DNA of 59,040 nt, the filler included, from Circinaria calcarea (Eukaryota): the NCBI GenBank assembly GCA_051942165.1. It is 4 parts of 4 records of this genome, joined end to end, with 100 filler letters (N's around TTAATTAATTAA, not from the genome) between each part and the next. Parts side by side here need not be neighbours in the genome. Positions count along the whole stretch, not along the records: positions 29,629 to 44,296 come from JAVECS010000411.1; 3 more parts are not named here. One strand, 5' to 3'. Positions 1 to 59,040 of the stretch are shown piece by piece. Within the stretch, counting starts at the first letter, position 1. The number at the start of each line of letters is the position of its first letter. The position numbers and the translations under genes were made by a program. The notes under the pieces were generated by a model that made no database searches, had not been told where the DNA came from, and saw only the letters and a program-made list of their open reading frames with translations.

Positions 1-240
1 TTAATATACTTTCTAAGATATAATAATTTATAAAAATCCAATATTTTTCTACCGAAATATATAAGAAATAATTTTAATTTCTATTATATTTCTGATAATT
101 AATAGATATTTAATAACGATATATTAATATGGACCTATATCAGGCCAAGATTTTAACGAAGTTTATTTGTAAAAAAGTTATTATATAAAATAATGCTCAG
201 ATGAGACGCAAAGTATAACGATAAGGAATTTACTTAGTTA
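1..240. mobile_element. AT-rich, probably RIP-degraded repeat/transposon relic
   Basis: Very AT-rich with abundant TpA and no ORF, in contrast to the balanced-GC gene space that follows. Consistent with repeat-induced point mutation; family not identifiable. Confidence 0.4.
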
Positions 241-1101
241 TAATTAGACTAGCAGTGGAGCTTCGAAATAGAAATTTATGGAGTGGAGTCTTCCAGACGG
301 TAATACCAGGAAGAATTTCAAAACAGCAGAGACTAGATCGTCCCGATAATATCAGAACAGGCCGTATTGAACGACCCTCGGCAGAAAGTGCAGCTGGATA
401 ACGACAAAGAGAGCGAGGATGCAGATTCCACAAAAGATATCAAGCTTGTTTCGCTGATCACTCTAAAGAAAACGCTAAACACACAACAATATATTTCCCC
501 TTTCTGATATTACCCTGGACAGTAAGAGAGAAGACCTTAATCAGAATACTGTAAACCCTAGTAAATGATATACCGGATGATTCCACTTCTAGGAAGGTGA
601 AAGGCAAGACAAGTGACTCGATCTGAAGAATTTAAACTCAGACACGTAGAGTGTCGTTTAATGCCGACAGTGCTTTGTAAAGATTGAGACAATCCTCAAG
701 GAGTAATTCGCTTGAAAGGTGATGGTTGAATGGTTGAGCACAGAGTAGACCAAGAAAGCTCCGGGGCTCGGCCTTATTTTACCCGGATTCTAGTCTTATC
801 ACGCGATAGTAGACCACGGCAGTGAACGACTGTTTGCATTTGCTAGACTTGTAGACACTTAATGTATTCGGATTGGCGGTGCACATCTCTTTATTCCTAC
901 ATGTTTGTGTCTTCCGTGATAGTCTGACCTCTCCCAATCTTTGACATCTATACCATCTGGACATACTCTAGCCACTCTGAAGCTGCCATTCACATCCTAG
1001 TACGCCTGTCCAAGCTCAGCTCCCTCAGCTTCATGGGAAAGCAGAGGCCCGAAGCTTGGATTGTCGAATAACCAGCAAGGGAGCTGGCCTTACTGGTGGA
1101 C

Positions 1102-2121
1102 ATGTGTATAGTTCTCATATCCACTGCTCATCCTAAGTACCCTCTGATCTTAGTCAACAACCGTGATGTACGGCAGGCATCCCGCATATCAGTCCCCATG
1201 CTTACCGCGGTAATACATTAGGAGTACTTGAACCGCCCAACCGCTCGGGCAGCTTGGTGGGCTCCTCCGAACCAACATGTCCTTGGCGGGCGTGATCTCC
1301 TCCGTGATGTACAGGGTACATGGCTAGGCGTGACTAAAGACGGCCGTATTGCCGTCTTGACGAACTTTCGGGAAAGGGGGCAAGAGCATGTAGGGATCAG
1401 GAGCCGTGGAGCTATGGTCAACGCCTTCTTGACACAAGCTCCAAAGGCTGCAACAGATACCGAGGATTTCATAAAGGCCTTGGTTGAGGATGATGGCATC
1501 TTAGGAGTGGGCGGTTTCAGCCTGGTCTGTGGATTTATCGGAAAGCCTCTAGCAGTGGTGTCGAACCGGACGCCGAGCGTCGAAGGCACTATCCGAATAG
1601 CTGCCAGACAAGGCGAGACAATTGGGCTGAGCAATGCTGCGTTTGGGGATCGATCTTGGCCAAAGGTTGTAAAGGGAGAGGACCTCATGGCCTCAGCGAT
1701 TGAGAAGAGTATTCGTGAAGAATATACCAAAGAGCAACTCATCAATGAGATGATGCAGCTTCTTAGCATTGACACATTGCCTAGACGTGAAGATGGTGAA
1801 GGTTTGGAGAGCTATATTAGTCAACTGAGGAACAGCATCTTCATACCGGTGATTGGTAGCGAAAGCACCAAAGAGACACCGGCGGATGAAGTCGCTGCGG
1901 CAAGCAAAAGCCAGCCTTTGCATGTTATGGATTCATCTCGGAAAACTTCCGACAACGTTGACACAAGTGGCTCTTACGGAACACAGAAGCAGACGACTGT
2001 ATTAGTTGACCAAAATGGACTTGTAACGTTCATGGAGCGGACACTATACGATGAATCTGGAAGGGCTATCCCTAAGGAAGCGGCTGATTTGACATTTGAA
2101 TTCAAACTTGAAAAGAGATAA
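1102..2121 (+). CDS. TANGO2/NRDE (DUF833) family protein, 2 exons
   Basis: Exon 1 1102-1167 reads MCIVLISTAHPKYPLILVNNRD. Intron 1168-1221 (GTACGG..TAG). Exon 2 starts EYLNRPT, completing the NRDE motif. Also GGRD, GTWLG, LTNFRE, SRG, GLSN and YGTQKQT motifs. Confidence 0.9.
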
Positions 2122-2638
2122 CAGCATAACCATCAACTCCGCCGTCATATGTGTGTTTTGCCGACAAATGAGCGGATGCAACATGAGCCTTTAGCCTTTT
2201 CTACTTCTTTCTGGGGCTCCTTTATCTATAAATATAGGATAATGGATCTAAACAGCAACACAGAGGATAACTACAAGTAGAGGGTTGAATCAAAGAAAGA
2301 GTTGGAAAGATTTTGGTGGCGGGTTGGTATATCGCTACAGTAAAAGTACCACAATCTTCTCTGCCAATATCAAAAAGGCAAAGCATACAAGAGATAGTAT
2401 ATCGCTAGCAGCCACCCAACAAACCCAGGGAAACGTCTAATCAGCCGATCTCAAATTTTGGCAAAGCCGGCACGAGCCGACGAGAAGCAGTCACCAAAGA
2501 TGGTATAATTGGAAGCAACTTGATCGTTCTCTGTGTTCATCGAAGGGTGCGACTAGAGTAGAGTACACGAATTCCAGGCCATCGGTAAAAGACTCCCGTC
2601 GCCCGAACTGTCTTTACTCTCTGATGAGTTTATTGACA

Positions 2639-3400
2639 CTATCTTCCCTCGTGGACTTTGGGAAAAGAGACGAGATCTGCCAGGGTTGGCATGATGCCGG
2701 AGACGCAGCCGCGAAGCGGTTTGGCGGCAAGAGCACCAGAACGGTATTCTGGACCCTTAGCTCGACTGATAATTTGATGCTAGTAATTGGAGAAGGATGG
2801 CGAACATTGCCGCTGTATCCTCGAGGGCCGTTTTCCGAAGTCCCCTGAAGGATCCTGAGTTGCCCCCCCTAATTGAGGGGCTTCCGAATAGAAGCCGGAA
2901 AAGGAAAAGACACATAGGTCACCGCGATGTTGATGGTGGTGATGATCACTCAAAAGCGGAATTGTGACGATCTGCGGCGGGCCGATACGGCATTTGTTGT
3001 GACCGAGAAATCCAAAGTTGCCCCCTCGGAGGTACTTACGTTTGTGGTCCCTTGATTGGGAGTCATTCATTGCTTTTCGAACATCGCAAAGCCATAGCCC
3101 AAACCAGGGGAGCTCCACAAATGAACCGGTCCCGAAGGATCCGAGTGTGGTGTCATGGTCGGCTGGCTCCCTTTCACCTAGGGCTGGCTTCTTTTCATCT
3201 AGACCGCCAACCTCATGCGTATTCGGAATCTTTGCATGATCATGCAGCGAGGCATCCGCTCTTGTTGGGCCATCTGCGCCACCATGTGGCTGTAGGGTTG
3301 GGTTTGTTGTGTGAATGTATGCTCCCCATATGCGCTGAATGCCTGAGGGGGTGTCTGTTGTCTCTGCTCGGCGCGTACCATGGCTGGACTGCTGCGCCAT
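2639..3400 (-). CDS. Possible small orphan protein (~156 aa, 2 exons) with spliced 5' leader
   Basis: ATG at 3400 in CAAAAATGG context. GTAAGT donor at 3039, GCTAAG branch-like site and CAG acceptor at 2749, stop 2639-2641. Further intron-like segments upstream (3861-3920; donor at 3740). No recognisable domain. Confidence 0.3.
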
Positions 3401-5608
3401 TTTTGTTGCTTGAGAAAGAAGAAAAATTTGGAGTGGGCTCCTGTGAGAGTGGTGGAGGAGGATATGGTGTTGTCGATTTGTGATGGGGCGAAAGATTGAG
3501 AAAAGGAAGACGACCAGCGTCTATAAGGTGAGCAATGAGGGGCCAGCCCCCAAGCCAACAGATGGCCATGGAATGAAGTCGCGGCAGGAGTTTGGGCTTG
3601 TGGCCTAGTCCAGGAGCGATAGCTGTGTTAGCAGCCACATCATCTATCGCGTCTACATCAGCAATCTACCATTTATCCCGATCCACCATCTGCACTACCA
3701 CAACACCCACCTCCATGTCAAGATATTTCCCGATCCTTACCAGTTAGGCTGAAAACAGTTCGCCCAACGTGGTAGCCTCTGTCGAACAATCGTGGCTGGA
3801 TTTTCCCGAGTACTTCTGTCGTCTAGAAAGCTTGATACCGCACGGGGCTGTACAGATCTCCTAGGCCCCAGCGAGAAGTAAGAATTAACCTCCGCATCCG
3901 TACGAAGGTTGCACACTCACAGATGAGGTAATGTCGGGTGCCCCAGCATCTGGCTGAGATTATTCAGGACCGAGCGCCAGGGCAGGCGTCGGGAAGAGGG
4001 TACGATGGGCCCCAATAGGAGAGTTACTCAGTACTTCATGGAGGATAACAACACAGAGTTGAGATGGCTTTCGCCAACTGTTCTTCGGTGTAACTGGTCA
4101 TGTCCCCACCCCCCACACTCAGGTGAAGGTGATCTTGGCGGCTTTGGTGGCTTTTTCTCCTTCGGAGGCTTTGGATGCCATGGCTACTGGGCCTGCCAGG
4201 GACTGACGCTGTCCTGCTTTTGTGAAAGGATTTGGTAGGGTGTATTGGCGGGAACCATGAAGGAGGCGGAGGAGAGAAAGAAAGGAGCGGGTCTCGGCGA
4301 GAGAGAGATTGACCGTAAGAAGAGACGGAAGGCGGAAGTGAGGGCGAAGAAGAAAACTTGAGCGGGATCTCGGTGAGATTGTTTCAATACGACAAGATGG
4401 AGAGGTAGTTCAGAAGTTTCACGAATGGCAAATCACGTGTTTGGATTGGAGTACTCTCACCAGTACACAAATGGGCGAACAAGGCTTAGCTCCACCGGAA
4501 AAGCCCTGAACGGGGTCTTTTCGTTTGTTTTATAACCGCGCTAGTGCGGATTCGGACCTATGGTAACCTCACCCGCTCCAAAGTGATTTCACACTATCTA
4601 TCTAACCGATCCCCTATAACAAAAGTAGGTTTGGTAACCATTTACTATAAAGTAAAAAGTGGCCATGCGGACTATGGTAAAAAGCCCCTAACGAGTATTT
4701 TCGGCGTTTTTCCAGTATGTACAGTTTCGTCAGAGCAAACAGGTGAGCAAGCGGGGCCGACAGTCAGTCCCTAGAAAATTTGAGAAATTTGAGAAATCTG
4801 TGTACGGTTTGAGTAATTTCCGGCTCCGGGACTTGGAAGGGATGTGGCATTGGAGATTTGGAGAGCCCATCTCGAGAGAGAGTCGAGTAAAGTTAGTTAC
4901 TTTTTTATCCCGTACCAGTACCGAAGATTTATTTGTGACTGAAATCCCCTACCTGGGTATGCGGTCGGTTACATTTGAGGAGGGGAAAGGAGAGGAATGG
5001 CCAGGAATGGGCAGGTCATGGCTAGGTTACGATTCCATTCGACGATTTGAGGTTACGAGGTGGTGGATGGGAAAGGTAGTAGATTTGAGCGCGATGCATG
5101 TGTATGTAATTTTTCCGTCCCTGCTCTGATGGCTACAGTAAGATAGATGGTTTCTCGTACTTGAGAAACTTCTCTCACCCACCAAATGCCAAGAATACAA
5201 GCACAGGATAATGGTCCATACCCTCACTCTCGCACTGATTAAATCACAGACCCTCGCCATATCCTACCACGTCCTCTTCACGTGACTTCCCAAACGACCA
5301 CTTCACGTGGGAAGCAATCAGGCCAAAAGTCCATCGTTCGATTTGTTTGCGACCACCAATACCAAAAATCCAACCACCGCGGGGGTTTTGGTTGAGAATC
5401 CGTGAGCTGTCCGGTCATTTCATGCTTCAGCATGATCGGAACAATCTTTATCGGGTTTGCTCGATCAAACGGGGTGGTTTGGACTATGTTCTAGATGGGC
5501 TAGATGTTAGCTTGGAGGTAGGAAGGTATAAGACCAATCCCTCTGACCGTGGATATGGAGACCAACCCTCTTTCACTGTGGATTTTGGACGAACGCTCAA
5601 GGCTTAGC

Positions 5609-6229
5609 ATGGCAGCTCATGCCCATCATCCATATTACCAAGAAGCGCGATACCGGGATCCACACTTTCAAGACGACAACGGAGCAGTGCCCAGGTGGCG
5701 TCCCGACGGGCGCAAGGGATGGAAACCAGGACAGTCACGAGCAGCTTTTATCTGGCCACGCGACAAAGGCATCACCAGCAATCCGTCGCATTCTTGGCGG
5801 AGGCTCAAAGACGTCCTGACGGGAAAAGGCCCAGGCATCTGGATTGGAGATCGACGTAGTTTCGGGCCTGACCGAGCCACCTGGTCGAATTGGAAAGAGT
5901 ATGACAACCTGGGCTACCGAATGGAACCCGATGAGATTGCCGGTTTTTATGCTGGGCCTGGAAATAAGAGGTATGACTTCTACACGAGAAAGTATCAAGT
6001 GCCAAGGCACCACACCTGGAGTGATGTCAAATGGGAGCGGCGTCGACATCCCAAGCACAGCTTTTACCACCGAGACGTGACTGGGGAGGAGTGGTGCGAC
6101 TTGCCCACGGGGGACTTACCGCACTCAGGCCCAGAAGCCAACCTCTTCAGATATAAATTTGATACTCCCTTTTTTGATTGGGGTCGACCGAGGAACAATG
6201 ACTTTTATTATAACCATTATATACCTTGA
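5609..6229 (+). CDS. Hypothetical Trp/Arg/Tyr-rich protein (~206 aa)
   Basis: Uninterrupted ORF from ATG 5609 (MAAHAHHPYY...) with protein-like composition; no recognised family. Confidence 0.55.
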   Translation: MAAHAHHPYYQEARYRDPHFQDDNGAVPRWRPDGRKGWKPGQSRAAFIWPRDKGITSNPSHSWRRLKDVLTGKGPGIWIGDRRSFGPDRATWSNWKEYDNLGYRMEPDEIAGFYAGPGNKRYDFYTRKYQVPRHHTWSDVKWERRRHPKHSFYHRDVTGEEWCDLPTGDLPHSGPEANLFRYKFDTPFFDWGRPRNNDFYYNHYIP

Positions 6230-6248
6230 AGATCTAGCAGCACCTTGA

Positions 6249-7293
6249 TCACATACAGGTGGGGTGCGTCGCGAGCCATCGAATCGAGTGCGTTCCGTCA
6301 GACGACTTCGTCTTCTTTCTGGTCCTCACAACTGGGAACTGCGCGTCGTTATCCAGTAACCTGTCACAGTTTTCGCATGCTCTTGTCAAGATGTCGGAAT
6401 AGGAAGCGAGCAGCTCCTGAACAATGTTAGCCACAGCGTCGAGAATTTGAGTATCGGATTCAAGTCCGTACAAGGAGGTATGGAAGATCATTTAATTTCG
6501 GCCGCCCTGCGATGCTTTTGAGGATGCCGGCATGTAAGTGGGAGATCTGCTTGCAGGTTACAGTATAGATGGTGGTGTTTCCGGTGTTGAGTTTTGTGTC
6601 GATATAGAAACGTATGCGCGAGGGACGAGGGAGTTGAACCTGTTGAGCTCAGTATGATTGCCGCCTCGGCTTCGTGCGGTGCTTGGTACTTCTAGCTGCT
6701 GGCTTTCTTCATCCCTCAAAACCTCAATGCCGGGATGTGCTTCTCGGAAGTTTTCCAACAGTTGGGGGATATCCTCAGCTCCATGTTTGGAGTTCTTTTC
6801 ATCCACCTCGTCTTCTTCATCGAGCTTTAGATCTCTAATGCCATCTTCCGCAGCTCCTTGAAGCCAGTCTTCATGCTGCGTGACTAGCCAGCCCATGATC
6901 CCCTTGTTATTCGTAGCCCTGCTCTCTTTCGCTCTCTCTAGGACCTCTTTGTTTCCGGAATCATGCATGGTTGTAGTAAAACGCTGGATATCGGATACAA
7001 CATTCGTGGCGGTTTGAGCGAATGCTTTGTAAAGATTCTCAGGAGACGAGTGCTCGATATGCATTGAGCGCACTAGACATGGGACTGTTTCGCGAAGACG
7101 CCGTAGCTACATGGCAACAGTGAGCACAAATGCAGGTCACCCGGACGCTTAACGTATAGCTGATTCCGATTGTGTTTACCTGGATATGCATTTCTTGCAG
7201 TCGGGCAAGTGCCTTGATGATGCGAGCTTCATCCCATTCCGTGTCCAGCACAGGAGCCGGCTCTAGCTTGATTGGCAGCGAATTCACCTCCAT
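6249..7293 (-). CDS. MED27: Mediator complex subunit 27-like protein, 4 exons
   Basis: Three GT-AG introns (first 7107-7179) join WDEARIIKALARLQEMHIQ|LRRLRETVP...NDLPYLL|ELLASYSDILTRACENCDRLLD...WLATHPTC. The C-terminal CxxC..LLD..P..R..W..H..C pattern resembles the Med27 domain. Confidence 0.7.
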
Positions 7294-7652
7294 TGATGGC
7301 TCTTGTGATTGATCAATGGACAACACTCAAACGGAGAGTTATAAGTGAACGGCATGGCTTAACCTGCTTATTACCCACCACTAGGCTAAGAGGCCCGTGC
7401 ATTGCACATGTCAAGAGCACAACTACAAGAGTCAGTTTCACCGGGGGAGAGACGGTCATCCAGGAGCTAAATGCTCATGCCTTACAACAGTGTCTACATG
7501 TAAAGGAGTATGTACGTCCTCCATAGCCATGCTAGCCACATGTCTCATTCTAGTAATCAACCATCTGCGCTGGTGAGCGGGAAGTTTGATACAAACACAA
7601 CATGCCTTTTCCTATTAGACACATTTGATTCGGACATTGCCATTGCTGGCAT

Positions 7653-8880
7653 TCAGTTGAAACCCTGACCCCGACCTCGGCCACGGGCTCGGGCGTAGAG
7701 ATCGTCGCTGTATAGTCGACGGCTATCCTGTCCAACTCCGTTATCTCTATTTCTCCAAACATCTCTCCGGTCATCACGTCGCGCATTGCGGCCGTCAGCC
7801 ATCTCCACGTCCATTTCGTCCTCCTTGGCATCAAATCCATAGCTTCCATCTTGGAATTCGGGATCCGCGCGCCTCCTGTTCCTGTCTGACAGCTCTCTCT
7901 GAGCATTGTAGGCGTCATTTGGGCGGGTGAGGTCTGAACGTGATGCTCTAGGTTCTGTTGGGGCTACTCGAACTGGCGTTGCCTCCGGTAGAACAGCAGG
8001 TGTCGGTGGCCCTCCTTTCATGTAGACATGAAGTAACCGGCCGTCAGCCTATCACAGAAGATTAGTAGTTGCAATTCGAAACATTGTTTGCAAACCGTTC
8101 TCTGCGTCGAATGTAACGTACTTTCTGATTGTTGAAAGTTGCCACGACTTTCTCTGCGCCTGCTTTGTCTAGGAAAACCATCTCTGCAATGACCGTGGGT
8201 GAAGTTGTAATGATTCGGCAAGACTGCATATCACCACCAAGGGGTACCATGGCTGATTCTATATCTGCGCTTGTAGTGCCGGGGGCAAAATTGCTCCCAA
8301 TGACCACATATGGACCAGCCAGGCCACGTATACTCATGCCATTCCCTGCCCCTCGGAGGTTTGCTTGAGCGCCTGCGCCGTCATGTTCTTGAGCGGTTAC
8401 TGCGGCGTCATGTAACCGATTTATCCTGGCGGTGCGCGAGTTTGAATGATTTCTAGGCTGACGAGAAATTCGGGATGCTTTTGGATTGTTGACTTGATGC
8501 AGGTCATGACCCCAGGCTGTATTGATACCAGCTTTTAAATTAGGCGTAGAGATTGCGGAGCGAACAGCTGCTGGTCGCGGTGACGCCTGTTCAGGATCAG
8601 GTAAGCTTATCATCTCTAGAGTCGTTCTAGAATGTTAACCTTCGTGACTCCAAGCCTACTAGCCAAGCTGGCTCCAGTCCCAGCCTTGCGCTTCCCTACT
8701 CCCAGAGGGTGACTGGCTTTGCGCCCTTTACCAAGAATCTCATTGGCGAGCGCTTCGTTCTTCTTCCGTAGACGATCTTTTGTATCCCTCAGCAATTCAG
8801 ATCTTGTACCTACTCAACTAGGAAAGCTCACCAGCTTGAATCATTTCATCAAAGGAAGGAACGTCTTTACCGGCAGCCAT
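7653..8880 (-). CDS. Conserved fungal protein with RRM-like domain and RG-rich tail, 4 exons
   Basis: MAAGKDVPSFDEMIQA|DRLRKKNEALANEILG...; SIRGLAGPYVVIGSNFAPGTTSADIESAM...AEMVF...VVATFNNQK|ADGRLLHVY; ends RGRGRGQGFN. Canonical intron signals. Confidence 0.75.
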
Positions 8881-9417
8881 GACTTCAGTCTAAATCAATC
8901 AGGGCCAAACAGGTCAGAGCAGAGCTTCGAGGATCGCACTCATGCTCATGGAAATTTATGAGGTGCAGACGTTGAGATCTGATAACCGCACAGTCGCGCT
9001 GACTTTTTAGCGCGTATTGATATTAGATACGGCGGACTATTTAGACCTTAGCTTGTCTAAGCGAGCTGTCGAATAAGGTCTGGGGGACTTCTCCCTTCTT
9101 TCCTTACAGTGCCTCTTACCTTCTATATCCAGTTCATGTTTTGGTCTGTTTCTCTTTCCTCATTTGCGGCGTCTTGTTTACCTTTCGTCATCATGCTACC
9201 TGCTCCTCCCTCCACTCTAAAGGCCTATTTACATCCACCGCGCTTCAATTGAACCGCTTTTCCTTTGCAACGTTACGACCCTTTCAGCATTGTATCTTCT
9301 CATCATAGCATAACAGCAATTGCTGCTATCCGATTCCGTTCTACTCACGATCCAGGCCGCCTCAGTCTAGATCATCTCCTCCTTTCTTTCTACTCTCAAT
9401 ACTCCACGGACGCTACA

Positions 9418-12400
9418 ATGTCATTTCTGAAAACCCGATTGAGCCAGATATGGCGACGTAGTGAGGATGTCGAGGATCACAATACGGAGAATAGGAAACG
9501 ATCAGAGAGCCAATCCGCCGTCTCTATCGCAGACTCTGGCTGTTTCAGTGCCAGCAGTATTCAGATAACGGATTCTGACCAAATGTCTGAATTGGAGATG
9601 TGTCCAAGTACGATCGATACGTCCGCTATTAATCATCACGCTTCTCCTCCGGGCGATTCACCAAGTAAACGTACCTTGAATAAGGTAGCATCCAGGACCT
9701 TCAAGATGTTCTCCGATACCATTCGGTCCAAGACCCAAATGTTCTATGTGACGCCAGAGGGGTTAGAGACTCCAGTTCCCACTGAGAAAGACAGTCCCGA
9801 GAAACAGAAGCCAAGTATCAAGGCCCCACTATCACTTCGAGGACGAGCCACCAGAGAAGCTCGAGTCACGGATGATTCAGGCGAGCCACCTGCCAGGACT
9901 CTGACTCCGACCAGCTTACCGCATGAGCTTAACGTATACATCCCAGATGCGAGCCTCCTAGAACCAAAGCCGGTCACAACGCCGACCAAATTCAACTCGG
10001 TATCATCATACGAAGATAATGGGTACATTGCAGAAGTGGATACCACCAAGGTTGCTCCTTCGATGACTTCCTCCGCTCTCGTCAACCATGAGACACCATC
10101 ATGCATCATGCTACCCTCAACTCCTGCGGGGTCTCCTAGATCTCAAGTCGGCGGATCCTTATTTGTTAAGGGCAATCGTGAGTGTATTCCCTTGGCTGGG
10201 GCTCGATCTCCATTTCGTCGAGCGATACTCGACCAGAAGGTACAAACATTGCCCATTAACGGTTCACAGGAAAAGAAGGACGGTAATCAGAGACAGCTAG
10301 AGGTGTACCATCGAGTTCTTGTCAACCGTACTAATGGCGTGCCGCCCGCACTCAAAGATCTTTTCGTCAGCCCTACTGAGGATCAAGCTACCAATGCCAG
10401 ATTCAAGATGCAAGTCTTACCAGCAGAATCTTATGAGGTGGACTCGAAAGTATCCAGTGAAATAACAAGTCTGCCCGGTATGGGTCCGAAACTTACCTGG
10501 GATGAAACCAGAGCCGACCGTCAACAAGATTTTCTAGGCAGCGAGGCAATGACTCCTGAAACTGAATCGGACACCGAGGACGATATGACACTTGAGCTTC
10601 GACCGTGCAGTACCGTGGCCTTACCAGAAGTCCTTCGACCCGAGGAGCGTTCGAGGGCCAAGTCGGACCCTATGAAGCTTCCAACCTACAAGAAGGTACG
10701 ATTTGAAACCTCTTGGCCAACCAGTGCCCTCAAATATGCTATCGAGGCCATTGAGAAAAGCAGTGGTGACGCTTTGGATGCTGAATTAGACGAGGCAGCC
10801 CGCGTTACAAGTGCACTACAATATGCTGTCGAGGCTATCGAGAAACCAAGTGGCACAACTATGAACGATGAAGTTCACGAAGTATCGAGTCCGACTGGGG
10901 CCTTTACATATGTTTTTGAAGCAGTTCAAAAGCCCAATGGTCCTGTTGTTGACGCCGTCATGAATCCCGGTGATCTCAATCTTGATTCTGTCATTCGTAT
11001 ACTTCGGAAAGATTCGAAGAGTCAAGAACCCAGGATGAGAGTGGTATTTGAAGACGACAGGTCTCATCTTCCGGCCAAGGATGAACAGAGTAGCGACTCT
11101 ACGGACATGTTACTTCCAGCAACCCAAACAGACAATAGCCTACTAAAGACTCCTTCAAAATCGGAATACTTGATAGGCGGTTCATCAACTCACAACAGGT
11201 CGGTATCAGCGCAAAGCGCTGCTACGACAGACAGCTGTGCTGTCACTACCCACAGCAAGCTTTGTTATAATCCTCTAAGCTTTCCAGGTCTTCATATTCG
11301 CACAACTCCAGTCCGTCGCACTTCCAGCATTAATGCACAAGTTCACGCAGGTCTTATATACCAGGAAGACCAAGAAGTCTTACCCAAGACACGCCAATCG
11401 TCAAGATCCCTTTCCGGATGTTCCGTAGAAGTACAGCCCCCAAGTCCAACAAAGGAGAAAATTCTGGTGGAGGATGAGTTCTCCTTGGACTGTACTCCAA
11501 CGGGAAACCAAATGGAAACTTCTCAACCGCCTCTATTGGTCGCTTTACCAGAGACAAGCACAATACGGCAGTGTGATCTGGACCAGAAACACGGCCTCGG
11601 TAGTCCAAGACGTTCATCCAGCATGTGCGCGCCTGATGGGGACTTCCATCTTGGTGATACAGAGCCTGATATATGTGATTCGCCAGAGCCTATCCCTCCT
11701 CCTTATTATGAGAGGCGATTAGAGAGCTTCGTGTCACAAGGACTCATTCCTCGAGAGGCGATCCCTCAGGTGAGCAGTTTGATCGATCGGTTGACGCCCC
11801 CTCGTCTCTCTCCTTCCGCCGAAGTACTACAAACTTATGCCGTCCGCAGGAACAGTATCACCAAAGCAGACACATTATACACTACTAGTCCAGAAACGCC
11901 ATCGATTTCGAGAAAGGCGTCCAATGTTGAGATCTCCAGCGTCGGACAGACAACAACTGCAAGCAGCGCGTCACCGAGTCTTTCAGTAAACCGCCTATCT
12001 CAAATACCACTTCACGAGTCAGATTTGGTGACCTTGTCGACCTCTTGGTTTGAATCCTTCAGACCTACCAATGTTGATGAAGCTGGCACTATGTCACCGA
12101 GATTTTCTATGGACATTTTGCCCCAGATGCCATTTGATGAGGAAGACATTGTGCCGTTACCAACCTCTTGGTTTGAGAGAGAAGCGTTCAATGATAAGAC
12201 CTCCACAACCGGACGAGTTGCTGTTACGAGTGGTATGTCACCGAATCTCCCAATGGACATCTTACCACAAGTCCCATTTGACGAAACAGATGTTGTGCCA
12301 CTACCAATCTCCTGGTTTGAGAGAAGAACATCCAATGAGAAGGCTTCTATAGTCGGATGGGATGCTGTTGCCAATAGCATCTCACCAAATCTCCCAATGG

Positions 12401-13987
12401 ATATCTCCTCCCAAATGCCACTTAAAAAATCAGATTTAGTCACCTTTTCAACCTCTGGGTTCGAATCTTTCAGATCCACTAACATTGATGAAGTTGGCAG
12501 TATTTCACCGGGGTTTTCTATGGACATCCTGCCCCAGATGCCATTTGACGAAGCGGTAACTGTGCCCTTCCCAACGTCCTGGTTTGAATCGAGTAAACCT
12601 CACGGCATTGATGAATTCGGTCTCCCGCCTTTGTCCCCACCCTTGAAACGAGAAGAGAGATCAAAGCAAGCCATCAAGGATGATTTTTTACCCTTAATGA
12701 GCACCCATGTTCAGGATGCTTCTAATCTTGAGACAGAGTTCATTGCTGCCCGATTGCCGGCATTTGGGCCACCCAGAGTAGACCACAATACTATCCAAGC
12801 TGCAGAGAACCTCCAATCTGATCATGGACAGATAACTAAGCAAGTGGAGAGTTTCCCAAACAGTGACCAACCCACAACAAGCCCAACGAAGGCACCAATA
12901 GGACCTATGGGCCTAAGTCCCCAGACTTTTCCGCTGGCAATACTAGCTAGCGAATATTCCAGAAAGAGGAGCTGGAAGATGAGAGAAACGAGTGCTGATA
13001 GTGAAGAGTCCACCTATGAAGCTGTTGGAACACTGAAGCCAGTGCTCGTAACAAGCAGCGTCAAGAAAGGTGTGTGGTGGAACAGGCACAAGCTACCGTC
13101 TGACGGGTTAGACTCGCCGTTGGGAAAGAAAGCCAAGAAGCAAGAGGGTTCGGATTTACTGCCTCGAGGAAAGACACCGACAAATTTTCTAGAGGATGGC
13201 GTAAGGGTTACTGAGGACATTATGGTCACAAAGCCGCTTGTGTTGCTCGAGCAATTACCTAAAAGCGAGAAGCAGAGCGTGGAGGAACCACGTAAAAACT
13301 CAGATCAGAACATGGAGGAACCGAGCAAAGGCGAGGACCAGAGTATAGAGGAGTCGAGCAAAGGCGAGGACAAGAGCATGGAAGAACCGACCAAAGGCGA
13401 GGACCAGAGCATGGAGGAACCGACCAAAGGCGAGGATCAAACGGGAAGCGTACAAATTCACAGCATGTTTACGGATGACTCGAAATTTGAAAAGGAGCAA
13501 CGAAGCATTATCTCGACGGACGAAGAGACAGAGATACCAACCAAGGAGCATCAGGTACGTACGGATGACTCAAAGGTCGAACAGGATCACCGGAGCACTG
13601 GCTTGGACGACAACAAGATACTACCCGAGCAGAGTCCGGTATGCACGGATGACTCGAAACCCGAAGAGGAGAACCAAAGCACTGTCTTGACAGGCGATGA
13701 GACACTACCTAAGGAGATTTCAGTACGTATGGATGACTCCAAACTTGAAAAGAAGCATCGAAGCACTGCCTCGGAGGACAACAAGACACCAATCAAACAG
13801 AGTCCGGTACGTGGGCAAGATCTAATCTATTTTTGCATAAAGTTACTGACGCTATAAGAGCAAGATCAAGAAATCAATCGGATCATCGACTCCATCTCTG
13901 AAAGCCTCTCCTGGAAGGGTACACCGAAAATCCAAATCCAAAAAAGGGAATCAGCAATGGAGTCCTCAGAGGGGGAAAAGATGGTGA
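9418..13987 (+). CDS. Large (~1500 aa) Ser/Pro/Thr-rich orphan protein with several internal repeat families
   Basis: 4.4-kb open frame from ATG 9418 (MSFLKTRLSQ). Probable terminal intron from GTACGT at 13807 (ACTGAC branch, AAG acceptor ~13858) to a short last exon ending TGA 13985-13987. Confidence 0.65.
11990..12590 (+). repeat. Degenerate coding repeat SPx(F/L)(S/P)MDILPQMPFDExxxVPxPxSWFE, 4-5 copies
   Basis: Repeated ATGGACATxxxxCCxCAxATGCCATTTGA and TCxTGGTTTGA blocks visible in DNA and translation. Confidence 0.8.
13270..13440 (+). repeat. 33-nt coding tandem repeat (EDQSMEEPTKG), ~5 copies
   Basis: Repeated AAAGGCGAGGACCAGAGCATGGAGGAACCGACC-like units. Confidence 0.85.
13465..13812 (+). 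repeat. ~84-nt coding repeat (VRTDDSK...RST...), 4 copies
   Basis: A(C/T)GGATGACTC at 13471, 13561, 13645 and 13729. Confidence 0.8.
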
Positions 13988-14750
13988 AGAGAGACGATCC
14001 GAACTTTGGCGTCGTCGATGCATTTCCGCGTGTAGTGAAGCACGTCCGTCGGGATTTTTCTGAGATGTCGGCGGTTTCCACGGAGGGAGACTTTTGATTC
14101 GGTTGTTGGAAGTGGGAGCGAGTGTCCATGCCATAAAGGAGAGTGGTGGAGGAAATTAAGTTGTTGGGGTCAGGGTGTTTTAGCATTGTTTTGGGAGTAA
14201 CAGTTGGATTCCGTATTCCCTACCGACGGTACCTTTTTCTTCTGAAAGTCTTTTGTTTTCTTCCACTTTGGTTGTATATCTATTTTGTCCTGATGGGCAT
14301 TGAGTGGCGCTAGGCATCGGATTGGAGCTACTCGCAGCGGCTTTGAGATGCTTAACTTTGTATGTTTAGTCTGCAGGTCCTTTTTCCGTCCTTTACGAGC
14401 GGCTTTCAAGAACGAAGCTAGAATAGGTATAGAAGGCGCTGTCCTTTGAGAGTTTGTGTATCCATAGTTTATTGACGGTTTGTACATAAAATAACCTCGA
14501 AGTTCTACAAAAATCCAGCAGCATAGAAGCAACGCTTTGTTGCAAAGTTGCAACTTCGTTCCTTGATGGTTTTGGACTCCTACGGATTTGCAAATTGCAA
14601 TTTTATGCCCCGTCCGGTCTGATTATTGATTGGGAGTTTGGGATCTCGGCCTATTTCTCCGTGTTCGTGTCATTCTCCCTCATGCTCTAATCTTGCAACT
14701 TTTTACATGTACGGGGGGAGGGAAGGGGGGGATTGGGATTGGGATTGGGA

Positions 14751-14850
14751 NNNNNNNNNNNNNNNNNNNNNNNNNNNNNNNNNNNNNNNNNNNNTTAATT
14801 AATTAANNNNNNNNNNNNNNNNNNNNNNNNNNNNNNNNNNNNNNNNNNNN
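14751..14850. other. Assembly gap with artificial six-frame-stop linker
   Basis: 44 N + TTAATTAATTAA + 44 N; identical construct at three places. Confidence 0.97.
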
Positions 14851-15224
14851 GGTGAGAGGGGGTGAGGGCGGGGATGGGGGATTTCCTTATGTTTGGCATG
14901 ATGGCCTTGGGTTTCTTTCCTGAGAAATCAGGGCATTAGAATCTTGTCACTGCAATTTCGCCGAATTGGGAATATCGATATTGCGATTGAATTGAGTCGA
15001 TCTAGTACTATTGAAGAATTGGTGATTGTCATTTGTGTCATTGAGTTGAACATTATCAGCCGTGAACGTTGGATTTTCTGGTAATTGGAAGAAGTACACA
15101 ATCGAAGCGACTGGAAGACACTGTATGCAGTTTCTTCCTTATCCCTTCTCATCCCGAGCGCAATGTCTGACACCCACCGCTGCAAGGCAACCTTTTCATT
15201 GTTGCAACGGCATGCTGCATCGCC

Positions 15225-16610
15225 ATGTCCTCTCCATCTGCCTCTGCCTCTGCCTCTGCCTTCCTCCAGTTCTGGTGGACCGACAGAACCCGCAACACCT
15301 TTCTCTCCTGTCTCCCTCGAGAAGATCTCGCCTCCCTACGCCTGGCCTGTCATGATTTCGGGATCCGGGTGGCGCCGCTGCTCTTCGAGGAGATTACCGT
15401 CCACTTCCGCTCCAGTACTTTCACCAAGCCTGCTCGCATGGCGGCTTTGGATAGGATAGGACAGCACGTTCGGACACTGACGTTCACTATGGCTCATGGA
15501 CCGGAGACCTTCCTCCCTCCGTTATTAGACTCGATCACTGGCGAGGAAGTCACGTTCGAGTATGAGCCGTACTGCAATACAAGTCGGACTTCAGCAGCAC
15601 GACTTAGTGCGCCTACGTACGGTAGCTGGGGAATGACCGATCTGTTGGTGAAACAATATCCGCCACTCTTCCACTCCGCAGCAAATGTACCCTCGTTCAT
15701 ACGGGCCTTCACCGCCGTTAAGAACCTAAAACATCTCAAGATATCCTGTCCGGGGCAAGAACCAGCACAACGGTTTCGAAGGGGTATCGTGGACTACGCT
15801 TTGATATCTCTCCGGATAGCAGTTGAAAGGAGTGGACTATCGGCACTCGACACCCTATCGCTTGTCGAGATACATCCTGGCGCGGTCCTCTATCTCAACC
15901 CTATCATGGGTTTCGGAGCATTGCCAAACTCTGCCAAACGCTGGAAGCAGATCCGAAAACTAGCGATCCACATGGACACCATCCCCTTTGGTGCCAGACA
16001 CGCAATCGACCACCTCAAGCTCCTCCACTCCTACCTCCAGAACTTCTCCTCCTCGCTCCGGCGACTGATCTTCCGGTGGAACGGCGACAAAGGTCCCTTC
16101 CCACTCTCCCTCGGTTCCGAACCCTCCCTCCAGGAACGGAGTCCTCCTCTCGCCTGCCCGCGCCGCTGTCATCTCGCCCTGCGTCCTCTCAGTTTCGCGC
16201 GCCTGCGCTACATGGAAGTCGAGAACGCACTGCTGGACGCGTCGCAGGTTTCGAGTTTCATCACCACGCACCGGCGCTCGATATGTGAGTTTAACTTCGA
16301 GGACTCGGATCTGCGGTCCGGGACGTGGGACGAGGCCCTGGCGCCGCTGACGCGCATCAGCGGCAGCGAGAAGTGGAAGGAGAAGTCGGAGGAGGTCATG
16401 GACGTGCCGCTCATCCTGAGTCCGGTGGGCATGGAGGAAGGGCAGATGGAGAAGGTGTGGCGCGAGTATGCGACAACGAGGGTACGGAGTCCTTATCCGT
16501 CGTCGAGAGGCGGGTGGCAGAAGGCGAGTGCGAAGGGGAGGGGGTTGTTCTGGGGCACGCCGGAGCATCATATGAGGAAGTTCTTTCGGAGCTCGGCTTT
16601 TTGGCGGTAA
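15225..16610 (+). CDS. Conserved fungal hypothetical protein (461 aa) with F-box-like N-terminus
   Basis: Single-exon ORF. FLSCLPREDLASLRLACHDF...PLLFEEI resembles an F-box helix, followed by LRR-like LxxLxI segments. Confidence 0.75.
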   Translation: MSSPSASASASAFLQFWWTDRTRNTFLSCLPREDLASLRLACHDFGIRVAPLLFEEITVHFRSSTFTKPARMAALDRIGQHVRTLTFTMAHGPETFLPPLLDSITGEEVTFEYEPYCNTSRTSAARLSAPTYGSWGMTDLLVKQYPPLFHSAANVPSFIRAFTAVKNLKHLKISCPGQEPAQRFRRGIVDYALISLRIAVERSGLSALDTLSLVEIHPGAVLYLNPIMGFGALPNSAKRWKQIRKLAIHMDTIPFGARHAIDHLKLLHSYLQNFSSSLRRLIFRWNGDKGPFPLSLGSEPSLQERSPPLACPRRCHLALRPLSFARLRYMEVENALLDASQVSSFITTHRRSICEFNFEDSDLRSGTWDEALAPLTRISGSEKWKEKSEEVMDVPLILSPVGMEEGQMEKVWREYATTRVRSPYPSSRGGWQKASAKGRGLFWGTPEHHMRKFFRSSAFWR

Positions 16611-17816
16611 GGGGGGAGGGAAGATGGGGCCGTTTGATGATTGATTTGCAGATGATGAATGCCATGGTCTTTGTCTAGGAATGGACCGAATACCCCTGGA
16701 GACTAGGTTACTCTTTTGAATTGTAACCTCATTTTAATTTCCACTGTTAATATCGCCATATCTCGAAGAGCTGGGCCTAGACCTCAACATCCAAAGCCCA
16801 CATCTATACGATTATGAAAGCCTCGAAGAGGTGTTTGGAGAGCAACCTGTAGTGATGCCGCGCTTACGAAAACTGGCACTATTTGTCGTGTCCAACGAAA
16901 GGAAAGACATTATTAATCCGGCTGAAGGCGCATCGTGAGACGTAGGAGGCATTGGTAATGAGAAACATTTTCTTTGCGGAACAGGGTATCCTGATTGGGC
17001 AGCCGGTGTGGGAAGAGGTCCGGGAGGAAGTCCTAAAGCTGCCGCTTAGGCAACTTGTGATGACCGAAATGAAGGCATTCGAGAATGCTAATTACTACGT
17101 ACCGTAGCTTGACCATCCAGAGATATCTCATCTAAGCAAGGAACTGAAAAACTGTGAGTATTGTTTTCTGAGCCAGCTATAAGTTCTGTTATATTCACAG
17201 GATGCAGCCGATCCGATGGTAGCTTGTGGATCGAATCCCAGAGGGTAATTAAAAATTAAAGGAGCATAGCAGAGAAAAGGTAAACACTGTAATGTAGAGA
17301 AATGAGATGTACGAAGTTAAATACCGTATAGCGGTAGGGAGAACCTTAAAACTGTTCGAGGCCGGTGTGAAAAATCGCTACCGAAATAATAATATAATAG
17401 TGGAAGACCCCTTATAAAGGGTTAGCTCATTAAAGACTTAGAAGTCTTGAAGGTATAGAAATCCGGAACAAAAGACTGGACTTATAGGTAGTGAAAACGC
17501 AGCACCCCTACACTGCTCTAATCACCAGCCTCGACTACGGGCGACCATATGGTAATATTGTACGGTTAATCATTTGCATTTTGCATCAGTGATGCCTCGG
17601 ATGCTTAGCGCGTGTCCGGAGTTTATCACATGCTTCTGTCTGATCTCACGACGTAAAAGACTCGCTTTGTATGGAACAACTTCCAATCTCCCAATCTCCC
17701 TTGGCGACTGGTTCTAAAATCTCATACTCGATAGTAAATCAGCCAGGATCTCGACGACGCATTATTTTTAGTCCTATCATTCTGTTGCGAAGCCGCAGCC
17801 CGATACCACCACAGTC

Positions 17817-18393
17817 ATGTCCTTGAAGAACGGTATGACCATGAGCTATCTGCCCGTCAAGTCGAGTCCCTAATTGCAGTGACTATAAGATGCCTTTCCT
17901 TCCTCTATTGCCTTCGATGCCATCAAAAGCTCCCTCCAATCCGACGACGCGGAGCGCAAAGACGCAATCAAAAAGGGCAATGCCGTATTTGCATTCATCC
18001 TGAAAAACAAAGAAGGGGAAACGTCGAGTTGGTTCATAGATCTGAAAGAGAAGGGAGAGGTAGCTCAGGGAGAAGCTCCTGCGGGGAAGAAGGCAGACGG
18101 TGAGTCTCACTGGTCACCGGGCTATATGGGCAGAAGTCGAAGGCTCTGGGGCCAGACAGTTCAACATATTGGCATCCTTAATCTCAAGAGGGTTAGAAGA
18201 CCACAGGCTGATAAACTTCCTGGATATAGTTACGTTATCATTATCCGATGAAGACTTTGACAAGTTGGTCAGCGGCAAAACACAGGCACAGCGGCTATTT
18301 ATGTCGGGGAAGCTGAAGGTCAAAGGAGATGTGATGAAGGCAACAAAGATGGAGCCGATCCTAAAGAGAGCGCAGACCAAGGCGAAGCTGTAA
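17817..18393 (+). CDS. SCP2 sterol-carrier/lipid-transfer protein, peroxisomal, 3 exons
   Basis: Introns 17833-17889 and 18100-18229 give MSLKND|AFPSS...WFIDLKEKG...KKAD|VTLSLSDEDF...AQRLFMSGKLKVKGDVMKATKME. C-terminal AKL is a PTS1 signal. Confidence 0.92.
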
Positions 18394-19234
18394 ATGGATT
18401 TGGGAGATTCGAGTCATGCTATGTAATGACTAGATTCATTGGATTTAGGAGGGAGATCCATGCTCCTGTAAACCTCGAGTTATTGTGGAAGTGCATATTA
18501 GAGTAGGCGTAAGACAGCCAATTGATTATAGGTTCCCTCATACAACGATCAAGTCCCAGTGAGTCCACCCTACACTAGGTATACTACTTTACTCTGTGCC
18601 TTTCCAGACAGAGGTAAACGTCACCAGGTTTAATACTACAATGACCTTGTCGGAAGCAAAAGCGCGTTTTGTTCCACCGTGAAAGCAGGACACGCTGAAT
18701 ATCAACCGAAGCGTTGCATCTGCAAAGTAATTAAATAAGGTAGACGTATGTATCAAGCACACGAAGGTTGAAAAGGCGCAAACAACGGCCCATGACGCAC
18801 GCCCCTGAAGATCGTCAGCACTCAGCACGTTCCCCCACGACGTAAACTCTGACTAAGCAGAATTAATTGTTTTCGGTTGTGTCACGGCAATCAAACTACG
18901 CTTCATCCCCGAGCTGACCTCAAGGAAGCACCGAGTACATCAACACACTTTGTCCGGCTTGCGCCCTGCCCCGAGTAACGGATCGCTTAGGTTGGAGCGC
19001 GAAGCAAGCAGTGAATGGTAGATGGACCGTTTCCTAGACTCAGTGTTGATGCTGGATTTCCGCCTGTAGGGTTCTTAACGTTGCGCGAGTCTTCCACTTC
19101 ATTGTAGATACATCATCTCCTCCTCGACGAGAACATCATCTGCCTACCTCGAAGGCTTTCTTTTCTACAAGCACCTCAGATATCTACGGCGACGGGGTTA
19201 CGGTACAACCTACATACATATTCAGACAGCGGCC

Positions 19235-22200
19235 ATGTCGAAACGCGCAGCGGAGGTGCAGGGGGATAAAAACGGGTGGTTCAAGGCAATACCAGGCTCG
19301 GATGCGAATGGTACGGCGATGCCGGCCAGGGCGACAGCCTCCCAGATGGCGAGGAGAAAGTAAGTTGATTTTACCGTAGTCACCCATGTCATCGTCGTTT
19401 GTGAATGCCTGCGTTCACCGTGTTTTGCCCTACCACAACGCTACCCGTAGCACCTTATTTACCACCTCGCTTCCACAACAATACACCTTCATAACACACA
19501 CTTCCGTTGCACGTTGCACGTTGCACACTGCACACTGCACTTGCTTGTAGCTCTCTTTGAAACGCACTACCTCTATCTATCATGGGCAACTCGTCAGATT
19601 TCGAAGAGGACATTGAAGACCTCGCGGATCATCTTGACTTGAAGCTCGATTTTGACCCCCTCGAAGACTTTAATCCAAATGACCCGCCTTCCCCAAAAAC
19701 AGAACCATATGAACCGTCACCAGAGTCATTGCGCAGGCAGAATGAACTACTAGCGATTAATAACTCGATTCATAGGCTCGCAACCCCAAGAGGGCACGCC
19801 AGGAAGGCAATCCAACAGGTATTTCCCGCCCCTTCAAAGAACATCAACCCGAGTCTTGTCAATAACCCATAGCAACAGCAAAGTGGGGGATCCCAGAGCT
19901 CGGCGCAAGCAAGCACCAGCAATCAAGCAACAGGCACAACCTCTAACCCCGATGGAGTCAATCTTTTCCAGGCTCAAGGTTTTACCGCCAGCACCACCTT
20001 TGACTTCAGCGCTCCCAGCTTCGCGCCAAGTCCGTTCGCTGCTTCAGCCAGCACAGACAAAGGCAAAGGCAAAGCCACGGAGCCACCAGTAGATCCTAAA
20101 TGGAAATCAGTCCCACTGGAGTATGGCACTCAGTACAGATTGAATTCGGATGATCCAGACAAGAAGCTTTCCTTTTATAGAGATCCCGCACTTGAAGTTG
20201 CTCCACAATGGGCCGCGAGCTCTCCATACCACCATAGCAAAACCCCAGCCATTGATGCCCTCACCGGGTCCACTGCAGCTCAAGATAGCTCATCCTCGGC
20301 AACTGGAGCTAGTCAAAATGCGACTCAGCCTCAGCAAGCTCAACCGAGCTCCAATATCCCTGGCTTATTTGCAAACACAGGTCCGCAGGCTATATCTGCA
20401 TTTACACCTACATTTACAGCCCAGAAGCCCACACAGTCTGCACCAGGTGTTTACAGCATCCAACAGCTGCCGCAGAAGAATCCAGGTGATTTTGGTTTGA
20501 GTAAACCTAATCAGTCCACATCCGACCCCAACTCATCTGGTAGTAATGCCAACTCTCAGTCACAATCATCTTCGACTTTTACTGCCTCCAATAATGGGGA
20601 AGTGCCACATCCATTTGGAAAAGATATGGCCAAGCAAACTCAGCAAATATCAGGCTCGAACTCATCTGTTAACAATACAAAGACTCAGCCACAACCGGCA
20701 ACTGCATTTCAAAAGGAAATTGCCCGATTATTCCCACCATCAAACTCGAACTCGACCAGTAACAATACCAATAATCAACCACAAGCATCAACCCCAGTCA
20801 CGCAAACTATGCACAACGGCCAAGAAACCCAGTCATCCTCGAATCCGTTCGCTAAGTTTACGAGTCAACCTCAAACACAGACACCGTCACCCTCGAGTCC
20901 TTTTGCTTCCAACAATGGACAGCAGTCTCAGCCAATGTCAAGTGTCTTTAGTCAACCCACAAATCAGCAGCAGACTCAGTCAACTTTCAATGGGTTTGGC
21001 AATAATACGAACCATTCACAAGGACAAGCACAGTCACCTACTGGTCCTTTTTCGCAGTCTTTCAATAAAGCACAGCAATCTCTACCAACATCCAGCCTCT
21101 TTGGTCATTCTGCAAACCAGCGACAACAAACTCAGCCAGGCCGAAGCATCTTTGATCGCGTTTCAGGTCGGCAGGAGTCTCAAACTGACTCGGAGATGGG
21201 TGATGAGTCTATGCAGAATCAATCCTCACAGCAAAATTCCAATGCCTTTGGTCAGAGTTCGAACCAGCAATCAAGCTCCAATATGTTCGGCCAGACTAGC
21301 AGTCAGCAGCAGCCATCGGTCCAGGCAAGCGCCAGTGTGCTTGCGAACCAAAAGCCGCTGCCAACACTGCAGGCAAACTCGACCATCTTCAGTAACCTTG
21401 TAAACCAGAAGCCGTTACCGTCGTTCCAGCCAAGCTCCAGTGGGTTTGGTCAGACCAGCAGCTCGCAGCAACAATCCCAGCCAAGCTCGAATTTCTTTGG
21501 TCAAAATACGAACCAGCAGCAACAATCGGTCCAGGGAAACTCCGAGGTGTTTAACCAATTTCCAAATCAGCAGCAACAACCTCAGGCAAACTCGAGTGTC
21601 TTTGGTCAGTTTCCAAATCAGCAGCAACAATCTCAGCCAAGCTCGAGCGTCTTTGGCCAGAACGTAAGCCAACAGCAACAATCTCAGCCCAGCTCGAGTG
21701 TCTTTGGTCAGTTTCCAAATCAGCAGCAGCAATCTCAGCCGAGCCCGAGTGTCTTTGGTCAGAATACAAACCAACAGCAACAACCTCAGGTAAGCTCGAG
21801 TTTCTTTGGTCAGTTTCCAAATCAGCAGCAGCAATCTCAGCCGAGCCCGAGTGTCTTTGGTCAGAACGCAAACCAACAGCAACTACCTCAGGCAAGCCGT
21901 AGCATTTTTGATCGCATCTCATACCAGCCGCAGGCTACTCAGTCGCCGTCCATGGTTTTCAATCAACCCGCGGGTCAACAACAGCAGCCACAGTCCGGAG
22001 TAGGCTCGTTCAACCAGCCATCGATGCCACAACAACCGCAGCTGGCGTTTAGCGGTTTTGGACAAAACACGTACCAACCACAAGCTGATCAGAGTCAGGG
22101 CTCCTACGGAACGATTAACAATTCACAAGCTCAACCACAGCAAGTGAGCAACACAACTAGCGGCGATGATGCCATTATGGTCTCGCCTCCTGATTCGCCC

Positions 22201-25200
22201 CCGAGACAGAGTCAAACTCTGCAGAATCAAGCCCAAATTCCCAGCATATCCCAGACGATTTCGCAACCTCAAAACCCTGTACCGAATCTTGGACAGAGTT
22301 TGTTTAGCAAACAAAACAAGCCTGGTAGTGCGTTTTCTAATCTCACACCAAACAAATCCAAGAAACCAGTGGAGACAGCAGCAAGTCGTTCGCAGGGCAT
22401 ATTAGCCACACCTACAGCTATTGACAGAGCGACTCTGCTAAAATCGTCCATCAAACACACACAATCATCCTCATCTCCATTTACTGCCACGACCAAGGCT
22501 GTTGGAGCGTCTCAAGCCAGCAGATCTACTGAGCCGGTAGTCAGTGGGTCGTCAACCGCAACACCTCGAAAGGCAGTACAATTTACTCCTAAGGTGTCAA
22601 CCGCGAAGCCGGCATCTAAATCAGGCGATATCACTGGGCCAGCAGCTAACAAACAGAGCGTTGTACCAGCTGGGAATGCAGTACAATCTACTTCCACGAC
22701 GTTGATATCTTCTCTAATACCTTCAAACCAGGATCAGCTTACAACGCTGATTCCGCCGACTATTCCCAACCATTTTTCAGAAGGACAAATTCAATCTTTT
22801 GTTGTAGGGTACCGACTTCGATCGCTCGATGTTGGATTGAAGAAGCACGTAATGCAAACCGACTCCTTTTCGGCAGACTCTCTAGTGATGGGGTTTCATG
22901 CGAAGACTAAGGAAGCTATCCTCGAGGCAGATGCTTCACCGCTTTCAGTGGTAGGCGTAAAGAGGAGATCCATTGATGGTCGTACCGATGAACCCCAACC
23001 TCAAGCCAAGCGTATCAACGTGAATGGTCCTGTGTCGGATGGTCCTGGTGCAAAGCGACCAATGTTCAATCTCCCAAGTAGCAAGAGGAAGGCCGATGAG
23101 ATTGCCACCAAAGAATCTGCGAACGGTACTGTCGATAGTGGGAAGAAAGCCCGCGGGAACGAAGAGGTTTCTTATCCTGCACTTCGCCAGTCTGAGGAAT
23201 CAAAGACGTCTAAGATGTTCGCGAGTATCGCAAACGATGTTCCAAACAAACCAATCCCGAAACCCTTCCCACTGAGTAGTAGCATCACTACCTCTAGCTC
23301 TCCTACTTTGGGAGGAAGCAGCACCGGAGATTCGAGTAATAAAACGACGTCTTCGGTCAATCCTAAGAGTAATAAACCAATTTCTTTTGTCACTACTCCG
23401 ACAAAGCACCCAGTACTGACATTCAGTACAGCTATGGCATCATTATCTGCAGAGACTAATCCGTCGACGGCCAAAGTAAACCTTGATAGCAGCAGCAGCA
23501 TATCGTCTAGTGGACCGTCTAAACCGCCGGTATTCAGCGTCTCCAGCTCTACCGGTAGTAGTATCTCATCAAACTCGACCAATCCACCCGCATTTCAGGT
23601 GCCTAAATTTGGCGCGATCTCAAGCTCTGCTGGTAGTGGTGTGTCATCGAGTTCGACCAATCCACCTGCAATACAAGTGCCTAAATTTGGTGCGATCGGT
23701 GGTAGTAGTTTCATGGCTCAATTTGGTAAGAAAGCAGAGGAGGACGCACAGAAGGAGAAAGCGAAGCGAAAGGCCGAAGAGTTCGACTCTGATGAAGATG
23801 ATGAAGCAGAATGGGAGCGTCAGGATGCGGAAAAACAGCGTGCCAAGAAGCAAAAGCTGGAGGAAACGGCAGAATCGGCCAAGAACAATACGTTCAAGTT
23901 TAACGCTATCAAGACCTCTTCTATATCCGGTCAGAGCTCAGACTCACAGTCCACTGATAGTCTTAGACCCAACTCGAATCCCGGTATATCTACTACACCA
24001 GAAGGTTCACCAGTTAAGTCCTCGACCTCCTCTATTCCTATCACATCTACATCATCCAAATCCTTTGGAGAATCCGTTTTTTCGAATGCGAACCCATCGG
24101 GTTCGCAGAGCAATGTGCGCGAGGACAACATCTTTGGGAAATACAGTAATCCTACATCAGATATCGAAGGTAGCAAGACTGGTAACGCCGATGACGAAGA
24201 GAGTGACGTGAGTGACTACGATGATGATGGGGGACCTCAAGATGGTGGAGCGGGGTTGAAACCGAGTATGACCAATCCATTTCATTTGTCTACCTTACCT
24301 TATCAAGGTCCCAAGCTTACATGGTTAGCTCAAGGAAGTCCCAAGGTAGCATCACGGAGCCTTTTCGATCGTATAGAAAAGGACGGACAGGGTAATCCAA
24401 AACGAGACACTGAGCCAGCAGAAGAGAAGAATTCTGAAGGGAAAGGGCCCGGAAACCCCGAAAACCCCTTCACCAAGTCTTCGGACGGACAGAAGACTAG
24501 TGATCTCCCTGCTAAATCGACTCCTAATGGAGGAAGCAATCTGTTCGGTCAGCAATCATCGTCGGGATCTGGCTTCAAAGGTTTCGGCGCTAGCACCAGC
24601 TCATTTGCTGACAAGACTTGGAAACCCGAGAGTCCGATTAAGTTCCGAGATGCAGACGTCGCTACCAGTCCTAGCGACACGGTAACTACTCCTAAAACAA
24701 CTCTCACGGAACAGAAAGGTAGTCCTGCCTCCGGTTTTACTAGCCTGTTTGGAGCTCCTAAGCCTGGCATAACCGATACCTCCGGCAAGTCGCTTTCAAA
24801 TATCTTTGGAAATACACCGACCAAAGCCCCAAGCTCGATTGTTGGTTTCGGATTTGGAGGACCACCTAAGCCATTCACAGCGAATTCGCTAGCAGTGCCA
24901 ACTCCATTCGGATCGAACGCTACATCCCGAGCTACTTCACCTGGTGCTACTACTGGTGGTGAGAGTGCCAACGAATCAAATGCAGAAGCGGCCGAGGATG
25001 TAGTGGAGCATCATGAACAGGTCAACCTGACTGCTGGTCCAGAGGAGCAAGAGGAGAGTAATCTTTTCGAAGTTGAAGCCAAGGCTTTTGAACTCGATGC
25101 AGAGAAGAAGTGGGTCGTCAAAGGCGTTGGACGGCTAAAAGTTATGAAGCACCGTCAATCGTCAAAGACCAGGATACTGATGAGAATGAACCCTGGTGGC

Positions 25201-25389
25201 AAGATTATTCTGAACGCCGCTTTGATGAGTAACATGACATATGAGCACGTATCAGGCCGGAAGAAGGATTCGGTGAGATTTGGAGCTGCGACCGGTGCTG
25301 GTAACCTCACCTCATGGTTAGTTCAACCTTCAGCGATGGAGGACGCGGAGGAACTGGCCAAAGTGCTTGAGGAGAATAAATCAAATTAG
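19235..25389 (+). CDS. NUP2: Nup2/Nup50-like nucleoporin with FG repeats and C-terminal RanBP1-type domain
   Basis: Exon 1 19235-19359 MSKRAA...RATASQMARRK resembles the Nup2/Nup50 N-terminal importin-alpha binding motif. Introns 19360-19775 and 19819-19872. Many FG motifs, KRKAEEFDSDEDDEAEWER, and RanBD-like EEQEESNLFEVEAKAF..W..KGVGRLKVMKH..KTRILMR..PGGKIILNA. Confidence 0.8.
21440..21910 (+). repeat. ~60-nt coding repeat QQQQSQPSSSVFGQ(FPN/NTN)
   Basis: About 8 units of CAGCAGCAACAATCTCAGCCxAGCxCGAGTGTCTTTGGTCAG. Confidence 0.85.
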
Positions 25390-26779
25390 AGCAATTTTCA
25401 AGGGGCTTTTTGGGGCATTGAAGGGAGTACTTGGCGTTTTGGTTTGGCATTTCCGGCATTTCCGGTCAGTCATTAAAGCGACCTGAGTCTATGAGAGCAA
25501 GACTCTGGTTGCGAGGCATTCCGAGCATACAGCGTCGATTTCATTCCGGCGAACGCTTTGTCCGTCCACGAAAGCGTTCACTTCATCCATCCACGGTTGG
25601 TCCCCACAAGGGAGTCGGCCGATTACGATCGCATCCATACAATCAGTGTTTCTGCTCCAAGGGTACATTAATCGATCCTCACAGGACTTTCTACACGCAA
25701 CACGTGTATCATATGACGGTTTCTACGTTCAACGGAGAGTTGCACCATCTCGAGGTTTACAGCAAAAGATGTCAGATCAACATGCATCGAGAGATTATTC
25801 AGCTCTTCCACTGTACAATTTTGCAGCCAAAACGATACATACTTGTCCAAATTCTCGGCATCCGGTACGTCAATTCTGCCTGCCTTTCGTCATTCAATAC
25901 AACCGTACATCCACTCGACTATCCTACATAGCACAGCAATCAGCATTGAATCTCATCAACATTCAGGACAACCACCCTCTTCGCACCAACACAACACTCC
26001 ATCTCGACTTTCCCTAACCGACAAACTAATTACTTCTTCACTCTGCACTAACACTAACATGTCAATTATCATCTCATTCCTCTATCACTCGAATGTGGGC
26101 AGCCACAGCAGTTACGACCTAACATCTACCGGTTGTGGGCAAGTCTTTGGACTTTCGACCTAACGGATTAGGCTTTGGGCAATTGCTGTGTCTTCGACCT
26201 GTCGGGTATAGTAGGCCTTGGGATGTAGTATCTGGTGGACGGAATTCTGAGGTGATTTGTCTGGAAGAAGCGTGGATCGGTGGATTTTGGCAACTGGTAT
26301 TGGTAAAGGAAGGGTGGAATAAACTTGAGGGGACTTGGGAGCAAATGCGGAATGGGTGTTGGTAATATGGAAGGTAAATTGTTTGTACTTTGTGATCATG
26401 GGACCTTGCGTTAATTGTGTGGGAAGCGAGGAAGCTGCTTCTTGTTCTTCTTCTTCCTTCTTCTTCTTCTTTTGTTGATATGGGGATTGGGAACACTATG
26501 GCCCTCGGGGACTTTTCATGTACGCAAAAGTGAAGACTAGGGATCCTGTAATCAGCTTTTCATTGGAATAATTCTTCTTTTCAACAATCAAGTGCATGCC
26601 ATGCCATGGGATGATGTGACTGTGATAATGATCGTACTTTCGCTGTGGAATACTCCTCTGGAACCAAATCTTAACGTGACAGGGGTTATTATCTTATTTG
26701 CTTCTATATTGGTCATGCCAGGCATCATTCACAGCTAGTCATACTAATTGGTAAAACGAGATGATTTGTCTACCTATGC

Positions 26780-27463
26780 CTATTTCTTAGCCACAGTGTT
26801 GGCAAGGTCAGCTAGAGCTTCCTTTCGCTTGAAACGAGCATCTTCAATCACCCCTATGCACTGTTAGTCAGTGTCTTCATAACAGGGGCCACAGACACCT
26901 ACCAGCATCGGCGTCAGACGAGAAATGCGCAGACCATTGCACGAACGTTGACCCTTCCTTCGCCCCGGATGTTACAGCAAAGCATCGGATGGTGGAGATG
27001 ACGCTGGAGTAGCTTAGAGCAGGAGTGCTGGCAATGACGCTATAGGTGATGTAGTGGTCGATGGTCTACCGGATGTCAGTGTCTCTTCTGCTTCAAGGCC
27101 TGATGAGTAGGAATTAAGCATAGGCGCTAACAGGAAATCTAGGACAAGCACAACTGACAAAAGAATACGTGGGAATATTATATGAGCAGGATTAATATAC
27201 ATGCCGCTGACTTCCTTAACAATCAGGCTCTTGGTACATACCGAATGTTCCTCCTGCTTCACGTCCAATTCCGTCCCATCCTTAAAGGTCCACTTGACTA
27301 CATCTGTTTCTGGAGATGTTCCCTTGATATGCTCGCTCTTTGACAGCTTGGTCCAGAAGTTGGGGAAGTCTTGCAACTTGATTAGATGCCAAACCTGGGA
27401 GAGTGGAGCTTCAATGACGGCTGACTCCGTAACCGAAGTCGAAGTTGGAATAGAAGACGACAT
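26780..27463 (-). CDS. Bet v1/SRPBCC (polyketide cyclase/dehydrase-like) protein, 3 exons
   Basis: Introns 27066-27241 and 26854-26902 give MSSSIPTSTSVTESAVIEAPLSQVWHLIK...EEHS|TIDHYITYS...TFVQWSAHFSSDADAG|VIEDARFKRKEALADLA. Confidence 0.85.
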
Positions 27464-27751
27464 TTTTGAAGCGTGATGTCCTAGTTTATCTGGTTGTACT
27501 TTGTCAGGCAAGTAATGAGATTCCCAAGCTGGTTGTCTACGAAGAAGGTAAGTAGGAAAGAGTGAATCTAAAGCAAACGGAGAGGGCAGCGACAACAAAG
27601 CGACGTCATATCATGCAGCTTGGCGGTTAGAGGGGCTTTGACGGCAACTTCATTGAGTTCGCAAAGTAGTCCATGCCAACCATTGCCTACGACATACGGA
27701 CAGTGGAGAACAGTCGGAGTCGTCATCACACTAGACCTTCATCTACCTGCC

Positions 27752-28699
27752 ATGGCTGGCCTTTTAAAGAAACCATTGAAGCTCGCTTTGGTGCAGCTGG
27801 CAACAGGTATTCTGCAACACACATCCCTATGATGTCTCCCTGTATTGAGCATCCTCTCAGGTGCCGACAAGTCCATCAATCTCTCGTGCGCCAGATCAAA
27901 GGTCCTCGAAGCCTCCAAAGCAGGCGCTTCCCTAGTTGTCCTGCCCGAATGCTTCAACTCTCCCTATGGCTGCCAATATTTCCCCTCCTACGCCGAGACC
28001 CTCTTCCCTTCCCCACCGACCAAAGACCAATCCCCAACATTCCACGCTCTCTCTTCTCTCGCGAAAGAATCAAAAGCATACCTGCTCGGCGGAAGTATTC
28101 CCGAATACGTTCCCTCCACCAAGAAATACTACAATACCTCCCTGCTCTTCTCGCCCGAAGGAACCCTTCTAGCAACCCACCGAAAAGTCCATCTCTTTGA
28201 TATCGACATTCCAGGCAAAATCACTTTTAGAGAATCAGATGTCCTTTCCCCCGGTAACAAACTCACCCTCGTGGATGTCCCTCCCTACGGCAAAATCGCC
28301 CTCGCAATCTGCTACGATATTCGCTTCCCCGAACTCGCCACCATCGCCGCTCGCAAAGGATGTTTTCTGCTCCTGTACCCCGGCGCCTTCAACCTCACTA
28401 CCGGTGCCCTGCACTGGGCACTTCAAGCACGAGCACGAGCTATGGATAACCAGGTCTACGTGGCTTTGTGCAGTCCGGCACGGGATATGGAGGCGTCGTA
28501 CAATGCGTGGGGACATAGCATGGTGGTTGACCCGAATGCGAAGGTGTTGGTGGAGGCCGGAGAGAAGGAGGAGATTGTATATGCAGAGCTGGAGGAGGGG
28601 AAGATTGAGGAGACGAGGAAGGGGATTCCACTGTACACGCAGAGGAGGTTTGATGTGTATCCGGATATCAGTAAAGGGGATGTCAAGTATGAGGAGTAG
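27752..28699 (+). CDS. NIT3: Carbon-nitrogen hydrolase, omega-amidase (NIT3/NIT2-like), 2 exons
   Basis: Exon 1 MAGLLKKPLKLALVQLATG, intron 27807-27860. Catalytic triad contexts LPECFNSPY (E), HRKVHLFDIDIPG (K) and ICYDIRFPE (C); GAFN..TG..HW; ARAMDNQ. Confidence 0.88.
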
Positions 28700-29528
28700 A
28701 TAGCAGGTGAATATGATTTACGATACCATTGTCTGAATTTGCTCCGTTCCTGCTTGGTTAACCTAAATGTGCTTCTGACTTTCGCACAGACTGTCCGATT
28801 TCGAACTCTATTCCTAGTTTACCAAAGCCTTAGTAGCAGGCAATAACGGCCCACGTTCCTTCCCCTCCCTCCCATCTATCTTGGAAACATCCAACAATGT
28901 CACTTTCAACAGCCACGATCCCCTGCACCCCTATTCCCACCAGCGTCACAATTCATAGTCCAACCCGTACCATCCACCTCCAAACCCCTCTTTCGCTTAC
29001 CGAAGTCGAGAGAGTGGTTCGAGAAACGTGGGTCGCAACTTTATCGGATTCGTTTGCTAATACGCTGAGGCAACTTCCCAACGGAGCAGAGCGCCGAGCG
29101 CAAAGTATCACCTCCCCGACCTCCCTCCCAACCATCCAGATCCACAGCGCTCAGCTACCATGGCAGGTCCCTTCTCCCGCAAAATTTTCCCCGTAGTTCT
29201 AGCAGAACATACCCTAGCCCTCGAGCTAGAAAATCCATGTCGCACGCGAACGGCGAGCGCAGCGACTCGCCAAAACCCTATCTCCGCATCTTCGACAACA
29301 TGGCAATCCCCTGGGAAGTGAAATCGATGAAACACCCGATACGGTGGATGATGTTGCGGAAAGAGTGGAAGGTTAGAAGAGGGCTTTGAGGTTATGGCTG
29401 TTAGGCTGAAGAAGTTGAGTGGGAGTCTTGGGTTGATGGTGGAGAGGTTAGAGGGGGAGGAGGAGGGAAGCGGGAGGGATGTAGGTGCAGATGGGTGAGG
29501 GTGGAGAAGGGGAAGTAGAGGCAGAAGG

Positions 29529-29628
29529 NNNNNNNNNNNNNNNNNNNNNNNNNNNNNNNNNNNNNNNNNNNNTTAATTAATTAANNNNNNNNNNNNNNNN
29601 NNNNNNNNNNNNNNNNNNNNNNNNNNNN
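29529..29628. other. Assembly gap with artificial six-frame-stop linker
   Basis: 44 N + TTAATTAATTAA + 44 N. Confidence 0.97.
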
Positions 29629-29780
29629 TGTATTTGGGCGTTTAGATCTGCAAGAGCTGAATCAATTGAGGCCATATTGGTGGAGTAATGATTTTTTGAA
29701 ATGGGGGGTGGAATGCGGGGAAAATGCGGCATCGGTCCGGATGCGGCATAGCTCAGGGATATCTGGTAACGTTGTAACGT
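29629..29780 (-). mobile_element. 5' end of a pogo/Fot1-like DNA transposon, transposase start truncated by gap
   Basis: ATG at 29675 reads MASIDSALADLNAQI, resembling fungal Fot1/pogo transposase N-termini. Upstream lies an ACGT-starting terminus with an internal direct repeat (ATGCCGCA twice), as in Tan1/Fot1-type TIRs. Only 15 codons visible. Confidence 0.5.
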
Positions 29781-30779
29781 TGAAGGGGGGGAAGGTATAT
29801 TACGCAGAATCCTCACGATTTTCAAATGGGATTTGCTGTGTCTGTGGTGAAGGATTTTATAATTACCATACTGCGCTTTATTTTCCCGCACATTCCAACC
29901 ACGGCACTTCCTAGTGACCTGCCTCACTTGTTCCGTTGGTGTTTAGACAGTTGTGAGATGTAGAATTGCGAAAGAAAGATTTTTTCGGTGTTTGGTAGCC
30001 GCAAGCGATATTTTGTCGTCATATGGATCTCTGGTTTTTCAACAACTGGAACCCTTTTTGGATTTTTTTTAAAACGTATCTTTCCGATATTCAATACGAT
30101 ATAATCATTGCGCATGTAAACGGATTATTTGCAAATAGAGTCTAATTTGTGGTTTTTTTAAAAAAAATCGCTGATTCAAGCGCCTCAAACTGAGCTCTCA
30201 TTTGTTAAGAAAAAAAGAAAAAAAAAGGCACACAGTATTGGTGAGTGTATCCGAAACTGTAAGCGTAAAGAGGTGGGGGGATCGGGTTTGAAGATTCCCA
30301 CGTGATCTCGGTTTTCGCTTAGGACCCTTTTTTTTCGATCTTGGCACTTATTATTTTATTAATTCCAACTTTTTACGATTTGACCCCTTTAGGCCGAAAG
30401 CTTAGCGGGCATGACTAAGAAAATCTGCTAAATTTGGGTATTGCTCCAGACCTTTCCGCTGCTATGAGAATACCACATCGGTGATATACTATGGGTCAAG
30501 CTTTGATTTGACGCAAAGAAATTCAATTGGTGCGTGCCCTGCCACGAAGATTGCACATACACTTCTGTTTTGCAGCCTCGTCCTTTGACCAAAATCTAGA
30601 TTACTAGCTAACTTAGTATAACTTCCCAGGCATCTCCTGAAGTACTTCCGCACCTATCCTGATAGCCTAACCAAGAAGACGACTCGAAAACTCCCACTCT
30701 CAACCTAGCCGACTCTGAAATATCCCTCGCCCCAATTGCTTCGGAGGTGACCTCCATTCGGGAAACTCGAGTTGCCATC

Positions 30780-31874
30780 ATGAGTTCAGAGCTTGGCTCC
30801 GTCCTCGTTGTCGGCGGTTGCGGCTTCCTGGGCCATCATATTGTCTCTCAACTTTTGGAAAACCACGTCAAGGTCTCGGTGCTCGACCTCCGGACCACCC
30901 GTAATCGCATTGCTTCGGTGTCTTACTACGATGGAGACATCACCTCTGTCGCAGCGGTTCAGTTTGTCCTCGAGAACGTCAAACCTCAGGTCATCATTCA
31001 TACAGCTTCTCCTGTTGTAGAATCAGGAAACACCGCTCTCTATTATAAGGTCAACGTCGAAGGAACACGGAATCTGCTGGAATGTGCTGGCAAGTTCGGG
31101 GGTGTCAGGGCATTTGTCTACACATCCAGCGCCTCTGTTGTTGATGACTCTGTTAGCGATCTCATAGATGTCGATGAACGCTTACCGATTCTACGAAGCC
31201 CACAGCAGAGGGAAATCTACTCACTCACCAAGGGTATCGCTGAGGACATTGTCTTGGCCGCCAACCGCAAGTACGACAGCATGTTAACGGTCTCGATACG
31301 CCCAGCCGGCATCTTCGGAGAGGGGGATAATCAAATGCTACCGCCAATGCTGAATGCGTATGAGACAGGCAAGACCAAGTTTCAGCTGGGAAATAACACA
31401 AACCTTTTCGACTTCTCGTATGTGGGAAACGTGGCACACGCGCACATACTTGCTGCAAGGGAGCTGATACGAGCCTCCATGAGATCGGTACCCCTTCCAG
31501 CTCACAAAGTTGTAGAAGGTGAAGCGTTTTTCGTTACGAACGACGAACCCTACCGCTTCTGGGACTTCACGCGTGCTCTCTGGCGCGCTGCAGGCGACAA
31601 GACCAAGCCGGAGGCTGTATGGGTCATACCAAAGCAGTTGGGTTTATTCCTTGCCACTATGATAGAATGGTTGGTCTGGCTGTTCACGTTTGGAAGAAAG
31701 GAGCCAAGCTTAACGAGGAAGAAGGTCAGGTTCAGCTGCATGAACAGGACCTTCCGCATTGACAAGATCAAAAGTAGGCTGGGTTATAAACCTCTCATCA
31801 ACATGAGCGAGGCTGTCGAGAGGAGTGTGCAATGGTTCGAAAGGGAGAAGTCGAAAGACAAAAAGGCGAAATGA
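30780..31874 (+). CDS. ERG26: Sterol-4-alpha-carboxylate 3-dehydrogenase (decarboxylating), ERG26/NSDHL family, copy A
   Basis: Intronless 364 aa. VVGGCGFLG Rossmann motif, IHTASP, VNVEGT, YTSSASV, YSLTK (YxxxK), IRPAGIFGEGD, FQLGNNTNLFDFSYVGNVAHAHILAA, GEAFF, RLGY.P; C-terminal KKAK ER-retrieval signal. Confidence 0.9.
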   Translation: MSSELGSVLVVGGCGFLGHHIVSQLLENHVKVSVLDLRTTRNRIASVSYYDGDITSVAAVQFVLENVKPQVIIHTASPVVESGNTALYYKVNVEGTRNLLECAGKFGGVRAFVYTSSASVVDDSVSDLIDVDERLPILRSPQQREIYSLTKGIAEDIVLAANRKYDSMLTVSIRPAGIFGEGDNQMLPPMLNAYETGKTKFQLGNNTNLFDFSYVGNVAHAHILAARELIRASMRSVPLPAHKVVEGEAFFVTNDEPYRFWDFTRALWRAAGDKTKPEAVWVIPKQLGLFLATMIEWLVWLFTFGRKEPSLTRKKVRFSCMNRTFRIDKIKSRLGYKPLINMSEAVERSVQWFEREKSKDKKAK

Positions 31875-33585
31875 AAATAATCATCCCCAGTAGCGGACAA
31901 TAGAGCTCTATAAAGCCAATGTTAGCGGTGGTTATCCCCAGGCCGGACAGGCGTACCTGAAAACAGTGCGATGACCATAGGGCCGGCAGCGTTTCCAAGA
32001 ACGTACACAGATAATACAAATGAGGCGAGGGCTAGGCTGGTGGATCCGAACTCGGTCATGAGCTGGGGCACGCTGGGAGCAAACAATGAGGAGGCGAGTC
32101 ATCTGTCATTTTAAATCAGTATATCGACAGTGAGTGTGTGGTATTGAGTCCCGTACATAGGTGATTAATGTCATGGCTGCAAAGATCGCGATCAGGAGCC
32201 ATTTTTCTCTGGCTTCCAGTTGAGCGCTATGTCTGGGTCTCAGGGGCCGTTGAAATCCACGGTGTCAAAATCGGGAACCTCCAGTGCGTATGGATAACCA
32301 AGCGCAGCCTTTCTGTCACACTGCATGTCGTTTCTGTACTGTATCTATGCCTGAGACTATGCTGTAAGATAGTTGGAGGAAACAGTGTTTTTGAAATCAA
32401 TCCAAATTTGTTCTTCTTTCCCGAATCATCTGGGCCTTCGAACGGTTGCAATTGGTGCTTTGGTTGCTCAGATAAGCGGGATTGTTCGTAAAGCCAGCCC
32501 TCAAACAGCTTAATCGAAGTATTCTGGAAGAGCAGGTACCGAGCTGTCGAGCCAGAGGAGTAACATTATCCAAAGGCATATGCCGGGAGCAGCGACGATG
32601 GCCAAATTACTGGCGAGTGAGCGGGGGACTTCCCAGAGCCTCGGAGCAGACATCACGCCTTCGATCGAGACCTTCGGGACACAGAAGCGAAATGTACAGA
32701 GTAAGAGAACCGTATCAGCGTGAGGAATAGCGGCAGTCACCACTTGCACAGCGCCAAATTGAACCCTCTCAAAACTCAGGACATGGCGTGTCAATGGAGA
32801 AAGGGAAACGCGGGGCCACCACTATGACCCATATGCGTTTTGCCACAAATGGGAGACAATGCCTGTGTACGGTGGGAGGAAGGCTAATGACGCAACGCCA
32901 TGGTAAATCTGGGAATGATCCGAGCGGCCACTAGCGGCCGTTACGCGTTGAACCCAATTTTAGTGATAGCCCCTCCTGGTTTCGATTGCCACTACAACTG
33001 TGGGGCTAGTCCAGTCACATATGCAGCTGCAGCAAGGGTATTCGCATTTGGGACTTTAGGGCATACGTAATAGAGCTAAACTTTAGGGTGGAAGATCGGC
33101 TTGGCTAATGCGTTTAACGCTCCTTTCATGGCGGAAGTGGGGTATCGGATGAAAATACCTCAGCCCTTCTTTCCCCCTTGGGCCCGGGGATAGTGCTCCT
33201 TTGGATCTTATGCGAGTGCGGTGAGCTAGGCACAGCAAGGGAGAGAAAGTTCGGAGAAGAGGCTAGACCGTGCGTACACAAAACCCTACACGCAAGGCAT
33301 CACCGACTCCAGCCGGCCAGATGATGGGATTATCGAGACCTTTCCGGACAATATGCCTTGACCAAAGTTTCATACTGTCCGAAGCTGCCGTGCATGCTTG
33401 GAGCGGGTGTTAAGCCAGGGTTTCCGAAGCTCCATCGTGGGAGCCCGATCTCAGTGGGTGCGCCCGGCGAGCTATAATGCTCCCAGCAATTCGCCTGAAT
33501 AGGATCTTTTCAACAGATAAATGTATTTATCAATATCTTGATTTGATCTTAAGACGGAATAAGAATACTTAGTAAAGTAGCAGAT

Positions 33586-35708
33586 ATGATTCGATATCCG
33601 ATCTTGTCAAGCTTTGTTATTGATGTGCTTTATTCCGGACCACGGTACCTTTTTCTTATTTTAATCCTCTGCACACTATGGTGCTGTGCCAGATCTTACT
33701 TTCGTCGACCGGTAACTTCTACGAATTCATTGGTGTTTTATACGTCGTCTTGTACCTGAGTGCTAATCTCTATAGAGGGGCATTCCCATTATAAGTTACT
33801 CGATATTTGGGGAATGGCTGAGTGGCTTCTACTTCCTCTTTCGCGGCTGCCACATCATCACTCAACACTATGTGCTGAATCCACACAAACCTGTCTCTAA
33901 CGTTCTCAAGGCGAATACTGATGTCGTTGTAGCACAAAGACATTGCATATGCCGTTCCTACGCCGGATAGCTACCTTGTTATGATCTCGAGCAGCAGCCA
34001 TATCAAAGAGCTCAATGCCGCACCTGAAGAAAGACTATCACTTCGTGCGGCAGTAGAGGAGGTTCGCTGCTTCTCATTGTAATAATACTTTGACGGTTAT
34101 GTTGACACAATGAAAGGTATTTCAGTACGAGTATACCTTCAAACTCTTCCCGCGGCAACTACAGCTAGATCAGCCTGCCGGCTCATCGTTTGCTCGCATT
34201 ATTGGGTCTCTTCTACCGCAGTACTTCGCGAAGATACAACCTACAGTCCTCTCAAAGATAGGCGTAGCTTTGGCTGAGGAGATAGAGAGTCAATTGCAAA
34301 CCGATGGTGCGCAGCGTTCATTTATATCCTCGCACAGGGCTAAACAGTTTACAAGGGTGGAGCTGCGTGCCAGTCTATAATATGTTTAAAAGGATATGGG
34401 GGAAGACCAATAGTGTAGCTATGCTTGGAGAGAAAATCTGTGAGGTCTACGGTCCAAGAGGGGTACTTAAGCTGACTTCACGAGAAGCAAACAATTCTAT
34501 GGCAATAGATGCGGCAATACAATATCCCCAAGATATGGTAACTGCAGGAGAGCTTGTGAAGCACGTACCAGCATGGCTTGCGCCGTATGTCATCAAAAAG
34601 TATCTACCCGTTACGTCAAGCTAATTTTCTTAGGGCGCTAGCATCCTTCGCGACGAGAGATCAAGGTGCTGCAAAGACCTTTGTGGACGCCGTTACGCCG
34701 ATTATTGAGGAGAGACTTAAAAGCTCTACTGCCCAATCCAGACCTGAATCTAAGAACGTACGTGGAAGTATTGATATACATCGATATGAGACTATGCGCC
34801 TGATCACCTCTATAGTTCGATGCGATTCAATGGCTAATTGACACATCGCCAAAAAAACATCCGTGGGACATCCAAAGGTTTCAACGAGAAATTCTTGGTA
34901 TGTGGAGTGCCTCGAGCTTTTCACCCCCTCCTGTGAGTGAACCCCATGGGGATGATCGCTAGCCGATTCTGATATTCACGGGCCCAGGTACTGACAAACT
35001 CTTTCTACGATTTATGCCTTCGGCCAGAATACATCAAGCCGCTTCGGGAGGAGGCTGAAAATTTCTTAAAGTCAGATTACGATGATACCGGAGATGATAT
35101 GATGCCCCTGATGGACAGCTTTCTCAGGGAGTCTGCTCGTCTGAATCCTCTCGACAGCAGTAAGTTACGTCTTTGGTCTCGGAACTCTGCTCTACCCAAT
35201 TAATGTGCTTATAGTTTCGGTGCGGCGGAAAGCCACTGTTCCCTTCACGTTCTCTGACGGCATATACATACCGAAAGGTAGCACACTGTGCGTTCCCCAA
35301 CGAGCGATGATGCAACACGAGCAAGACCATCCGTCACCATCCGAGTTCCATGGGTTCCGTTTCACTGCCAGCCATGGAATGCCCGAATATGGAGGCCAGA
35401 TCAAGTTGACGGATGCGAATATTACCTTTCCGATATGGGGACTAGGGAAGCGGCTATGGTGCGTAACTGCCCTGTAGAGCATCACCTAACTGGTTGAATC
35501 ACTAATCCCGTCATCGCGAATTACCAGCCCCGGCAGATTTTACACCTCGATCCTATTCAAAATGATCTTTGCGCTGATTCTGTCACGGTACGACTTCAAG
35601 CTTGCTAACCCTCAAGCATCCCGTACATTCGCATTTCGGACCGCATTGGTACCGCGTTCATCTAACAGAGTTCTCTTCCGGAGGCGTAGTGATTTGCCCT
35701 TTATCTGA
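33586..35708 (+). CDS. Cytochrome P450 monooxygenase A (~10 introns)
   Basis: N-terminal TM (YLFLILILCTLWCC), DAIQWLID, LYDLCLRPEYIKPLREE, MDSFLRESARLNP (ExxR), PFTFSDG, FHGFRF, heme motif WGLGKRL-C-PGRF with the Cys codon split by intron 35459-35527; stop 35706-35708. One donor (GTGCTG, ~33872) is weak. Confidence 0.85.
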
Positions 35709-35919
35709 ATGTTAGAAGCTTATAGCTACTTAGAATGGGAGAGCCCTGGGTGAAGCAAGTAGACAAAGCCAGCTGTTCTTAACGGCTCAAGGGGTGGTCC
35801 ACTGGTCTCTGAGTAGGCCGTGGTGGAGCTCTATCAAAGTAGAATCCGATTCATTATTCTAACCGCAAGATAGACTAAGATAGATGAAATTGAAGAAAAT
35901 TGTGCGCTCGCTTCAGCTT

Positions 35920-37050
35920 TTAAGTCTTTCCCTTGCTCCTTAGATTCACTGATTTCTGCTCCATAGCCCACTCAACCCCCTTCCTTATACCCCCATCAAT
36001 ATCCTGGATTGGCACATACCCAAGTCTCTCCTTAGCTTTCTGAATGGAAAATGTCCGCGTCGAGCACACGTACTCTATCCGGTCTCGGGTAAAAATGTAA
36101 GGTTGCTTAGTCCCCAAGGTAAAGACCCAAAATAGCCAATCCGTTGTACTTGCCAAAGCCAAAGCCACCTTGGCGGGAATCACCCACACCTGATCTTTTG
36201 TTGTTTTATCCCCAGCGGCACTCCAAATCTTTCGGACAAAATCCCACATTGGAAGAGGAGCGCCGTCGGTAATGAAGAAAGCCTCTCCATCTACCTTGGG
36301 CATATTAGGGTCTACTGTCCCAGCTAACAATGCCTTGGCAGCCAGGACGTGGGCTGAGGCAGCGTTTCCGGCATAGCACCAGTCCACAAGGTTTTGGTTA
36401 TCACCAAACTGAACGCGTGCTCCAGCTGGCTTCTCTAACGTCTCAAGAGCGCTGCTGATCAATTGCATGTCTCTTTCTCCGTAAACGCCGCAGGGTCTAA
36501 TGCTAGCAGTTCGAAAACCAGCTCCATTATCAGCTGAAGGGTTGTTGGCCGCGAGGACGAGGGTTTCGGCAATAGCCTTTGACTTGGTATACGAGTCTGC
36601 CTTAGACGAAGCGTCAAGGATGGACCGGCTCTCATCAACGTTGACGTACTCTTTGCCTGTCACAACTGAGGTAGATGATGTGAAGACAAAGGCGAGAACC
36701 GAAGGAGTTTCCGACGCGCATGCGAGGAGGTTTGCTGTGCCGTCGATGTTGACATTATGATGGATCAAACTACTGGCGGACGAGCTGAAGGCTGTCGGAG
36801 AAGCGGTGTGGATGATGACGCGAGGCTGGATCTTGGCCAGCATTGAGCTCACGCTCTGTCGATCGGTAATATCCACCGCATGATATGACACTCCAGGCAG
36901 GCGATTGCGGGTGGGATTGCGGCTGAAAACCGCGATGGATGTGCAGTCAGGGTCTTCGAGGAGCGAGCAGACAATGTGGAAGCCAATGAACCCACAGCCG
37001 CCGACAACTACGACAGGGCCCAGGGTCTTCGATGGATGTGAAGTGGACAT
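35920..37050 (-). CDS. Divergent ERG26/NSDHL-like 3-beta-hydroxysteroid dehydrogenase/decarboxylase, copy B
   Basis: Intronless 376 aa. VVGGCGFIG, IHTASP, VNIDGT, FTSSTSV, YTKSK, IRPCGVYGERD, QFGDNQNLVDWCYAGNAASAHVLAA, DGEAFFI, RLGY.P. Confidence 0.9.
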   Translation of the reverse strand: MSTSHPSKTLGPVVVVGGCGFIGFHIVCSLLEDPDCTSIAVFSRNPTRNRLPGVSYHAVDITDRQSVSSMLAKIQPRVIIHTASPTAFSSSASSLIHHNVNIDGTANLLACASETPSVLAFVFTSSTSVVTGKEYVNVDESRSILDASSKADSYTKSKAIAETLVLAANNPSADNGAGFRTASIRPCGVYGERDMQLISSALETLEKPAGARVQFGDNQNLVDWCYAGNAASAHVLAAKALLAGTVDPNMPKVDGEAFFITDGAPLPMWDFVRKIWSAAGDKTTKDQVWVIPAKVALALASTTDWLFWVFTLGTKQPYIFTRDRIEYVCSTRTFSIQKAKERLGYVPIQDIDGGIRKGVEWAMEQKSVNLRSKGKT

Positions 37051-37772
37051 CGTAGCTCCCAGAGAGGGTTAGATTCAGCTCTGAGAAGAGGGCAACCTGG
37101 AAGATGGTGGCAACAAAGACCCGGACGAACGAATGACACAGCGATCGGAGGGATCAAGAATCGACGAGGCCAACCGGGGAAATGTGAAGGGGAATATGCA
37201 AGAGCTGCATGTTGGTCTGGAAAAGTCTCCCAGCTCATCTCATAAGTTCCGTGTTCCACACGGCGCAGGATAACAAGTCAACTGCCTTGATTGGTAGGGC
37301 AAGCTTCACCCACATTAAATCAGCACTACGCATCCCGAACCACAACTTAGTAACTGTCTTGCAGCAAACTGTGCCATGTAGGTGCGTATTAGAGTCATCA
37401 CAAAGGTTTAGATCCTCCGTCCTTGATACAGGACCTTGACAGCTCCGGTCGACCGTAGCGTTGATCTTGGGTTACACCGCCGCCGTTGGGAAGCTGCAAA
37501 CCTTATGGTACTGCCACGGGTCCACCCGATCCGTCAAGGTACATGCTGCAGCCTCGGCCTAGTCGATCCATCTTATCGTTCCATTCACAGTACAGTATGT
37601 TTTCCCCGCTCAGAGAAGGCTACTGCGGCCATGGGCTCTGGCGTTACATATCTCTATCTCAATCTGCTTGTTGCTTAACTTCAATTGGTCCTGACCCCCC
37701 GACCCCCCTCCAACATCCTGTCATTTGATTCCCGAAACATTTACGCACCGGCAACCGCTCTAGAAGCGTGTT

Positions 37773-37967
37773 TACTACGGTGCCAGGCATAATGATTAAT
37801 AGCGCTGCAGATCTTACAGGGGTAAATCTCTTGCCATTCTATTTAGCCGCTATATTGACCTGTATGTCAAGATAGACAGATAACGGTACAATTTCATTAA
37901 CTATATAAAAGCAGCAATGCCAAGCCAGCCAAGGCGCTATCAATTAATTACGCCTGGCACCGTAGTA
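37773..37967. mobile_element. MITE, Tc1/mariner-like, 195 bp
   Basis: Terminal inverted repeats TACTACGGTGCCAGGCATAATGATTAATAGCGC and GCGCTATCAATTAATTACGCCTGGCACCGTAGTA with TA ends; no coding capacity. Confidence 0.8.
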
Positions 37968-38364
37968 CACAGATAGTAGACAGAGATTCTTCGAGAACCA
38001 TTTGCGCGCGTGCTCCCATCTCGAGTCTTCACCGTTTGCTCCTTGCATTTTCTTGGCAATAAACACTGATCCTTCGAGGATCAGTGTTTATTGATTTGCA
38101 GTCAAGCCATGGCACAGCAGCAGTATTACTCTATCCAAGTTAACACATGCGTAGCATGTGTTGGCCCCCGTCAGCCGCTACCGTACAGTAGCTGCCTCGT
38201 TGCCCCACCAAGTATATCGTTTACGAAAAGAAGGTATTGGAGTTTTGAAAATACCATCTTCTCTGCAGAGACACATTCTTCATCCTTCCTACCATTTGAA
38301 TCCTCCTGAGGTCTCTGCTAGGTATAGTGAGAAGAGTATCTTCATTATCGCTTACTTGGAAGAT

Positions 38365-40516
38365 ATGACAATGATTGAAGCTATCTATAATTCTTTCGTC
38401 GCTTATAATTACATCGTACTTGCTGCTATCGGCATCACATTCACTCTCCTTGTGATTTGGTTTGATAGACAAGTTGGAGCTTTTCCAGTACCTCCGGTTT
38501 GTAAATCTCGCCTGGGCCCACATCAACTCGTCTATTCTAACACTGTTTAAATCAGACTAATGCTACGATACCGAGTCTCTCTGCTTCACGTTCAGGCCGA
38601 TGGATAGAAAGTATTAAATACCTTTTCGAGGGCACCGAGAAGATACTCCAGGGTTACGTGAGTTCCTGGTGAAGGAGCAATTGAATCGCATCAAGACTTA
38701 TCCATCTTTTGCAGAGACCTGGAGAGCCCTATGTCGTCGCAACCCCAAAGAATTACTGCATCTTTGTCTCATCCAAGAAACATATGGTACAGCTCGGTGA
38801 AGCGCCCGAGCTATCGCAGCGCGCAGCTTATGATGATGTTAGTCCGAGCTGGAAGCCTACATATCGCCGTTCGCTGCTAATAATGGATTAACAGCTTCTC
38901 GGATTGGAAGAAACAGTTATTCAACTTGAGAATCCTAGGATGGAAGAGCAAACTACAGCAAGCCGTGGGCTTCAAGCTCGAGTTCTCCAAATGACCACAT
39001 CGTTGCGGCTACCATTGCTTCGACCAGCTTTAGAGAAGCTGTTCGCAGAGTTCTTCACTACAGAGTTGAAAGGGTTGAAGGAGAACGACGGTATGTATTG
39101 CTTATTAACAGTAAGTTGATCTATATCATCGATATTGACTCTTTCCAGGTTGGGTATCCGTACAAGTTGCTCCCGTAATCCAGAAAGCAGTCGATAAAAT
39201 GAATTGCTTGATATTCTTCGGCGAAAGACTGTGTAAGAGTAGTGGAGTTAGGCAACATTTCCCTCCATAGCTAACCATCCACAGCAGAGGAGCCTGGGTT
39301 TGAGAGTGCGTTGGCTACATTTTCCATGGACATAATTTACTCCGGCGAAGCAAAGCAAATGCTGCCAACTTGGATGATTTCGTGAGCTCAAATTGACAAG
39401 CCTCTCAAGTCACATGCTGAAGAACGTAGGGTTTTCCATGCTCTTGTCACAAAGCGGAATCATGCTATGAACACGCTCGTAAAACATCTACTGCCGGAGG
39501 TGACGCGTTGTCAAACCCAAAATGGAAAGGGTCCGGGCAAGCACGAAGATGCTACGATGGTTAATCAATCCTATGGCTCGCTCAGAGTGTGACTAACGAG
39601 GTCAGCTCACCGTTCTTGAGCGGATCGTACGCATGGCCGAAGGTAAGAGTTATTGGCCACCGAACAACATTATTCGAAGTATCCTTGGGTTGTGGTTTGC
39701 GTCGGCTCATCAACTTTGGATGGTATGAACTTAACCAGTTGTTGGTAGATTCACACTAATATCAGGCTCAGACCATCGTCAACAATATCCACGAACTTTG
39801 CCTCCATCCCGAGTATATTGAAATCCTCAGAGATGAGATTAGAAAGCAGCCAGCCTTGGATTTTAATAATCCCAATAGTCTCCCAGTACTCGATGGATTT
39901 ATGAGGGAGACCAATCGCCTGAATGCGTTCGATACGAGTAAGTATCTTTAGAAATGATGTAGGTTGACTCATTAAGTGGTGCTGATTTGTTCCGTATAGT
40001 TGGAGCGAGAAGGAAAGTAATGAGACCCTTTACCTTTTCCGATGGAGGACCGCATGTTCCTGTTGGAAACATAGTTGGGTTCCCGCAATACGGCATCTTA
40101 TACGATGAAAAGAATTATCCTGATCCGCTCAAGTTCAACGGCTTTCGCTTTTGTGCTGATACGTCCAACTCCGGATCCGCCCCGAAGGGCGGTATACAGA
40201 TTCCGAAATCAATTCGATATACCGATGTTTCGGAAGTATATACAATCTGGGGGTTTGGCTCGTGGGCATGGTAAGTCCTTGAAAGCGTCTCTTCTTTGCT
40301 ATATGTCTTTCGATAAACATTGCTGATATATTGACTTCTAGCCCTGGGAGGTACTATGCTTCATATATTATGAAGTTGATTCTGGTGTATCTTCTGATAA
40401 ATTACGACTTTAAGCTTGCAGACAAAAATGCCTCCCTGAAGTACAAATGGCGTTCATTTCGGCTCCCGCGAGAGGGAACTCATTTTCTTTTCCGCAAAAG
40501 GGTTCAGAAGGCTTAG
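38365..40516 (+). CDS. Cytochrome P450 monooxygenase B (~10 introns)
   Basis: TM YIVLAAIGITFTLLVIWF; I-helix LGLWFASAHQ; IHELCLHPEYIEILRDEI; LDGFMRETNRLN (ExxR); RRKVMRPFTFSDG; DPLKFNGFRF; heme WGFGSWA-C-PGRY with Cys codon split by intron 40271-40341. Confidence 0.87.
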
Positions 40517-40770
40517 AAGCAGTGAGGAGTGATTCGCCGTCATGATGGTACCTCTTTAGAAAATCGTATTCCTTACCGCTTTATATCCTACAGTGTTCAC
40601 CACCGACTTAGAAGCTTTTGAATCTTGTAATCTTACAAAATAATAACAGAAATAGTCGGAATCACTCACAGTTGCTTCATCAAGGTCCTCTCGGTAAGAA
40701 TTGACATCAAGATTGAAACATTTTGCCAAAGGCTTCGAGCCTGTGATATAGGCCATTCGCCAATCAGAAG

Positions 40771-41121
40771 CAAGGCTTCCAATAATGCAGCCGTGCAGAG
40801 GACTGTACTGCACTATACTATCAATGCAGTGCAAGGGCTTTGCACTGTATTGACAGTGCGCACTGGTAGTATAGTCAATCTCGTTAAGCAAGGGTAATAG
40901 CCTCGGTCATCGGTTATCTAAAGTTCCGGGATTAAAAAGGGGGACCTTGGCTAGCAGCCTTATAAGACTACATGTAGGGCTACACGACGGAGTAGCCTGC
41001 ACTGCACCGATAGTACAGGCTTGGCAATGCACACTGCACCAATGGCATGGGCTTGGCAATGCACACTGCCATCGTGAAATGCCAAGCCGCACTGCACCTG
41101 CTGCATTATTGGAAGCCCTTG
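40771..41121. mobile_element. MITE, hAT-like, 351 bp
   Basis: TIRs CAAGGCTTCCAATAATGCAGCCGTGCAG and CTGCACCTGCTGCATTATTGGAAGCCCTTG. Flanking 8-mers ATCAGAAG (40763-40770) and ATTAGAGG (41122-41129) match at 6/8, like a decayed TSD. Internal (A)CTGCAC subterminal repeats. Confidence 0.75.
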
Positions 41122-41947
41122 ATTAGAGGATCCTCTGCCGTGTGATTAGGTTTACTGCGCCGCTTCGGTCATCCGGATATTTACTAGTGTACATTAATTT
41201 TCATTGTGAAGAAAGAGGAGCATTACAGGGAGGGCACTACGTTTTCAAAAGCAAAGTCGGAAATAGCAGCAAAAATATATATGTATGATCTATAGTCTGC
41301 CTATGGGAGAATACTCGGGGGATAACTGAGATATTGAATGCCAAGCGCGCCCAAATTAGCGTCGTTTCCCTGCCTCTTTCTCCACACGAGCCAATCATAA
41401 CATTCGTCTTATTTTCGCGCTTTCGGCGCAGCCGGTTTTAATATGATTGCGTACTGCATGTCAGCGTCGCATGACCGCGGCGTAGACAAAGGAGTGGCCT
41501 TTTGGTCAAGACGCGAAGGAGTGGGTGGCTCTGTCATGACATCTAATTTGGAAAGATGCATTAAACCTCTTCCATAATTCAAGGTGGCAGAGCTTGGAGA
41601 TGCATGATAGAAAGAAACAAGCGGACCAATAGAAAGAGAAGAGAACAATATGTAAAGGTCCGGAATAAGCTTGCCTGGAAACCCCTGCGCCGGAGCTTTC
41701 GCTTTTAGGCTATGAAACCCAGAAAACATGTGCCACATAGGAAACTTTTGGTTTCAGCAAGGGTGTACGAGGAATACTGCTCCACAGCCTCCTTGGTAGT
41801 TCGGCGATTATTGTTACATAAATCGTGATTGCTCCATGTTTACTATATTTTATACCATATCGTCGTTCTTGCGGACGCGTTCTATTTCCTGAGTATTAAT
41901 AGTCCATATAAATTTTCCACCATTTATACTGGTTGATCTGAACAGCC

Positions 41948-43484
41948 ATGTCTTCATCCTCCACGCCCGACATGAGCTGGCTTGAAAATATTCCAGGGTT
42001 TCCACCGCCACCAGGCACTGTTCCTAACTTCGTCAATCCGTACAGCCAGGGTCCGATTTTAATTATTGTAGGATCTATCCTGATTGCTATTATGATGGTA
42101 TTTTTTATAGTCAGAGTATACACAAAAGCATTCATTCAACGCAGAGCCTCTTGGGACGATTGTACGTTATATATGTTGCCGATTACTCTGACCTCATTGG
42201 CTAATGCATTACTCAGTAACATGCACACTCGCAGCTGTATGTATCTTTGCCGCCCCGAGTGCTGTTTGAAAAGGTGCATAATATGATGCAGTTTGGAGCA
42301 ATTGTATACTTTATCAACTGCATTTATGGTTAGTCAAACATCCTTTGAGCTTCAAGGCGAATGCTGAACATGAATGCCACAGCTGTCAGGGGGAAGGTAG
42401 GCATTCACCAGTGGAATGTCAGGGCAGCGGACCTGACGAGTAATGATTATATTGTGGTGAGTCAAAGGCGGTGAACTACATCGTCAAAGAAAGAAGTTAT
42501 ACTAAATGGTATACAATAAAACAGCCACTCTATCTTTCCACTGTCCTGATATCACCAATACTGCTTTTCACGAAGCTTACCTTCTTCCTCCTGTATATAC
42601 AATTGTTCAAGCCGGATAAATGGCTCAGGTATTGTATCTATGGCGGTGGAATCTTCACAGTGGGGTTTTATCTGAGCGTCGGTATTGCGCAATTTGTTTT
42701 CACAACTCCGGCTCCCGGAAAGACATTCTTGGAAGCGTATTCAAAGGAGAACGCGGACAGGGCAAGGGACTGTTCGGTCCCGTTGTCTGCTGTCGGTTGT
42801 GCGATCGATTTATACATTCTCTTATTGCCAATCTCTGCTGTTTGGAAGCTTCAGATGGCGATGCGACGGAAAATTGGTCTCGTCTTGATCTTCATGACAG
42901 GTACCGTGTATGGATCTCTCGACTTTCGAACGAAGTAAAGCTAGGTGCTGACCTTACTCAACAGCGCAGTTGTTGCTTCTATCCTGAGCCTCTACTACCG
43001 TATCATTCTAAACCGGAACACGGATGAGAACACTCCAGCGGAGAGCGGCGTCGCAGTATCGGATACCACCTGGTTAATTCTACCAATTCTAGCTACCGCG
43101 TGAGTCTACCCCCCTTAAGCTATCTTTCAATGACTAAGTCTATGATAAAGGCTGGTTGAGGTGTGTGTGGGTGTCATGGTCTCTTGCATGCCACAGCTTG
43201 CCTCCTTCTTCCGTCACCACAAAACTTCGTTCCTCAGCTTCTATTCTCGAATCTTGAAGTATTATCCTTCCAAGTCATTTACTGTGGCAAACCGACAATC
43301 ACCTGAACCCGATGGTATCCACCTCGAGAGCCAATTGCTAGGCACGGCTAAACACGGAGAGGGAAAGTTCCTCAACACCAGGGATATGAACGAGATAGAC
43401 TGGCTGCGTCAAGTCAAAGATCAAGGGAAGGAGGCTCACAGCGAGGTCATGGACTCCTCGGAGCCGAGGGTAGAAACGGCGTGA
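41948..43484 (+). CDS. PTH11/SAT4-like fungal rhodopsin-domain integral membrane protein (no CFEM), multi-exon
   Basis: PPPPGTVPNFVNP; TM1 then RVYTK...WDD; G.HQWNV; KLTFFLLYIQLF; DLYILLLPISAVWKLQM..RRKIGL..IF; VEVCVGVMVSCMP. Confidence 0.85.
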
Positions 43485-43711
43485 ACAGTGGTTCTTATCT
43501 AGAGCGCTGAAAGGACTAGAAGATTTTATGGTCGATTTCAATCACCACGAGTGACTGTAAAGGTGTATATAAAGGGTGTGGAATCCCCCCATGTATCCTA
43601 TTGAGTAGATGCGTAGCCAATTTTATCGGCCTCCTCTATTTGACCATATCAACTATACAGAGCTACGTAGAATTTCTTTCCCAAGAGAATGCTAATTTTT
43701 CAGTTATTGAC

Positions 43712-44296
43712 ATGCCGTTATTCAGCGTCTGCATCATTGTGCCCAAATCTTCGGTGAAATCAGTGAAGAAAGCCCTAGAGGCGCAAGGGAACTTAGACAA
43801 AGCCCGAAAGATTGAAAGTATCAGCAACGCAGAGTGTTTACCTGGCTATATCACCGAAACTGGCCACCAGCATGATGGCGAATCGTTCCTTGTGCGCACA
43901 ACGAAGACCGTTGAAGTTACAGATGAGACTGCTGCTCAAGCGATGCTTGACTCCGACAGAGACTCCCTAGCAAGAGAGTTAGGGATTGAGCTGTATGCTC
44001 CAATGGTCTATTTCGCCATCTACCCTTCCGAGATAAGTTCGACACTATCTGCTCTCGCAAGGCGGGATACGCCTGCAAAAGGTCTCCTCGCTCAATCAAT
44101 CACCCACTGGCTCCTCGATCTCCCTTCTGAACTCCGTTCCTCCCTTCCAATTTCCGTCACCCAGCTTGTCTCCCTAACGACCGCCTCTTATACCATCTAC
44201 CCGCCCCTTCTCCTCCTTCCACCCACCGCCTTCACCCGTCCGCCCTGGCCCAATCTACTAGACACGATTCTGAAGCCCCACCTCCCAGCTCTCTAC
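43712..44296 (+). CDS. tRNA wybutosine-synthesis protein TYW2/TRM12-like, N-terminal part, truncated by gap
   Basis: IVPKSSVKSVKKALE...LDK..KI N-terminus and YTIYPPLLLLP..AF...PW segment resemble Pezizomycotina TYW2. The methyltransferase-like domain is not visible. Confidence 0.5.
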
Positions 44297-44396
44297 NNNN
44301 NNNNNNNNNNNNNNNNNNNNNNNNNNNNNNNNNNNNNNNNTTAATTAATTAANNNNNNNNNNNNNNNNNNNNNNNNNNNNNNNNNNNNNNNNNNNN
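44297..44396. other. Assembly gap with artificial six-frame-stop linker
   Basis: 44 N + TTAATTAATTAA + 44 N. Confidence 0.97.
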
Positions 44397-46659
44397 ACAA
44401 ATGCCAAACCGCGAAATAGTAGCAGAAATGTTCCGTTATCCCCCGAAGGCGTCAAGGAAGTCAGCTGCCAAACGTCTTACCATCTTCTCACGTCCTTCAA
44501 AAAGGCATGCCTTAAGGCTCCTCCTCTGAAGTGGCGATAGGGTCCGGCTGCAAAGAGGGGAGTCCCATGCTGCCCATTAGCGTCCAAGGATTTGGTAGCG
44601 ACATAGTCTCAGGGGCTTTAGCTGGTAGAAGTCTGTGAGGCTGCCTGAAATCCTTCCCTTCTTATCAGATGGTGGTAGTTGGAGTCCTCCACTATCTGCT
44701 TGCTATAGGACGACAAGACTTGAGATATACAGATGGAAACAGAAACTGATACCGAACCCAACGCCTGCACCATGGAACACAGCCGTCTATTGTTGTAAAA
44801 TATCATGAAACGTTTAAGATGCCGCTGTCAGCCGTTCTTACTCCTTAACCATTGCGGCGGATGCGTCATACGACCCCAAAGAAGTCGTATCGTAGATGAG
44901 GATCTCTGTGGTCCACTGATGCCAACCAGACACCATCTTTCAAGATCCAACACCCAAGATCTGTTGTAATTCGCGAGGAACGTGATGTGCATACGGCGTC
45001 GAGCAAACGTCCCGTACCGCTTACCTCACCTTCCTTTCATCGATCTTCAAAATGTCGGACCTTGAAACAGAATGACACCACACTGTTGTTGATGGTCAAT
45101 ATCCTTGGTTTCGACATTTACTAGCTGAAGAATAATCATATTCCAAGGTGCTTCAATGCCTGAGCACAAGAGGCAGGAGTAATATACCGATACAACACCA
45201 CAATACCAGATGCCAACAATGGTCCTAACGGCGCATATAAGTATCGTTGCTCATCAAGCGGAATCTGTGGACAGGAGGAACAGTTGACGGCGTTGAAAAG
45301 GTCGAATGCTAATTTAGATTGCATATCGAGCAATTGCGTTTCTATGCCGACCAATAGGATTACTTGCTATTCGCCGGCGAAGAATAAAAAAGGTGAATGC
45401 AGCTGATGTCCGAGCTAAGGATTTCCGCCACGAGGGATACGGAGACGGAAGGCAACTCGATGTATTGGCTGTGCTTCATGCGCAAAAATCCGGCTTTCCC
45501 GTGCCTTTCAATTCGCAATACTCTGTGCGTCTGGACCACCCTGGACGTAACTCCGAAAAGGGCATGTCGGTGCGATGGTGGACATGACCTCGAGGCCTTC
45601 GGACATTTGGGTGGAGGAATCTCATGTTGGGCCTGGCTAGGACGACAGCATGCAGGGCATAGGCACCGTGACGGCTCGGATGGCTGCAGAAACTCCTATC
45701 AGATGGTGCTCGCCTCAAGGAATAATCTTCTGCATTGACCTTTGGCTGAATACTCCGTACAGTAGTTGGAAGGATGGGCACGAGTCGATAGGTGGTGGTA
45801 GTGGTAAATTTCTGAAGTCGCGGGAAGGAGCGCGTCTCGCAGCAGACTCCAGTATTAGTATTAATCTCCTCCTCAGCGTTATGATTTTTGTAATTGTCAT
45901 GGCAGAGGGTTGCATTCAAACCTACGCTGTGACTCCTCGTTAACAGTTTTCAGTCTGCTGCTCTTTGTACAGTTGCCTACTCGGATCAATCAATGATAGA
46001 TAAATCCTTCGTATTCTCTTCCAGCAAAACAGCTTCTATTATCCCTCGTATGGTACCGTTTTGTCAACACGCGAAAACCGGTCCATACCTGATTGTGCCC
46101 AACACGCTCTATTGTGCACCATCATTAGTCCTGTGCTTCTGATTAATTCTGTCACCGTCGTTGTTATTTGTTTGCTTGATTTCACGATTATCCTATTCGG
46201 GCTCATTCAGTTTCTTTTCCCGGTAACGCGCGACGGCCCCACCAAAAATAACCAGACACGCCAGAAATCGCCACAGCAAACCGTAAGCACGAGTAGATGC
46301 TTTTTCTCACCAACCAGTTTCCGAATACTCGAGTTCATTATTGCCGTTTGCCCAGCTTTGGCTCCATCACATTTCTGCTACGGGATCCGAGATTCGTCGC
46401 GGCACCTTCTCTTTCGGGCCCGAAAATCGAGCAGAAGCAAGTAAACAAACAAACACCAAAACAGAGGTCCCAAGGCGGAAACGCACAGTAACAGCGGTAA
46501 ACGTCTTGCAGTCTCACCCGAATGACACACTGAAAAAGAACGTTTCGATCAGGGAATCGAGTCGCACTACGTTTTGTTTTAGCCTCGTATCCAACGTTGG
46601 ATCCACGAGGTAGTTCCTGTGCAAGGGTCCCGTCACAACGTTACAACAACCAACAAAAG

Positions 46660-48235
46660 ATGCCTGCGCCAGAGAACTCCACCACCGAGGGTTCGGCTTT
46701 CCCCTGGATACTAGAACACCTGCTTGCGTATCCAGGAAGCTACGAAATACCTTTACGAACCATGTACACGAATAACGTCTTGGCCCAATCGAATCGACCA
46801 AATACGCCATCGCTGTCCAGCGGCTCGAGTCCAAATAGTTCTCCTGTACAACCAGATTCCCCACACTTTGTTCCTCCACCGAACCACCGACCATTCACAA
46901 CCCAGGCAGCAACAGATCACTTCAAATCGTGTCTAATGGAGCAGATATCATATTTGCCGAGCCAGCCCTTCTCCCTACCACCATCATTCATCACCTCTTT
47001 CGTCCGCCGCTGCTTTACAGAAGACCTATGCCTTGTCGACTTCACCCAGGCTTTGACGGCGCTGGATTACCTCAAAGACCTCGAAAACCGACGAAAGCGT
47101 GAACTCTCTGCAGCCCTGCATCGCCTTGGCATTGATAAGGAGACATTCGGTAAAGATCGTGAGAAACTAAATGAACGTTATCCAGGGTTGACGGAGTGGG
47201 CCCTGAGTATGGAGGAGAAGGAGAAAAGAGTAGAAGCCTTGTACACTCAAGTATACATTGGTCTTCGCCGTTGGGTAGGTCCCTGAAAACTTAGCTATCC
47301 CTCTCGCACTCATCGGATTAACTGACGTATCCTTCTCATCATAGACGCTGATCAACGAAATGCGCCTTGAGCCTTTTAATAAGGCCAACTGTGTTGCCAT
47401 GCTCAATACCCTCTATCCGCCATCTACGCCTTGTCCGCCAACCCAGCAATTGACATCAACAATCCTAGCTTCCCAACGGAGTGCATTCTTCCGCTACATT
47501 CAAGCGGTAGAGAAGAACGGCAAGAACGTACTGACGAACCTTGAGAATCAAAGCCGTCGGGCCCACGATGAGAATGGCTGGTCAGTTGTACGGGAAATCG
47601 TAGATAAGTATCTGAGAACCGCGAATAGCGTGATAGAGGAGTGCTTCGCGATTACGGTGGACATATTTAAGAAGGAAATTGCAGAAGTGAGGAAAGCGGA
47701 GAGGAGAGCCGATTCGGGCATCAGCTTTGCAACGTCACGGAGCAGTAGCGACAGTTTACTCAAAACTAGCAACAAATCTCTCAACAAGCCCCTTCCATCA
47801 TCCCCAAGCCCAACCGTTGAGCCATCCGTCAAGAAAGTAGGAAGTACGCTCGAGCGAATCACGCGCGAGATCCGGAAGATGAAGTCACGCAGTGGCGAGA
47901 GCAAAGAACAAGATAGCAAAGAACGCGAGAGCAAGCAACGGGACCCTAAGCCCGAATCTGAGGAGCGGTCGTTGAAGAAAATGAAATCGACAAGTGCTCT
48001 TAGACGAGCTGGGTCTTCCAAATCGCTGAGTGGTAAGCATTCTCGAGGCGGGAGCGGGGATCGCGCCGCGTTGTATGAGATCGGCGAGGAGCAGAGGGAG
48101 CGGATGATCAGGGAGGCCAAGGCGAAGCGGGAACGGGAGATACAAGAGGATAACCGAGCCCCTGGACCCAACGGTGAAGGTAGAAAAGTGGTTTGGGGTG
48201 ATGTATTACGGGGCCCTCGGGGCCAAACGACTTGA
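46660..48235 (+). CDS. Conserved fungal hypothetical protein, 2 exons
   Basis: MPAPENS..FPWILEHLLAYPGSYEIPLRTMY...QPFSLPPSFITSFVRRCF..VDFTQALTALDYLKDLE..YIGLRRW | intron 47275-47344 | TLINEMRLEPFNKANCVAMLNTLYPP; frame joins cleanly. Confidence 0.8.
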
Positions 48236-49085
48236 CGCGTTCTTTTGCGACGAAGCGCGTTTATGTGGGAATATTTAGGGGCATTGTTATCAGCAAGCGC
48301 GGTGTTGGCAAGGAAAAACGGCAAAATCATGGGTGGATGCAGCTAGGATTTGAGGATCCTTTTTATGTATTTTACGGCCATGCTTCACAGCCCTTTCTAC
48401 AGCGACGATCTCGAGAAAGCCCCCTTTTGGGCATTGTGGCTGACTACCACAGCACAGTAAGAATCAATGAATACTTGATGAGGATTTTATCCCTTCCATA
48501 TCGCCGACAAGGACCAAAATAATTGAACCCTAACCTTCATATATCCATTTTGACCTAGGGTCCGATGGTCACGTGTTTGATCGTTTCTCGACTCCCTACC
48601 TATGCTATGACGATACAGAATATATCACGTAGCCTTGTGCAGAGATCACAATTACTACCCCTGTTATTTATGGTCGTCGTGATCCTGTGAATTAATGCAA
48701 GCTCTCGGTTTAGTATGGGGTATAGGATAGGTACTTTGAGCTACCTAGGTACATGCTATCATAAGCAGTCTGGTGATCAGGTTCACATGCAGAAAATGAA
48801 ACACGCCGCAGTACTCGTAACTCGATGGTCTCTAGTATTTGGCGGAAGATAAAGAGAAAGGCGGCTCTTATGATACTGTTGGACCCTGAATCTCCCGTGG
48901 TCTACGGCATGTCCGTGCGTTAAAGATACGTTGCTCATTTGAAAGGTACGGGGCGACGGTAATCTATTCATCCACAAGGGATTCGAAGAGCAGCAATTCT
49001 TCGGTGATGCCCGGTCTTTCTCAAGGGACAGTTCTGATCTTGTTGGCATAGAGCATCCAGCGCATGCATCTTCCTTTGCCTCACC

Positions 49086-52000
49086 ATGCTTTCTACTCTG
49101 CCTTGGGAGCTTATTGGCCTGTTATTGGTCTCGTTCCCCTTTCGGGCATCTAGCAGCCCATCGGTCAATGTTGCACTTCAAGCCTCTTTCGACTCTCCTC
49201 CATATCTACTAGAGCTTCTGTAGGTAAGCAATTGACAACTATATCAACTTCGCGCAGAGACTCATATTGGTAGGGAAACGGCAGCGGAAGAAAACTCAAC
49301 ATCTTATTTTCCCTTACTTGACCGGATTGCCGAAGGGTATTTTGCAGAACATGTCACAGACAATGACCTCTATACGGCCTTCCTACAACTCCTTCAAAAA
49401 GATGGCCACATTACAAACCCTGATGCGCAGTCATCATTTAATTTTGCCCTCTCGATCCACTCGGCTGCACCGCGCATTGAAGCCCATTATCAATACTACA
49501 AAACAACGGTAGAATCTTCGTTAATGGTTTCACAAGATGCAGCATGTCCTGTCTGGGTACATTTCGATGGAAAGCAATATTGCTCACCCGCCCTTGAGCG
49601 GGCTCAGCAAGATGTCAAAGGCTCGAAGTATATACTATCAGGTTACGGGTCGTGACCCAGGCTGACTTCCTCCAAGACAACCCACCCATCTACCTTTCGA
49701 TCGCGTTCTGAGTCTGATCCCAGAGCTACCCATGTCAACAGTGTATGCCGATATCCATTCACCTCTTTTCGGGCAGTTCCACCAAACAGTAAGCAGTACG
49801 GCTCGAGGGGGTCGGACATCTTATCGCCTGCGATATCGTCCCACAGTCTCAGAGCAGCGCAAACCTTTGGTCGTGAATGGCTATGGTGTCGAACTGGCCC
49901 TTAAAAGAACAGACTACATAGTCATCGATGATAGAGATTCGGAAAAAGAAAAGGACGCAATAGCAGTGGATGCACTCGATCCCCAAGGAGATTCACTAGA
50001 GACGCGGGACCTAGCTGACCTCAAACCCCTTTCTTCCTCAGAGCTACTGGGATTAGGTTTGAAAGCTTCTAGCTTCATTATGGCCAGTCAGGATCCGTTC
50101 GACGCCCTGGTCAAGGTTTCTCAGGACTTTCCGAAGCACTCTTCGTTTGTTTCAAAGCTGAACATTTCGGATGAATTTGTTGTAGAGCATCATAGCAATC
50201 GTGAGAAGTTTCTACCCGCTGGCTACAATATGATATGGATGAATGGTTTACAGATTGAAGAACGACAAATGGATGCATTTGCACTGCTGGAACAGCTGAG
50301 GCAAGAGCGAAAGCTTATAGGTAGTTTGAAAGACGTGGGCCTGAGTGGCGCTGAAGCTGTCTCTTTGATATCGCATCCTGCTATTGCACAATCACAAGCT
50401 AGTGGAGAAGTTCCACGATATGATTATCGCGACACTCTTGAAGGTGGTAACGTAATCATCTGGCTCAATGACATCGAGAAGGACAAACGATATGAAAGCT
50501 GGCCACCCTTTGCTGGAGCTGTATGTACATCTCAAACCAGCAGCCCACTCGCGCTAACGATTCCCATTTCAGCTACTCCAGCGTACTTATCCAGGCCAAC
50601 TGCCTACAGTACGGCGTGACATTCACAATCTGATCATACCTCTCGACCTAACGGATTTACAAGATACAGAACTTCTTGTCGAAACCCTCCAGAGTTTTGT
50701 GAAGCGTAAAATTCCTATCAGGTTCGGCATAGTGCCCGTTGTCAGAACTCCAGCAGCTACAGAACAAACAAAGATTGTATATTATCTTCTTGATACGTAT
50801 GGTCTTGGAGCCGTTCTCGGATATCTCGAGGCGGTAAGCTGTGCCGTAGCAGAACTCCCAATGATTATGGTTATGCTAACTCACGGCAGTCGATAAAGGG
50901 AAGAAAAGCGTCAGGCTTTAGTTTAGTAAACTTTGAGGCGGCGGTAAAAGAAAAGAAGTTGCGAAAGGATAAGGCTCCCCAAGACGTTCAAAGTATTCTA
51001 AGCGCCAGTCATGCACAGGAACGTGTACTCTCCGCGAGAGAATACTTGCGACGTCTTGGGGTCGATGGGATCTCTCCCATCATCTTTGTCAACGGCGTTG
51101 CAATGCCCCGTAACGAGGGTTGGCTGCAAGCGATGAGTGCAAGGGTGGAGGTAGATCTCAGGTTTATTCAACGCCAGGTCTACGAAGAAACCATCCCAGA
51201 AGATGCTTGGCTTGCTGGGCAGTTTCTTCTGCAAGCAGTGACACATCGAAATGCCTTGATCGTTCCCGAGGACGAGAGTAGCATCAAGATTCTTGACATT
51301 GGCAGATTAGTTCAAGAAAACGAACATATCTATCGTACTCTCCCGCGGGTTCCAGCAAGTGCTGATGCACTCAAACAATTTTGGACGCATCTAATTGTCG
51401 TCGCTGATGTCGACTCTGAAGCTGGGGCTAGGCTGGTGGCCGAAGCCATGGAGTTTAGGAAACAGCAGAGTGAAGCGGAAGTAATTCTGTTGCACAATCC
51501 TTCTGCGTCAGCCTCTACAGACTTTAAATCTGCTCAACTCTTTGAATTACTAGTCAGACAGCTTGAGATCGATCCGAGCGATGTAGCAGCAATCATGGCG
51601 GGTGAAGAGGTACCTTCCCTCCGAGTGAACCCGCATGAGCCTCACCAGATGGCAGATGCTTTCTGGGGAGGCATGCGACCGTTTGTGCTGTCGCTTGGCC
51701 TAGAGCCCGGGCAACAGGGGTTGGTGCTGAATGGTCGAATGATAGGTCCAATACCAGAAAACATAGGCTTTAGCACCAATGATTTCGTCCAAATGGTCGA
51801 GTACGAGCGGTCGAAGCGAATCACTCCTGCGAATACAGCACTGGCTGCACTGGGTCTTGAAGATCGACTCGACTCGCCCCTAGAGGCCGCCAAAGTTACG
51901 TCGTTGATAGCGTTATCTACGATATCCGAGGTACCTGAGGGAATATTCGAATCGTCTTCCTCGGTGAGAATGAATGCCTTTGACTTGTGGGAGAGAAGCC

Positions 52001-53775
52001 ATACTGCCATATCAATCGGAAATGCTGACACGGCTGCAATTCGTATTGTTGCCGCTATAGATCCAACCAGTGAGGTTGCACAGCGATGGATACCAATTCT
52101 CAAGGTAGTTTCAGAACTAAGTGGAGTCTACATGCAGCTTTTCCTTAATCCAAGAGAAAGGATGCAAGAGCTCCCAGTCAAACGCTTCTACCGACACGTC
52201 TTGAACTCTAAGCCATCATTCACAGAGGACGGTTCACTCCACAATCTTCAAGCGACGTTTGAGGGTTTACCAAAGGAGGCCTTGCTGAACCTTGCGCTTG
52301 ATGTTCCCCCTGCTTGGCTTGTCGCGCCAAAGGAGTCTGTCTACGATCTTGACAACATCAAGCTTAGTGCTTTGAAAGATGGATCTGACATTGAGGCAAC
52401 TTATGAATTGGAGCATATTCTGATTGAAGGGCATTCGCGGGATGTAACTCAAGGTCCCCCTCCTCGAGGAGTGCAGCTTCTATTGGGCACTGAACAAGAT
52501 GCTCATTATGCAGACACAATCATCATGGCAAACCTCGGTTACTTCCAGTTCAAGGCAAATCCAGGCTACTGGAAGATCCAGTTGCAAGCCGGTCGGAGTC
52601 AACAAATCTTCAACATTGACAGCGTTGGGGCGAAAGGTTACAGCGCACAGCCAGGGGACGAGACTACAGAGATTGCTCTGACGAGCTTCCGCGGCAAAAC
52701 GCTCTTTCCAAGACTCTCCCGCAAGGAAGGTCAAGAATCAGAAGACGTCCTTGAAGAGGGCCCTAGAGCTGGCTCCGCAATGGACTACGTGTCTAAAGCG
52801 TCTAAATTTGCCACATCGTTCCTATCAAACGTAGGTATCTCGACAAAATCTCAGCATGCAGATGTCAACATTTTCTCGGTTGCATCCGGTCACCTTTACG
52901 AACGTATGCTCAATATCATGATGGTTAGCGTCATGCGTCATACGAAGCACACGGTGAAGTTTTGGTTCATCGAGCAATTCCTGTCTCCTTCCTTTAAGTC
53001 ATTCGTGCCTCACCTTGCCGCCGCATACAAGTTTGAATATGAGATGGTCACCTACAAATGGCCCCATTGGCTGCGAGCCCAGAAGGAAAAGCAGCGAGAG
53101 ATCTGGGGCTACAAGATCCTCTTCCTCGACGTGCTCTTCCCACTTTCTCTCGATAAAGTCATATTCGTCGACGCCGACCAGATTGTCAGAACGGACATGT
53201 ACGAGCTCGTCACCCACGACCTGCAAGGCGCCCCATACGGCTTTACCCCCATGTGCGACTCCCGCACCGAAATGGAAGGCTTCCGCTTCTGGAAGCAGGG
53301 CTACTGGAAGACCTTCCTCCGCGGCCTTCCCTACCACATCAGCGCCCTTTACGTCGTCGACCTGAAGCGCTTCCGCCAGATGGCCGCCGGCGACCGGCTC
53401 CGGCAGCAGTATCACCAGCTCAGCGCCGACCCGGCCAGTCTCAGCAACCTCGACCAGGATCTACCCAACCACATGCAGATGGCGCTGCCGATCCACAGCT
53501 TGCCACAGGAGTGGCTCTGGTGCGAAACATGGTGCAGCGATGAGAGCCTCAAGGAGGCGCGCACGATTGACCTGTGCAATAATCCGCTGACAAAGGAGCC
53601 GAAGCTGGAGAGGGCGCGGAGGCAGGTTCCGGAGTGGACAGTATATGATGAGGAAATTGCGGCGTTGGCGAGGAGAGTTAAGGAGAGGGGGAGGGGGGAA
53701 AGGGAGGAAGGCATTATCCCGGAGGAGGTGATTGGTAATGGGGATGAAGGGAACAAGGTCAAGGATGAGTTGTGA
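49086..53775 (+). CDS. UDP-glucose:glycoprotein glucosyltransferase (UGGT/KRE5 family, GT24), ~5 exons
   Basis: Signal peptide then PSVNVALQASFDSPPYLLELL|ETAAEEN; GYGVELALKRTDYIVIDDR; TIIMANLGYFQFKANPG; INIFSVASGHLYER-type, KVIFVDADQIVR, LSNLDQDLPN, WLWCETWC and IDLCNNPLTKEPKL motifs; C-terminal KDEL. Confidence 0.95.
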
Positions 53776-54176
53776 GGGTGATGATGGTTGTAATATTTTC
53801 ACTTTCCTCGGTGGAGGTGGGGGTGGTTTTGGAAAGCCGGTAGAGTAGAGTGTATTTTAGAAAGGATCCACGTATCACTAGAATTAGAAGACCCACTGCA
53901 ATCTTTAAATTCTTGGGTTTTTTTTAAAAAAAAAAGAAGAAATATAACCCTACCTTGCCTTTTTGCATATACATGTGTACTTACTTTAACCCCCTTCCGC
54001 CTGGGTGGGGGCGGGATAAAGAAGAGACTGGGAGACGGTAAAACAACAAATTCCCAACCTAGATGGCAAAAAAAGAAAAACGAGAAAAACGGGGAAAAGG
54101 AGAAAAGGAGAAAAAAAAAACGTTTGTAGGCCCACCCGCCACGCACACAGGACAAAGGATAAGGCAGGGAGATCTA

Positions 54177-54478
54177 GAAGAGAGAGAGAGAGAGAGAGAG
54201 GAGGAGGAGGAGGGGGTGTGTTAAGGGATGGATGCTAACGTTGTGTGGAGAAACCCTTGTTAAATTTGATATTCTACCCGTTCGTCACGTGGTGTATGGA
54301 CGTATAAACAGTATCTGGCGGGCTGAGAAAAAACATGTCATGAAGGGTTTGGGGCAATCGGGATTCAATGTTTTTCGTACATGTATCCTGTGCCTGTGCC
54401 TGTGCCTGTGCCTGTGGATTTGATGGATTGGAATTGGGTTGGATATCAAAGGCAAGGGCAAGGGCAAGGACAAGGGTG
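54177..54478. repeat. Microsatellite cluster: (GA)n, (CCTGTG)n, (GGCAAG)n
   Basis: Directly visible simple repeats in the convergent UGGT-COQ1 intergenic region. Confidence 0.8.
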
Positions 54479-54936
54479 GATGATGAGATACCAAGGTAGG
54501 GGGCTAGGTAGCAAAGCAAAGCAGAGCGAACTCGGCTTTCCTTTTTCGCGACTGGGCTAACTGGCTGTACTGGCTGACGGATGGGTGGGTAGGTGGGTTC
54601 TTGTGAGGACCTGACTTCTTCTACTCGGGGAGAATTGGGGAAAAGGGGAAGAGAAAAAAGGTAGGGGGTTTGGTGTACGCGTTTGTAAAGGAGGAAAAAC
54701 GGGTGATGAGGCCTGATAATGGTAGACACTGCCATCTTTTGTTGTTTTGTGAGAAAGAAAGGGACCAGGAATTCTATACTTCTAGTCCCCCGGCCCATAG
54801 GCCGGATCAAGGCCCCTCCCCCCTTTATTCTATCAGTGCCGTATAGTACACATTCGTACATACATTATATACAAGATTCTGGATACATTGAGATCGAGAG
54901 TAGTTTTAGTGGAGAGTTTTTACGGGGAAAAAAATC

Positions 54937-56387
54937 TCATTTCCTCCTCTTCATTGTCTTAACGCACATCTCGAGCAAGCCGTCCTTGGCTTCCGAGTCG
55001 GGGAAACTACTGATGGCATGCACGGCCTTGTCGGCGTAATCTTGGGCTAGGGCTCGGGTTTGCTCGATGCCGGAACTGCGGGAGACGAGGTCACGGGCCT
55101 GGAATTGATCACAAATTATTAGCAAGGATGCCTATTGGAGGGTCTAGATGAAAGTGAAAGAACTCAACTAACCCTTTGCACATCACCCTTACCCGAAAAT
55201 TTCCTTCCCACTAAGGCTCCCAACTCGGCATTATCCTTCCATGCGAACAGTAATGGCGCAGTTGCAAGTCCCAACTCCAGATCCGCCCCGGCCGGTTTTC
55301 CCAACTCTACCCGGCTGATGGTATAATCTAACATGTCATCCACAAGCTGGAATGCCAATCCTAGATTCTTCCCATACGCGTAGGCTGCCTCAACCACTTG
55401 GGGGGAGCTTTGACCTAGCAACGCGGCCGCACGACAGGATTTGCTAATCAAGCTCGCGGACTTGAGGTAGGTTTTCTGTAGGTAGTAGGATATGGTATCG
55501 TCGGTCCAGACGGGGTTAGGTTCATCTAAAGCCGTGTTCTTCAATTGCATGAATTCGCCTTCTACGAGGTTTGCGATTACGGTCGCGAGGAGCTCGATAA
55601 CCTCTGCATCTCGTAGTCGAGCCAGAGCCACAGAGGCGCGGCCAAGAAGGAAGTCCCCGGCCAAGACAGCCATTTTGTTACCAAAGGCAATGTTGGCGGA
55701 CGGGGCGGAGCGGCGGGTAGAGGAAGTGTCGATGACATCGTCATGGAGAAGAGAGGCGGTGTGAATCAGTTCGGTAATTTCTGCGAGCCGTCGTTGTGAG
55801 GGAAGTATATCTGGACTTTGAGGGCTGTAGGCTGCGTCAAGAGGGGAGGATGCGGTCAACGGATCCGTGAGGGGGGAAGGATTGACATCTGCGAGGATGG
55901 TAGACGGGGTAATAGGACTGTTGATTGCTGGGGCAATAGGAATCGAAGGATCTCTCGCGGCTTTGGGGGTTATAGATGTCGCCCGGGACATGAGGAGGAC
56001 AAGGAGAGGGCGGATGTGTTTGCCTTCAGCTTGGGTATAGTATTTCGCTACGGTATCGAGCATAGGGTGGCCGGATCCAAGGAGCTGGCGTATGTTACCG
56101 GTGAGGAACTGCATCTCCTTTCCCACAAGCCGCAGAGGGTCCACGGAGACGCCTGCGAGCGGTCCTCCAGTTTTGCCTCCATTGCTTAAGATGGTCTGGG
56201 CGGCGGAGACGGCTTGCGCCCATGTCGATTGAGAACGCCGACGTGCAGGAGGGTATAATTTGGACGGTATTGACGAGAACGGTTGTTTAGATGGCCATGC
56301 CCGTCGGTAACAAGGGCAGAACGAGGCTTGACGTATGGAGATCAATTGATTGATAACACCGCCTTTACACAGTAAACGAGGTCTCAT
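54937..56387 (-). CDS. COQ1: Mitochondrial polyprenyl (hexa-/decaprenyl) diphosphate synthase, 2 exons
   Basis: Arg-rich presequence; GKHIRPLL; QRRLAEITELIHTASLLHDDVID (FARM); GNKMAVLAGDFLL; KTYLKSASL; GLAFQLVDDMLD (SARM); LGKPAGADL; intron 55099-55172. Confidence 0.93.
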
Positions 56388-56709
56388 TCTCTTCGGTCGA
56401 CCTCGAAGATACAGAATGCTTCGGATCTTCTCTTAGGTACCTTGAACTCCTGACTCGGTAATTGCGGAAGTGAATATAGCATCATCGTCCCCCGCCCATG
56501 TGTTCCGCAAGCTGCATCACGTTAATAATTTAAACTGCGGTGCCTGGAAAAAGTTTATGATGACCCATATACAATGATCGTCTGCAGGGATCTTGACCCG
56601 GCTGTCGGCGATTGCTCCAGCGCCAAGGCTCCCGAGTAGCTGATGAACATATCTAATAAGCTCTTATTCGTAATTAATTCACAAAGGAACAATACATTCA
56701 GTGTTTAAT

Positions 56710-57598
56710 ATGGTACTCCTCACGATGACAGATGCAATGGTTAGGGCCGTCAGGTGTTGTCAGCAAGAAGAAGTCCACTTGTCTCACCTCTTCTTGAATG
56801 ACGGCGAACCCTCACTGGAGGCACCAGCCGTTGGCAACCCTATATCCCATGCACAAGTCATTGCTATTTCGAGACATCTACGAAAGAGACATGAGGCTGC
56901 ATTAGATCCCACTTGTTCTAATCCTGACCTTGGGATGAGTTGCCACCTAGACGACCTTTTACGGGGCTCAATGGTTTTTTTTGAGCCCCCTAAGCCAAAA
57001 GCTGAACCGGTGAGTTTGATCATGCGAATCTTACGGAATCAGTCTCTGACGCCATGCGATTGAGCAGAGTTCTGAGTACAAGACATTGATGACTCGGCTT
57101 CGTAGAGAAGAAGAAGCCCGCAACTACGAGCGGATGATTAATCCCACATCACCAATGCAATCCTTCGCGCAACGGTTTCCAAACTCGACTTATGTAAACC
57201 TTTTTGAAAGCAATCAAAGAGCGGTAACTGAGGAAGATGATGAGATCACATACGCAGATATCAACCGGCAAATGGCACTGATCATCAATATACTGGTATC
57301 CATCGTGGCATGTAGTGTGGCTATATGGATAGCTTCAAGTCGTTGGAGTACCCCGAGGCGATTAGGATTGAGCATGGGCGGCAGTGGTATGGTAGGTGTT
57401 GCGGAGGTGGTCGTCTATGCTGGATACTTGCGAAGGATCAAGGAGGCCAAGGAGAAAGGAAAGAAGCACATTGAAATTAAGGAGGTTATCAAGACCTGGG
57501 TAATTGGAGGCGACGATAAAGAGCCGGATCAAGATGATATCCAAACCGTCAAGACTTTTGGAAAACAGGGAGTCAAAGCAAGACGGAGGCTCCGGTAG
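56710..57598 (+). CDS. VMA12: V-ATPase ER assembly factor Vma12/Vph2 (TMEM199-like), 2 exons
   Basis: MVLLTMT; PISH.Q...IS; LDDLLRGS...PP.PK.EP | intron 57010-57067 | SSEYK.LM.RLRREEE.R.YERM; two TMs (RQMALIINILVSIVACSVAIW; GVAEVVVYAGYL). Confidence 0.85.
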
Positions 57599-58141
57599 GC
57601 GACTTAATGAAACTGTACCTGGAATTTCGAGGGACCAGTGAAGAGTGATATTGCGAAGTAACAATAATACAACGATTACCCATGCCAACCACTCATTGTC
57701 AGCCATCCATATCTACAAGATCCGTACTCTCTACCTCGAGAATATCCGCAGGGCCTCCCCGCAGAGATGACTGTAGTATCCATCCGTCTGCTCCTCTCTA
57801 CCGCACCGTCGTTCTCCAGCTTCGCCGAACGAAAGCTCGCCCCATCTGTTCATTTCAAGGAGGAACGAGAGACTCATATTTCTCCGAACTTGACCAACAC
57901 ACCTACGTTACTACAAAAACCGCATGGTCTCATGTCAACGCTCTGTAAGTAAGTTGGCTCAGAGCACGCAACCAAGCCTATTCTACTAGTTGGGTCTGAA
58001 TGCAGATGCCTCAACCCTGACCACGAAGACGGGCCTGGACGTCTTCTGACATGCGAAGTTCTTCATGGCCCGTACAATGCTCGACGGTCTGAAGCTCAAC
58101 GAAATGGTCGAGGGTAATGATGGTGTAATGCTTTAGCAAAC

Positions 58142-58221
58142 TATCGAGTAACGGCCGAGTTTGTTATCGAGTAATGATCGAGTAACAATATCGAGTAATC
58201 GAGTAATGATCGAGTAAGTAA
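58142..58221. repeat. Short non-coding tandem repeat of ATCGAGTAA (~6 copies)
   Basis: TATCGAGTAA..TTATCGAGTAATGATCGAGTAACAATATCGAGTAATCGAGTAATGATCGAGTAAG. Confidence 0.75.
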
Positions 58222-59040
58222 ATGGCAAGTTCGGACAGCTCCGGGCTGGTAGCATTCTTTTACGCAGGTCGCCTTAGTCGGTGGAGATGTAGCTGCAGTC
58301 ATACCAGGATGATCCTATAGTCGCAGGCTCCTAGTCCATCGCGATAATGCCTGTGGTCGAACACGAGTCTTGAAGTGCGTTGGGCCCTCGTGCTTACCAT
58401 ACCATATCAGCCTTGGCGCCCTTATCTACTCTCAACCTCAGTTCATCATTCCACACGGAGAGTGCAGTCCATTGCTGCTGACCCGGCCCATCCTACTGCA
58501 CTACAGATATTCCCACAAGCTAAGCTGAGGCTATCGAGTAAGAAGAACCTGGATAAGATGTCTGGCTGTCGATTGATAGGGTGGTGGCCCCCGGGATACT
58601 TTTCGTACGATGGAACTGCGATAAGGAACCCCCTTGCTGCACGGGCTTCCCCATACTCTGGCGTACGATGCCACGAACGATCTGCCCGTTGAATGTAACT
58701 CGCGTCTCTTTTGTTTGTTCTCAATCTCTATTTCTTGGATTCTTTATGGCTGTTCTTTCTCTCCACGAGAACAGTGTAGCTTCTCCGAGTCTTCAGCATA
58801 TCTGCAAGCAAATAATAATAGCCCATAGTGCGAACAATTCATCTTTGGAAATAAAAGGCTATTTACCCTTCAGAGGACTAAATTACTAGAATATATATCC
58901 ACCCTTCACCATGGCCATGTATGATTGGAGCAGCAGTGGCGCTTCGACCCCTCCAACCTCACCAGAAAGCCCTTCTATGGTGTCCCTCATCACAGTGCTC
59001 GTATCGTCCAGAGCAGTGGTAGCGGGTGGACTTACAGCTG

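Follow-up and report, generated by a model that had tools for sequence, protein, structure and literature searches.

A probable housekeeping ERG26 and an old, putatively repurposed paralogue share a locus in Circinaria calcarea

Two homologues of the ergosterol-pathway dehydrogenase ERG26 lie close together in the Circinaria calcarea window, i.e., the whole stretch of 59,040 nucleotides analysed here. We consider it rather probable that one of them (copy A) is an ordinary ERG26 and that the other (copy B) is a repurposed old paralogue of the NADP(H) type that works with neighbouring P450s, rather than the two forming a drug target plus its resistance copy. The case is built on the phylogenetic separation of the two genes, a family-wide change at the cofactor site of copy B, and the recurrence of its gene neighbours in other lichens.

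Two convergent ERG26-type genes

Copy A, a canonical ERG26-type 3β-HSD gene (positions 30780-31874, plus strand), and copy B, a diverged ERG26-like 3β-HSD family oxidoreductase of 376 aa (35920-37050, minus strand), are both intronless and were delimited from open reading frames and Pfam matches, for copy A also from its relatives. The long open frames extend over 30666..31874 (+) and 35920..37068 (-), respectively; read from the first Met, they encode 364 aa (30780-31871) and 376 aa (37050-35923). Both products match the Pfam family 3Beta_HSD, PF01073 (E 2.3e-62 for copy A and 6.9e-54 for copy B), and BLASTP aligned them with 148/359 identical residues (41%, E 1e-96), a resemblance far beyond chance. 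The two genes converge, with 4,045 bases separating their stop codons, and tblastn with 10 family members as queries found neither a third HSD gene nor a piece of one anywhere in the window. The open frames, the shared PF01073 match and the identity bear out the original prediction of two ERG26 homologues ~4 kb apart. All motifs it quoted can be read in the two translations: RPAGIFGEGD, NLFDFSYVGNVAHAH and the C-terminal KKAK in copy A, and GGCGFIG, YTKSK, RPCGVYGERD and NLVDWCYAGNAASAH in copy B. The absence of a canonical KKxx end from copy B was equally correct, its C-terminus, ...SKGKT, being neither KKXX nor KXKXX.

Copy A as the canonical enzyme

The best 120 of 1902 matches to copy A are 57-91% identical to it, several of them named erg26 at source; the closest listed match is Q9187_000645 of Circinaria calcarea (90% identical), and the other listed ones reach 57-73%. 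Human NSDHL (6jkg) matches copy A at E 1.2e-41 with 146 bits, whereas over the same region copy B scores 83 bits (E 1.5e-22). The clade of A-type proteins places copy A beside Circinaria, Lignoscripta, Varicellaria and Trapelia, following species relationships; orthology with the bona fide ERG26 of related species therefore applies to copy A and not to copy B, which belongs to a separate clade. Of the 127 columns with at least 90% conservation in the A clade, copy A matches 123, and none of the four at which it deviates falls, as far as the sites can be mapped, at a position named in the available part of the FR171456 study (PMC4633953). Among the best 120 matches, the Circinaria assembly contributes only one A-type protein. 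Copy A was said to keep canonical features, and as an unremarkable member of the A clade it does so. Its flanks have no neighbours in common with the A-type metagenome loci, a comparison that is uninformative. Clade placement, NSDHL scores and conserved columns together favour copy A as an ordinary housekeeping ERG26 of the ergosterol pathway, a reading that had been put forward earlier as the fallback.

An old and diverse copy B family

A tree of ERG26 homologues, proposed along with the original prediction, was built with FastTree from the A list (121 rows) and the B list (120 rows); it places copy A and copy B in separate clades with support 100. A quick IQ-TREE analysis of 63 rows recovered the same split, with a B stem of 0.47 changes per site. 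The best relative of copy B among the listed matches is only 61% identical to it, and the best matches alone comprise at least 120 clusters at 90% identity. The family is present across lichen-forming fungi and is divided into many subclades inside single genera. By alignment and tree, copy B is an old, well-separated member of a paralogue family, neither a recent nor a private duplicate.

A changed cofactor site and a retained active site

Both copies resemble ERG26/NSDHL (EC 1.1.1.170) in carrying a PF01073 domain with the Rossmann motif and the catalytic Ser/Tyr/Lys, and they are of similar length. The glycine columns of the Rossmann GxxGxxG reach at least 85% conservation in either clade; the catalytic residues Ser116/Tyr147/Lys151 of copy A correspond to Ser125/Tyr154/Lys158 of copy B, with Tyr and Lys 100% conserved in both clades and Ser kept in both. 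Copy A shares with the known enzymes the NAD-specifying Asp, a putative pocket Arg, the ER-type di-lysine end and a grouping with annotated lichen erg26 proteins. Copy B differs in its separate clade, in Ser-Arg replacing Asp-Leu, in the loss of the di-lysine end, and in Tyr for Phe179, Arg for Gly182 and Asp for Asn254 (copy A numbering), three replacements that extend across its family. Ends of the KKXX or KXKXX type occur in 81/121 A-clade rows vs 17/120 B-clade rows.

The Asp-Leu to Ser-Arg change affects the acidic residue at the end of β-strand 2 that goes with NAD+ preference, present in copy A and absent from copy B. In the column of copy A Asp36, which aligns with the corresponding Asp of human NSDHL, all 121 A-clade rows have Asp; copy B has Ser43-Arg44 here, and its clade shows Ser in 111/120 rows, followed by Arg in 113/120. 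Within the best 150 representatives at 50% identity, 60 carry Ser-Arg and 57 Asp. Three basal members of the B clade, from Lichinomycetes, retain the A-type residues, so the cofactor site changed stepwise. Ser-Arg at the end of the second β-strand is typical of NADPH-using SDRs under the general SDR rule, and a mutagenesis result in a 3β-HSD reportedly supports reading cofactor preference from this residue. We infer that copy B uses NADP(H). Because its family changed the cofactor-determining residues, copy B is probably no simple replacement for Erg26.

The substrate pocket was compared through a Cys-x-x-Arg motif, which includes Arg323 in copy A and Arg332 in copy B; its spacing equals that of yeast Cys312/Arg315, and the Arg modelled in Erg26 to bind the 4α-carboxylate was mapped from yeast by this spacing only, without the yeast Erg26 sequence. 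At the putative yeast Arg315 column, the A clade has Arg in 119/121 rows, and the B clade has Arg in 70, His in 28 and Lys in 9 of 120, i.e., a basic residue of any kind in 107/120 vs 120/121 in the A clade. Human NSDHL has His at this position according to the available part of the yeast study (PMC4633953). The AlphaFold model of copy B (mean pLDDT 78) shows a generic extended-SDR fold, and a Foldseek comparison with the PDB returned generic sugar-nucleotide epimerase/dehydratase-type extended SDRs, uninformative on substrate and cofactor.

Gene neighbourhood of copy B

Copy B is flanked by two P450 genes, the end of P450-1 lying 212 bp away and the start of P450-2 1.3 kb away. P450-1 (33586-35708, plus strand) was modelled by eye as 11 exons encoding 529 aa, with the frames checked as open. 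Single exons match Pfam p450, and the model contains ExxR, PERF-like and heme-Cys motifs (the Cys codon being split by intron 10) and aligns end to end with MMC11_001458 of Xylographa trunciseda at 34% identity. A few exon borders are uncertain owing to two weak introns (34 and 40 nt) and some weak donor sites; the I-helix is unusual, and with these features P450-1 may be decaying. P450-2 (38365-40516, plus strand) was likewise modelled by eye, with introns placed as in P450-1, as 11 exons encoding 519 aa; all 10 introns measure 46-95 nt and run GT..AG, and exon 10 matches Pfam p450. Its identity is 36% with the Xylographa P450 and 31% with P450-1, and on these gene models both P450s read as intact and anciently diverged from each other. 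An Atlas look-up of the P450 returned generic names only (P450 or LovA-like). The spacer between copy B and the divergent P450-2 (37051-38364, 1.3 kb, defined by geometry) could, from this geometry only, be a shared promoter.

Further along, a gene of several exons with approximate borders (41948-43484, plus strand) encodes a seven-helix multi-pass membrane protein of the PF20684 (Fung_rhodopsin) family; the Pfam match has E 1.9e-17 on frame 42447-42935, and N- and C-terminal frames were also found. Abutting the 3' end of copy A is a possible truncated MFS transporter relic, limited to the N-terminal part (31925-32264, minus strand); its frame 31925-32098 (-) matches MFS_1 weakly, at E 0.02 over positions 11-56 of 347, below the Pfam cut-off, and no further MFS exons were found among frames of at least 45 aa in 31.7-44.2 kb.

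No PKS, NRPS or terpene/oxidosqualene cyclase was detected in 61 chosen of the 98 frames of at least 110 aa in the whole window, nor any scaffold-forming enzyme among 132 frames of at least 45 aa in 31.7-44.2 kb. Erg28, searched for with the Erg28 frame of a lichen metagenome contig (L002), was not found in the window. Housekeeping genes flank the gene group. A polyprenyl synthase is found 12 kb farther along, past housekeeping genes.

Recurrence of the neighbours in other lichen fungi

The B-type, P450 and PF20684 families recur together in other lichen metagenome contigs. Linkage was compared across metagenome loci flanked by at least 8 kb of sequence, arranged by eye from scores and tree distances into 9 B-type and 13 A-type locus groups. 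A P450 lies within ~4 kb in 5/9 B-type groups vs 1/13 A-type groups (Fisher p 0.023), and PF20684 is nearby in 3/9 vs 0/13 (p 0.007 for either family), a contrast that is rough because the loci were grouped by eye and many A-type controls are non-lichen. Four of the nine B-type groups have no nearby P450, and the P450 of two of the other five groups is only 26-28% identical to P450-1/P450-2. In the 63-row IQ-TREE, the module-linked B-type genes are spread over at least three B subclades. A single P450 exon (89 aa) used as query yielded two matches to longer proteins among only 27 candidates, too few to be usable for a linkage test.

In contigs L002/L003, an A-type gene, PF20684, a B-type gene and a P450 are found inside 9 kb, and in L002 the A-type copy and an Erg28 homologue stand beside the module. 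The PF20684 frame of our window is 44-46% identical to those adjoining B-type genes in L002 and another contig, L012; neither the 21 kb of L002 nor the 20.7 kb of L012 contains a scaffold-forming enzyme. On a 28.8 kb contig of Circinaria, its A-type gene and a B-type gene lie three locus tags apart. A P450 and an adjoining putative 3-hydroxyl dehydrogenase are conserved together in the copy B module.

A proposed role for copy B

The copy B family would have arisen by tandem duplication of ERG26, and the closeness of the two genes, which recurs in Circinaria and on an unrelated lichen contig, is best explained as a leftover of that event. A sterol or triterpenoid made elsewhere would be oxidised by P450-1 and P450-2, and copy B would act with NADP(H) at C-3 of that compound; this substrate is a guess, because no substrate-forming enzyme is nearby. 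The likeliest chemistry would be oxidation of the 3-hydroxyl with loss of a neighbouring P450-made carboxyl. The original prediction's idea of a pathway enzyme in the diverged copy also fits.

A C-4 demethylation of this kind is known from helvolic acid biosynthesis in Aspergillus fumigatus, where, according to the available part of the source, the P450 HelB1 makes the C-4 carboxyl and HelC, termed there a short-chain dehydrogenase/reductase, triggers decarboxylation (PMC5696383). P450 and known or putative 3-hydroxyl dehydrogenase genes stand side by side in both systems, and we propose HelB1/HelC as a working model for P450-1, P450-2 and copy B, as a functional analogy only; the hel cluster has its own oxidosqualene cyclase, acyltransferases and further enzymes, none of which was found among the frames covered here. 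A second comparison, with abscisic-acid-type clusters (two P450s plus a dehydrogenase), was dropped, copy B being no classical SDR.

Alternative explanations

Copy B might still be an Erg26-type enzyme acting on 4α-carboxysterols. ERG genes are duplicated in many fungi, copy B retains the catalytic residues and the Cys-x-x-Arg pocket motif, and names point the same way: automatic annotation calls several B-type proteins erg26, and the nearest Atlas clusters to an ERG26-type query carry only ERG26 or erg26-like names. We nevertheless regard this as unlikely, given the family-wide Asp to Ser-Arg change with three other fixed replacements, the enriched P450 and PF20684 neighbours and the di-lysine signal that is mostly gone. 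Conservation of at least 90% is reached by only 78 columns in the B clade vs 127 in the A clade; together with the many subclades, this looks like diversifying substrate use.

The alternative chemistry for copy B, reduction of a 3-keto group driven by NADPH, would make it a 3-ketosteroid reductase in Erg27's role for the product of the module. NADPH-using SDRs in cells mostly reduce, and some members of the vertebrate 3β-HSD family are NADPH-dependent 3-keto reductases; the Ser-Arg signature and the less strict basic pocket residue agree with such a role. That this residue is still basic in the large majority of B-clade rows better fits a carboxylated substrate, and we hold the reductase role to be improbable.

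The original prediction favoured self-resistance: a cluster making an Erg26/NSDHL-inhibiting steroid, such as an analogue of FR171456, with one copy as the insensitive target. FR171456 targets Erg26, and single substitutions confer resistance, as stated in the available part of PMC4633953. At this locus 4 kb separate two homologues of an essential drug target, and two P450s and the possible transporter relic lie between or beside them; the arrangement resembles fungal target-duplicate self-resistance, in which an essential-enzyme homologue stands beside tailoring-type genes; in L002, the A-type copy and the Erg28 homologue could be spare parts of a C-4 demethylation complex. The NAD-binding loop of copy B also differs from that of copy A, including the probable column of the yeast resistance site Arg39, assigned by its Asp-x-Arg context (of the eight FR171456-resistance sites, only the Asp-x-Arg and Cys-x-x-Arg contexts were matched), but this change is B-family-wide. 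More generally, the peculiarities of copy B are common to over 100 proteins from many lichen genera and therefore are no adaptation of this locus. Self-resistance is also opposed by the unremarkable copy A, by the single A-type protein of the Circinaria assembly among the best 120 matches, and by the lack of a core synthase or scaffold-forming enzyme among the frames covered in the window and in the 21 kb and 20.7 kb of L002 and L012. The 41% identity, the long stem, the changed cofactor site and the lost ER signal point to a different enzyme rather than an insensitive Erg26. The literature searched yielded no fungal cluster with a resistance gene of the Erg26 type; papers on a lichen squalene-synthase cluster and on onoceroids concern other gene sets, and a review of A. 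fumigatus ergosterol does not mention erg26. With an ancient, widespread family changed at functional sites and recurrent P450 and PF20684 partners, an inhibitor cluster with a resistant copy finds no support here, and we judge it very unlikely.

Implications

If copy B is a repurposed paralogue as we propose, many lichen genes labelled erg26 would not encode Erg26 but an enzyme family in its own right, marked by a switched cofactor site and accompanied by conserved partners of its own, and their annotation would be corrected. Genome mining guided by resistance genes would call for caution where it takes every duplicated ERG gene as a marker; the copy A/copy B locus gives no lead to an Erg26-inhibiting natural product. 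The module would instead be a pointer to unexplored sterol or triterpenoid chemistry in lichens. A bolder idea, which we offer as speculation with a low chance of being right, is an ancient, undescribed three-gene unit that arose by tandem duplication of ERG26 in lichen-forming fungi and some relatives. In it, an ERG26 paralogue of the NADP(H) type, a P450 or a pair of them replacing the usual methyl oxidase Erg25, and a seven-helix PF20684 protein with an Erg28-like tethering role in the membrane would form a second, P450-based route of sterol demethylation or remodelling. Were this so, its products could play a part in the symbiotic membrane or in signalling.

Copy A looks like an ordinary ERG26 and copy B belongs to an old paralogue family

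The two ERG26-type genes of the window, copy A (30780-31874, + strand, 364 aa) and copy B (35920-37050, - strand, 376 aa), each form an intronless frame encoding a protein of the 3-beta-hydroxysteroid dehydrogenase family, with strong matches to Pfam PF01073 (E 2.3e-62 and 6.9e-54, respectively). The proteins share 41% identity (148/359, E 1e-96), and no third copy or fragment of this family was found within the window. The pair of ERG26 homologues described in the original prediction is thus real: every motif quoted there was found, and both genes had been placed correctly.

Relatives of copy A were taken as the best 120 of 1902 matches (E up to 0.001). The top relatives are proteins of lichen-forming fungi, one at 91% identity and Circinaria calcarea Q9187_000645 at 90%, and the remaining listed matches lie at 57-73%; in Lignoscripta, Varicellaria, Trapelia, Loxospora, Peltigera and others the source name of the match is erg26. 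Copy A, as judged from its sequence, is an ordinary ERG26, which had been put forward as a fallback, because it matches 123 of the 127 columns conserved among canonical ERG26 proteins (A clade), takes the tree position expected from species relationships, and matches human NSDHL more strongly than copy B does (E 1.2e-41 vs. 1.5e-22). A few residues past the catalytic Ser, residue 122 of copy A (31143-31145) is Asp, as it is in the Circinaria orthologue, and His in 94% of the A clade; Asp122 is a change specific to this lineage.

The nearest relative of copy B among the matches listed is only 61% identical. Its best 120 matches span Trapelia, Lobaria, Sticta, Peltula, Loxospora, Xylographa, Usnea, Letharia and other lichen genera, and include one Leotiomycete protein. 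A tree of the homologues had been proposed earlier; in a FastTree phylogeny built from the 241 proteins together, a single branch with support 100 separates the 121 rows of the A list from the 120 rows of the B list. A quick IQ-TREE run on 63 rows, with outgroups from metagenomes, likewise recovered the B family as one clade (support 100, stem 0.47), which emerges from among A-type lineages. The family comprises numerous subclades, with single genera present in several. Given the tree split, the many subclades and the many genera, copy B is no private duplicate of this locus but belongs to an old family of ERG26-derived paralogues.

Residue changes and predicted cofactor preference of the B family

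To describe residue differences, alignment columns were compared between the A and B clades. Both clades retain the Rossmann glycines along with the catalytic Ser, Tyr and Lys. The Asp closing the second beta strand, present in 121/121 A-clade rows and aligned with the corresponding Asp of human NSDHL, is replaced by Ser in 111/120 B-clade rows and is followed there by Arg in 113/120; the HMMER alignment also places the Ser of copy B on the NSDHL Asp. Three further switches are family-wide in the B clade (Phe179 to Tyr, Gly182 to Arg and Asn254 to Asp), and the altered motifs originally singled out in copy B correspond to such column switches of the whole clade. The change appears to have come stepwise, after the duplication, since A-type residues persist in three basal members of the B clade, which are Lichinomycetes. 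When homologues were reduced to representatives at 50% identity, the best 150 had Ser-Arg in 60 cases, Asp in 57 and a gap in 12, with other residues in the remainder; with Ser-Arg in 60 of the 150, the switched family is evidently large.

In short-chain dehydrogenases, loss of this Asp together with gain of an adjacent Arg generally moves the cofactor preference away from NAD and towards NADP(H), and a double mutant of human 3-beta-HSD1 at the same two positions reportedly shows the same shift. We infer that the B family prefers NADP(H). A Cys-x-x-Arg motif in the alignment has its Cys and Arg spaced as Cys312 and Arg315 are in yeast, and its Arg is present in 119/121 A-clade rows. In PMC4633953, yeast Arg315 is modelled as binding the 4-carboxylate, and human NSDHL is given a His at that position. 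In the B clade the column holds Arg (70), His (28) or Lys (9 of 120), and in copy B it is Arg. Given this Arg, the Arg/His/Lys of its clade and the His of human NSDHL, it remains plausible that copy B acts on a carboxylated substrate. The canonical di-lysine end is found in 81/121 A-clade vs. 17/120 B-clade rows, and columns conserved to at least 90% number 127 in the A clade vs. 78 in the B clade.

Genomic surroundings of the two copies

Pfam scans covered 61 chosen frames out of 98 of at least 110 aa across the whole window, and 132 frames of at least 45 aa between 31.7 and 44.2 kb. Housekeeping genes flank both sides (TANGO2, RanBP1/FG nucleoporin, nitrilase-type hydrolase, UDP-glucose:glycoprotein glucosyltransferase, polyprenyl synthase and Vma12), and neither set of scanned frames contained a polyketide synthase, peptide synthetase, terpene cyclase or oxidosqualene cyclase. 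The polyprenyl synthase frame (55164-56432, - strand, E 4.4e-64) has a long N-terminal extension; lying beyond the glucosyltransferase and other housekeeping genes, it is not counted as part of the module described below. An SCP-2 sterol-transfer domain frame (17889-18248, + strand, E 2.1e-05) is situated 12.5 kb upstream of copy A in window coordinates, a position that may be coincidence. Two very long open frames (9253-13857, + strand, 1534 aa; 15171-16610, + strand, 479 aa) have no Pfam match. Three pairs of 44-base N runs (14751-14850, 29529-29628 and 44297-44396), regularly spaced at ~14.8 kb, look like masking, not assembly gaps; one N run interrupts the frame starting at 43520.

Copy B is neighboured by two cytochrome P450 genes and a gene for a PF20684 (Fung_rhodopsin) membrane protein. 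The P450 gene models, drawn by eye from the sequence and script-checked, each comprise 11 exons: P450-1 (33586-35708, + strand) encodes 529 aa and P450-2 (38365-40516) encodes 519 aa. Their intron places match, the last intron splitting the heme cysteine codon in both, and a Xylographa trunciseda P450 aligns end to end with P450-1 (34% identity) and P450-2 (36%). The P450 duplication is old, because the two are only 31% identical to each other. In the P450-1 model, two introns are only 34 and 40 nt long and several donor sites are weak; its I-helix is unusual, with Phe and three prolines at positions held by His and other residues in P450-2 and the Xylographa relative. P450-1 may be decaying or losing function, or its exon borders may be slightly off. 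Between copy A and P450-1, two short frames (31925-32264, - strand) resemble membrane helices 1 and 2 of an MFS transporter, with a below-cut-off MFS_1 match (E 0.02) and nothing after these helices. This is likely a truncated transporter relic that directly abuts copy A at its 3' end; it hints at a past rearrangement or the decay of a transporter gene.

Conserved neighbours of B-type genes

Scanning metagenome contigs with an alignment of the copy B subclade yielded 78 loci, which were searched with both P450 models, the Xylographa P450, PF20684 frames, and copies A and B. In the lichen metagenome locus L002 and its twin L003, A-type, PF20684, B-type and P450 genes are located inside 9 kb; the A-type protein is 55% identical to copy A, the PF20684 protein 44% identical to that of the window, and the B-type protein 44% identical to copy B. 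L002 also carries an Erg28-family frame (L002:2064-2708, - strand, Pfam E 3.6e-34) ~2 kb from its A-type ERG26 (L002:4926-6038, - strand), whose own neighbours are the PF20684, B-type and P450 genes. The module of B-type, P450 and PF20684 genes is thus linked in L002 to two components of the sterol C-4 demethylation complex. No Erg28 was found in the window. Smaller sets comprise PF20684, B-type and P450 genes (L012), PF20684 and B-type genes (L041), and a B-like gene with a P450 (L059).

Linkage was counted over locus groups flanked by at least 8 kb, the grouping being done by eye from scores and tree distances. B-type groups have a P450 within ~4 kb in 5/9 cases (in two of the five, at only 26-28% identity to the window P450s) and PF20684 in 3/9, vs. 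1/13 (23% identity) and 0/13 for A-type groups; the contrast (Fisher p = 0.023 for P450 and 0.007 for either family) is a rough one, because many A-type controls are non-lichen organisms. Module-linked B-type genes belong to at least three B subclades, which suggests an old association. The Circinaria calcarea A orthologue (locus tag ending 645) shares a 28.8 kb contig with a B-family gene (ending 648) that is only 50% identical to copy B of the window and belongs to another subclade. That A and B lie close together in two unrelated lineages is most simply explained as a remnant of the family's founding tandem duplication.

Proposed role of copy B

Most likely, as far as sequence and gene context indicate, copy B partners the P450s encoded beside it, and their substrate would be a sterol or triterpenoid produced elsewhere. 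In the favoured mechanism, a P450 would turn the methyl adjoining C-3 into a carboxyl, copy B would oxidise the 3-hydroxyl with NADP+ as cofactor, and the carboxyl would then be lost. This sequence resembles that of HelB1 and HelC, which, according to PMC5696383, carry out such a P450/dehydrogenase demethylation in helvolic acid biosynthesis. The chief alternative is that copy B instead reduces a 3-ketone with NADPH.

The original prediction had suggested that one of the copies may be the resistant target of an Erg26 inhibitor; two homologues of a validated drug target do lie together with P450s, and copy B differs at a column that probably corresponds to yeast Arg39, a resistance site, but such self-resistance is very improbable, as the scanned window frames lack a core enzyme, the changes in copy B are common to more than 100 proteins of many genera, copy B resembles a different enzyme and not an insensitive Erg26, copy A is unremarkable, and a single Circinaria A-type protein occurs among the best 120 matches. 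A literature search, with most subscription journals outside its coverage, found neither this lichen ERG26/P450 gene set nor any fungal cluster with an Erg26-type resistance gene described; such silence is weak evidence of novelty. What stays is a moderately interesting and apparently undescribed ERG26-derived enzyme family of lichen fungi, in which the cofactor site has been switched and the P450 and membrane-protein partners are conserved.

Follow-up and report, generated by a model that had tools for sequence, protein, structure and literature searches.

Five intact genes on one contig of a lichen-type ascomycete, i.e., two Erg26-like dehydrogenases (E26a and E26b), two cytochromes P450 (P450a and P450b) and a rhodopsin-domain membrane protein, may together make up an accessory, non-housekeeping redox module that oxidises a 3-beta-hydroxy sterol or triterpene. 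We hold this reading tentatively and give it slightly less than even weight. Support for a shared module comes from the four enzymes, all of which are intact despite long separate histories, from the same gene families lying next to each other in three other fungi, and from a published precedent, the demethoxyviridin (vid) cluster.

The window (the whole 59,040-nucleotide stretch of DNA that was analysed) consists of four contigs of 14,750, 14,678, 14,668 and 14,644 bp, in descending order, with identical N44-12 bp-N44 linkers between them. Because these linkers join separate contigs, genes on either side of 29529 or 44297 do not adjoin each other in the genome, and we therefore reject the view, taken in a preliminary description, that 29529 is a gap which could be closed. 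The five-gene locus occupies most of a single ungapped stretch (29629-44296, the 14,668-bp contig), and the E26b record in the protein collection is also placed on a contig of that length. Gene order and strands were correctly described beforehand: E26a(+), P450a(+), E26b(-), P450b(+), rhodopsin-domain gene(+). The reading frames of all five genes are intact: no stop interrupts them, and the introns are of GT-AG type. The spliced models are our own, predicted from the sequence alone (10+10+6 introns). The GC, GC3 and RIP indices of the five genes are in line with those of the window's housekeeping ORFs, so there is no sign of recent transfer or RIP, and a tRNA scan found no tRNA genes. The partial, probable tRNA-modification gene, which we take to be TYW2, is likely the right border of the locus. 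On the left, the locus is open: only 1.15 kb of contig, from 29629 on, precedes the first gene, E26a.

Table 1. Features of the five-gene contig and of the linker on its left, in window coordinates.
Feature	Position	Strand	Basis or remark
Artificial contig linker	29529..29628	.	Identical linker structure; 14,668-bp contig of the E26b record
E26a, intronless Erg26/NSDHL-like 3-beta-hydroxysteroid dehydrogenase, 364 aa	30780..31874	+	PF01073, 211 bits
Decayed MFS-transporter fragment	~31925..32290	-	MFS_1 profile positions 11-56, E 0.02, below curated cut-off; six-frame view
P450a, 11 exons, 519 aa, intact	33586..35708	+	Gene model; PF00067 on exon 10
E26b, intronless Erg26-like paralogue, 376 aa	35920..37050	-	PF01073, 183 bits
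203-bp element, MITE-like, ~37-bp imperfect terminal inverted repeats	37769..37971	.	Repeat analysis
Perfect 17-bp inverted repeat, 3-base loop (37-bp hairpin)	38057..38093	.	~270 bp upstream of P450b
P450b, 11 exons, 530 aa, intact	38365..40516	+	Gene model and alignment
344-bp element, MITE-like, 18-bp perfect terminal inverted repeats plus nested repeats	40774..41117	.	Repeat analysis
Fungal rhodopsin-domain (PTH11/SAT4-like) membrane protein, 7 exons, 398 aa	41948..43484	+	PF20684, largest exon
Probable tRNA-modification gene, 5' part, cut by contig end	43712..44296	+	Weak Trm5_N match, E 0.003, below cut-off

Both dehydrogenases score above the curated PF01073 cut-off of 22 bits, and the best PDB match of each is human NSDHL (6jkg; E 1e-41 for E26a and 1.5e-22 for E26b). 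The glycine-rich NAD motif, catalytic Ser and YxxxK are intact in both (Tyr147 and Tyr154, respectively). Having NSDHL as the best solved relative, together with intact catalytic motifs, supports a sterol/triterpene module, and it is this Erg26 homology by itself that suggests a sterol substrate.

The two proteins differ in their placement. E26a is closest to canonical-type Erg26: it is 57-58% identical to Stictis 'erg26' and sits on a short branch beside it, in a placement that could go with either the canonical-type rows or the paralogue clades, among rows that do not include an experimentally defined fungal Erg26. E26a may thus be the organism's housekeeping Erg26, and this weakens the module reading. 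E26b, whose best matches are 50-62% identical, is nested in a paralogue clade with support of 100 that is separate from canonical Erg26 and expanded in lichen-forming fungi. A metagenome scan with E26b gave nine loci and no fungal relative (eight at 22-26% identity and one 20-residue match).

P450a and P450b are 31% identical and share the same 10 intron positions and phases. Each has the heme cysteine motif, ExxR and an N-terminal membrane anchor, but neither has the I-helix acid-alcohol pair with threonine. In register with the His-Thr of CYP51, P450b has His-Gln and P450a has Phe-Ser. A motif census of the family found Gln at the threonine position in 104 of 127 rows and Thr in 10, and P450a is the sole row lacking the I-helix His. 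The absence of this threonine makes an ordinary hydroxylase less likely, while their identity as P450s is unaffected.

The window's spliced P450s are not among the listed proteins, so the Atlas, PDB and fold searches were run with stand-ins at 30-37% identity. Top PDB matches of a stand-in were CYP51 and CYP7A1, which are at most 20% identical by fold search and do not tell the substrate; the fold search returned generic P450s alone (14-20% identity), and an Atlas neighbour of one stand-in is named LovA. Look-ups in the literature and databases found neither substrate evidence for any member of this family nor a CYP family number for it, and viral contigs searched with the P450 alignment gave no match. 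As for the CYP54 clan, which is defined by placement with the CYP54/68/503/512 families (clade 15, Chen et al. 2014), the Aspergillus nidulans member AN8437 appears near label 15 in machine-read text of the tree figure, where columns are jumbled.

Approximately unbiased (AU) tests led us to reject recent tandem duplication for both pairs: sister placement was rejected for E26a with E26b (p-AU 1e-4) and for P450a with P450b (p-AU 5e-10). On this phylogenetic evidence, each pair, Erg26-like or P450, consists of old paralogues rather than of copies made locally. Before tree building, 15 of 266 rows were dropped from the large Erg26 set as too short or over-long and 5 of 132 short rows from the P450 set, leaving 127. 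The rows of the focused Erg26 and P450 trees (39 and 37 rows) were picked after the large trees had been seen, so the AU groups were not named in advance.

The preliminary description proposed looking for ERG26-like and P450 genes together in other genomes, and at family level such neighbours exist in three fungi of three other classes: Cudoniella, a Naviculisporaceae species and Saccharata. Among 130 listed proteins of the P450 family, just two carry a second Pfam domain, and in both it is 3Beta_HSD. These are merged gene models from Cudoniella (KAF4631662.1) and the Naviculisporaceae species (KAM7196899.1), with Erg26 followed by P450 as in E26a-P450a, and an identical join point at which both the C-terminal helix of Erg26 and the anchor exon of the P450 are missing. 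On one 935,171-bp scaffold of Saccharata proteae, the P450 KAF2088040.1 is followed by KAF2088041.1, a merged rhodopsin-domain and Erg26-like model; because these two are consecutive, P450, Erg26-like and rhodopsin-domain genes come together in that fungus. A fourth merged model, P0286 (Erg26-like with a P450 piece), was not counted, its P450 piece being unmatched to P450a or P450b. With assumed copy numbers, the chance of at least three adjacent cases in 60 genomes is roughly 2e-6 to 6e-3.

This link holds at family level only (30-44% identity). The three Erg26 domains adjoining the P450 family form one supported clade in the trees. AU tests rejected E26b from the module clade; for E26a, a sister position to this clade was not rejected (p-AU 0.35), whereas a place inside the clade's 8-row core was (0.023). 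P450a and P450b were rejected as sisters of a 17-row core clade (p-AU 0.002 and 2e-5), and they are 29-34% identical to the P450s of adjacent pairs elsewhere. By these comparisons, the window's enzymes are not orthologues of those pairs. In two small samples, none of 119 contigs with E26b relatives equalled in bp any of 130 P450 contigs.

The lack of orthology, together with the short branch of E26a near canonical-type Erg26, would also suit a locus with no shared pathway, where E26a is the housekeeping Erg26 and the others come from expanded families and have collected in a variable region. Between the genes lie a pseudogene fragment and MITE-like elements, and no promoter motif is shared: a word scan of the four enzyme upstream regions found none common to all beyond shuffles. 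(Promoters of the locus also gave no match to SREBP, Upc2 or AtrR patterns.) We nevertheless consider this quite unlikely, given that Erg26-like genes and P450 genes of one family, two of each and all intact, alternate within 10 kb, and that three other fungi also have these families side by side.

The interspersed elements had been called MITEs, and this stands in part. Two have terminal inverted repeats, and there is also a hairpin, but the 203-bp and 344-bp elements are each single-copy within the window and have no target-site duplication in their 12-base flanks, so they are unproven candidates with a MITE-like appearance. The earlier gene list overlooked the MFS fragment, which we presume to be DHA1-type. 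It lies between E26a and P450a, runs into the 3' end of E26a, and comprises the first two helices, with an in-frame stop, a frameshift, a degenerate splice donor and no continuation. A transporter relic at this position fits a cluster. The rhodopsin-domain protein is well supported as such, with 64 bits for PF20684 (cut-off 27) and seven hydrophobic segments by hydropathy.

Neither the 26 ORFs/exons scanned across the window nor nine further stretches of the five-gene contig yielded a PKS, NRPS or cyclase domain. That the cluster has no backbone enzyme is nonetheless unproven, since to the left of E26a the contig extends for just 1.15 kb. The contig could therefore represent only the right-hand part of a larger, conventional cluster with its backbone (NRPS-like, PKS or triterpene cyclase) beyond the left end, in which case the Erg26-like proteins would act as general carbonyl reductases/dehydrogenases and the product would perhaps not be a sterol. 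The decayed transporter would suit a larger, eroding cluster, AN8437 lies within an NRPS and tyrosinase cluster, and small cyclases that are invisible to domain searches exist (PMC11109268). Even so, the 1.15-kb left flank contains no coding match, and the merged models elsewhere tie the P450 family specifically to Erg26-like genes, so we regard the larger cluster as doubtful, albeit deserving of serious attention.

Under the sterol/triterpene module reading, an unlinked cyclase would supply the substrate to genes that would be co-expressed. The ER-anchored P450s would presumably act first, oxidising the substrate's A/B-ring end or a methyl group, and the NAD(P)-dependent Erg26-like enzymes would interconvert 3-hydroxy and 3-keto forms, with CO2 lost if the C4 methyl had already been taken to the acid (Erg26 chemistry). 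Alternatively, the dehydrogenases may be plain 3-keto reductases (VidM chemistry). P450b, with His-Gln, probably either relies on a hydroxyl group of the substrate to deliver protons or carries out non-standard chemistry of the C-C cleavage/desaturation type, while P450a, with Phe-Ser, retains a hydroxyl side chain and may be an ordinary hydroxylase. E26a and P450a form a tandem gene pair, and E26b and P450b a divergently transcribed one that would share a promoter region; the two pairs would then be two old versions of one partnership recurring across Pezizomycotina. The rhodopsin-domain protein may be an accessory sensor or membrane helper, and the cluster's own MFS exporter would have decayed.

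A more ambitious version, which we think very unlikely, is a Pezizomycotina-wide old two-enzyme system of Erg26 paralogue and Gln-type P450 (fused in some fungi) that demethylates or cleaves sterols without Erg25, its steroid signal being read by the linked PTH11-like receptor. If true, it would be a clustered fungal steroid-signal synthase and receptor, with two generations of the pair present on this contig.

A receptor-like protein in the module, both here and in Saccharata, would also be expected if the locus served to detoxify or scavenge foreign steroids/triterpenoids (plant, algal or from competitors), with the membrane protein sensing them, the P450s hydroxylating and the dehydrogenases oxidising or epimerising C3. 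Members of the P450 family occur in plant-associated as well as lichen fungi, the latter have a strongly expanded set of Erg26-like paralogues, and the contig has no backbone gene. However, no hydrolase, glycosidase or intact transporter was found on the contig, and we judge this role unlikely.

If the module reading is true, an Erg26-like gene paired with a Gln-type P450 offers a new way to search fungi for clusters that tailor steroids and triterpenes and escape signature-gene tools. Lichen fungi, being rich in Erg26 paralogues, are a starting point for such searches, and their triterpene genes are little characterised (PMC11457338). It would also open a cheap test, with four genes to express in yeast or A. 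oryzae, for an orphan family of P450s whose oxygen-activation site is unusual.

Among known systems, the AN8433 cluster of A. nidulans (AN8433-AN8441) calls for caution. It contains AN8437, of the same P450 family as P450a and P450b, beside a second P450 (AN8438), but it has an NRPS, tyrosinase and zinc-cluster regulator, is co-induced by salicylate and is described as still to be studied (PMC7842363 supplements). None of the nine listed loci around AN8437 is annotated as a sterol dehydrogenase (AN8440 is outside the table). Since AN8437 belongs to an NRPS cluster and the link between families is at family level, a fixed sterol role is weakened. The suggestion that P450/3-beta-HSD pairs remodel a sterol or triterpene is partly supported: co-location and published cyclase-less clusters favour it, but the A. 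nidulans member of the P450 family serves an NRPS cluster.

In Aspergillus fumigatus, the helvolic acid (hel) cluster encodes a P450 and a dehydrogenase that jointly take off a C4 methyl independently of Erg25 (PMC5696383), and this is one possible chemistry here. The fusidane analogy is otherwise loose: an oxidosqualene cyclase belongs to the hel cluster itself, as do two acyltransferases and a ketosteroid dehydrogenase, and HelC appears in the gene list as a short-chain dehydrogenase/reductase rather than an Erg26 homologue (PMC5696383). As these dedicated genes are not on our contig, we reject membership of the hel cluster. The HelB P450s are CYP5081, which belongs to another clan. Compared with Erg26/NSDHL itself, E26a and E26b share family, cofactor motif and catalytic residues, but E26b belongs to a separate paralogue clade while E26a, a possible orthologue, is near canonical-type sequences.

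The nearest parallels are the cyclase-less clusters fed by the ergosterol pathway and missed by antiSMASH, namely vid (PMC5943271) and the viridiol clusters (vir) of Hymenoscyphus (PMC8254937), which bear out the expectation that signature-gene finders overlook such loci. Cyclase-less steroid clusters with an Erg26-like gene are therefore already published, in print since 2018, which caps the surprise of finding another. The vid cluster of Nodulisporium sp. has 19 genes, including six P450s, a Baeyer-Villiger monooxygenase, an esterase, glyoxalase-like and Bet v1-like proteins, two transporters and VidM, a homologue of C-3 sterol dehydrogenase/C-4 decarboxylase that converts 3-keto to 3-OH (PMC5943271). 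Our 14,668-bp contig lacks the monooxygenase, esterase, glyoxalase-like and Bet v1-like genes, so we reject membership of vid/vir, and the locus number of the H. fraxineus protein in our P450 family, HYFRA_00011496, is far removed from that of vir3, HYFRA_T00008109. What the loci have in common is several P450s with an Erg26-like gene, and this contig, open at its left end, may likewise belong to a cluster with no cyclase; what sets ours apart from vid is two Erg26-like genes, two P450s of the Gln-type family and a rhodopsin-domain gene.

Intact predicted frames with Pfam matches were found for all of the Erg26-like, P450 and rhodopsin-domain genes that the preliminary description had claimed; the spliced models are this analysis's own predictions from the sequence alone. 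The two Erg26/NSDHL-like 3-beta-HSDs, E26a and E26b, are 41–42% identical, share human NSDHL as their closest solved structure, and preserve the glycine motif, catalytic Ser and YxxxK. The two same-family P450 genes, P450a and P450b, have GT-AG introns of 46–71 bases, spliced frames without internal stops, and 10 intron positions and phases in common, with 31% identity. A candidate tRNA-modification gene (weak Trm5_N match) begins 228 bases past the membrane gene and is likely the right border of the locus.

Features of the locus and of the joined contigs
Feature	Position	Strand	Description
Contig linkers (artificial, three, identical)	14751-14850, 29529-29628, 44297-44396		N44-12 bp-N44
E26a	30780-31874	+	intronless, 364 aa, PF01073 211 bits
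Decayed MFS-transporter fragment	31925-32290	-	E26a-P450a interval; profile positions 11-56
P450a	33586-35708	+	11 exons, 519 aa
E26b	37050-35920	-	intronless, 376 aa, PF01073 183 bits
P450b	38365-40516	+	11 exons, 530 aa
Membrane gene	41948-43484	+	7 exons, 398 aa, seven hydrophobic segments, PF20684 above cut-off
Polyprenyl synthetase gene	55164-56432	-	other contig, glucosyltransferase and Vma12 either side

While its five genes stand, the preliminary description overlooked the MFS fragment, which has a profile match under the cut-off (E 0.02), a stop and frameshift upstream, and no continuation. The MITEs it reported are two real inverted-repeat elements, but each is single-copy in the window, with no visible target-site duplication. 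It also needs amending because the contigs are concatenated: they measure 14,750, 14,678, 14,668 and 14,644 bp, sorted longest to shortest; the locus is on the third (29629-44296), and the E26b protein record is assigned to a contig of 14,668 bp. The genes beyond the linkers (Ran-binding nucleoporin, carbon-nitrogen hydrolase, UDP-glucose:glycoprotein glucosyltransferase, polyprenyl synthetase and Vma12) are therefore not genomic neighbours of the locus, and any feature spanning a linker is a concatenation artefact. The polyprenyl synthetase gene, which lies on a different contig, resembles housekeeping Coq1 rather than a backbone gene of the locus. Long ORFs at 9253-13857, 15171-16610 and 46534-48235 (all +; 1534, 479, 250 and 296 aa) had no Pfam matches.

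The left contig end is 1.15 kb from E26a, and this flank has no coding match. The contig might be one arm of a larger cluster with its core gene off the contig, a possibility that we consider real but doubtful.

Using exons and stand-in queries, we listed 130 P450 relatives (14 in one listing and the best 120 of 146 in another, with 4 common), whose identity to the window enzymes reaches about 41% at best, and 30–37% over full length. Two of them, P0127 and P0151, are named 'ADP-ribosylation factor protein 3' at source, an evident mis-annotation. The I-helix His-Thr pair of CYP51 aligns with His-Gln in most members: among 127 rows, His occurs in 126, Gln in 104 and Thr in 10. P450b has His-Gln, and P450a is alone in having Phe-Ser. 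P450s that lose the I-helix threonine tend to rely on the substrate for proton delivery or to carry out unusual chemistry. The PDB and fold matches of stand-ins (CYP51, CYP7A1 and CYP17A1) are distant, at 14–20% by fold search, and name no substrate for the family. The family may well fall within the CYP54 clan, on a basis that includes supplementary figure text of PMC4122930. The open-access literature searched, including PMC4122930 and 12 of the 19 supplementary files of PMC3505482, gave no CYP family number, three supplementary files of PMC3689640 had no hit, and no characterised member was found in open-access full text.

Just 2 of the 130 listed P450s have any further Pfam domain, which is 3Beta_HSD both times: KAF4631662.1 of Cudoniella acicularis (853 aa) and KAM7196899.1 of Naviculisporaceae sp. 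PSN 640 (876 aa). In both, the Erg26-like domain precedes the P450, matching the order of E26a and P450a, and at the junction the final Erg26 helix is missing and the P450 begins at the start of P450a exon 2. This fits either two adjoining genes that gene prediction has joined or a true fused transcript, and under both readings the two genes are adjacent in these fungi. In Saccharata proteae, a single scaffold of 935,171 bp holds the P450 KAF2088040.1 and, consecutive with it, KAF2088041.1, a merged rhodopsin-domain and Erg26-like model whose rhodopsin part shares 27% identity with that of the window. The Erg26 domains of all three loci form a single supported clade (the module clade). At least three adjacency cases in about 60 genomes would arise by chance with a probability of 2e-6 to 6e-3, a rough, post hoc range which assumes copy numbers and ignores relatedness. 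The boldest reading, that these genes are a widespread pair making a steroid signal independently of Erg25, fused in some cases, together with its receptor, seems quite improbable.

Other Erg26-like models have different partners. The hemerythrin domain is another repeated neighbour or fusion partner, in several Helotiales models of 712–742 aa (P0317 and its cluster; Cadophora, Leptodontidium), while in P0286 the partner is part of a different P450 and in P0369 it is a cytochrome b5 domain.

Co-location in other fungi thus holds for the families, which are adjacent in three fungi, but those genes are not orthologues of the window's. In AU tests on quick trees with rows chosen by the analyst, sisterhood was rejected for E26a and E26b (p-AU 1e-4), for P450a and P450b (5e-10), and for either P450 with the core clade holding the three linked P450s (P450a 0.002, P450b 2e-5); both P450s have long branches. 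E26b falls outside the module clade, and E26a was not rejected as its sister (0.35) and was rejected from its core (0.023). Since its branch next to Stictis 'erg26' (57–58% identity) is short and it is rejected from the core, E26a may be a copy with a housekeeping or near-housekeeping role. A length equal to that of a listed P450 contig was found for 0 of 119 contigs of E26b relatives and 1 of 17 contigs of the E26a-type proteins examined. That the locus genes share no pathway is, in our judgement, quite improbable.

The best named matches of E26b are from lichen-forming ascomycetes (Lobaria, Trapelia, Sticta and others; 50–62%), where its relatives form a large radiation, Sticta having at least two copies; the open-access literature searched does not address their function. 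These matches point to a lichen-type fungus as the probable source of the sequence.

The strongest contrary fact to a fixed sterol role is the setting of AN8437, the Aspergillus nidulans member of the P450 family. It sits with the P450 AN8438 in the AN8433-AN8441 NRPS cluster, which has a tyrosinase and whose genes rise together with salicylate (10.1101/2020.07.23.217166; PMC7842363), so the P450 family is not tied to sterol pathways alone. The PMC7842363 table, which lacks AN8440, annotates none of AN8432, 8434-8439, 8441 and 8442 as a sterol dehydrogenase. A detoxifying role for the locus as a module appears improbable.

We tentatively favour, at somewhat short of even odds, an accessory module that would rework the 3-beta-hydroxy sterol or triterpene product of an unlinked cyclase, a substrate class suggested by Erg26 homology and precedent. 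The P450s would oxidise the substrate and the Erg26-like enzymes would interconvert 3-OH and 3-keto, with decarboxylation provided that a C4 methyl were first oxidised to the acid. The earlier interpretation, a sterol/triterpenoid tailoring cluster without a visible backbone enzyme, is partly supported: family-level adjacency and precedent clusters favour it, whereas the NRPS-cluster member does not.

No account of a module of Erg26 paralogue, Gln-type P450 (glutamine replacing the I-helix threonine) and rhodopsin-domain protein was found in the open-access full text searched, a scope that excludes most subscription journals, the outlet for much fungal steroid chemistry. Triterpene genes of lichen fungi are little characterised (PMC11457338), and small cyclases that escape domain searches exist (PMC11109268). 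The helvolic acid cluster achieves C4 demethylation via a P450 and an SDR, but it carries its own cyclase (PMC5696383). The demethoxyviridin cluster has 19 genes, including six P450s and VidM, and no cyclase; VidM, a homologue of C-3 sterol dehydrogenase/C-4 decarboxylase, reduces 3-keto to 3-OH (PMC5943271). antiSMASH overlooked viridiol clusters because they contain no cyclase (PMC8254937; PMC8403587). We rejected membership of a vid/vir-type cluster because the contig has no gene for a Baeyer-Villiger enzyme, an esterase, or a glyoxalase-like or Bet v1-like protein; the likeness is that the contig would work in similar fashion.
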